A stretch of DNA of 55,974 nt, the filler included, from Jimgerdemannia flammicorona (Eukaryota), in NCBI GenBank assembly GCA_003990765.1. It is 2 parts of 2 records of this genome, joined end to end, with 100 filler letters (N's around TTAATTAATTAA, not from the genome) between each part and the next. Parts side by side here need not be neighbours in the genome. Positions count along the whole stretch, not along the records: positions 1 to 27,949 come from RBNJ01000592.1; 1 more part is not named here. One strand, written 5' to 3'. Position 1 is the first letter of the stretch. The number at the start of each line of letters is the position of its first letter. The position numbers and the translations under genes were made by a program. Shown one piece after another: positions 1 to 55,974 of this stretch. The notes below the pieces were generated by a model. It was given only the letters and a program-made list of their open reading frames with translations. It ran no database searches and was not told where the DNA came from.

Positions 1-3000
1 TTTTTAATAATTACTTAGACTTTAATATTTATTACCAAACCAATCTATATCTATACAATAGCAAAGCCCTACCTCCTATCCTACCCTCTCTACAGAATTC
101 ACCTCTAACCTCTTCTCTATAGAAGTCAACCACTTCTCCAATTATCTGAACTCTCTCTATACTAATTATACAAATTTATTCCATTAGTCTATCTAGCTCA
201 TTACTCATTCAACAATTTCACTAATAATCACTCTTACTTTATCATTCTCACTTCTAGTGATAACCTCTGGCTATTCTCAAAGACAAATAGCCAATGTTCA
301 GAATGATCAACTTAAACTACAAGGGCCTATCTTACAGAAAGCTATTTATATCAACTCTCTCTACTAGTCATAACTAGAGGATATCTCACTACTTCCTACC
401 CACCCCTTCTGAAGGTAGTACCCTCAACTAGTTCTCAATAGCTAATCTGAATCTGATAGTATCTTATACTCCTCTAGCTAATATTCTGAAATCTGTACCA
501 CTTTATCCTTCTGCTCAATATTGAAGTAGTTTTTATATTCAAATGATCTCCCTTTTACCAAATATCCTGACTGAAAGTTTGGCATCATATTCTGCTATTA
601 GAGTTACTACCACACTACTCAGAACTTAAGAGAGAGCTATCTTGATACTTTCTCTCTCTATAGATATCTACTCAGTTTCAAGCTTTACCTATGTCTATCC
701 CTTATCAACTCTTGGATCATAGATCTCTACCCTGCCCTTGCTGATACTCTACATCATTCTCAAGCTAAAAGTCAACCACTAGAGAGTCTTTCAACAGAAG
801 ATTCCACCTCCACATCCCTGATCTCCAGACTTTCTCTCTCTCATAATTATATCAGTATATTTCAATCTAATGGACCCCATCTACCACTCTCCACCAGAAG
901 CTCTTATACTATATTTAATGGCTTTCCTCCAGCACCACCAAGGAGAGTAAGTCACCAGAGATTTCTCTGGGGAAGAATTGTATCTCCTATACCTTCTGTA
1001 TAAGTAGTACCTAGCTCTGTCTCTCAACTCACTAACTCTCTTCAACTGCTATACCCTCAAGTAATATAGATACTTCATAAAGTCAATAAGACCAAGTTCA
1101 CTCTGATCTACCAGCAGTATTAATATATCTCAGTCTATTTGTCTATACTGCTCAGCCCAAATCTAAGATCTGGCCATCTTCAGAAGTCTTTTCACCATCT
1201 ATACAGAAATATCTCAGATACTATAACTTAGGTAACCAGTATATATTTAGCACTGTAATATTCTCTACCAATGAGATATAGCAGCCTCTCCAGCTTAGGA
1301 GAACATTCTCTCACTCTGTTAGCTTCTACTCTCACTAAGTCCTAGGCAATAATGGGCCATATATTGAGAAGTAAATCTCCTAATAATAGACCATCTCTTC
1401 TACTAAGAAAATTGTTCCAATTACATTCTCTCCCACTACTCTACTACTGAGCACTAAGGTCTCACATTTATACCAATTGAGTTTGATCTCAGAGTACTCT
1501 TCATACTACTCTAAAACCTTCTTCAATATAGTCACATTCTCTATAGAGCTCAGCCTGATCACTATATTGTCTACAAAAGCTTCTATCTTCCAATTTACCT
1601 CAGTATCATCAAACTCCCCACTCTATATCTAATCTAGTCTAGCAAGGATTTCAAAGAGAGAGTATAGAGAATAGATGACAATATATCACTCTATAGCACT
1701 CCTCTACTCAAAGGAAAAGATATCTCTCAGTATCTATTAACTAAGATAGCTACTCTGCTCCAATCCAATAGACTAACCAAGAACTGCTGAAAGTCTGGAG
1801 AAATACTAATATATTTCAGCACTCTATCTAACTATACTCTTTACACTCAGTTGAATACCTTCTTCTGATCAAGAAAGACCAGCTATCTATCTACTCTCAC
1901 TGTCCTAATCTCTTTGATAATGTCATAGATCCTGGCTATCCCATCTCAAATCAAATGACTCTCAATAAAGTTCCACTGCTCTTTACCCAGTACTCTCTAA
2001 GCTATATACTGCAGCTATATAATAATGACCTTTATGATCAGCTTTCTATCTATATCTAGTAGTATGATCAGCTGCTAGTTCTTCTACTCCTCTCTTCTCT
2101 ATTGGTCCTTAAACAGAAGAGTCACCAGTCTCAGGTATTAACTACTTATCTATATCTCAGAATTAATAATCTTATTATACATCAGCCATAGCTCCTCTAG
2201 GACTATCTTCACTTCTGCTATTTATTTCCAGAAGTCTCAGAGTAGTCTATCCACCCTGAGGATTATCCTGAGACTAGCTTTTACTAAGACCTTGAGAATC
2301 TTCTCTCTCTGAACTAGGTCTCTCAACTCTGTCAGCCTCTATACTGGAGCTGGGTGCCAGTCTTTCAGATAGTACTCAATTGTCTATGTATCCTCTTCTC
2401 TCCTTCTCACTTCATAGTGACCTCCACCTCTCACTCAGCTGGCCTAAGATATTTTGAGTCCCTACCACCATCTCTCTCTCCCCATCTAATACTCTATCCT
2501 AGTACTGATATATCCTTTTTATCTAAAGAAGTCTTGACAGAAACTTTGTCAGCCTCTTCTCTTTCTCCAGACCCTATCACTATAGTCTGGCTATCATATC
2601 CTATACTTGTATACTCTTCTCTATCTATAATATATATTACAGTTCCTCTACCTTCAGCTGGGTATACTGAACTCTCCAATTCTTTACTTATTTAGTCTTT
2701 AGTAGGCTAGCCTATTCCTTCTAGAGCTGATTCAATCTATATGAGACCCACTATACTCTCTCTCTCTACTAGATACTTCTTATTCTCTCAGCCTCTCTCC
2801 AGAAATACTGAGCCTCAGACTTCAGTCTTTGCTTTTGATCACTAATAGTGAGTCTTCTCTTTCTCAAAGTGAGTATCTTAGACACAATGTCTGCCATCTA
2901 AGTATCCTACAATAAAAGCTCATCCAGCAGTATAGAATTCAGATGCTAAAGGCTGGGCCCCTCTATATATCTCTCAAATCTTTCATACTTCAGAAGGTCT

Positions 3001-3285
3001 TAATGATTTAACTAGAGGTACCATTCAACTTCCAACAATTTCCAAACCTCACCCCCCCAGTACTTAGCAGTTAGAATCCAGTTAATTCTTGAGCCAAGTC
3101 CATCTATCCAATATATGAATATCTGGTAATTACTCCAACTCTGCCTGCTCATATCTATAAGAGAGCTAAGATATTTAATTTTATCTCAGCAACTACTTCT
3201 CCTAGATAGCCTCCTTCTGCTATCTGTTCTATCTATCCTCCTCTCACAAAATATATTGAAGTTTTCTCTCAAATAATTAACCTCC
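1..3285 (-). mobile_element. Heavily decayed, 5'-truncated L1/Tx1-like LINE (ORF2 relic)
   Basis: Starts with T-run plus the decayed LINE 3' motif (tacttagact). Minus-strand relics: FLDQKKVFN (~1860; cf. FLDQEKAYD), WKIEAFVDNIV (~1570; cf. WKLGAFADDMV) and an endonuclease GDFN-like relic near 3260. Many stops. Confidence 0.8.
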
Positions 3286-3534
3286 ACTAGTATAGACTAT
3301 AGATCACTTCAGATACTATCTTTGGGAAAGAAATTTGTCCTTATCACTAACCACTAAGCTTTATAATAGTTGCTCAACAAACTGGAGCCCTCAGGAATCT
3401 TTGTCAGATAGAGCATATCTCTGTAAAAATACTAGTTCACTATTATCTATAACAAAGGAGTTATGAATTTCAATATTGATACCTTATCAAGAATTCTATG
3501 AATTCAATAAAAAGAGAAAGAGCCCCTATAAGAG

Positions 3535-3541
<7 letters not shown>
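3286..3541 (+). pseudogene. pol: Ty3/Gypsy RNase H C-terminal relic (older family), interrupted by LINEs
   Basis: Translates as KFVLITNH*AL**LLNKLEPSG...FTIIYNKG...IDTLSR, matching the Gypsy RH pattern TDH.AL.WL...G...W...ADALSR. Confidence 0.8.
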
Positions 3542-3566
<25 letters not shown>

Positions 3567-3726
3567 TAGTCACTTGGACTCCTTTATTCCACTAGTCTAT
3601 AGAATTACACTGTTCATATATCTTGACAACTACCTTAGAACATCACCGGACCCCACCCTCCACTATTCAATAATAATACAAGAAAGAGCCCTTCAGTCTA
3701 CACCTTCTTTCTACCTCACCCCCTTC

Positions 3727-6700
3727 TCACCAAGTACAAGGTGCTCCTGACTCCTCTGGATAATATCTAACACCTTCCTCATGGCCCCCAACTGGTGCCT
3801 CTTCCCCTGATACCACCACCCTTGCACCACTTCTAAGAGTAACCCCTTCTACCACTCCACCAATTCCCCAATTCCCATCCAGGGATCTCTCTCGAACACC
3901 CATCACCAGTGCACTGCCATCAGTACCCAGATGCTGATAATCCAACCCAGGCCTCTCCAGATGTCCCCAATCTCACCCACCAGGTGACACTTGATCACCT
4001 GACAAGTGGGGCCCCTTGCCTGCTCACTCTCTACTCCCTAATAACCTTCTAATGTCTGTCAAAATTCTTCAACCCCTGGACAGTCTGCCAGAACATGCTC
4101 AGGTGTCTGCACCACACCCCCATCTAGCTCGCAGCACCACTCACATTCCTTCATACCATCATCCACCATCCACCCCATTCTGTACTCTAGCATGATATTC
4201 CTCCACAAAAATTGCCACCATACCACCCAGAACTTAGGTGGGGCAATCTTAAGTAGAGAGGTCCCCCAACCCCACACCCGGCCCCACTCCCACTCCTCTC
4301 CAAACCCAGCCTTCTGCCAACCAACTGGCCACCACTCAAGTGGTCCTGTCCGGATCCACTCCATCGCCCCAGTTAAGGAGTACTCTACCAATGAGTGGCC
4401 ACTAATATGAATCACACCAAGTTGCCACCATCACTGTTCAGGGTCCTCCTCTTCTCTGCCAGGCTCTGGGCCTGTAAGCTCCATTGCTAGCCATGCTTTG
4501 ACAATGCCCCACCAGAATCCCCTATAGCACAACCTGCTAACCTTTCCAACCTGGAGCAAGCCTCACATATCCTTCCAAATCTCACTCTGGGGGCAGAACC
4601 TAACTTCCCAATTATCCATAGCCAGTTTGCTCCAACCCTCCTCTCCTAATTCTGTCATTCGACAACCCCACCAGCCCCGAAGTACCTTCAGCTGCCTTCT
4701 AAAGTCCACCAACCCCAGACCTCCATCTACCTTTGGTGTCACTATTATCTCCCAACTAATCTGTGATCTCCTTCCCTGCCATAGCCATCCTTCGACCACC
4801 TTCTTCAGTTTCCTAACCACCCATCCCGGAAAGTCTAGGTGGTACCCCAAGTACCACAGCTTCGGCAACCAATATACATTCAAGACTACAATTCTCCCGA
4901 CCAAAGAAAATCCCCTCCCTGACCAGTCCACCAAGGCATTCTCCCACTTCTGTATCAATCCACACCACCACTCTTTCGGCAGCACTGTTCCATATACCGA
5001 GAACCAGATGCCCAAATATCGAACTGCCTCCCCAGAACCAACTAAATGTCCAAAATGTCCATGCTCTCCCAAGCCAGCTCCAAGCTCCATAGTCTCACAC
5101 TTGCCCTAGTTCAGCTTTGCCTCTGCCAGCATCTCATACTGTCCTACCCCTTCCTGCAAGCTTGCCACATCTTCTACACTGCCTAACCCCACCACCATGT
5201 CATCCGCAAAGGCCCCCAGCTTCCAGACCACCTCCCCCATCTTCAACCCGATAAGCCTCCCCTTCAGCCATGCCAACAAGGGTTCTAAAGATAAAATATA
5301 AAGCAGGGGTGAAAGAGAGTCCCCCTGTGGCACACCTTGCCCTAAGAAAAACTCCGGGCCACTCCACCCATTCATCAGCACTGCAGCCTGGCAACCTCGC
5401 ACCAGACCCATCAGTTTTTGAGTCTCCCCCCTGCCAAACCCGGCCTTCCATAGAACTGCCTCTAAGTAGTTCCACCTCACCCTGTCGTAAGCCTTTTCCT
5501 GGTCCAAGAACACCATTCTTCCATCTACTTGCTGGCTTCTACAACCCTCCAAAACATTTTGCACCCAGGCTGTACTGTCTCAAATCTGTCTCCCCTTCAC
5601 AAACCCTTGCTGTTCATCACTAACCAATCTGCCAATCCATTGCTGCATTCTCCCTGTTAGAATCTTGGAGACCAACTTCCTATCCACATTCAGTAACATG
5701 ATGGGCCTCCAGTTCTGCCACACACATCTGTCCCCTTTCTCCTTATAGAGCAGAGAAACTAGTCCCAAGGAGCCATTGCCTATCCAGCAGCCTTCCCCCA
5801 GTGTAAAGTTTGCCATTTCTACAAGCCATGCTCCAAACTCAGTTTGAAACTCCTTCTAGAACTCCCAGAGTAGTCCATCCTCTCCTGGTGATGAGCCCAT
5901 CTGCACTTTCCTCAGAACCTCCAATACCTCTTCAAGGGTCACCCTACCCATTACTGCCCCCCCAATTGCAGGCTCTGCCTCCACTGGCCAGCTGCCAACC
6001 AGATTGTTGTTATCCTCTAGCACTACCTCTCTTTCCACCAGTCCTTCATCATCCTGCCATAGGGAGCACCATTGACCAGAGATCTCACCAAGCATATCTG
6101 CGATAACTGTCACCTCTGTTCCATCCTCTTGCAATACTGAGGCCCAGCTGTGCTGCACTCTCCTGGCCTTCAAGATTCCAGACAAGTATTTGGTGGATCG
6201 CTCTCCTTCCTCCAACTGCTTTGCTCACAATCTTGCCAGCAACCCATCCACCACCCTATCTTCTGCTGCTTTCAAATCTGACTGCAACTCAGCCACCTCC
6301 TTGATCAATAGGGAGCGTCATTCCCCTGAGGAGTTATCTCCTTCCAGAAGTTTAAGCCACCAGTGAAGCCCCTGCTCCACTCTCCATTCTCTATCCTTCT
6401 GCTCTCTTCCAGCCACCTCTCCAACGTCATGCCAATAAGCACCTGCTAGATGTTTTAATTTCCCCCACCACTGTGCTATTGACTGACCACTGTCCTTCCA
6501 CCGTACTACTTCCTGTCTTGCAATTTCTACAAACTTGTCCTGTTCCACCTGTCTCTTGAGTAGTGCCACATTAAGTCTCCATCTGCCTCTGCTGCCACTG
6601 GCCACCTGGAATCTCCCACACACCTCCACACCCCAGTGATCTGACCAGGGGCACTACCACACCTCTGACGAATCCAAAATATTACCCCACCAGGATCCAG

Positions 6701-7317
6701 TCAATCCTTGTCCCAACCAAATTCTCACTGATCGGATGTCACCTGGTAAATGGCCCTGACTTCTCACCTCGACATTGTCATACTCCATCAACCATTCCCA
6801 TTTCCTTCTCAGCTTGAAGCCATCATGAGAGCCCAGTGGAAACCGCTACACTGACTCCACCATCTGATCTGTCTAATGTCCTATCATGCACCATGTTGAA
6901 GTCCCCTCCCATAATGTCCAGCTCAATCCTATCTCGGCCTTCCCAGTCCAGCCAACCTTCCACCCACTGGTTTTGCTCTCTGCCAACCACTGGCAGATAC
7001 ACAGAACCAACTACCAATCCATCGTCAGCTCCTCCTTTCAATCTCCCCCAGACCAATCGATCACCATATCTCTCCACCTCCTTCAGTTCTCCTCTCTCCA
7101 ATCCAACCAAGATGCCCACCTGCTCATTCCACCCTGTACTACCAAACCATTCCTTGCTCCACTCCTCATAATCTTGCTCTCCATAGGCCCGAATGTCCTG
7201 CAGAAATACTACATCATACCTCCTGTTCTTCAGCCACCAAAACAAATGCCTTCGCTTCACTCCATCCTGCAAACTATTGACATTTAGTGATAATATACGT
7301 AGACTGTTCATCATCAT
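3727..7317 (-). pseudogene. LINE ORF2: AP endonuclease, reverse transcriptase and C-terminal Cys/His motif; disrupted by stops
   Basis: RILSLNVNSL, VVFLQD, IMGGDFN (APE); WRPIMLLNVDRK, FLDQEKAYDRV, GVPQGDSLSPLLY, AFADD, VRYLG (RT); CEWC...TPEHVLADC. The 3' end is approximate. Confidence 0.93.
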
Positions 7318-7329
7318 AAATATAAATGT

Positions 7330-9174
7330 TTAAAGCACAGCTGGAGTCACCACCACCTTTTCGGCCCTATCGCAAATTATTGTCTTCTGTTCCTTGCAGA
7401 TAGCCCTCCAGATGTGGGCTCCATTCACACCACTGCAGAAGACATCCACTCGCTCTGATGCCACCTTCCTGATGTCAGCCATATGGTCCTTGTCTACCTC
7501 ATATCCTTCATCATCCAGAAGTACCACTACCATTGCTGTCACCAACTTCGGCCCCTGCAACGCCACATTGAGGAACCCTTCCCAGGCCTCTTGCAATCCA
7601 TTAAATACATCCACTTCCTTGATATCCTCCTCCGCAAGTTCCTTGAGCACTGCCTGATACCAGTCATCTGCCATCATCACCATGGGCCCAGGAGTGGCTG
7701 GCCTTGGGGTCCTGCTCAGCTCCTGCAGCATCTCTCTATCTGCTGACACATTAGAAGCCATATTCACCAGGTCATCCTCCTCAGTGCCTTTCTCCAGCCG
7801 AACTACTTCACCTGCTTCTGGGCATTCCCAATGAACATTTGCTGCTTCTGCCATGCGAACATCCTCCAACTGGGTCTCTGGTACCACCTCAATAGCCTCC
7901 TCAAAGTCCCCAGTATTCACCTCCTCCTTATCAGCCCACTTCTCCTTCACTGGTGTATGAGTAGAGTTCTTCACTCCCCCTAGTTGCAAAAAGGACACCT
8001 CAGCCATCTCCACCTCTTCCATCTGATTTTTGGCCATCTCTGCTTGTTCCTTTTCCTCCTTTTCCAAGCCCTGGAGGACCATCTGCAGGCACTCCCAGTT
8101 TGCCCTATGCCACCTCTTCCTCCTCTCATCTGTCGGGATCCAGATCCAGTTCTTGGCAAACTCCTCCCACCTCCTCTTCTACAATTCCTTTGCAGCCTCT
8201 CTCTCCTCTAGGGTGACTAGCAATTCCTCCTCCTTCTGTTCAGAACCCTTTCTTCTCCACACTTTGCACTCCTGCCCTCCAATACGAATCACTTCTGGCC
8301 AGTCCCTCTCTTGCTCTGTGGCCTCCTTGCCTTCCAGTCTCACCATCACCTCACAATTGCCATTTCTCAGCTTGGTCCCCTCCCAGAACATGAATCTGAA
8401 GTCAACCATCTCACCAAATACCCCCAGTGCCTCCGCTACCATTCCTTTGGTCTCCTGTCTCCCCAGTGTTGGCAGTCCTTCAACCACCAGCCTCACTGCC
8501 TGTGGGTCCCACCTCAGGCACCTTGCCATACCAACCTTGATGCTCTTGACGACCAGCCCTTTCTCCAGGGCCTTCACCATCTCCTCCTCCTCCACAAATC
8601 CTATCTCGACTGCCTCCGCTGATAGGATGAACTTCAGTGACTCAGCCCCTACAATCTCCTCTCCCACTAGCCACAAGACCTCTCTAGCAGACATCCCCAG
8701 TCCCAGAAAATTTGCTGAAATGGCCCATGTCGACACCAACTTATGAAAGAAGGGATGCACCACCAGTTTTCCAGAACCTGCTGCCATCATTGTCTTCTTC
8801 TTGTTCTCTGATACTCCAGCAGTCACCCCAGCCACCAGCCTAGCCCCAGGAATATCAGTCCCAGCCACACCACTTCCAGACCCCTGGCCCCTAGCAGGTA
8901 CCTGACCAGTCACCTGACCAGTCACCTGGCTGGTCACCTGACTCCTATCCCTGTCAACACTACATCCCCCCTACCCTACCCCTATGGGCCTAGTAGCTGC
9001 CCTCCTGCCCCCCATCACCATGTGCCAACTCTCAATACCAGCCTGCCTCTCCTGACCACCTGTGCCTCTTACCCCTACACCAGTCCCACCTGTCACTGCG
9101 AAACTCTTAGGGAGGCCCAGACCAGGCCTCCTTCTCTCCAAATGCTCAGAGCTTGATGAACCCTGGGTTGCCAT
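7330..9174 (-). pseudogene. LINE ORF1 (RRM-like middle region, acidic/coiled C-terminal part); disrupted
   Basis: Fragments 8971-9174, 8179-8937 and 7330-8082 lie upstream of ORF2 and are homologous to copy B. The stop is 12 nt before the ORF2 ATG. Confidence 0.85.
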
Positions 9175-9348
9175 CTGACGAAAACTCCACCAAAACAGAT
9201 GAGACTTGTTGTATACTATAGCTAGACTCTTGCTGCACCTTGTACACCAGAATAGATGATGGGAAAACTGGAAAATGTGTTGCTTGTCATGAAAAGATGT
9301 CTGTGTGGCTTAGCTTACTCTGAATGATTTGAGCAAAAGGAGTGGCCC

Positions 9349-10620
9349 AAGAGAAGACTGCTTCCCACTTACTGAAATAAATCAAGAACTACACCTTACC
9401 CTTATCTGGAGTCTGTACTATAAGAGCTTCAAAAAAGAAATTCAGCTGATACACAAGCTGTTTATTCAAAGAAATTTTAAGAAATTTCAAAAAGATGATG
9501 ATAAACTTTAGAGAGTTGAAAGAGATCAATATACCTAAGTTCTATAAGAAAATAAAATACTGAAAATACTTATAACTGATCATAATAAGAATGTATATTG
9601 AGGAATAGGAGCCACTATTATAAGAATTAAGAAGAGATACTAGTGGTCAAAAATAAGAAAACAAATTTCAACATATATTCAATAATGTAATACTTATCAA
9701 AAATACCAATAGAAGCCAACTGACAAAGTACTACTAATGCTGATCACAGTACTAGCTAGAGCCTTTCAAAGATTAGAAATAGACATTATTAGTCTCCTAT
9801 CAGTAACTAGCCAAGAAAGATGCTATATTCTCACTATTGAAGATTATTTGAAAAAATAGCCTAAAGTCTTTACCATTAAGACTACTGATGCTCAAACAAT
9901 TATTAAGATTCTATATAATGAAAATTTCAGCTGCCATAGTATTCCCAAAGAAATCATCATAGACTAAGGCTAAGAATTCATTAATAAAGCTATGAAGACC
10001 TTTATAGGCATCTTTAAGATCAAACTGTAACTAATAATAGCTTATTACCTATAAGTAAAAAAACTTACTGAATGAGTGAATTAATCTTAAGTAAGGTCTC
10101 AGCAAAACTAGAGATCAATTAAACTGAGATATTTATCTTCCAGCAATCCTATTCAGTATCCATACTTCAAAGACATCTACTACTTAACAGACTTCTTTCT
10201 ATTTTGTATATGGCTAAGAAGTACAAGATCCCACTGAATTGATTCAACTAGATTTGATAAAATGAGTTACTGAAGATATCACTCAGTTATACAAAGTATG
10301 CTAATAAGTATGAGGATTTATTACTAAGATATAAGAATAATAAAAGAAGTACTATAACTACAAAGCTAACCTTAAACTTCTACTTATTAGACAATAAGAC
10401 TTGGTATACCATACTATTATAGAAAAAAACTAGAGTACCAAACTTGAATCAAAATAGAAAAGACTCTATCTTATATATATATCAAGTATTCATAAATCAC
10501 ACCTATCAACTCAAGACTTTGGATAGAGTTATACTCAAGACTAAGATATATTATAACCACATAAGACCTTACTACTTAGTAGAAGTAAAATACATTTGAA
10601 TAATTCCATTCACTCTATCT
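9349..10620 (+). pseudogene. pol: Ty3/Gypsy integrase relic (continuation of 3286-3541)
   Basis: RIKKRY*W...C..YQK zinc-binding relic; FQRLEIDIISLLSVT...IPKEIIID*G*EFINK core; KLESK*KRLYLI (GPY/F) relic. Confidence 0.8.
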
Positions 10621-10829
10621 ATATCATCTTTTAAAGAATAATGGATACTTTTTTTAGAATCCAAGAAGCTGACAACATTGGAATCATTCTAAAGCCCATT
10701 TATATTATAGGTATTACTATTAGAAATTATCTTAGCTTACAGGAAATCTATTTCTGAGAAGTTCGAACCCCCAGCTATAATAATGAGAGCCTTTGCTCTA
10801 GATAAGAATGGCCAGCATCATGAAAATTT

Positions 10830-11035
10830 TTCTGACATCTGCTCTGGATGTATCTGCTCTGGGTGTATCTATATATATATATCTGGTATCTGTATTAACT
10901 ACAGATATAGCCAGATATCTCTAGATATATTTATATATATTTAAAAATTCAGATATTATATATACTATATCCAGATATTCAAATATATATCTAGATATAT
11001 ATCTACTCTGATATAATATATCTGGTTTATCACAT
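10830..11035. repeat. Array of decayed short tatctgg/ccagata motifs in both orientations
   Basis: Repeated gtatctg, ccagatat and ctagatat; possibly subterminal repeats of the neighbouring DNA transposon. Confidence 0.45.
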
Positions 11036-11799
11036 ATCTCACTACATACTTAGAGGTTATAGTAGTAGTACATAGGTGTAGAGTAATACTGGTGAAATTA
11101 CTCAATACTCATATATAGTAGTGAAGATCATTGATTACCAGGTTTTGGTATTGGTCTTACTAATAATTATATATATTATGGAAAAGATATTGAGCAAATT
11201 ATAGACAGAGGAGGAGATGAAAATATTTATGGCCAAGCAAGTTAAGTGAATAGCTATGGGAGGAGATATAAATAATATATAATCTTATAAATATTGTTAG
11301 ATTTAATACTAACTACTCTCTCTGCACTATCACAATACTGAATCCACTTCAGCCATCTCTGCCCTCAAGGCTCTGTTCATATTTGACAATATCCAAACAT
11401 TAGAGTCAGATATTCTTATCAGACTTTACATAGCTCTCAATACCCTCCCCATAGATCTGTCTATCTCCACTCTCTTCACCTACTATGATGATCACATTGC
11501 CCAAGAGGATAAAATTCTCAGTACTTTTATTTAATACAATACTAATATTATTACAGATTTTCATTTAGTTAAAATTGAAAAATATAAATCTATTATCATA
11601 ATAATTAAGAAGAAAGGAATCAAAATTGTAAGTATCTCCATTAACTTTGAGAGTGTCATTTACACTACTCTTGGTTTCCAAAAAAGGAATAAAGTGAATG
11701 TGATATATGATTTCAGTAATAGAAATAACCTCAAATATATTTGTATACCTCTATACTAATATTCCAGACTCTTCATCATAAGATGCCTGTCTTATAAAA

Positions 11800-13145
11800 T
11801 GTTATATATATAAGAGAAAATGTAACATCTTCATATTTTAATTTAAATAGTAGCTAAAGTTATCTAATACTAATATCAGAAATATCTCCTTTTCTTTCCT
11901 TGGTCTGAGTATTATAAAGAGCAATCTAGTCATAATGGTGATACTTGTGAAATGATAGATTATACTGATATATATAATGGATAAGGCAGCTATCATTCTA
12001 GATATCTTGAACTGTCAAATTCAAGCTTTGAAACAATATAATCTATATAAATAATATAATATATATATTAATTGAATAGTTGGATAATATGTAAATATAG
12101 TATTAAGAATTAAAATATAATTATCTCTAGATTAGTTAGCTCTGGAAGATTTCATTTCTTAATAATATATCTTTGACCTTTATCTGGTGCAAACTGTAGA
12201 TTATGAAGGAATATTCTAATATCAAGCTCTAATTCTTTTAGATTATTATTCTGACTCACAGCTGTGATAAACTTGATTCCATTCTTAACTTAAGATCTTA
12301 GTATGTTCAAAGAGATTATAGTAATTCCAAGCTAGAAGAAACTCTACTCAAACTTTCTAAATATTGATATTTCAACTCTATAGTAGTATATTGATGAACA
12401 AAATATACTATCTGCAGTATTGTATCTGTTTATTAGATGCTTGATAAGGATTATAACTATATTGTATATACTGGTATTTAGTAAATTTAGTATTAAAATT
12501 ATCTGGTATTCTAAAGTCTCTAATATATTGATTATAGTACTATAGTGAATGATACTTGAGAATATCCACAGAGCATCCAGTCTTGCAAAATTCCTCTTTT
12601 AGCTCATCAAACTCTTTTAGAAGTTCCTCTGTATACTTTAGAGTATGCTCTAATGATATAATTATATACTAATTAATAAAGATTTGAATAGCTATCATTG
12701 CCCTCAAGATCTCCTCATCTATAAAAACACCATGAGCATAGAGAAGAAATATCTATTAAAATAGAATAGATAATTATATATTAATAATTCTATAATATAA
12801 AATATATTAAATTTAATATATATATTAAAATATATATCTTCATAATATCTATATATTCTCTGATAGTTATTTGATATAAATTTTGAATTCTATTAGGAAA
12901 GTTCTTTATATCTAAGAGGAACCAGAGCAATCTGCTTATCTAATTCATCAAGATACTGATTTGTATTTCTTGCTGAATAATAATACTATAGAAATATTTG
13001 AAACTATTCAATCAAATACTTTCAAATACTCTGCTTAATTTGGTGAAGTAGGTTAGACATTATAGTTGCATAGATATTAGTTCTTGGAAGATCCCATAGA
13101 CTGTTTTAAATATATAATTATATAAATATATATATATAATTAGAG

Positions 13146-13177
<32 letters not shown>

Positions 13178-14679
13178 ATTAAAATTATATAATTAGATAA
13201 TAAAATTAAATTACCTTCAAGTAAATTGGACCATATTGCTAAAGAAACTTATTTGTATTTGCAATTACTCTAGTTTCATATAGATTCTTAGCTTTTTTAT
13301 ATAGTTGTATTGTATGCTCAGGTGTTCTCATCTGATATTTTTTTGAGAGATTATTGAAATCAGATTTTTTAGCTATATATATTAGATATATATTGTTCTG
13401 TCTTATTAAGGTAAGCATCTGTGATTCTAGATAATCAACTTGAAATCTAAAGATAACTAGAAAACAGTATCTTGTTTATCCATCTGAGCATTTCCAAAAT
13501 CTTTCTTTATAATTGATATAAAAAATATTTTTATAATATATAATTAATTATAATAATTCAAACTTAATATTTAAATATAAATATAAATATCTTTGAGAAG
13601 TATTATTTAGTTCTGAGAGAATTGTCTTCATATATTAATAATAAAGAAGTCTCTTAGTCTCTATAAATACTATTTGATATCTTTCTATTCTAGTAGTATC
13701 TAGTGTTGAAAAGTATGCAATTAGAATATAGATATGCTAACTGTATGTATGTTGAATATTCTTAGATAGATTGCCAATAGTGATATATAAAGAATAGACT
13801 GACATTCTGTTAATATTATTGACATTTGTCTCATTAATTCCTAAGAGAATTGGAACAAGAGTAGTATTTATTAGTAAAGTATCCTATTAAATTAAAATAT
13901 ATATATATATATATATACATATTATGAATATATTATAAGTTTTTTTTATATCTAGATTTTATTCACATATCTGAGTTTTCTATCAATAATTACTCTAATA
14001 TATTTCAGAATATAAATATTGACCATTTGAATAAAATCTCTTTTCAGATATATAAATTATATTATCTTTGAAAAGAGGATTGTACAAGAGAGTCTGAATA
14101 ATCTCCAGAGGACTTCTGTAATAAAGAATTATTATAAAAATAATTATTAATATATTAATTAAATAAAAACTCTATAATTTACCACTAAAATATATAGTAT
14201 TTAAATAAAAATATATTACTTACTAGTATATAGGTTACTTTATCTACTTTTGCTAATATCTGTCTTAAGTTCAAAACTTCTAGAAAGTAATATTTTTGCT
14301 TTGAAGAATAAGAAATTTGATAGCTAAAGTTCATTCTTACTTATCTAAGGATAATATAGATTATTATAGAGTTAGTGATTTTATTTCAAAATTTAAAATA
14401 CTATAGAGTCTTCTCCTTGAATATTATATATATATTCAGCATTAGAGTGGGGAAGAGTATCACAAAACTGAAGTATCTCAGGAAGTTATATCAGATTATT
14501 ATAGATTTCAGCTGAGTTATTACTCTGACTACTATCAATATTACTCTTCTCTTCATCAAATGATAGTCTAGATTTAGACTTAGAGTTATTATTAAAATAT
14601 ACTAGTGTTTTTTCAAGAGACTGACTAATTGAAATATTTGTGTCTATCTTAGAATCTATCTCAATATCTATCTTAGTAT
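11800..14679 (-). pseudogene. Plavaka (CACTA/EnSpm-related) transposase relic with introns, main part
   Basis: LYYRSPLEIIQTLLYNPLFKDNIIYISEKRF...YSEIY*SNY**KTQ; TLVPILLGINET...YSLYITIGNLSKNI; CSDG*TRYCF...VDYLESQML; KYHSL*YYNQYIRDFRIPDNFNT...PYQASNK. These blocks are separated by short AT-rich intron-like gaps. Confidence 0.85.
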
Positions 14680-16244
14680 TGTAACAGACCAAAACATATC
14701 ACCCAAATTATAACTTAGCCAGATGATGCAAACAATTAGCATACTTACTCAGCATGATGTGACTTCTAGTGTATCATAGTTACTCATGCCTGCCACACTT
14801 ATAATTAGCCAAGACCCCAGATCCGGATTGTTTACCTGTGTCCTACAGATACACTCATATCCTGTGGACACACCTGTACCCAGAGGACACACCCAAACAT
14901 TACCAAAGATAGCAAATCTATAGTTAGCCACATAGTAACCAAATAGTAACCAACTTGTATAAATTACCCCAGAGATGAGAGTGAATAAAACCTCAGTCCG
15001 AAATTAAAGCAAAAGACAAGTCTGCCTACCACACTTTGAGAGAAACTCTACAGCTACTGCTAGGAGATTGTGAGCTTATTTCCCCACTATGGTCCACTTT
15101 CTGATACAAAGAATGAGTCTGAAATACAAATACCAAAGAAGCCTCTAAAGATTGAGCATTGGTCCCCTTTCTACTCTGGTCCACTTTCCGATACAAAGCT
15201 GATTTTGCCGCCAAGTTCAAGGAAGAACTTCACTGCCTTTGGAACTATTGGTTTGCTTGCCAGATAAGCCTGAAGATTTGCTGCCTAAGTTCAAAAAGAA
15301 CTTTGCCGCCTTTTGAGTAATCCACCACTTAAAGAATAAGCCACCATTTCCAAGTTATCCACATTCCCAGAGAAAGCCGCCTTGCTCAAGCCAGTTTCTG
15401 ACACAACTTCGCAGTGATCCGTTTATGCAAACGAAGCCAGGCTTTGATGCAACTTTGCCAAGAGACCCTTTCCAAGCCGCCATCCTGTTTCCCAGTTAGA
15501 GCCACCGATTCAGAAAGAATCCACATCACCCGCCGTTTCTAAGCTATCCGCTGTATTCCCAGTTGAAGCCGCCAATTTAGAAGAATCCATGCCACCCAAG
15601 TTAATTCCCAGTTGAAGTCGCCATTTCCAAGAAGCCCACCGATTCAGGAAGAATCTGCATCATTCGCCATTTTCAAGTTATCTGTATTTCCAGAAGAGCC
15701 ATCCAAGCTATTTGTTATTCCCAGTAAGCCTAGGGAGAATCCATGCTATACAATTCCCAGTGAGCCAAATCGAGTTATCCGCCGAATTATCAGAACATCT
15801 GCATAAGGAACCTGTCATGCTACATGAGATCATCACATAGAAACCACATAAGGAGAACCACTAAATTGCCAGATCGTCACACAGAAAACGCATAAGGAGA
15901 ACTGCTAAATTACCAGACCATCATGCACAAGGAGATCATTGCACTACACAGAAATCACCTGTTACTCAAGAAGGAAACTGCCCATGCTACACACAAATTC
16001 TGCCATTCCTAGTTGACCCAGAAAGGAAACCCATTCACACAAATCGCCGCTACACCCAGAGAACCATCCCAATAAGGAAATCGCTTGCTGATATCCAGCT
16101 TTGACTATTATACCACTAAATACCAAGGACCTCAGGAATCTTAGAATATTTTTGTTGCTTTTTGACAAAGTAACTAGGGGTTTAAGCCAAATTACATCAA
16201 CCCCCAAACCTTGTAATTTGCCTCCATTGAGCTGGCACATTACA
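14680..16244 (+). repeat. 5' LTR of copy 1 (1565 bp)
   Basis: TGTAAC...ATTACA; direct repeat of 20221-21842; TATA-like tataaa ~14958 and AATAAA ~14984. Confidence 0.95.
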
Positions 16245-16246
16245 TT

Positions 16247-16264
16247 TGGGGGCTCAACTGGGAA
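16247..16264 (+). promoter_or_regulatory. Primer-binding site, tRNA-Pro-like
   Basis: TGGGGGCTCAACTGGGA, 2 nt after the LTR. With CpG decay reversed it resembles the tRNA-Pro PBS TGGGGGCTCGTCCGGGAT. Confidence 0.75.
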
Positions 16265-16802
16265 GATTTCAAAATCAACATGACTTTTCAGCTCACAAGA
16301 ACCCACAGTTAAACTGGATACATTTGATATAACACCAACCTCTGCTACTACAGGAGAACCAGTCATCACTAGTATTTGGACAGGAAGGGAAGTAATCACC
16401 TCAAGACTTGCCAACTACCCAGCATCAGAAGGATCTCAACCAGAAGCAGGAGACAGTACAGCCCAAAATCCCCAACCAGATCAACCAGATCAAGCAGACA
16501 ATACAGACAGCTCTGCTAGAGTTTTTGGAGAACTTATACAAGAACTAGAAGACCTTATTACCCGGACCCAACATCTTACAGCCAGAGACCCCACACCAAT
16601 TTCACCAATAGAACCCCTACCACAACCCCTTGCAGAACCAGAAGTAACTCCTACAAGAATACCTAGGCCTATTCCACCCCACCCAAGAACCAGAACACCA
16701 TCTTCAAGATACCCAAGCACCCTGGTCTCTAGTGACAGTTCAGAAAGTGAATCAGAATCAGAATCCGAATTCGAACCAGAATCAGAAGAAAGTGACAAAG
16801 AA

Positions 16803-19800
16803 ATGGCCACCTCATTGCCAATCTTTGCAGGATACCCAGAGAAAGACCCCCGAGAATTCCTTGATGGAATCGAAGGAATCGCAGCCTTGAGGAATCTCTC
16901 AGATGAAAGGAAGATCACCATCTACAAAGCTCAGCTCAGAGAACCAGCCAGAGGGATTTTCCATCAAACAGCAAACAACCCAGATTCGGAACTAGCAAGA
17001 CAGATACAAGCAGCAGTCTCCTATGAGCTAGAATATCAGGTCATAGTCTACTGGCTCATAGAAAAGTATGCAGGAAATGAAACCCGCCACAAGGCTCATA
17101 AATCCATCATGGGAATGAAGATGAATCTTGGAGAATCCCCCAGAGCCTTCTTCACAAGAATCCAGAAGAGAATGCACTCTGCCAGGTTCAATGCCACCAA
17201 CCAGGACATCATAGGTCCAATGACCTTCATGAATGGAATCCCCCCGAATATTGCCCAGCATGTCCGCACCCTAGGCATCAGAAGGTCTGAAGAGCAAGTG
17301 GATGCAGCCCAAGGATTCTTTGATGTCAGGCAAGAAACTACCTGGAGTGATCATGATAAGAAGGAAGATAAAGAAGATATCCTGGTCAAAGCCCTGCAAG
17401 GACTCCTTCAAGGACAAGAAAGATCCGAAAAAAGAAGGCCAGCTAAGGAAGGAAAGAAGGACAGAAGTAAAATCCAAGACCTCAGCTCCAAGTTAGATCA
17501 ATTGGTTGGCCAGATTGAAAAACTCACTACACACGAAAATCGGAACTACCAAGACAACAGGGGATACCCACCACAGAGGAGCCAAGGTTATCCACCAAGA
17601 GATAACAGGAATTACCAGCAAGAAGGAAGAAGGTACTCTGCCCGAGACAGAGCCCAAGTCCAATGCTTCCACTGTGGGCAATTCGGACACTATGCCACTA
17701 AATGTGACAACAAAAGAAGTGACCGAAGGGACCCAGAACCACCAAACCAAAGGAATGACACCCAGTACAAGAAGACTGAAGCCCATCCTGTTGAAGATTT
17801 CGAGGAAGCAAGCAACAGTAAAGACTACAGTGACCTAGACTTGTATCCTACCAAGGTTACTACCCGAAAGACAGTCTACCCAGCAGAAAAAAGAAAAAGA
17901 CCTGTGGGAAGACCATCCAGGAATATCAGCAGAAGAATCATTCAAGAAGAAGATGAAGAACATGAGGAGGAACAAGTTGAAACACCTCCCCAAACCCCCT
18001 CACCTTTTGTGCCTAAGACAAATGAGTTGCCACCAGAAGATGAAGAAATGGAACAAGAAGAATGGGAACCTGCTGCTCCAAAGTCTAAGAAAAAGTACAC
18101 TCCAAAGACCATGCCTAGAGACATTTACAATGAAGCCTGGCAGAAGATTCAAGAAGCCAAGATGGAAGTTCCTCTCCTGCAGTTCTTGCAATTGACACCA
18201 GCTGGAGTCCAAAACAAATTGCTGAGAACCACAAAGTCTAGCACTGGCCGAGTTCCAATCCCACAGCAAGAACCAGCCTCTATCCCTGTCCAAGCAGCTG
18301 AAAGACATGTCAGCACCTACTTACATGGAGATATTGGAGGATAAAAAGCGAAAATCCTCATAGATACAGGAGCAGCTATCTGTGTCATTGCTAAACAATT
18401 CTTGGACACCCTCCAATGGCCCATTGATGGACCATCCAACCTCAGCATCATAGTAGCAGATGGAGCCCGAACTCAACCCCTTGGAGAAGTACGAAATATC
18501 ACCATCTCCCTTGGACACATTCAGTTCTCCATCCCCAAAGCTGTTGTCACTGAAGCTATCACCTATGACATGATTCTTGGTACCAACTGGATGAAGGAAA
18601 TGAATGCAGTTGTTGATATTGGCCAACAAGTACTCAAGTTTGACTACCAAGGCAAGAAGTATAGAGTTAAGGTAACCAGCTATGAGCAATCAAAGAAGAA
18701 GAAGAAGGTCACTATTCAAGAAGAATATGCCAGTAGTGAGGAGTCTACTATAGAAGAGAAAGAAGAATCCGAAGATGGAAATGATCCCAGACTTAATCCA
18801 CGAATTAACCTGGTGGATGACAGACCAGAAGACAATGTGTGGGCCAAGAACACTATCCCTATCACCATTGGAGCCATTGCAGGGGAAGCCAAAGGATGCC
18901 CTACATGCCTCAAGAGACACAAGTGTCCCAAGCATGCCTCCAAGATTATGGGAAAAAGGAAATCACCTGGTACAGCCTGCCCAGAATGCAGAAGAAAGAT
19001 GAAGAAATGCAGACATATTCCCGAAACACCTGTGACCAAAGCTGCAGAAGTACAAGCAATCTGGGGTCAAGAATCATCTGAGGAAGAAGAAACTTCTGAC
19101 CAAGAAGTTTCTGAACAAGAAGCACCTAATGAAGAAGAAGTCTCTGAACTCATCCCCTGGGATGACCCTCGCTGGATACCACCTGAAGACAACGACCCCT
19201 GGAATACAGAGAAAGGACCCAGCACCATTACCATTATCTCCAAGAAAGAAACCCACCAAGAGAAAGCTTTCTGGCTAGGAAGATGTCCACATCAAATGAT
19301 CTTCCACTCTCCCTGAGACTACTGCTATCAGTGTCATCTATTGGACCAACAAGAAAGACAGAGACCCCAGAGACCAGAACCCCCAACTACTCTTGCACAG
19401 TCTACTACCTTCCAAGAAGTCACTACAAGGTTACAAAGTCAATTTAGAGGACAAGGCTTCTTTACCCGAACAGAAATATACCCTTTGTCCACCCTTCCCC
19501 CAACCTATGATCAAGATGGGTATCAATTCCCAAGGCAACAAGAGATAAATAGCCAGGAACATCATTTCCAAGCAATGGGATATTGCAACCATAGAAGACA
19601 CCCTGGCTGCCGAGACTGCAGACATCAGAAGATTCACCTCAGTCATAATGTTGCAGTGCACACCTTGAAGAAAGGAGATAACCGAAACCAGATTTGAAAA
19701 AGTCAGATTCGAAAAAGCCAGACCAAGAAGCTTGGAAAAAGAACTCTCAAGATCTATGATTTGAGAGAAGACATCCTAGCTCTCATCAGACATGCAACCC

Positions 19801-20045
19801 GCCAAGGATGGGCAGAAGATGCCACCAACTTCATGGAAGCCCTTGACCCTACAGGAAGGAGAGGAATCAATTACCTCCGAGACCCCTCTACTGGAGCCAG
19901 ATGGCCACACCTCAACCTTAGAGCTTGGAGGCTCTCTGCTAGTGGAGCTTCAGCCTTAGGAAAGCCTGAACTCAGCAAGGACATTGCCCAGTATGCCCTG
20001 CTGCACCCCAAGGCCAAACCCCCGATCAAAGCCCACCTATCTTAG
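16803..20045 (+). pseudogene. gag-pol: Single-frame gag-protease-Cys/His spacer-start of dUTPase, with three in-frame stops
   Basis: ORFs at 16803, 18402, 19341 and 19761 share one frame. Zinc knuckle CFHCGQFGHYATKC; protease ILIDTGAA...MILGTNWM directly after the TAA at 18342. Confidence 0.92.
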
Positions 20046-20208
20046 CATTATTCACTAAGTAGAGATCCTATTTCCTGAGGAAGAAGAAGAGCTCCTGGAA
20101 TAGAGTGACCACAGCTCAGATGATGATGATAGAACAGATATAGATGCAGAAGCTGCTTATGCCTATTGGGATGATGACTGAAGAATAGTCTGGGACAGAC
20201 TACCCTTC

Positions 20209-20220
20209 AGTGGGGGCTGA
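20209..20220 (+). promoter_or_regulatory. Polypurine tract of copy 1
   Basis: AGTGGGGGCTGA immediately before the 3' LTR; same motif at 29792-29803 (-) and 49671-49682, with a variant at 26539-26550 (-). Confidence 0.8.
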
Positions 20221-21842
20221 TGTAACAGACCAAAACATATTACCCGAATTATAACTTAGTCAGATGACATGAACAATTAGTATACTTACTCAGCATGATG
20301 TGACTTCCAGTGTATCATAGTTACTCATGTCTGCCACACTTATAATTAGCCAAGACCCCATATCAGGATTGTTTACCTGTGTCCTGTGGACACACTCATG
20401 TCCTGCGGACACACTCATGTCCTGCAGACACACTCATGTTCTGCGGATACACTCATGTCCTGTAGACACACCTGTACCCAGAGGACACACCCAAATATTA
20501 CCGAAGATAGCAAATCTATAGTTAGCCACATAGTAACCAGATAGCAACCAACTTGTATAAATTACCCCAGAGATGAGAGTGAATAAAACCTCAGTCCGAA
20601 ATTGAAGCAAAAGACAAGTCTGCCTACCACACTTCGAGAGGAACTCTACAGCCACTGCTAGGAGATTGTGAGCTTATTTCCCCACTCTGGTCCACTTTCC
20701 GATACAAAGAACGAGTCTGAAATACAAATACCAAAGAAGCCTCTAAAAATTGAGTGTTGGTCCCCTTTCCACTCCAGTCCACTTTCTGATACAAAGCTGA
20801 TTTTGCTGCCAAGTTCGAGGAAGAACTTTGCCACCTTTGGAACTATTGGTTCGCTTGCCAGATAAGCCTGAAGATTTGCCACCTAAGTTCAAGAAGAACT
20901 TCACCACCTTTTGAGTAATCCGCTGCTTAAAGAATAAGCCACCATTTTCAAGTTATCCGCATTCCCAGAGAAAGCCGCCTTGCCCAAGCCAGTTTCTGAT
21001 GCAACTTCACAGTGATCCATTCATGCAAATGAAGCCAGTCTTTGACGCAACTTTGCCAAGAGACCCTTTCCAAGCCACCATCCCATTTCCCAGTTAGAGC
21101 TGCTGATTCAGGAAGAATCTGCATCACCTGCTATTTCTAAGCTATCCACCGTATTCCTAGTTGAAGCTGCCGATTTAGAAGAATCCGTGCCACCCGAGTT
21201 AATTCCCAGTCAAAGTTACCATTTCCAAGAAGCCTGCTGATTCAGGAAGAATCCACATCATTCACCGTTTTCAAGTTATCCGCATTCTCAGAAGAGCCAT
21301 CCAAGTTATTCATTATTCCCAGTGAGCCTAGGGAGAATCCACGCCATATGATTCCCAGTGAGCCAAATCAAGTTATCTGCTGAATTATCAGAACATCCGC
21401 ATAAGGAACCTGTCATGCTACATGAGATCATCATGCAGAAACCGCATAAGGAGAACCGCTAAATTGCCAGATCATCATGCAGAAATCACATAAGGAGAAC
21501 TGCTAAATTGCCAGACCATCATGCACAAGGAGATCGTCACACTATACAGAAATCACCCATTACTCAAGAAGGAAACTGTCCGCACTACACACAAATTCTG
21601 CCATTCCCAGTTGACCCAGGAAGGAAACCCATTCACACAAATTGCTGCTATACCCAGAGAACCGTCTCAATAAGGAAATTGCTCGCAGATATCCAGCTTT
21701 GACTATTATACCACTAAACACCAAGGACCTCAGGAATCTTAGAATATTTTTGTTGCTTTTTGACAAAGTAACTGGGGGCTCAAGCCAAACTACATCAACC
21801 CCCAAACCTTGTAATTTGCCTCTATTGAGCCGGCACATTACA
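20221..21842 (+). repeat. 3' LTR of copy 1 (1622 bp)
   Basis: Matches the 5' LTR plus three extra 19-bp units (20381-20456). Confidence 0.95.
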
Positions 21843-22130
21843 GTATCTATTCCAGTATCTTTAGATTCCTTAAGAGCTCCAGAAATAATAGTGGTAATAT
21901 CAAAAGGTAGACTAGTTACTTCAGTAGCCTCAGAATTAGTGCTAAGTATTAGTAAGTCATCTTTATATTATATATTAGTTAGATATAATAAGAGAGCTGA
22001 TATATTAGAAATAGGATATATATATCAATAATATTGTATCAATCTATCTTGAGATATAAACATCTGTGAACACTCAGAGCATTGATAGGTAAGCTCTCTA
22101 TGATCTGACTTCTAAGTAAGAGATATGCCA
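21843..22130 (-). pseudogene. N-terminal part of the same Plavaka-type gene (C2H2 finger relic)
   Basis: YQCSECSQMFISQDRLIQYY relic; contiguous with 14679 across the GTAT TSD. Confidence 0.65.
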
Positions 22131-22196
22131 AATATTGATCTAACAAGAGGAGTGAAGAGGTAGAAGGCTGAAGATGGATGAGTTTGAGAGTAAAGG

Positions 22197-22510
22197 AGAG
22201 AGAGAGATTGTCTAAATTGAGAAAGATAAGGGGGGTTAATATGAGAGTGCAGAGATCTGATCAAATAAAGCTATCAGACAACTAATATATTCTTAAATAC
22301 AAATACTCTAATCTCTTTTATACACCAACCTGGTAAAGTTATTCAAATTGCTTATAAGAGTAGGTATGAACCAAAACTAGCTCCAATATACCAAGTGTTA
22401 GAGAGAGAAAGAAAATAGAAGAATGGGAAAATTGGAGAGAGAGAGATTGCCTAAATTGAGAAAGACAAAGAAGAGGAGGGGTCAATGTGAGAGAGCAGAG
22501 ACCTGGACAT
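22197..22510. repeat. ~65-bp imperfect direct repeat, 240 bp apart
   Basis: gagagagagattg(t/c)ctaaattgagaaaga...cagaga(t/c)ctg at ~22197 and ~22437. Confidence 0.6.
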
Positions 22511-22639
22511 AAAATACTAAATGATATCATATTAGATAAATTGTAGGCAGTTTATACTATTTTTTCTAGTGACATTTATATAATGATGTTGTCAGGCTAT
22601 ATTATTATATATTGAGTTGCTATAACTAAGATATTTCAA

Positions 22640-24480
22640 CAATCTCTGCTTATCTGATATCCTATGGAAAATTTGAAATACCTCTATAATTTTTACTAAA
22701 CAAAAGTCATTTAAAATACTATTTACTAAGAAAACCAGAACCACTGGCTATGAGAACCTCAGAGAACTCTTTGAAAAGACAGAATAATTATACAATCAAG
22801 TTTAAGTTTAGATAATCAAGGCCTAAGAAAAGCAGAAGAAGTATTATGACTAAAAGTAGAAAAATTAGAAGATTAAGATTGGAGATCAAGTTCTTATTTA
22901 GAGAAGTATGATCAAAATCAACTTTGCTGCCAAATTAGAGCTTAAATGAGAAGGATCTTATTTTGTATATAATATCAGAGAAGCCAGTATCTATATAAGA
23001 AGTATAGATAGATAAATCTTGAGAATAATAATATATATCAACTATCTCAATATATATATATCTATCATTAGTATAATGAATTAGGAGATCTATTAGTACT
23101 TTCAGACCCTTGTCTTCAGCTCTTTCTAAGCCTTTTCAATTCTACTACCATAGTTCTGAGAAGTCTAAGGAAATCAATCTAATAAGTCTGAATATATCAA
23201 GAGAATCTCACTATTATATAATGTTTACTATAGATCTATTAACTATAGATCTACTATATATATAATTAGAGAACATTTGTGAGATCTCTCAATATAAGAT
23301 CAAGTCTATATAAGGAACTCTACTGGTCTGACCTAAAGAAATACTATACCAGTAGATAGATTATATATAATATATAAGAGAAACTCTCTAACTCTCATCC
23401 AGATTCAATTTTACTTAAGTAATAATAATGAATGAATATATCAACCTACTAATCTATTATCAGTAGTATTAAGGTACTATTCTCTGAAAAGAAAGAAGAG
23501 TATCTCAAATAAAGTAACTCGGATATAAAAGGAGATAATAACATAGATATAGATACTGAAAATATCTATAGATATTAGAATAATGACTAAAGACAGTCTG
23601 AGGACAGACTATCTTTTAGTAGAGACTAATATAATAAGTAATATTATAATACAACCAGATGATGAACAAAATAGTTAGAATAGTTACTTAGTATATTTAT
23701 CTCTTATACTACTTTACTATATAAATAATCTGATATACTAAATTAAAACAAATACTATTTATACTCTGGAATACTGTTTCTACTCTAAAATACTATTTCT
23801 ACTCTAGAACACTATTCCTACTTATAAACCACAGATCACATCTTTCTAAACTAATATTACTATATATTTTACAATTACTCAAATAGTAATTAGAAAGCAA
23901 CTATACTTATATAAAATACTCAAGTAATAAGAGTAAATAAACCTTAGTCTAAAATTTATATTACAAACTACAGAACTTGATATTTGATTTCACTCTAGTT
24001 CATTTTCTAATTCAAAAAAAAAAAAAAAAAAAAATTGCTATAGTTATTCAGTCTACTTATCAGATTAAGCCTAAAGAGAAGTCTATCATATTTTGATATA
24101 ACTAAGCCAGTCAGTCAGACATATCTTTATAGTAAACTTGTTTGTACAAATAAAGAAGTCAATTAATATAACTTTGCTTTAAAAAGAAGTATGTCAATTT
24201 TGATATACTTATCAGACTAAGCCTAAATATCTGATTTTGGTATACTTGCCAGACTAAGCCTGAAGACCTAATTTTGATATGCTTATCAGACTAAGTCAGA
24301 AGAACTTGAGAAATTTACTACATTTTAGTCTACTTCTCAAAAGAAGCCCAAAGAATTACCATTATCTTGAGAAATCTACTAAATCTACCTTATTATATCA
24401 AATCTGTACCTAATTAGAAAACTGCTGAAATTATCCATATTATGCAAACAGAATTTGTATCTTTTTATTTTTATTTTTAT
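22640..24480 (+). mobile_element. Decayed 3' fragment of the same Gypsy family (IN end, ORF3 23076-23590, PPT, divergent LTR from 23630)
   Basis: Homologous to 26578-27500; ends ...taatgactaa; LTR carries acttgccagactaagcct repeats. The right boundary is uncertain. Confidence 0.8.
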
Positions 24481-25250
24481 AGACTTAAAGTTCTATAGAA
24501 TTTTATTGAAAGAAAACCTTGTCTATATAGGCCAAAACTCTCCTTCACTACTTTCTGAATACTATATCTTTATTAATCTAGACTAGCTATTGTCTAGTAG
24601 CTCAATCATACTAGATATAGTAGGACTTATAGATGTCTATATCTTATTCTGTATACCATGCTCTTCTTACTACTAGAGAGTAAATAACTATATATCTATA
24701 ACTGAAGACATATGTTCAAAACTCTAATGTATATATAAGATCATATCTGAGCTAATTTTTATAGTCTCTTCTACTCTAAGTAGAGTGACAGATAAAGAAA
24801 AAACTCTTATTAAAGTACAGAATAGTGAGTAGGGCCTAGTTCTTCTAGAGAGAAGATCTCTAATACTCTATTACTCAAGTCTATGAGTCTCAATTATGTT
24901 GTCATGTCAGCTTCTGGTTCTAGTTAAGTGCAGCCAAGATATCTGATCTGAGTAGCCTTGAATAAATATCCCAAATAAATGGGACCCAAACCCACATATT
25001 ATCAAAAGTAGCTAAGAGTGATATCTACTATCTAACCACTCTATATCAATCAGAAGGCCCCACTGATACAGTATCTACTCTAGCCCCAATGACTGCCTCT
25101 AGTCTGATACTCCACTGACTTACCATAATTACTCTTTCTCTTATCTATAATAGCCATCTCTCTCCCATCCTGACCTCACCCAAAAAACAGTCATCTATAC
25201 CAGTATTATACTCACTAGAAAGCTCACTAAAGCCCAGAGAGCTCTACTAT

Positions 25251-27949
25251 TGTAATGTGCTGGCTCAATGGAGGCAAATTACAAGGTTGGGGGTTGATGT
25301 AGTTTGACTTGAGCCCCCAGTTACTTTGTTAAAAGCAACAAAATGTTCTTGGTGTTTAGCAGTATAATAGTCAAGATCTGGATACTGTGTGAGTGGTTTC
25401 CTTTTTAGGATGGTTCTCTGGGTGTAGCGGTGATTTGTGTGTGAATGGACTTCCTTCTTGGGTCAACTGGGAATGGTACAATTTGTATAGCGTGACGATC
25501 TCCAAAGGTATGTGATTTCTGGGTGTGACAGTCTGGCAATCTAGCGGTTCTCCTTATGCGATTTCTGCATGATGATCTCTATGTAGCATGGCAGTTTCCT
25601 TATGCGGGACGTTCTGATAATTTGGCGGATAACTCGATTTGGCTCACTGGGAATCATATAGTGTGGATTCTTCCTAGGCACACTGGGAATGATGAATGAC
25701 TCGGATGTCGCGGTTTCGGCTTCAACTGGGAATACTACTCAGATGGCGTGGGTTTTCTGGGAATGCAGATAACTCAAAAATGGCGGATGGCGCAGATTCT
25801 CCTGAATCAGCGGGCTTCTGGAAAATAACTTGGATGGCTCTTCTGGGAATATAATGGCGTGGATTCTTCCTGAATCGGCAGCTCTAACTAGGAATACAGC
25901 GGATAAAACTGGTGGCATTCTTTGGGAAAGGATCTCTTGGCAAAGTTACATCAAAGACTGGCTTCGTTTGCATGACGAATCACTGTGAAGTTGCATCAGA
26001 GACTGGCTTGAGCAAGGCGGCTTTCTAATACAGTAGAAAAGGTGGAAATCTTCAGGCTTATCTGGCAAGCGAACCAATAACAATAATTCCAAAGGCGGCG
26101 AAGTTCTTCCTTGAGCTTAGGTGGCAAACTCGAATTCTTCAGGCTTATCTGGCAAGTGAACCAAAAACATATCAGACTCTTCTTTGTATCAGAAAGTGAA
26201 CTGGAGTGGAAAGGGGACCAATGCTCAATCTTTAGAGACTTCTTTGGTGTTTGTATTTCAGACTGAGGTTTTTATTCACTCTCGCCTCTGGGGTAATTTA
26301 TACAAGTTGGTTGCTATCTGGTTACTATGTGGCTAACTATAGATCTGCTACTTATGGCAGGTGTACAGAGTCTGTACAGTGTACAGAGTCTGTACAGGTA
26401 AACAGACCCTTTCTGGTATGTCTGGCTATTTATACAGTTTCAGCAAGGGTTGCTGGTTACTAAGCTGAGTGTTCACGTCATCTTGTTTGCATCATCTGGT
26501 TAAGATATGATTCGGGTGGTACATCTTGGCTTGTCACATCAGCCCCTACTGAAGAGTAGTCTGTCTCAGACTATTCTTCAGTCATCATCCCAATAAGCAT
26601 AGGCTGCTTCTGCATCTATACCTGTTCCATCATCTTCATTATCTGTACTGGGGTTACTCCATTCTAGGAGTTCTTCTTCTTCTTCAGGGAATAGGATTTT
26701 GACAGAGTTGATGATGCTCAGATAGGTGACGGAGTTCATTCCTTGAATATCATTCAGGGAGAATTGTGTCTGTGTCAGGGCTGTGACATTTCGTTTATAA
26801 ATGGTGTATAGTCTGTCTGCGGCAGTAGTGTCTCTTCTGGTCAGACCCATAGTGTTTCTGATGTAGGTCTGTTCTGGGGCTGGAAGGTTCTGCAATTGTT
26901 CACTGATTGCATAATAGGCCTGCAGTTGGTGGACTTGTAGTAGGTGTCAGGCCAAGGTAAGATTTTCTTGATGAGCTTGGATCCTTTGGAGGGGGCTTCC
27001 ATTGGCTTGGCCGAATTGGGGTAGAGGAACAGGTAAGGCTTGGAAAGAGCTGAGGACCAATGTCTGGAGGTGCTGATCAATCCTTTGGCTCATAGTGTGG
27101 AGGGGAAATATAGTTTGAGGCGATTGATGTGTACTGGTGTTCTCAGGGTTTGTTCATCCATGCTTCTTAAATAGATGCTGGTTCCTCTGATGTTGTGTAC
27201 AAGGTAAGGTCCTTCCCATTTCGGTTCCAGTTTGGCGGCGAAGTTTGTCTCAATCATGCTTCTCCAGACTAGGACTTGATCTCCAATCTTGATCTCCTGA
27301 TCTTTCTGTTTTTGGTTATAGTACTTCTTTTGTCTTTCCTGGGCTTTGATAATCTGTCCTTGGGCTTGATTTCATAACTGTTCTGCCTTCTTGAGGAGGT
27401 CTCCGAGATTCTCATGGTCAGCAGTTCTGGTTTCCTTGGCAAACATCATTTCGAATAGCTTTTGTTTAGTGGATGTAGCAGGGGTATTTCGAATTTCCCA
27501 TAGGATCTCAGGTAAGCAGAGGTCCCAATTAGTAGGGTTAACTCAGGCAAGTCCTTTCTTGATGGTCTGGTTCATTCTTTCTGTCATACCATTGGTCTGG
27601 GGGTGGTATGATGTGGTCCTTTTGAGGTGGATCTTGTGAATTCAGGCATAACTTGTGATTATATTGTTGATAAATTCTGTGCCTCGGTCAGAGATAAGTT
27701 CTTCTGGAGGTCCATATCTGAGTGTGAGTCCATGGAGGAGGCCTACAATGGTTAAGGCATCTGCGATTTCCATTGGGAAAGCCTCAGGCCACTTGGTCAG
27801 ATGTTCTACAAATACAAGGATATATTTGTTTCTTCTTGGTGTAACTGGTAGAGGTCCAATTACATCTACTCCCCATCTTTGAAAGATGTGAGTGGGTGGG
27901 GGAATCGGTTGCAGAGGGGCTTGATAGTTCTTCTTTCCTTGGTACTTCT
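25251..27949 (-). mobile_element. Gypsy copy 3, 3' portion (integrase, ORF3, PPT, 3' LTR 25251-26538), cut by the assembly gap
   Basis: VDVIGPLPVTPRRNKYILVFVEHLTKWPEA, ISDRGTEF, YHPQTNGMTER, PKWEGPYLV; LTR TGTGAC...ATTACA. Confidence 0.93.
26578..27093 (-). CDS. ORF3: accessory ~171-aa protein of unknown function downstream of integrase (one in-frame TGA)
   Basis: ATG overlaps the pol stop (ctATGA). MSQRIDQHLQTLVLSSFQ...AADRLYTIY...LFPEEEEELLEW...DAEAAYAYWDDD*. The TGA at 26947-26949 is AGA (Arg) in other copies. Confidence 0.8.
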
Positions 27950-28049
27950 NNNNNNNNNNNNNNNNNNNNNNNNNNNNNNNNNNNNNNNNNNNNTTAATTA
28001 ATTAANNNNNNNNNNNNNNNNNNNNNNNNNNNNNNNNNNNNNNNNNNNN
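27950..28049. other. Assembly gap with artificial six-frame stop linker
   Basis: 44 N + TTAATTAATTAA (27994-28005) + 44 N. Confidence 0.97.
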
Positions 28050-29722
28050 TTTTTTAGTCACTCAGACCTCTCTTTTTATTAATACTATCTATTATCTAAA
28101 TAATACACAATGCCCAACCCTATCCAATCCCCCTAGGAGGGCCCCTCCCTTCTACCTCCACTCAATGAAAGACCACTTTATCTAACACTATCTCTACCCA
28201 TCTACCACTCTGTTCACAGATTCTCTCTACCAGATGATAATATTTACCACCCTAGGGACCCTTGCCCTCTCCTCTCACATCATCCTCACTCTTCTCTTTT
28301 CTAAAACTGATCCTTTCTATTGTGGCATCTCAATCTACATCCTGTGGGCACCTCTTGGTATTCCCTGTACCATCACTCTGCTCTACTGGCTATTCCTTTC
28401 CTCTCCAGCACCCAATACTGCCCCACTCTTTTCTCTGTCTGATCAGCAGATGTTCTCCCAGCATTGGCTAGTAGACCACTTGTGATCCTTGTTACCTCAT
28501 ATTGCTTAATCCTCACCTTTATGCTGGATATAGCTTTCAGATAGGCACTGTATCTGATACTACAGTGGTAGGTCTGGCCAACTATGAAATTCAAATCTTG
28601 GGCCATTGATCAAGTGATGTATTCTGCTCTTACATTTATATATCTATTTTATGCATTCTTTCTCTTTGTTCTGTCACTGTCCCCAATGTCTGTCTTCATT
28701 ACTAATTTACCCTGACTACTTATTAACCCTATGACTGCTTGTCATCCTACCCTGCTATGCTACCCATATTCATTTCTAATGATTACTCATCGACCTCTCC
28801 ATCCCACTCAACCTCCTGACCACTTGTCAACCCCATGACCACTCATCATCCTACCCCACTGTGCTACCTGCACCCATTCCTATCAACCACTCATTGTTCT
28901 ACCCTACTGTACTGTCCATGTCCATTTCTATTAACCACTTATTGACCTCTCCACCCCACCTGACCTCCTGACTGCTCATTGACCCCATGACCACTTATCA
29001 TCCTACCCTACTACACTGCTCATATCTGTTTCTAATAACCATCTGTTGCTCTACCATTTCTCCTTCTCTCTTGAGTTCCTCATATTTCCTCTGCTCTCTC
29101 TTATCTCTCTCATAGCATTCTGCATCTTCCTTCATTTGGGACATTTATTTGGGCTAGACTTTATAGCCCTTTCTCTTTTTCATACTCCTTTCCTTTTTCA
29201 GACTTCCCAAATAAGACATATACATATATATACATATATATATTTCAGGTTTAAACATTGATCATATAGAAATATTGAATAGATAATATCAATTGAGATT
29301 ATAAGTCAATGGATATGCATCAATTAGTTACTTGCAGTCACAGATTAGGAGTGGGCAGAGAGGTCTTACATTGTATATATACACTGGTTCTAGATATTTA
29401 GCACCAAAGACATTTTGTGCCTTTATGCAATTCATATATGCTAGCTAGTACCTAAGATAGATATATACTGCTTACACATTAGATACTCAGTGGAATAACT
29501 CAATTATCTACTTTACCACTTGTTCACTCTACTGCTCATCTTCTTTTTTTTCTATCAACCATCTCTCTCTTTGGTTTTTCTTTTTGGGCTGGGCTGGACT
29601 TTATAGCCCTTTTTCTTTTTCATACCCCTTTTCTTTTTCAGACTTCCCAAATAAGACATATGTATATATATATATACATATATATATTTCGGGTTTAAAC
29701 ATTGATCATATAGAAATATTGA
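28050..29722 (-). mobile_element. Putative non-autonomous LINE-tailed retroelement, no RT seen
   Basis: T-run plus tagtcactcagac LINE terminus; 3' part homologous to 55587-55974; internal tandem repeats 28725-29040; ~130-bp duplication 29151-29278 / 29591-29722. Confidence 0.55.
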
Positions 29723-30329
29723 GCTTAGTATACTAGATATAGTATGTAGCTAATTTATGATTTCAGTGGTGCAATTCTATTACTTATCATATCAGCCCCC
29801 ACTAAAGAATGGTCTGCCCTCAGACAATCCTTTAGTCATTATTCCAATATGTATAAGCATATTCAGTATCAATATCTGAACCAGTATCTTTATTTGGATT
29901 AGAGTTACTCCATTCAACAGGTTCTTCTTCTTTCTTTGAGAACAGGATTTCAATATAGCTGATAATACTCTAGTAGGTGGCAAGGTTTATGTTTTGAATG
30001 TCATTCAGCAGAAATTGTATTTGTGTCAATACTGGGATATTTCATTTGTAGATTATATATAATCTGTCTACAGTAGTGATATTTTTCTGGATAAGGCCAG
30101 TGGAGTTTCTGATGTAGGTCAGGTCTGCTGCTAGGAGGTTCTTCAATTGTATAGTAGGCCTACAGCTGGTGAACTTATAGTAAACATCTGGCCAAGATAA
30201 GATTCTCTTGATGGGTCTGGATTCACTGAAGGGGGTTTCTGTTAGCTTGTTGGAATTGTGAAAGAGAAACCAGGAGTGATTGGAATGAACTCAGAATAAG
30301 AGTCTGGAGGGGCTGGTCAATTGTCTGGT

Positions 30330-33300
30330 TCATAATGAAAGAGGTATATCTTGAGGCAGTTGATGTATACTGATATCCTAAGGGTTTGTCTATCTATGCT
30401 TCTTAAATAGATGCTGGTTCCTCTAATGTTGTATACAAGATAAGATCCTTCCCATTTGGGCTCCAGTTTGGCAGCAAAATTTGTTTCAATCATGCTTCTC
30501 CAAACTAGTACTTGATCTCCAATCTTGATCTTCTGATCCTTCTGTTTCTAGTTATAGTACTTCTTTTGTCTTTTTTGGGCTTTGATAATCTGAGCTTAGA
30601 CTTAATTATGTAACTGTTCTGCCTTCTTGAGGAGGTCTCTGAGATTCTTATAGTCAGTAGTTCTGGTTTTTTTTTAGCAAACATCATTTCAAATAGCTTT
30701 TGTTTGGTGGAGGCAGTAGGGGTATTCTGAATCTCCTATAGGATCTCAGGTAAGCAAAGATTCCAATTGGTAGAATTGACTTGACAAGCCCTTTCTTGAT
30801 GGTCTGGTTCATTCTTTCTGTCATACCATTGGTCTGAGGGTGATATGATGTGGTCCATTTGAGGTAGATCTTGTGAATTTATACATAACTTGTGATTATA
30901 TTATTGATAAATTCTGTGCCTCAGTCAGAGATAAATTCTTCTGGAGATCTATATCTGAGTGTGAGTCCATGGAGGAGGCCTACAATGGTTAAGGCATCTG
31001 TAATTTCCATTGGGAAAGCCTTAGACCACTTGATCAGATATTCTACAAATATAAGAATATACATATTTCTTTTTGGTATAACTGGTAGGAGTCCAATTAC
31101 ATCTACTCTCTATCTCTGAAAGATGTTGTCTGGTAGTGTAATTGGTTGTAGTGATGCTTGGTAATTCTTCTTTCTTTAGTACTTTTGGCAGATATTACAT
31201 TTCTTGAGTATGTCCTAGACTTGTATTCTGAGATTAGGCCAATATTGGTATATTGTTCACAACTTTTCTTCTATATTTGCTTGTCCTTGGTAGGCTTTCT
31301 GGTATTCCTTTCAAATGAGATCTTCTTATACCTTGATGGTCTGAGGAGCTTCCTTTAAGATATAGTTCCTCAGAATACCCTTCTTCTAGTTTATTGGGGC
31401 TGGCAGGAAAGTATATCAATATTGTTGTGAGCTTTCCCTGCTTTGTAGATAATGGTAATTTTGTAATCCTGAAGGATGAGGATCCAGTTGACTAGGATTC
31501 TGGTGGGTTTATTACAGTTGAATAGCCATTTAAGAGCTGCATGATCTGTGATTAGGGTGAATCTTTTTCTGATAAGGTAATGCTTAAACAGGGTACCACT
31601 TATATGACTGCAAGATATTCCAGTTTGGTGCTACCATAGTTCATCTGCTGCTGATTGATAGCTCTGCTTGCATAAGCTATCACATAGTATTGTTGATCAG
31701 GTTCTTCTTAGACTAGAACTGCTCCTAGGCTATCTTTAGAAGCATCTGTATACAAGATGAATGGCTTCTATAGATTTGGGCATATAAGGATTGGTGCTGT
31801 AGTCATACAGTTCTTGAGTTCTTTGAAGACTTCCTCTTGTAATTCTGTCCATTTGAATGGTACTTCTTTCTTGAGAAGAATTCAGATTGGGGCAGCAATT
31901 TGAACAAAGTTCTTGATAAATCTTCTGTAGTAGGATACTAGCATTAGGAATAATAATATTTCCTTAAGGGTCTTGAGTACTGGCCAGTTGTTGATCTTCT
32001 CAGTTTTCTTTAGATCTGTATGGATTCCTTCTTTCAAAACTATGAATCCAAGGAATTCAAGGTTCTGTTTTCTGAAATAATATTTCTTGGCATTGAGTCT
32101 CAGGTGGTTCTTGCAAGTGAGCTTGAAGAATTCCTCTATATGATACAGATGTTCTTTGAAGTTGGCTGAATAGATGTTGGAATCATCCATATATACAATC
32201 AGGTAGTGGTGGATCAAGGGAGCATAGACTGAATTCATCATCCTCTAAAAGGTTGGGGGTATATTGCAAAGTCCAAAGAGTATTTGGTGATATTCAAATA
32301 GTTTTCCTAGAGCAAGGAAGGCTGTCTTTTGAATGTCTTTTGAGTCCATGGAGATCTCATGAAATCCTGTAAAAGGCCCATACTGCTGAAGTATCTGGTA
32401 TCTTATAACTGATCCAAAAGGTCATCAATTCTGAGCAGAGGATAGGTATCCTTTTTGATGACTGAATTGAGTTTTCTGTAATCTACACAGAGTCTCTATT
32501 CTCCTTTCTTTGGTATAATAAATATAGGGCTGGCCCAGGGGCTGGTAGAGGATTAGATGACTCCATTGTCTAAGAGTTCTTGAATGTACTCCTTTTCAAA
32601 TGTTTTTAAGTAATGGGGTATTTTATAGGGTTTCTGCCAAATGGGTGTTGCATTTTCTGTATTTATGCTATAGTGATATGATGGATTATATGGCAGGTTG
32701 CCATAATTAGTAGTAAAGATATCTTGATATTTGTTGAGGAGTTCTACTAGTTATTACTATTATTGGGGTATTAATTCTTTTCCAATGTTAGTGGAAGGCT
32801 TCACTGTCTCCTGGGTCGCTGAGGGGCCTTTCCTTTCTTCTGAGACCTTTTGCTATTTTCTGATAAGTTTAGTTTATAAACTTCTCTATAAGTTTGGCTA
32901 AGAAAAGGCACCAGATATCCTATGATGATTCTTTTTAGCAAGATAATAGTTTCCCAACTTTGGTTGGTTGCTTGAGAGTATACTGGGTTTATCTTGTCAG
33001 GGAATATGTATGTGTCCTTCTATGTCCAGGTGTGGGATATCTTCATTGGTTGAAGAAAAGGTTTCTGGGGTCAGATAGTGCAAAGATTTTGAAGGTGGTT
33101 TGTTCTCTAGACTCCAGGATGAGATTCTTGTACAGTTTGACTAGTTGGCAATATACTTGCTGAGGGACATTCCTCTTGAGGTAGTTGACTTAAAGGAGAT
33201 ATACTTTCTTTTTATCTGAACTTCCAAATCCTTTGGCTTGTCTTATTCCTTCAGTCAGTTCAGAGACTTCTTATAATTGTGGAGTCTTGATCTTCATGAA

Positions 33301-36300
33301 GACTGCTTGGACAATCTTCTATCCTCTAATAATTTGGTGCCATTCTGTACTACTGTTGTATAGAATAACCTTAATTTTATCTGGTTAATAGTTTCTCCTT
33401 CTACAGTTATTCCTTATCTGGTAAGTCCAGATCTTGAGGTCAGTTGGATGTAAGCTTCTTGGGGTGACTATATATGGCTAGTCTGGTTCTGATCATGAAT
33501 ATTTTTCCAGGCTTAATAGATTCATCCTCCAGACTGTGAAGATCATATCCTATATTCTCTGGGTGGGCTTTGGTCAGGGGTTTGGCCTTAGGATGCAGCA
33601 GGGTATACTGGGCAATATCCTTGCTAAGTTCAGGCTGTCCTAGGGCTGAAGCTCTACTAGCAGAGAGCCTTCAGGCTCTGAGATTGAGGTGTGGCCATCT
33701 GGCTCCAGTGGAGGGGTCTTGGAGATAGTTGATTCCTCTTCTTCCTATTGGGTCTAGGGCTTCTATGAAGTTGGTGGCATCTTCTACCCATCTCTGGTGG
33801 GTTGTATGTCTGATAAGAGCTAGAATGTCTTCTCTTAAATTGTAGATCTTGAGGGTCCTTCTTCCTAGCTTCTTGGTCTGGCTTTTTTGGATCTGGCTTC
33901 TATTGTCTCCTCTCTTCAAGGTATGGATCACAATATCATAACTGAGGTGAATCTTCTAATGTCTGCAGTCTCAGCAGTCTGGATGTCTTCTATGGTTGCA
34001 AAATCTCATTGCTTAAAAATGCTGTTTCTGGTTATTGATCTCTTATTGTCTTGGGAATTAGTATCCATCTTGATCATAAGTTGGGAAAAGAGTGGACAAG
34101 GAGTATACTTCTGTTTGGATGAAGAGACCTTGTCCTCTGAATTGGCTTTGTGACTTGGTGATAACTTCTTGGAAGATAGTTGACTGTATAACTGTATTCA
34201 GGGGTTCTGACCTTTGGGGTCTCTGTCTCTCCTATTGGTCTAATAGATGGCACTGGTAACAGTAGTCTCAGAGAGAGTGGAAGACCATTTGGTATGGACA
34301 TCTTACTAGCTGAAAAGCCCTTTCTTGGTGAGTTTCTTTCTTGGGAATAATGGGGATTATGCTGAGTCCTTCTTCTATATTCCAAGGGTCATTATCTTCA
34401 GGTGGTGTCCAGTGAGGGTCATCCTAGGGAATGAGTTCAGGGATCTCTTCTTTCTCAGGTACTTCTCATTCAGGAACTTCTTGGTCAGGAATTTCTTGGT
34501 CAGAAACTTCTTGGTCAAGAACTTCTTGATCAGGAACTTCTTCTTTCTCAGATAATTCTTATCTCCAAATTGCTTGTACTTCTGCAGCTTCAGCTGCAGG
34601 TGTCTCTGGAACATGTCTGCATTTCGTCTTCTTCTTTCTGCACTCTGGGCAGGCTGTGCTAGGCGAATTCCTTATTTCAATAATCTTGGAGTAGTGCTTG
34701 GAGCACTTGTATCTCTTGAGACAGATAGGGCACCCTTTGATTTCTCCTACAATGGCTTCAATAGTAATGGGGACAGTGTTCTTGGCCCATACATTGTCTT
34801 CTGGTCTGTCATCCACTAGATTGATCCTGAGATTGAGTCTGGGATCATTTCTATCTTCAGATTCTTCTTTCTCTTCTATAGTAGATTCTTCATTGCTGGC
34901 ATATTTCTCCTAGATAGTAACCTTCTTTTTCTTCTTTAATTATTCATAGCTAGTTACCTTAACTCTGTACTTCTTGTCTCAGTAGTCAAACTTGAGTACT
35001 TGTTGACCAATATCAACAACTGCATTCATTTCTTTCATCCAGTTAGTACTAAGAATCATATCATAGATGATAGCTTTAGTGATAACAGCTTTTGGGATAG
35101 AGAACTGAATGTGTCTCAGAGAGATAGTAATGTTTCATACTTCTCCAAGGGGTTGAGTTTGGGCTCCATCTGCTACTATGATGCTGAGGTTAGATGGTCC
35201 ATCAATGGGCCATTGGAGAGTGTCCAGGAATCATTTGATAATAATATAGACAGCTGCTCCTATATCTATGAGGATTTTTGCCTTTTGTCCTCCAATATCT
35301 CTATGTAGATAGATGCTGATATGTCTTTCTGCAGCTTGGATAGAGATGGAAGCTAGCTCTTATTGTGGGATCAGAACTTGGCCAGTGCTGGACCTGGTGG
35401 TCCTTAATTATTTATTTTGAACTCCAGCTAATATCAGTTGTAGGAACTACAGAAGGGGGACCTCTATTTTGGCTTCTTAAATCTTCTACTAGGCTTCATT
35501 GTAGATGTCTCTAGGCATGGTCTTTGGGGTGTACTTCTTCTTGGGTTTTGGGGCAACAGGTTTCTGTTCTTCTTATTCCATCTCTTCATTTTCTGATGGC
35601 AACTCATTTATCTTGAGACAAAAGGTGAGGGAGTCCAGGGAGATATTTCTACTTGCTCCTCTTCATGCTCCTCATCTTCTTCCTGGATAATTCTTCTGCT
35701 GATATTCCTGGATGGCCTTCCTATGGGTCTCTTCCTCTTCTCTGCTGGGTAGACTATTTTTCAGATGGTAATCTTGATAGGGTACAAGTCTAGGTCACTG
35801 TAGTCTTCACTGTTGCTTGCTTCCTTGAAATCTTCAACAGGATGGGCTTCAGTCTTCTTGTACTGAGTGTCATTCCTTTGGTTTGGTGGTTCTGAGTTCC
35901 TTCAGTCACTCCTTTTGTTGTCACATTCAGTAGTATAGTATCCAAATTGTCTACATAGAAGCATTGGACTTGGGCTCTGTCTCGAACAGGGTATCTTCTT
36001 TTCTCTTGCTGGTAGCTTCTATTATCTCTTGGTAGATAACCTTGGTTCCTCTGAGGTGGATATCCTCTGTTGTCTTGGTGGCTCTGATTTTTGTATGTAG
36101 TGAGTTTTTCAATCTGCCCAACCAATTGGTCCAACTTGGAGCTGAGGTCTTGAATTTTACTTCTGTCTTTCTTTCCTTCTTTGGCTGGCCTTCTTTCTTC
36201 AGATCTTTCTTATCCTTGGAGGAGTCCTTGTAGAGCTTTGACCAGGATGTCTTCCATATTATCCTTCTTGCCATAGTCACTCCAGATAGTTCCTTGTCTG

Positions 36301-36824
36301 ACATCAAAGAATCCTTGAGCTATATCTACTTGCTCTTTAGACCTTCTGATGCCTAGGGTGTGAACATACTGGGCAATGTTCAGAGGAATTCCATTCATGA
36401 AGGTCATTAGACCTATGATATCCTGGTTGGTGGCATTGAACCCAGTGGCATATATTCTCTTCTAGATTCTTGTAAAGAAAGCTCTGGGTGATTCTCTAAG
36501 ATTTATCTTCATCTCTATGATAGATTCTTAAGTCTTGTGGCAGGTTTCATTTCCTGCATACTTTTCAATAAGTCAGTGGACCATAGCTACATATTCTAGC
36601 TCATAAGATACTGTTGCTTATATCTGTCTTACTAGTTCTGAATGTGAGTTATTTGCTGTTCAGTGGAAAATTCCCCTGACTGGTTCTCTGAGCTGAGTCT
36701 TATAGATAGTGATTTTTCTTTTATCTGAAAGATTCCTCAGGGCTGCAATTCCTTCAATTCCATCAAGGAATTCTCTGGGGTCTTCCTCTGGATAATCTGC
36801 AAAAGTTGGTAGTAAGGTGGCCAT
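30330..36824 (-). pseudogene. gag-pol: gag-pol pseudogene of copy 2
   Basis: [80 protein letters not shown]. Confidence 0.92.
33214..33600 (-). pseudogene. dut: dUTPase domain within pol, between protease and RT
   Basis: Trimeric dUTPase motifs in order: IGYDLHS (I), SRSGL (II), GITVEGETI...IKVILYN (III, partly deleted), G*KIVQAVF (IV), RQAKGFGSS (V). Small frameshifts. Confidence 0.88.
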
Positions 36825-38702
36825 TTTATTATCACTTTCTTCTAATTCTAGTTCTGGTCTAGGTTCTGATTCAGATTTACTTTCTGAACTGTCACTGGAG
36901 ATAAGAGTGCTTGGGTATCTTGAAGATAGAGTTCTGGATCTTGAATGAAGTAGAATGAGCCTAGATATTCTTGTAGAAGCTACTTCTAATTTATAAGAGC
37001 TGATGGTAAAGGTTCTATTAGTGAGATTGGTGGGACTGATATGGGGTGTCTGGCTGTAAGATCTCAGGCTTGTATAATGAGATCTTCTAGTTCTTATGCA
37101 AGTTCTTCAAAATCTCCAACAGGGTTATCTGTATTATCTGGTTGATCTAGTTGAAGATTTCGGGCTATACTGGCTTCTGGTTCTGGTTGGAATCCTTCTG
37201 ATGCTGGATAGTTGGCAAGTCTTGATGTGATTACTTCTCTTCCTGTCCAGATGCTGGTAATAACTGGTTCTCCTGTAGTGGCAGAGATTGATGTTGTATC
37301 AAATATATCCAGTTTAACTGTAAGTTCTTATAAGCTGAAAAGTCACATCAATTTTTGAAATCTTCCCAGTTGAGTCTCCAAATATAATATACCTGACTCA
37401 ATAGAGGCAAATTACAAGGTTGGGGATTAATGTAGTTTGGCTTGAGCCCTAGTTACTTTGTCAAAAATAACAAATTGTTCTAAGATTCCTGAGATCCTTA
37501 GTGTTTAGTAGTATAATAGTCAAGTTCTGGATACAATAGTCAATTTTGTTGGGTTTCCTTATTGGGATAGTTCTCTGGATGTAGCAGCAATTTGTAAATG
37601 GGTTTCCTTCTTAGGTCAACTGAGAATTGGTAGAATTTTATGTATAGTGCAAGTAGTTTTCTTCTTGAGTAATGATAATCTCTATGTAATAATCTTGTGT
37701 AGTATGAAGAGTTTCTTATGTGTGATGGTCTGACAATTTAGTGGTTTTCTTATGCAGTTTTGGCAGATGACTCAGTTTGGTATAGATTCTTCTGAATCAG
37801 TGATTTGGGAATAGAAGATGGTATGGATTCTTCTTACTGGGAATTGTACTGGTGGCAGATTCTCTGAATTGGGCTCACTGGGAATAAATGAATAACTTAG
37901 ATAACATAGATAACTCAGATAACTCAGATAACTCAAATGTCACAGATTCTTTCTGAATTGGCTCACTTGAAATAATAACTTGGGTTCTTGGCAAGTTACA
38001 TCAAGACTGGCTTCATTTACATAAATGAGTTCACTGTGAAGTTATATCAAAAGACTGACTTGTGGCAAGATTCCTTAAGGCTCTCTGGGAATGTAGGTTT
38101 CTCTTCAGGCTTATCTAGCAAGTGGACCAAAACATAGCAGCTTATTCCTTAAGCAGTAGATTACTCAAATAGTGGCGAAGTTCTTTCTCAATCTTGGGCA
38201 GCAAACTCAGGCTTATCTGGCAAGTGAATCAAGACTTTGTATTGGAAAGGAAACCAGAGTGGAAATGGAATGGCAAAGCTCACAATCTCCTAGCAGTGGC
38301 TGTAGAGTTTCTCTCAAAGTATGGTAGACAGACTTGTCTTTTGCTTTGGATTCAAATTTCAGACTCTTTTTTATATTGGAAAGCAAACTGGAGTTAAAAT
38401 ATATTCTGAATTTTAGACTGAGGTTTATTCACTCTTATCTCTGGAGTATTTTATACAGTTGTGGTTGCTACTGGTTACTATGTTACTAACTATAGATTAC
38501 TAACTATAGTAAGTGTTCCTTGAGGATACAGTATTCCTTGAGAGTATAGTGTATCTAGAGAGTATAGGTAAATATACTGTTTCTGGTATCTCTGGCTAAA
38601 TATATAGGTTGGTACAGAAAAGCAGTCTTGGTTGCTTAGTACACTAGATATAGTATGTGGCTAATTTATGATTTCAGTGGTGCAATTCTGTTACTTGTTA
38701 CA

Positions 38703-40613
38703 ATAGATAGATAAATCCTGAGGACATTAGTATATATCAATTATCTTAAGATATATCTCTCCTCATACTATAAATCAGAAGATTGATCAGCACCTCTAGA
38801 CTCTTATCTTTAGTTCATTTCAGTTACTTTTAATTCTCTTACCTCAATTCTGCCCAGCCTATGAAAACTCCCTTCAGCAAATTTAGATTTATCAGAGAAT
38901 CTCACCTTGACCAGATATCTCCTATAAGTCTATCAACTATAGGTCTACTATACAATTAGTAAACAGTTGTAGAACCTCTCAGCTCCAGAATATAGACCAA
39001 TATTAGAAATACTATAGATCTGATATAAAGGCATATTATTGCTACTGACAGACTATACACTATCTATAAATAAAATATCACAGCATTGATACAGGTATAG
39101 TTCTCCCTATATGATATGTATATAAGAGATAAACCTAGCCACCTACTTGAGCATTATTAGTTATATCAAAATCCTATTTCCAGAAGAAGAAAAAGAACTC
39201 ATAGAGTAGAGTGATCCAGATGTCAATAATGACGATAGTTCAGATATTGATGCTAAAGATACTTATTTATATTGGGATGATGACTAAAGAATAGTTTGAG
39301 AACAGACCATCCTTTAGTAGGGGATAATGTGATAAGCAGCAGAACTATTCTACTGAAATTATAAATTAACCATATACTATATCTAGTACACTAAGCAACT
39401 AAGACTAATTTACTATACTAACTTATATAATTAGCCAGATATATCAAAAATGGTATATTTATCTATATAGGACCTGAATACTTGTACAGAATCTGAATAC
39501 TCTACAGGACCTGAATACTTATACTGAATCAGAAAATATCTATTATAAATAGTCTTCTATAATTAGCAATATAGTAACTAGATAGTAACTATAAATGTAT
39601 AAAATATCAATACCCCAGAGATAAGAGTGAATAAACCTCAGTCTGAAAAGTTCAAAAGCAAAAGACAAGTCTGCCTATCATATTTTGAGAGGAACTCTAT
39701 AACTATTACTAGAAGATTGTAAGCTTACTTTTCACTTTAGTCTACTTTTCAATATAAAGCTAAGAAGTCCACTACTTAAGAAATAAGCCACTATTTTCAA
39801 GAGAAGTCTACTATATTTTAGTTCACTTATCAGATAAGTATGAAGAGTTCAAGAAATCTACTATTCTTAAAGAACCTATAAGAAACCTTACTATAAGTCA
39901 GTCTATTTGATATAACTTTACAGTAGAGTCAGTCTATCTGATGTAAATCTATGCAAATGAAGCTCATCTTTAACATAACTTGTCAAGAACCTGTAACATC
40001 CAAGTTATCTGTATTATCTGAGTTATCCAAGTTATCAAGTTATTTGATATTCTCAGAAGCTACTGATTCAGAAGAATCTGTATCAAACTGAGTTATCTAT
40101 GTTATCCAAATTATCTACCATCTAAGTTATTTCCTAGAAACCTACTGATTTAGGAAGAATCTGTATTATTTACCATTTTTCAAGTTATTAGTCAAATTGA
40201 GTCATTCACTAAATCAAGTTATATATCTGTCAAATCTGTATAAGAGATACTATATATAAGATTATTATGTAAAAATTACATACTTTTAGAGATCATCATA
40301 TTATACAGAGAATTATTATACAGAAATTACATAAGAAAAATCACCAAATTGCCAGACTATTATATATAAGAAAACTACTTGTACCATATATATAAATTAC
40401 TGCTATATCTAGAGAACTATCCCAATAAGAAAATTAATATATATATAAATTGACCATTGTATCCAGATTGGCTATTATACCACTAAACACTAACAAGGAC
40501 CTCAGAAATTATAGAATATTATATTGCTTTTTGACAAAGTAACTGGGGGCTCAAGCCAAACTATATCAATCCTCAACCTTGTAATTTGCCTCTATTGAGC
40601 TAGATATATTATA
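38703..40613 (+). mobile_element. Gypsy copy 4, 3' fragment (IN end, ORF3 38770-39287, LTR 39328-40613)
   Basis: Homologous to ORF3 (ends YWDDD*), PPT and LTR; abuts the 5' LTR of copy 2. Confidence 0.88.
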
Positions 40614-40920
40614 GTAGATATGCTGATAGTATTAGAGAAGAGATAAATATAGTAATATAGATAATAGTTGTGCTTATTTAGAGATAGTATTATTAATATA
40701 CAATCTGATAATATATTATTCTAAAGAAGATGGCTAATATTTATATATAGATTTATAATTAATAGTAAGTAAATATTAATATATAATAACTTTTATAATA
40801 TGAGTAATGAGATAAGACTTATATTTTAGTATATACTTTATATGATATCTCAATATAAATGATACTAACAAAGATAAGAATAAATGAATAGACTGGTAAT
40901 AAAGATGGAGTCCAAGTGAC

Positions 40921-41009
<89 letters not shown>
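40614..41009 (+). mobile_element. LINE 3' end fragment with long poly(A)
   Basis: aataaagatggagtccaagtgactat followed by an ~85-nt A tract. Confidence 0.75.
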
Positions 41010-41011
<2 letters not shown>

Positions 41012-41215
41012 AGCTAATTATATATATATATACTCATTTTAATTTATTTATATATAATATCAAAAATAATTATCATAAGTATAATTATCTCTTACTATCA
41101 AATATGAGTAAAAGGCCTAGTTTACTTTTTCTCAAGAGTTGGTACTTAAGTAAATCACTCTGTTATAGATAATCTTATATATTTTTATATAATAATATAG
41201 TTGGGCTAATAATCT

Positions 41216-41218
<3 letters not shown>

Positions 41219-41252
<34 letters not shown>

Positions 41253-44200
41253 GTCACTCAGACTCCTTTATTATGAACAATCTAATACAATAACTATGAA
41301 CCACAAATCACTACTAACATCATATAATACACATAAGTATAGTTTCCTAACCCACTTCTACTATCTGGGCAAAATAATCTAACTGGTCCAATTAATCCAC
41401 TCCAATTTTCCACTGCACCCCACCCTCACCTAGAATCAAATGACCCTGACTCCCCAATATGATGTCTTGCACCTTCTTAACTGCCCCCAGCTTCTGCCAT
41501 CTCCCCTGGTACCACCAACCCTGTACTACCTCTCACACTAGCCAATGTCATCTCTCTATTAGGTCCCCAACTCCCATCCAATATTCACCTTCAAAGACCC
41601 ATTGTCAGTATGCTGTCATTAAGACCCACACTCCCAAAATCTGCCCAACACCTCCCCAAATGTCCCCAACATCCCCCACCAGTCTCCTCTGGGTGATAAT
41701 ACTGGCAGACTCTTCTGGTCTCCTTCAATCAGAACTCTAATGTTCCTCCAGTATCTGCTAATAATCCTCCACCCCTGGGTAGGCCTCTATGACATGCTCT
41801 GGAGTCTGAGCCACTTCTCCCGAGGTCTCAGCACACCATTCACAATTCTTGCACCCATTGACCACTATCCATCTTATCTGATAATTCAGTATAATATTTC
41901 TTCTCAGGAACCTCCACCAAACTACCCAATATTGAGGAGGCACCACCTTATTCAAAGTGGCTGCCTATCTCCAAATTCTACTCTATTCCCACATCTTGCC
42001 AATACCAGCTGTCTGCCATCCCACTGGCCACCACTCAAGAGGGCCAGATCTGGCCCATTCCATTGCCTCAACCAGAGAATAGTCCTTCAGCTCCTTCCCT
42101 CCTACCCTGAGAAGTCCAAGTTGCCACCACTGCTGCTCAGAGTCCACCCCCTCCTCTACTGCTTCCACCTCTAGCCCTGTTAGGCCCATCATAAGCCAGG
42201 CCTCAATAATGCCCCACCAGAACTCTTTGAACCTCATCCTCCCCACAGATCCAACCTGAAGTAGCCCTCGTATATCCTTCCTCTCCGCACTTTGGGAACA
42301 GAATCTGATCTCCCAATTGTCCATTGCCAATCTCCCCCAGCTCTCTTCCCCTAACTCCACTAATCTGCGACCCCACCAGCCCCTAAGTGTCTTCAATCTT
42401 TGCCAAAAGTCCACCAACCCCAAACCACCATTAGTAATTGGTAGCACCAATGCTTCCCATCCAATCTGTGGTCATCTACTCCTCCAGAGCCACCCTTCCA
42501 TAACCTTTTTGAGATGCTGCACCACCCATCCAGGAAAATCTAGGTGGTAGCTCAGGTACTACAGCTTCAGCAGCCAGTATACCTTCAGGACCACCACTCT
42601 TCCTACCAAGGAAAAGTTTCAACCAGCCCAGCCTGCCAGTGTATCTTCCCATTTTCGAACCATGGAACCCCACCACTCCTTTGGCAAAACAGTCCCAAAT
42701 ACTGAGAACCATATCCCTAAGTACTGTACTGCTTCTCCAGTAGGCACCACTCATCCAAACCCTGCTACCCCTAAGCCTGTACCTAGCTCTAAGGTTTCAC
42801 ACTTTCCCCAATTCAACTTTGTATCTGCCAATCCCTCATACTGTTCAATTCCATCTCTTAAAATGTCCACATCCACCATGCTGCCGAGCCCCACCACCAT
42901 GTCATCTGCAAAGGCCCCCAGCTTCCATACTATCTCACCTATATACAATCCATTCAGCTGTCTTCTCAGCCAGACCAGCACCAGTTCTAGCAAGAGGATG
43001 TAAAGAAGTAGAGAAAGAGAGTCTCCTTGTAGAACTCCTCTTTCTAAGGCAAACTCTGGACTGCTCCAACCATTCATCAGCACTGCCTCTTGACAGCCTC
43101 ACACCAGCCCCATCAACCTTCTGACCTCTCCAAGATCAAATCCTACTTTTTAGAGGATTGCCTCTAGGTAATGCCACCATACCCTATCATATGCCTTCTC
43201 TTGATCCAAGAAGACCATCCTCCCATCGACCTGCTGACTCCTACAGCCTTCCAAGACATTTTGCACCCAGATAGTACTATCTCTAATCTGCCAACCCTTC
43301 ACAAAGCCCCTCTGCTCCTCTCCTATCAGTCTTCCAATCCACTGCTGCAATCTCCCTGCCAAGATTTTTAAGACTAGTTTCCTGTTAACATTCAACAGCA
43401 TGATTGACCACCAGTTACACCACTCCCTCCTATCACCTTTCTCCTTATACAACAAAGACACCAGACCTAAGCTCCCATTCCCAATCCACTGACCCTCTTC
43501 TAGTACAAAGTTAACCATTTCAACAAGCCAAGCTCCAAATTCTGCCTGAAACTCCTTCCAAAACTCCCAAGGGAGTCCATCCTCCCCCAGTGATGAACTA
43601 CTTAGCACCTTCTGCAGAACCTCTAATACCTCCTCTAAAGACACTCTGCCTAATACTGTAGCTCCTATTGCTGGTAATGGCACTACTGGCCAGTTACGTA
43701 CAAGAGGCACCTCTACAACCTCCCCTACTCCAGCACCCCCTCTCATATCACCATCACTCCAGAGAGTCCACTATTGTTCTGAAATCTCCTCCAACATATC
43801 TGTCATACTGGTAACCTCAGTACCATCTTCTCATAAGACTGATGACCAGCTGTGTTGAACCTTTCTTGCCTTCAAGACACCAGATAAGTACTTTGTTGGT
43901 CATTCACCCTCTTCTAGTTGTCTAGCCCTCAGGCATACCAGGAGCCTATCCACTACTCTATTCTCAGCCTCCCTCAAAGTTGCCTGTATGTTGACTACCT
44001 CTCTAGCAAGTTGATACTTCTTCTCTTCTGCCAGTGAACCATTCTCCAATAACTTCAGCCACTACTGCAGACCTCTTTCAACTCTCCTTTCCTTGTTCTT
44101 TTGCTCCTTTCCTGCCACCTTCCCAGTGTCTCTCCAATATGTACCAGCAAGGTGTTTGAATCTGCCCCACCAATCAGCAATAGATAGACCACCAGCTACC

Positions 44201-47085
44201 CACTGCTCTACTTCCTGTTGGGCCAAGTATATAAATTGCTCTTGCTCTACTGGATGTCAAAGCAGAGCCACATTAAGATGCCAATGCCCACCTCCCCCAT
44301 TAATAGCCTGGAATCTTCCACTCACCTCAACTCTCCAATGGTCTGACCATAGACACCACTATACCCTGACTGTATCGAAAACATTACCCCAGTGTTCAGC
44401 TACCAGCACCCAATCAATCTGTATGCCAAACATCCCATTGTCTATAAAATGCTACCTAGTAAAGGGGCCTGATCCATCTCCTGTCCTCAATCATACTCCA
44501 TCTATCAATCCCATGCCCTTTTCTACCTGAAGCCACTGAGACAGCCCCTGAGAAACTGCTACACCAGCTCCACCATCAGACCAATCTAGCACATGGTCTC
44601 TAACCATATTAAAATCACCCCCCAAAATATCTAACCCTAAAGCTGCCCAATCCTCCCAAGCCAGTCACTCCTCCACCCATTGCTTTCACTCTCTGCCAAC
44701 TGCCAGCAGATACACAGAGCTCACCAAGAGTCCATCTCCTTTTCCTCCCTTCAGTCTACTCTATACCAGTCAATCACTAAAACTTTCCACATCCACTAAC
44801 TCCTCCTTTTCAACTCCAACCAGAATACCAACTTGCTTACTCCAACTAGTATCTCTGAACCATTCCCTACTCTATGATTTATAGTCCTCCTCACTATAGG
44901 CCCAAATATCTTAAAGAAATACTACATTATACCCCCAGACTTTCAACCATTGAAATAGATGCCACTGCTTCACACCATCTCGCAAACCATTGACATTGAT
45001 TGACAGAATTCATAGGTTGTACTTCATCATGGAAAATATGGAGATTTAGATATCAGCTGCCACTGCCGCCACCTTCTCAGCTCGGCCCTTAATGATGTCT
45101 CAATGCTCCTTACAGACTGCTCACCAAATCCTCTTGCCATTATTACTACCACAGAAGAGGTCTACTCACTCGAACACCACCTTATGAATGTCTGCCATTT
45201 GGTCATCATCTACCTCATATCCTTCATCCTCCAGAAGGGCTGCAACTATTGCAGTCACCAGCTTTGGTCCCTGTAATGCCACCTTGAGAAATCCTTCACA
45301 TGCCTCCAGGGAGTTCTGAAACACATCCACTTTCTTAATGTCATCCTCAGCCAGTTCTTCCAGAACCACCTTGAACCAGCCATCTGCCACCATTGCCAAT
45401 GGCCCTGGAGTTGCAGGCCTGGGAGTCCTGCACAGCTTCTGAAGCAATTCCCTGTCCGCAGATACATCTAAAGCAATATCCACCAGCTTATCCTCTTCAG
45501 AGACCTTATCTAACTGCACTACCTCCCCTGCTTCTGGACATTCTCAGTACATATTCACTGACCTAGCCATTACCATGTCTTCCATCTGAGTTTCTGGAAC
45601 CATCTCAACATTTTCTTCAAAGTCCACTCCTTGCTCTTCTGCACCATCTGCCCACTTCCCTGTCACCGGTGTATACACAGATTCCCCCACTCCCCCCAGC
45701 TGTGAGAAGGACACCTCAGCCATCTCTACTCCTTCTATTCAATTCCTGTCAGATGCTATCCTTTCAACCTCCTCCTTCACAGATGCTTGCAATACTGCCT
45801 GCAGCCATTCCCAGTTTGCTTTACACCAATGCTTCCTCTTGCCATCTGTCTCAATCCAGATCCAATCTTTCGCAAATTTCTCCTATCTTCTTTTCCACAA
45901 TACCTTTGCCTCATCACGCTCCTCAAGGGCTATCAGCAGCTCCTCCTCTTCCTGCTCAGAGCCTTTCCTCCTCCAGACTCAACAGTTCTGCTCTCCAACA
46001 CGAATGACCTCCAGCCAGTCTTGTCCCAAGCCTGTTGCCTCCTTTCCCTCCAGCCACACCATCACTTCACAATTACCATTCCTCAACTTCGTGCCCTCCC
46101 AAAATATAAATCCGAAATCCACTATCTCCCCAAAGCCTTCCAGAGCCTTGGCAATCACCATCTTTATCTCCTGTCTGCTCAGTATTGGTAATCTTTTCAC
46201 CACCAACCTCACTGCATGTGGGTCCCATCTCAGGCACCTCACCATCCCCATCTTGACATTCTTGACCATCAGCCCCTTCTCCAAGGCCTTTACCATAGCC
46301 TCCTCTTCCACAAATCTGACTTCCACTGCCTCTACTGAGGGGATAAATCTCAGCAACTCAGCCCCTGCAACCTCCTCACTCACTAGCCATAGAACTTCCT
46401 TAGCCAACAAACCAAGGCTCAGGAAGTTGGCAGAGATTGCCCATGTTGATACTGACTTATGGAAGAACAGTTGTACTACCAGCTCCCCAGTTCCTGCTGC
46501 CAGAGTTGCCTTGTTCTTGCTGCTAGACATGCCTGCTACTATCTCGCTAGGAGCTACTATACTACCAATAGTCCCACCCCCAGCTACTGGCCCAGCCCCA
46601 GGAAAGCCAGTCCCAGTTATCACACTCCGGGACCCCTGACCCCTGCTGGGTCCCTGGCCAGTCAGCTGACCAGTCACCTGATGTCCACTCCTGTCAACAC
46701 TATGCTCCTGCTGCCCTCCAATCATAGGCCTAGAGGCTGCCCACTTACTCCCTATCACCATGTACCAGCCATCCAGTCCTGCTGCTGGTCCTTGATCTCC
46801 AGCCTGTCCTCCAGCTCCACCTTGACCAGCAGCTGCCACAAAACTCTTGGGGAGGCCTAGGCCAGGCCTCCTCCTCTCTAGGCACTCCGAGCTTGATGAG
46901 CCTTGGGTCACTATACCATGAAAACTTGATGGATTTTGACAAAACTTATTATGAATGGTTGCCAGACTTCTGCCACACCTTGCACACCAGTATAAACAAA
47001 GTGAAAACTTGAAAATGTGTTGCTTTTCGCAAAAAGATATCTGTGTGGCTTAGCTCACTCTGAATGGTTTGAGCAAAAGAAGTCC
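41219..47085 (-). mobile_element. Full-length L1/Tx1-clade LINE, copy B (ORF1 ~46911-45046; ORF2 45030 to ~41430), inactivated
   Basis: Colinear with copy A; 17-bp TSD tgggct(a/g)ataatcttat at 41202-41218 and 47086-47102; poly(T); RT motifs FLDQEKAYDRV and AFADD. Confidence 0.94.
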
Positions 47086-47440
47086 TGGGCTGATAATCTT
47101 ATAATTATAAACAATATTAAATAATATTCAATAAAGTGAGTAGTTGAGATAGACCAATATAATGGCCATTTATGACTATATATCCAGCAAATAACAGGGT
47201 AATCAAGAAATATAGCAAAGATGACATCAATAGATAACAGGAATATCTTTTATCAAAAGTCTTCAAAATAAACTATATAAAGTAGGTAGTTGTTACCTAG
47301 GATATAATGATAAATATCTTAGAATCTATTATGAGATATAATCATAATAGCTATTAATAAAACATATAGTATCTATTAAATAAAAATATTATAAAATATA
47401 GTTATATAATATCAAAAGAGAAAAAATTATCACTAGATAC

Positions 47441-47850
47441 TATAATATACTAGCTTAATAGAGATAAATTATAAGGTTGGAGCTACTATATAGATTAGCT
47501 TAAACTCTCAGTTACTTTATTAAAAGTAATAAAATATTCAATAATTTCTCTATTTTGTATAATATAGATGATTTCAGCAGATTTCCTAATTTAGCAATTT
47601 GGTATAGTATGAAAATTTCAGTAGACTTCTCTTAAGCAAGCAGATTTTCCTAAGTTGGTAGATTTTCCTGATAATTTGATAGTTCTCTCTCTTTGAATAA
47701 GTGATATAGCAGAAGTAGTTTTCTTATATATAATTTCTATATAATAATCTTTATATTATATAGACAATTTGACAGGCTTTCTTATTAGATAATAAGTTGG
47801 AAATTTGATAGATGATATAATTCTTTCTGAATTGGTAGACTTCTAGCTAT
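47441..47850 (-). repeat. Decayed LTR 3'-end fragment of the Gypsy family
   Basis: Reverse-complement match to the LTR terminus ...ttgtaatttgcctctattgagc...attaca. Confidence 0.7.
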
Positions 47851-47939
47851 CTATATAGAGAGAGGAGGAGCAGTAGATTGTTCTTCAGATGCAGCTGGTG
47901 GGAGGAATATGTGATGAGTAATTGATAGTTGGGTGGGCT

Positions 47940-50863
47940 CTCAAATGACTATTTAACTACAAAGAACCTACTGAAATCCTAGTCTTCTGGATCCTTATCC
48001 TTTAGGATTACAAAATCACCATTATTTATAAAGCAGGAAAAGCTCATAACAATATTGATATACTTTCCTACCAACTCCAAGAATCAGAAGAAGAGTATAC
48101 TAAGAAACTATACTCTAAAAAAGCTCCTCAAACCATCAAGGTACAAGAAGATCTCATCCAAAAAGAACACTAAAAAGCCCACTAAGAATAGGTAAATATA
48201 GAAGAAAATCTGTAAACAATACACCAACATTGGCCCAACCTCAGAATATAAGTCTGAGATATACTCAAGAAATGTAATATCTGCCAGAAGTACCAAAAAA
48301 GGAAGAACTATTAAATCAATCATACTACCAGATAACATTCTTTAGATATGGAGAGTGGATATAATTGGACCTCTACTAGTTATACTAAGAAGAAATAAGT
48401 ACATTCTTATATTTGTAAAATATCTGACCAAGTGGCCTGAGGCTTTTCCAATAGAAATTGCAGATACCCTGACCATTATAGGCCTTCTCCATAAACTCAC
48501 ACTCAGATATAGATCTCCAGAAGAACTTATCTCTAACTGAGATACAGAATTCATCAATAATATAATCACAAGTTATGTCTGAATTCACAAGATCCACCTC
48601 AAATAAACTACATCATATTACTCTCAGATAAATGATATGACAGAAAGAATGAACCAGACAATCAAGAAAGAACTTGCCTGAGTTAATCCTACTAACTGAG
48701 ACCTCTGCTTATCTGAGATCCTATGGGAAATTCAAAACACCCCTGCTGCCTCTATCAAACAAAAACTCTTTGAGGTGATATTTGTCAAGAGAACTAGAAC
48801 TACTGATCATGAGAACTTCAGAGACCTCCTCAAGAAGACAGAACTATTATATAATCAAGTATAAGTTCAGATTATCAAGACTCAGGAAAGATAAAAGAAG
48901 TACTATAACTAGAAGTAGAAGGATCAGAAGATCAAGATTAGAGATCAAGTACTAGTTTGGAGAAGTATGATTGAAACAAACTTTGTCACCAAACTGAAGC
49001 CCAAATGAGAAAGATCTTATCTTGTACACAATATCAGAGAAACTAGTATCTATTTAAGAAACATATATAGACAAATCCTCAGAACACTAGTATATATCAA
49101 CTGCCTCAAGATATATCTCTCTCCTCACCATAAATTAGACAATTAACTAGTATCTCCAGATTCTTGTTCTGAGTTCATTCTAATTACTTCCAGTTCCTCT
49201 CCCACAATTCTGCCAAGTCAATAGAAATCCCCTTCAATAAATCCAGACTTATCAAGAGAACCTCACTCTGGCCAGATATTTACTTCAAGTCCACTAGCTA
49301 TAGGTCTACTATGTAATTGGAGAATAGTTACAGAACATTCTAATAGCAGACCTAACCTACATCAGAAACTCTACTGGCCTTACTCAGAAAAACACTACTG
49401 CTGCAGACAGATTGTATACAATCTATAAACAAAATATCTCAGCACTGATACAGATACAATTCTTCCTAAATAATATACAAAACATAAACCCTACCACCTA
49501 CTGGAGTATCATCAACCATATTGAGATCCTGTTCTCAGAGAAAGAAAAAGAATCTATCAAATAGAGTGACTCTGATCCAAATAAAGATACAGATTCAGGT
49601 ATTGATACTGAAGATACTTATATATATTGAAATTATGACTAAAGGATTATCTGAGGGCAGACCATCCTTTAGTGGGGGCTGATGTAATGAGTAATAGAAT
49701 TGTACTGCCAAAATCATAAATTAGTCATATATTATATCTAGTATACTAAGCAACCAAAACTACTTTACTGCACTAACTTGTATAATTAGTCTGAGATACC
49801 AGAAACAGTATGTTTACCTATACTGAGTGAATACACTACTGAGTAGATATACTATACTAAATAGGTATACTATACCATCTAGAAATACTTACTATAGATA
49901 GTAACTAGATAGTAATTTCAACTATATAAAATACCCCAGAGATAAGAGTGAATAAACCTCAGTTTGAAAAGTTGAAGTAAACTAAAGAAGCCTTTAAAGA
50001 TTGAGCATTAGTTTCTTTTCCTCACTCTAGTCCACTTTCCGATATAAAGATTGATTAGTATACTTGCTAGATAAGCCTGAAGATTTGCTACCAAAGTTTG
50101 AGTGAAGAACTTTACTGCCATTTGAGTAATTTGTTACTTAAGAAATAAGCTGACATTTTTAAGTTACCATATTCCCAGAGAGTCTTAAGGAACCTTGCCA
50201 CAAGTCAGTCTTTTGATATGACTTTATAGTGATTTATTTATATAAACAAAGCTAGTTTTTGACATAACTTACCAAGAACTTAAGTTATCAAGTTATCTAA
50301 TATTCTCAGAAGAATCCTACTGATTCAGAAAGAATCTGCAATATCCAAACTATCCAAGTTATCTAAATTATCTATATCATCTGAGTTATTTACTTATCTC
50401 AGTAAATCTGATTCAGAAGAATCTATATCACTCTCTATTCCCAACTGTCCCATATAAGGAACCCATCATGCTATATAGAGATCATTATACTATATAAGAT
50501 TATCATATAGAAATCACATAAAAAGAAACTGCTAAATTGCCAGACCATTATATATAAAGGAGATTACTATACTATATAAAGATTATCATACTATACAGAA
50601 ACCATTATATAAATTGCCGACACTACACATAAATCACTACTATATTCAAGAACTGTCTCAATAAGGAAATCCACATAAATTGACTATTATGCAAACAGAG
50701 GAACTACTATTGTATTTAGATTGACTATTAAACTACTAAAAACTAAGAACCTTAGAAATCTTAGAACATTTTATTACTTTTTGACAAAGTAACTATGAGC
50801 TCAAGTCAAACTACATCAACCTCCAATCTTGTAATTTGTCTCTATTGAGCCAGGTATATTACA
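47940..50863 (+). mobile_element. Gypsy copy 5, 3' portion (RH end, IN, ORF3 49130-49642, PPT, LTR 49683-50863)
   Basis: DIIGPLLVILRRNKYILIFVKYLTKWPEAF; PPT agtgggggctga; LTR TGTAAT...ATTACA. Confidence 0.92.
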
Positions 50864-51049
50864 ATATATATAATTTAAATAAATTACTTTTATTCATTAC
50901 TGAGCTCTGATCTATAATAATAATATATATCAAAGATACTAAATAAAGTTTAAACTATATAAAATAACTAAAACTAATTAAAGTAAGATACTTAGTCTAA
51001 AAAAAGATAAAAGTATTTTATATAACTTAATCTATAATTGAGTTTAAAG

Positions 51050-53300
51050 ATAGATCGAGTTAGATAGATCAGGTTCAAATATAGATTAGATTGAAGATAA
51101 AGCAGATAAATTAGCTAACTATAAAAGGAAAGGATTAAGGTTTTTGACTATAATAATATCGTGTAAGCAGAACGTTCGTGAGAAACTCAACTTGTTTTTT
51201 CGTTTATTTCCTACGCCAACTGCAGGCCAGGAGAGTGAGGATATACGAAGGCTAAGGCGAAGCAATTGGTCAGGCCAAAGGTCAGCGAGAAGAGCATAGG
51301 ACCGTGCAATTACATACTGCGTGGTTTTGGAAACGAAAGATAATGTTTGGAGGATATAAGAAAACGGTTCGAGTCCACAACATTGCCTTATTGTCCTGCC
51401 TACCACATAGTATGCGGACACAAGCAAAGCTCGCGCCCAGTTTTAGTGCATATCTCATATACCGAAAAGATGGTCAGTCCGCAGGTACGAATCGAAGGAG
51501 CAAAAAGATCCTTGCATACGCGAAACAACATTTCACATACATGAGCGATACTATGGAAGCAGCAAGGGCGTACAATACAAGAGAAGACAGCATAGATCGT
51601 TCGACTGGTTTGCCCCATATATTCATTCCGTAAGCAACATCTTGTACACTGGCGTATATTCATTGCAGTAAACAGAAAGACCAACGCAAACCGTAAGTTT
51701 TGGCTTATCTTGTATATTTTACATAGATAACATAATAAATAATATTTACATATGCAGACGTAGACACCAATCAAAGCCGTTTCTCTCTCACTTAACATAT
51801 ACAATATAATACATATCGACCCATATTCCTCAGAGCCCTATTTACAGGTACAGAAATCCTTCGGACCGTATTAGTCCATCACCCTCCTATCCTCAAACCC
51901 CAACACCTCACCAACGTCTCGCCACGCGTCACCGACACGTCACTACGCCTCACCGACACGTCACCGCGCCTCAGCGGCTTCAGCAGATGGATCATTTTCT
52001 CGTTCACGGACCCTCCTCCGTGACCGCTCAACTCGCGGTGCAGCTCGAAGTTGTGCTCGCTGTGAAACCGCCGATGGCAATCTTCGCAGCGTAACATGCT
52101 TTGATCGGGTTGGGGAAGTCGTTTGAGGTTGAGTACCGATAAATTGCTTGAAGGGCGGGGGCCCTCGGGATCAGCCGAGAAAAGCGAGGAGGCGGCGGGT
52201 AGAGAGATGCAGAAAATGTAGATGTACAGGACCGTTCAAAAAACAAACCGGTATGTTTCAGGGGCAGTCGTTAAAGAACTCGTTTACTGCAGCGTACGGC
52301 TTCGATCAGCACATGCTTTATATGCCTTTATCCATGTTCGGTACTGTCAAAAGGATTTTCCCACCGTCCTCCCCCTCGCCGTCAACAATGATCCAGGACG
52401 GATCTGTTTCGCAGCATAGCAGGAGAACGCAGCAAGATCCGGAAACGCGGAAAGCAGGGGTTGCCGGAGGAAGGCGGTGATTGGGGGGTCGATCGGATTG
52501 GTGTTTCAGAAAGGAAATTCAAAGTATCGACATTTAGTATGCTATAAATCTCCTTCTAGCTCGTAACAGAGTTTGTAGCCGGTAGGTAACTGACCAAAAT
52601 TTTCCTGGCTTCGGCAGATCCATCATTTCCGATCTTGACACTCCTATGCCACTTCTCTTCAAAAATGTTTAGCGAGCCAGTTGACCTTGGATTGTGTATG
52701 CCGGAATCCCATTTTTCCTGATCTTTGACATTCTACTACTAGGTGATAAGGCTGCTGTGTCGCCAATACGCCAGTGTGACCTCTTTGTTTTTTTATTAGA
52801 AGACCATTCTGACGTATCTGATAGACAGCACTACATCTTGAATGAGGGGTGGTGATGTTGTGTGCTCACATAAATACAATCCGACGAGGCGAATACACGG
52901 GAGGGGGGGCAAGCAGGAACAGCGCTCAATGCATCACATGCAGCAACCTATTTGGGAGGGTTCACACCGTTCATTCGACCCTGATCGCATCCGAGTAATC
53001 GCGCGATCGTCGAACAAGCAGGTGGGAGGGCCTTTCTCTCCGGAACATGCCAACGGTTTCGCCGACGAGCATAAAGCGGACGGGTTACAATCGTCTCGTC
53101 TGAAACACAAGCCTCGGCCGAAACTGTGTTTAGGTATCTCGGCCTGAGGCGTCACTAACATCACACCACCCGCCTCGCGTAACGTACGGATGTACTATAC
53201 TTACACTCTCAAATTGTATTTATATTTCCCAGAGACACCGATCACTATGCACCTTGTCGTGTGACGAGCAAATACTATAGTATAGCCAGATGACGTACAA
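51050..53300. other. CpG-retaining, apparently non-repetitive host island
   Basis: CG dinucleotides are abundant here and scarce in the rest of the window. Confidence 0.85.
51838..52097 (-). CDS. Putative small spliced C2H2 zinc-finger protein, 68 aa (exons 52097-51912 and 51858-51838)
   Basis: MLRCEDCHRRFHSEHNFELHRELSGH (C-x2-C-x3-F-x8-H-x5-H). 53-nt phase-0 intron GTGAGG...GACTAAT...AAG; exon 2 encodes DFCTCK*. Confidence 0.6.
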
Positions 53301-53880
53301 AGAACACTTAGCATAGTTACCCCACATAGTCACCCACATGTGCCACAATTTATATAAATAACCAGATGTACCAAATTGGGTGATCTGATTCCAGAAGGAA
53401 TACTCATTCCATATGGAACACTTATTCTATACAGGAATACCTGTTTTACAAGGAATATCTATTCCCCAAGAGAACAAGTGGTCACACCTTTCCTAAATTA
53501 GCCTTTCTATATATTCTATATTACCAAGATAGTAACCAAATAGCAATCACATTTATATAAAATACTCTAGAGATTTAAGTGAATAAATCTCAGTCTGAAA
53601 AGTCAAAGAAAAAGTAAAAGACAAGTCTGTCTATAATATACTTTGAGGGATATACATATCTGCTAAGAGCTACTTGATCTAAGAAAAGAATTACAATATT
53701 TAGGAGAAATACTTACTCTAAAGTCACTATTAAGGAGATTGTGAGCTTTATTCTCTTTTCTACTTTAGTCTACTTTCTGATACAAAAAAGTCTGCTGATT
53801 TTGATCTACTTACCAGATTAAGTCAGAAGAGAAGTCTGCTATATTTTAATCTACTTATTAGATGAAGTCTGAAGAACTTT
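53260..53880 (+). repeat. Partial LTR (5' part) of a related Gypsy subfamily
   Basis: TGTGACGAGC start; tataaaatactctagag...gtgaataaatctcagtctgaaa block homologous to the other LTRs. Confidence 0.75.
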
Positions 53881-54599
53881 AAGATAACTATAATAGTTCT
53901 AGTTTCTTTAAGAAGAAGTAACTAAATCTGGAAGTATTCAAGTAGGCCTAAAGTAACTTAAAGAGATACTTATAGGTTCAAGAGATCTTGAAGAATTTCT
54001 AAAAAAAATAAGCTATTCTTTATTTAAGCAGAAAATAGAGATATTTATACAGATCTGAAAGAAAGATCTACATAGAAAGATCTAAGAAATAAAGAGAAAA
54101 GTCAAGAAATAGGTTCTTAGTAAAGATGACTAATAGAATTCTACTATATTCTAAAAGGTTCTATAACTAGCTAAGATAAGATACTTAATACTGAGAAAAG
54201 ATAAGAATGTTCTAGTAAAGTCTTAGTACTAAGAGAGAATTTTTAAGTATTTAAAAGATCTGAAATATTGTAAAATATTCAAGAAAAGATAAGAAAAGAC
54301 TAGAGAAAAAGATGTAAAAATAGATTATAACTAAGAAATACCAAAAAATTATTATATCTCTCTCTCCTTAAGAATTAATATTCTTGTTAAGTTCCTAAGA
54401 TTATATAAGAATAGTTATATTTAACCAAAATTTCTCAAACTTATACAGATACTATTATAAAGAATTAGCCACTTTATATAAGGTAAGAACTAAAGACTTA
54501 ATAGTTAGAGGTTCAAACTACTTAGGGAAAAACTCTTATTATTCTGAGTAAGCTTACTAGTTATAACTATACCTATATATAAAAGTATATTAAGCTAGT

Positions 54600-55585
54600 A
54601 GGTAGAGGTAGGAGTGTATATTTTTACTTTAAAGTCTTATATAAGGTCTTGAGTATTCTTGAGATTAACTAGTAGTTTGTAGATAGTATGTATTATATTC
54701 AGAGTAGCTCATCTATTTGACAAGATATTTAGGTCAGTAGTAGTGTATTTATTTGTTAAGAATTTTCTCAGCTTTATACTTGATATAATCTTCAATAATC
54801 ATGGAGTAGAAGGCTTGAGAATCTGACTAGAGTAGAATAGTGACTAGTTTCAGACCTTGAGGTGAGATATATGAAAGACTAGATATACTTACATAGTTTC
54901 AGATAACTTGAGATAATAGATATTTACAGAGATATATTCTGTAATTTTGAAGGGTCTAATAAACTTGAGTTGGAACTTATTTGATAGATAATTGACTTAT
55001 AATTATATCTTGAGGTTCTCAGTTGATAGGAGAACTTGATCACTAATAGTATAGGTAATATTACAGTATTTCTTGTTAATATACTTAGCTTTATACTGTT
55101 GAGCCTTCTGTAAGTTTATGGTAGTAATTTTGAGTAGTTTATCTATCTTATCTATAAGATTCTTAGTAATAGAGACTTGTATTTAACTATTTTTCTAAAA
55201 GAAAACTAAACTTATATATTAGATTCTCAGGACCTTGACCATGAAGTAGTCAGAAAGGAGAAACACCAGTAGATAATTGAATAGTATTATTGTATATAAA
55301 TTCTTTATATTTCAAGTAGTAGTCTCAATTATCTCACTTATAGGAAATATAGTTTTTAAGAATTTTTCAAGTATTCTATTTATATACTCAGTTTGTTCAT
55401 CAGTTCAAGGGTAGAAGACATTAAACATAGCAATTTGTTTATCCAGAGTCTTTGCCAAAAGTGACTGATAAACTTAAAGTCTTGATTACTGACTATAATT
55501 CATAGTAGATCATAATAGTAGAAGATAGACTTGAAGAAGATTCTTATAATCTCAGAGATAGTAACATTAGTTATAAATCATGGTC
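54600..55585 (-). pseudogene. pol: Chromovirus-type Gypsy integrase and chromodomain relic
   Basis: IIVSNQDFKFISHFWQ, FYP*TDEQTE; ILNK*IHYY*PKYLVK*MSYSEYNT chromodomain relic. Confidence 0.72.
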
Positions 55586-55586
55586 T

Positions 55587-55974
55587 TGATCAGACAGTAA
55601 TGAATATGATAATAGTATTAGTATCAGACTTAGTATAGGTGAGACTGATTGGACATTGGCTCTTTGTTTTTAAGGAAAAGTGATAGATGGATTTATAGAA
55701 GAAGTTGTTAAGGTGGGAGAGGTTGATGGGGGATCTGCTGACTGAGTAGTGGGTGGGTTGGGGTCCCCAGGGTGGGTGACATTGCAGTCTAATGGAAGGG
55801 ATCTCTGAACAGAGTGGTGGATAGGTGGAGATAGTGTTAGACAAAGTAGTTTTTTATTGAGTAGGAGTAGGAGAGAGGGGAGACCCCTAGGGGGATTGGA
55901 TGAGAGGTGGGCTCAATGTATTTATATGGGATATATTGGTATATTAATAAAGGAAGGAGTCTAAGTAACTATAA
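55587..55974 (+). mobile_element. 3' end of the element family seen at 28050
   Basis: Reverse complement aligns to the region from 28050; ends aataaaggaaggagtctaagtaactataa. Confidence 0.75.

Follow-up and report, generated by a model that had tools for sequence, protein, structure and literature searches.

Organization of the ORF3-bearing elements

The window, by which we mean the whole stretch of Jimgerdemannia flammicorona DNA analyzed (55,974 nucleotides, filler included), holds copies of an LTR retrotransposon family with a third open reading frame (ORF3) behind pol. The features are collected in Table 1. The family belongs to Ty3/Gypsy (Metaviridae), as domain order and LTRs fit. From gag onward follow protease, dUTPase, RT, RNase H, integrase, ORF3, hairpin and polypurine tract, and 3' LTR, the order of the domains being displayed by copy 2; the LTRs are 1.6 kb long and 87% identical. 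Pfam matches were obtained for protease (E 2e-09), RVT_1 (1e-32), RT_RNaseH (3e-38), rve (3e-11) and Integrase_H2C2 (7e-11), while a gag zinc knuckle scored 19.1 bits, under the cut-off of 20.8. Pfam detected no chromodomain in integrase or ORF3, i.e. no chromovirus-type integrase extension. Identity of the RT to named proteins (pseudoscorpion, Rhizopus, Rhizophagus, plants) is at most about 50%, that of the integrase to Glomeromycotina entries is 36-37%, and an integrase-based scan of viral contigs returned relatives at 25-38% identity only. A TAA at 18342-18344 was considered as a gag/protease read-through site and rejected; it reads CAA in copy 2.

Table 1. Features of the ORF3-bearing elements, with positions along the window.
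Feature	Position	Strand	Remarks
ORF3 copy 1	26578-27093	-	171 codons and stop; least decayed copy of the window; one in-frame TGA
ATGA overlap	27090-27093	-	integrase stop TGA 27092-27090, ORF3 ATG 27093-27091
Copy 1 integrase	27093-27947	-	catalytic core and C-terminal part, 3 in-frame stops; Pfam rve E 1.2e-09
Spacer, ORF3 stop to 3' LTR	26542-26577	-	hairpin and purine-rich tract
Copy 1 3' LTR	25607-26538	-	first letters TGTGACAAG at 26538
ORF3 copy 2	29832-30333	-	decayed, GC 0.37, frame change; within near full-length element
Copy 2 coding body	30341-37342	-	gag 37342-35288, protease 35284-34274, dUTPase region 34174-33340, RT-RNase H 32870-31406, integrase 31412-30341
Copy 2 RNase H/integrase boundary	31391-31394	-	ATAA, decayed form of the ATGA at L003:2791 and L002:726; integrase in -1 frame
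ORF3 copy 3	38770-39287	+	decayed, GC 0.32, junction ATAA
ORF3 copy 4	49130-49642	+	decayed, GC 0.34, junction ATAA; integrase 48064-49119
ORF3 copy 5	23076-23590	+	most decayed, GC 0.27, junction TAATGA; integrase C-terminus 22641-23003
ORF3 remnant	20040-20181	+	last 47 codons, retained by internally deleted element 14680-21842

The preliminary description of this DNA had presented the interval of copy 1 as a conserved open frame. This does not hold for the copy itself: its codon 49 is an in-frame TGA (26949-26947), and because this stop closes the frame, the ORF list shows 26578-26946 only. The same codon reads AGA in all 17 covering soil-metagenome contigs (8, 5 and 4 DNA-type contigs from runs X1-X3, all of one study), and copy 1 shares 75% identity with the intact 171-aa homologue P0001. 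On the minus strand, the copy 1 integrase ends in VHINRLKLYFPSTL and a TGA that overlaps the ORF3 start as ATGA, exactly as had been described; its upstream end is lost at the N runs 27950-27993 and 28006-28049. The spacer downstream of ORF3 consists of a 6-bp hairpin (AGTCTG-AGA-CAGACT, 26572-26558) and the purine-rich tract AGTAGGGGC (26550-26542). This layout recurs at 20182-20220, and the distance from ORF3 stop to LTR is 36-40 nt. The BLAST match of the copy 1 LTR to the 1.6-kb LTR of element 14680-21842 covers 25607-26350 only.

All ORF3 copies in the window are dead, having decayed by C-to-T and G-to-A changes. Copies 2-5 have a GC content of 0.27-0.37 with many stops and frame changes, and element 14680-21842 has lost everything between the start of the dUTPase region and a point within ORF3. 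Homologous stretches were found by blastn at 29834-30333 (-), 38781-39285 (+), 49154-49552 (+), 23092-23172 (+) and 20034-20181 (+), and tblastn lengthened them to the coordinates of Table 1, in agreement with those first reported. The junction letters had also been read correctly, i.e. ATAA at 38770 and 49130 and TAATGA at 23074-23079. For copy 2 the ATGA letters are present as proposed, but they do not provide an in-frame stop: the integrase tail falls 4 nt short of that in copy 1 and the TGA lies outside the integrase frame as aligned. DNA copies outside the window are damaged too, with 3 stops in the ORF3 of L001, 2 stops in that of L002 and no ATG in L003. Since every readable DNA copy is damaged, the intact state of ORF3 is known only from protein records, for which gene callers select for openness. 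Four of these, all metagenome homologues, are open over 170-172 aa (P0001, P0008, P0002 and P0010).

Purifying selection and exchange of ORF3

ORF3 is a real gene under purifying selection, and this selection is seen in the ORF3 frame only. The ratio dN/dS was 0.08-0.20 in the six pairs where dS could be corrected (copy 1 with L001, L002 and copies 2, 3 and 4, and L001 with L002), compared with 0.5-3.1 in the two control frames (0.54-2.60 for the same six pairs). Uncorrected values were 0.58-0.82 for pS and 0.17-0.26 for pN, and pN/pS was 0.23-0.37 with 95% bootstrap upper limits of at most 0.49 in seven of seven pairs. Masking of C>T and G>A sites had been suggested as a check; with transversions alone the third-position excess remains (e.g. 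13/6/27 and 18/8/36 by codon position; chi-square p 0.024 to 6e-05 in 7/7 pairs). The synonymous differences that had been pointed out at LVLSSF and RLYTIY are present in the alignment of copies.

Very improbably, there is no gene here at all, and the segment is a cis-acting RNA or DNA region beside the polypurine tract whose frame is open as a side effect of a T-poor, A/C-rich composition. Long open alternative frames over real genes are common in these elements (e.g. L002 frame 2, 3-371, and L003 frame 0, 2488-2766), and retention of the last 47 codons by the internally deleted element would fit such a region. However, substitutions pile up at third positions in one frame only, and ORF3 DNA is less conserved than integrase DNA while the residues are nonetheless kept.

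Between L001 and L002, 23 of about 916 integrase sites differ versus 98 of 339 ORF3 sites. The alignments indicate that ORF3 was swapped by recombination between nearly identical integrase backbones. ORF3 also diverges faster than pol.

Features and relatives of the ORF3 protein

The ORF3 protein has about 171 aa and 0-1 Cys. Its body (residues 1-135) is mildly basic, while the 36-residue tail, which ends in AY.YW(D/N)DD, is rich in acidic residues (15-18 Asp/Glu), is free of Lys/Arg and has conserved Trp/Tyr; the acidic ending YWDDD noted before is seen in the translation of copy 1. Gln3-Arg4 (CAG/CAA AGG) is invariant. The highest Kyte-Doolittle 19-residue means of five homologues are 0.94-1.46, meaning that no hydrophobic segment is present and confirming the reported absence of a signal peptide or transmembrane segment. 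The protein is weakly predicted to be all-helical, with a 36-residue helix at residues 34-69; statements on the fold are weak because the confidence of the AlphaFold model is low (mean pLDDT 50.5). A Leu/Pro-rich invariant block, L9...F27, is a mere lead toward a Rev/CERV-like export factor.

By these sequence features ORF3 is not an envelope protein, as neither a signal, an anchor or fusion peptide, nor conserved Cys was found. A shrunken remnant of an envelope gene could explain the env position of ORF3 and the predicted helix. Such an origin has hardly any probability in our view: the frame has only 171 aa, 0-1 Cys and no hydrophobic segment, the helix has no clear heptad register (at best 7/12 a/d positions hydrophobic), Pfam env families were unmatched, and selection acts over the whole short frame.

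The search for ORF3 homologues gave 6 matches from 27 candidates. Five representatives were found at E<=1e-3 among 1.84 billion proteins, every one of them 157 aa or shorter. Pfam returned no families at E<=0.01 for ORF3 and the scanned homologues (including P0001, P0002 and P0013), and no described retroelement domain was matched. The best hit of a PDB sequence-profile search was tissue factor (E 0.093), which we take as noise. A fold search with the low-confidence model reached at most Z 5.2, over 57 residues, which is under the helical background, and an Atlas structure search gave a best TM of 0.37, with feature matches to unrelated hypothetical proteins at 0.93 and <=0.87. Comparison of ORF3 with the element's own gag by hhalign gave a probability of 0.45%, and no ORF3 relatives were found in viral contigs and prokaryote genomes. 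ORF3 is thus an orphan, with relatives outside the family undetectable in these searches. The suggestion of a selected, non-env accessory protein agrees with the frame-specific purifying selection, the intact homologues, the absence of a signal or membrane segment and the lack of a match to a known retroelement domain.

Stop/start overlaps at two boundaries

An in-frame ATGA joins integrase and ORF3 in copy 1, L001 and L002, and its G-to-A-decayed form ATAA is found in copies 3 and 4 and L003. The stop of the upstream ORF hence overlaps the downstream start, the arrangement expected of a termination-reinitiation cassette. The residue after Met is Asn or Thr in 13/13 protein homologues with Met at the aligned start and Ser (AGC) in copy 1; therefore the base after ATG is always A although the residue varies.

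A second boundary strengthens the proposed coupling of ORF3 to pol. The last codons of the RNase H frame in L003 and L002, CAA TGA, overlap the integrase-frame ATG AAC CAA AGG; L001 and copy 2 have ATAA at this position. The RNase H/integrase boundary is thus a second ATGA stop/start, and the letters behind it nearly repeat those of the ORF3 start; this arrangement is new here. Integrase occurs as a stand-alone 354-aa ORF beginning MSQRKG, the cluster of which has 19 members. Among 30 related stand-alone integrases 17 begin with MN, and 4/4 dUTPase-bearing relatives stop 10-35 aa past the RNase H 'LSR' motif without an rve domain.

Third-position identity is raised from -220 to -41 before the ORF3 ATGA (157/180, 0.87) in comparison with the rest of integrase (423/630, 0.67), a figure that comes from three lineages only and is matched by other integrase stretches, which reach 0.82-0.87. 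Local recombination could also be the source, because first and second positions there are near 1.0 as well. Around the RNase H/integrase ATGA the rise is milder (134/160 vs 82/120). The RNAalifold consensus upstream of the ORF3 ATGA has -4.6 kcal/mol with compensatory changes in 2/13 pairs, and no convincing conserved RNA structure was seen there by this method.

Translation of ORF3 by termination-reinitiation is plausible. Ribosomes on the full-length RNA would terminate at the integrase UGA and restart at the overlapping AUG, an event to which we give slightly less than an even chance. The same device may operate at the RNase H/integrase boundary, and ORF3 would thereby be a product of low abundance, its amount tied by a constant ratio to that of the pol products. 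What counts against this scheme is that an integrase produced on its own by reinitiation would need to enter the particle unfused to Gag, which is unusual.

One different route to the product is a subgenomic mRNA that is spliced or has an internal promoter, as for env, Cer1 CERV and the bdelloid ORF3s, with ATGA reflecting genome compaction only. This is possible, if doubtful. According to PMC5408684, ORF3s of LTR retrotransposons are typically separate transcriptional units from spliced messages, and the post-pol ORF of Cer1 makes up the final exon of an mRNA with five exons (PMC10309623). At the junction studied here a pyrimidine-rich tract is followed by AG (TTTCCCCTCCACACTATGAG in copy 1, CTTCCCTACACTACCATGACTCAG in L001 and L002), and the invariant Gln3-Arg4 also counts in favor of this route. 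There is no AG between the pyrimidine tract and the ATG, however, so this acceptor would take away the start codon. The conserved base after ATG also argues against splicing, as does the near-identical ATGA-NY-CAR-AGG-A at the boundary of RNase H and integrase, where splicing of the message is difficult to square with integrase supply.

Another route, improbable in our judgment, is a programmed -1 ribosomal frameshift that would make ORF3 a C-terminal extension of integrase acting as a targeting domain, on the model of the chromodomain, which is the integrase targeting domain of chromoviruses. ORF3 does lie in the -1 frame relative to integrase, and its frame is open for 20-50 codons upstream of the ATG in P0004, P0006, L003 and L002. 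Yet TGA in copy 1 and TAG in L002 and the decayed copies 2 and 3 close this upstream stretch, the TAG sitting at a codon that is variable in the integrase frame (GGA/GAA/AGA). By eye, no slippery heptamer is common to the copies in the last 60 nt, T_TTC_CCC being present in copy 1 only, and the search of representatives gave no ORF3-holding protein longer than 157 aa.

Comparison with known systems

Several LTR-retroelement lineages are known to carry extra genes behind pol, but a function is known for very few of these, CERV of Cer1 being one (PMC10309623). CERV, from a Ty3/Gypsy element of C. elegans, is an element-encoded regulator required for export of the genomic RNA and resembles ORF3 in having no homologues beyond a narrow host group, fast divergence and helical parts (PMC10309623). 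It is however a protein of 517 aa from a five-exon spliced mRNA, with first exons overlapping gag, a Cys-rich region and nuclear localization and export signals (PMC10309623), whereas ORF3, compared here by description rather than by sequence, is a 171-aa protein that lacks Cys and starts at an ATG of its own on the integrase stop.

The bdelloid rotifer elements Vesta, Juno and TelKA share with this family a dUTPase between protease and RT, and their ORF3s are likewise family-specific, modular and swapped between element lineages (PMC5408684). The types described there are paramyxovirus-like fusion proteins, GDSL lipases, DEDDy exonucleases and transmembrane or coiled-coil proteins (PMC5408684). 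ORF3 is unlike the enzymatic types (GDSL lipase, DEDDy exonuclease), as it has no Pfam match, and it is without a membrane segment. Among fungal Gypsy elements, dUTPase is carried by Postia placenta PosPlaTy3, Phanerochaete chrysosporium elements and Tuber melanosporum Tmt1, in some of them between protease and RT as here, and one figure legend mentions an 'additional ORF with unknown function' (PMC2864245). The surveyed elements carry a chromodomain (PMC2864245) and the present family has none by Pfam, the comparison being one of description, not of sequence.

Termination-reinitiation is used by calicivirus VP2, influenza B BM2, victorivirus HvV190S, hypovirus CHV1 and the SART1 non-LTR retrotransposon, two of these cases being fungal viruses (PMC10275272). 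As in ORF3, AUGA or UAAUG follows a long ORF near the RNA 3' end and the downstream product is small (PMC10275272). The known systems described there require an upstream or downstream RNA element (TURBS, pseudoknot) (PMC10275272), whereas at the ORF3 junction no convincing element emerged from the RNAalifold consensus (-4.6 kcal/mol). In the literature searched, no LTR retrotransposon was reported with termination-reinitiation between pol and a third ORF. Neither this ORF3 nor an ATGA overlap of pol and ORF3 in LTR elements was found described there.

Possible role and significance

Taken together, we hold a lineage-specific Ty3/Gypsy accessory gene, selected, module-swapped and perhaps translated by reinitiation, to be the best explanation, and a somewhat probable one. 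Its protein might work with integrase or the pre-integration complex in the nucleus, where histones, a different chromatin protein or basic proteins of the element itself would be examples of a basic partner bound by the acidic-aromatic tail; this role is rather unlikely. The roles proposed earlier (regulator, nucleic-acid mimic or anti-silencing factor) are candidates that the present data neither favor nor speak against. We put forward only tentatively the fuller scheme in which a clade of Ty3/Gypsy elements would use its full-length RNA as a genuine polycistron, and serial AUGA restarts would yield free integrase and then an orphan, fast-evolving and swappable 19-kDa protein aimed at a host factor, either for chromatin tethering or for counter-silencing. 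If true, this would be the first accessory gene of an LTR retroelement expressed by stop-start coupling.

What is new here is a protein family without detectable relatives yet clearly under purifying selection, together with a repeated ATGA architecture that would give a eukaryotic retroelement three products from one RNA without splicing. Should the coupling be confirmed, LTR retrotransposons would join the few eukaryotic systems known for reinitiation behind a long ORF, with a compact cassette of about 250 nt of integrase 3' end, AUGA and ORF3 start. Confirmation would also point to an unexplored interface between element and host, as ORF3 outpaces pol in divergence and swaps backbones. If the coupling fails, ORF3 would still be a well-supported new accessory gene family.

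ORF3 homologues and selection

ORF3, the small frame 3' of the integrase in a Gypsy family that bears a dUTPase, is a real accessory gene. It occupies the env position, is an orphan and has been under selection; in the window it is dead. Of 27 candidates from a word-indexed search among 5.8 billion proteins, 6 were hits. Intact ORF3 is known from called proteins only, a set selected for openness: among hits and cluster members there are four such homologues of 170-172 aa (P0001, P0008, P0002 and P0010), with 73-75% identity to the focal copy 1 where measured (P0001, P0002). P0006, P0011 and P0013 form a second clade at about 50% identity. DNA was obtained for three metagenome loci of related elements. 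L001 holds the integrase and 117 ORF3 codons with three stops of C-to-T type, L002 the integrase and an entire ORF3 of clade B (one of the two homologue groups, A and B) with two late stops, and L003 runs from the dUTPase to the start of ORF3, where the ATG is lost. None of the ORF3 DNA copies read is free of lesions.

In the ORF3 frame, Nei-Gojobori counting gave pS of 0.58-0.82 and pN of 0.17-0.26. Omega was 0.08-0.20, rather than near 1, for every pair with correctable dS (for three of the pairs drawn from copy 1 and the metagenome loci, pS was above the correctable range), against 0.5-3.1 in the other two frames of the same alignments. Uncorrected pN/pS was 0.23-0.37, with bootstrap upper limits of at most 0.49 in 7/7 pairs. 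The preliminary description had proposed a selected protein and raised C>T/G>A decay as a complication; when this decay was excluded by counting transversions only, the third-position excess persisted in all seven pairs (p 0.024 to 6e-05). The synonymous codon differences that it quoted are also real in our alignment. We conclude that ORF3 was under purifying selection during the active period of the family.

Decay of the copies in the window

Mapping by blastn and tblastn recovered the ORF3 homologues previously located at 23076, 29832, 38770 and 49130, and in copy 1 the integrase indeed ends ...VHINRLKLYFPSTL TGA with the ORF3 ATG overlapping this stop as ATGA (27093-27090). The focal interval had been described as an ORF, but it is not open: residue 49 is TGA (26949-26947), because of which the ORF list holds a shorter ORF. 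At 26949 on the plus strand, 8, 5 and 4 contigs of the soil-metagenome runs X1, X2 and X3 have T for A, which is every contig covering the site, and their coding-strand codon 49 is AGA (Arg); X1-X3 are from a single study, and the source sample may be among them. The copy 1 integrase has three in-frame stops.

Copies 2-5 of ORF3 are strongly decayed, with GC of 0.27-0.37 and numerous stops; copy 1 and the metagenome loci, with GC of 0.46, are far less so. The decay of the copies at 23076, 29832, 38770 and 49130 is RIP (repeat-induced-point-mutation)-like: C-to-T/G-to-A changes are dominant and CpA is preferred, C-to-T within ORF3 being found at 0.42-0.58 of CpA sites versus 0.09-0.27 of CpT sites. 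The letters ATGA attributed to copy 2 are present, but the TGA does not fall in the integrase frame as aligned (4-nt length difference).

Retroelement content and the free-standing integrase

The 56-kb window, a nest of retroelements, was mapped by tblastn and contains a single near full-length Ty3/Gypsy copy, copy 2.

Positions of Gypsy features in the window and of the RNase H/integrase junction on related loci
Feature	Position	Strand	Remark
Copy 2 gag	37342-35288	-	tblastn
Copy 2 protease	35284-34274	-	tblastn
Copy 2 dUTPase region	34174-33340	-	tblastn
Copy 2 RT-RNase H	32870-31406	-	tblastn
Copy 2 integrase	31412-30341	-	tblastn
Copy 2 ORF3	30333-29835	-	tblastn
Copy 1 integrase	27947-27105	-	tblastn
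Copy 1 ORF3	27093-26590	-	tblastn
ORF3-bearing 3' fragment	23076
ORF3-bearing 3' fragment	38770
ORF3-bearing 3' fragment	49130
Internally deleted element	14680-21842	+	1.6-kb LTRs, 87% identical
RNase H/integrase junction, copy 2	31391-31394	-
RNase H/integrase junction, L003	2791-2794
RNase H/integrase junction, L002	726-729
RNase H/integrase junction, L001	152-155

Pfam confirms the protease, RT, RNase H and integrase of the Gypsy family, and the dUTPase on the related locus L003 (E 1.6e-15). The copy 1 integrase is truncated by N runs at 27950-28049, consisting of two 44-base stretches (27950-27993 and 28006-28049); behind them lies a low-complexity stretch (28050-29830) that contains a 152-nt tandem pair (28747-29050). 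The internally deleted element is probably non-autonomous. It keeps gag and protease, with a lone stop (TAA 18342-18344, CAA in copy 2), and its deletion begins where the dUTPase region starts and reaches into ORF3, leaving the last 47 codons.

On the minus strand, LINE-like elements with endonuclease and RT occupy 4.5-9 kb and 42.4-47.1 kb; the two copies (~4500-9350 and ~42400-47100) are 70-79% identical to each other, their GC skew is strongly negative (-0.32 to -0.45), and both of their strands hold long open frames. The gag frame of the Gypsy family is open for ~170 codons upstream of the first ATG at 16803 (16281-16802, plus strand; 37342-36830, minus strand). This extension starts directly after a TGA common to both copies, one stretch read by eye shows mostly third-position differences, and gag translation might start without AUG at 16311, where a CTG stands in good context. 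The dUTPase-region and RT frames overlap by ~70 nt with a -1 frame change (L003:1310-1382; copy 2, 32870-32804, minus strand); no canonical slippery heptamer was seen in either overlap, and four more distant relatives have a single continuous frame. The ORF3 stop is followed by a perfect 6-bp hairpin, AGTCTG-NNN-CAGACT, and then by the purine-rich tract that precedes the 3' LTR; the hairpin is conserved in two copies (26558-26572, minus strand; 20187-20201, plus strand).

The free-standing integrase ORF is no accident of decay. A 19-member cluster has at its head a 354-aa integrase ORF with 99% identity to the L003 one, and all four dUTPase-bearing polyproteins found with RT end 10-35 residues past the RNase H 'LSR', without rve. 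Related stand-alone integrases, known here from protein sequence alone, start with MN in 17/30, with MN at the aligned place in two more. In the wider dUTPase-bearing Gypsy clade (proteins P0062, P0102, P0119, P0134 and P0137-P0252), with named members in Rhizophagus and Entrophospora (36-37% identity), the gag-to-RNase H polyprotein ends just past 'LSR' and the integrase is a separate ORF.

Stop/start junctions and synthesis of ORF3

In agreement with the junction letters described earlier for the window copies, the integrase/ORF3 junction is an in-frame ATGA in copy 1, L001 and L002, and ATAA in L003 and copies 3 and 4. ATAA is a G-to-A change that keeps the stop and destroys the start, as expected from decay. 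Residue 2 is Asn (4) or Thr (9) in 13/13 Met-starting homologues and Ser (AGC) in copy 1. Since the base after the ATG is always A while the second residue varies, the constraint at the start may well fall on the overlapping TGA. A second such junction precedes the integrase: the RNase H frame ends ...ACC CAA TGA, and the integrase frame (-1) opens ATG AAC CAA AGG on the same letters (L003, L002), with decayed ATAA in L001 and copy 2. Common to both junctions is the pattern ATGA-NY-CAR-AGG-A, with start residues MNQRK or MSQRK in the integrase and M(N/T/S)QR(I/V) in ORF3. The 9-mer GGGAAGGAC is found upstream of both (27207-27215, minus strand, ~115 nt; L003, ~50 nt before 2791), a recurrence which may be coincidental since it encodes the conserved motifs KWEGPY / KAGRTH.

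Because the junction motif recurs at both boundaries, we tentatively prefer a reading in which ORF3 would be translated by termination-reinitiation at AUGA on the integrase stop. According to PMC10275272, this process at AUGA/UAAUG following long ORFs is established in the non-LTR element SART1 and in several viruses: caliciviruses, influenza B and, among those of fungi, HvV190S and CHV1. For ORF3 the support is indirect. Across three lineages, third positions agree at 157/180 sites between -220 and -41 relative to the integrase/ORF3 ATGA versus 423/630 farther upstream, and their identity is more mildly raised around the RNase H/integrase ATGA (134/160 vs 82/120, one pair). Recombination could be an alternative source of these increases, and RNAalifold gave no convincing shared structure upstream of the ATGA. 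The main rival, which we hold less likely, is a spliced subgenomic mRNA, the usual route for ORF3s (PMC5408684; PMC10309623). The junction has a pyrimidine tract and then an AG, but the first AG after the tract lies downstream of the ATG. Fusion to the integrase by -1 frameshifting is unlikely, as five of eight DNA copies have a stop in the ORF3 frame upstream of the ATG, where the codon can vary freely, and the copies have no slippery site in common.

The ORF3 protein and its possible function

ORF3 has no hydrophobic segment and 0-1 Cys and is therefore not an envelope protein, in line with the non-env protein proposed earlier. Its novelty also stands among the retroelement domains covered by Pfam, with no family at E<=0.01 in a scan of the ORF3 sequences. 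Five proteins, all in-family, of at most 157 aa and with no fused form, came out of a profile search among 1.84 billion representatives; a PDB profile search gave E 0.09 or worse, and no similarity was found to the element's own gag. The Atlas model of P0001 (pTM 0.68, pLDDT 0.76) has its closest structural neighbour at TM 0.37. The AlphaFold model of ORF3 is all-helical and poor (pLDDT 50.5), and its top fold match (Z 5.2 over 57 residues) is under helical background. In clade A, residues 1-135 have a pI of 8.8-9.6. The last 36 residues contain 15-18 Asp/Glu, zero Lys/Arg and conserved Trp/Tyr, and both clades share the C-terminus AY.YW(D/N)DD. Conservation is highest in an N-terminal block (Q3 R4 D6 L9 Q10 L12 L14 S15 S16 F17 Q18 L20 P21 L24 P25 F27).

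Stop-start coupling, in the viral cases named here, typically yields a low-abundance product that partners the one encoded upstream. Based on this generalisation, the basic helical body and the acidic-aromatic tail, ORF3 might assist the integrase or the pre-integration complex as a cofactor, and its tail would bind histones, other chromatin proteins or a similar basic partner; this is the functional reading we adopt, with low confidence. Alternatively, ORF3 could be a regulator of transactivator type, serve in RNA export as CERV does, or counteract silencing.

Modular exchange of ORF3

Between the same elements, ORF3 divergence is about twice that of the integrase. Copy 1 and L001 have 29/15/63 differences at codon positions 1/2/3 over 118 ORF3 codons and 22/20/86 over 285 integrase codons. 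L001 and L002 differ at 23 of ~916 integrase sites and at 98 of 339 ORF3 sites, with identity declining within the first 50-100 nt of ORF3. Such a combination of near-identical integrase and divergent ORF3 shows ORF3 to be a module swapped between element backbones. Modular exchange is likewise reported for bdelloid ORF3s (PMC5408684). Our literature search found no description of the double ATGA architecture or of modular exchange for this ORF3; both are new, testable points.
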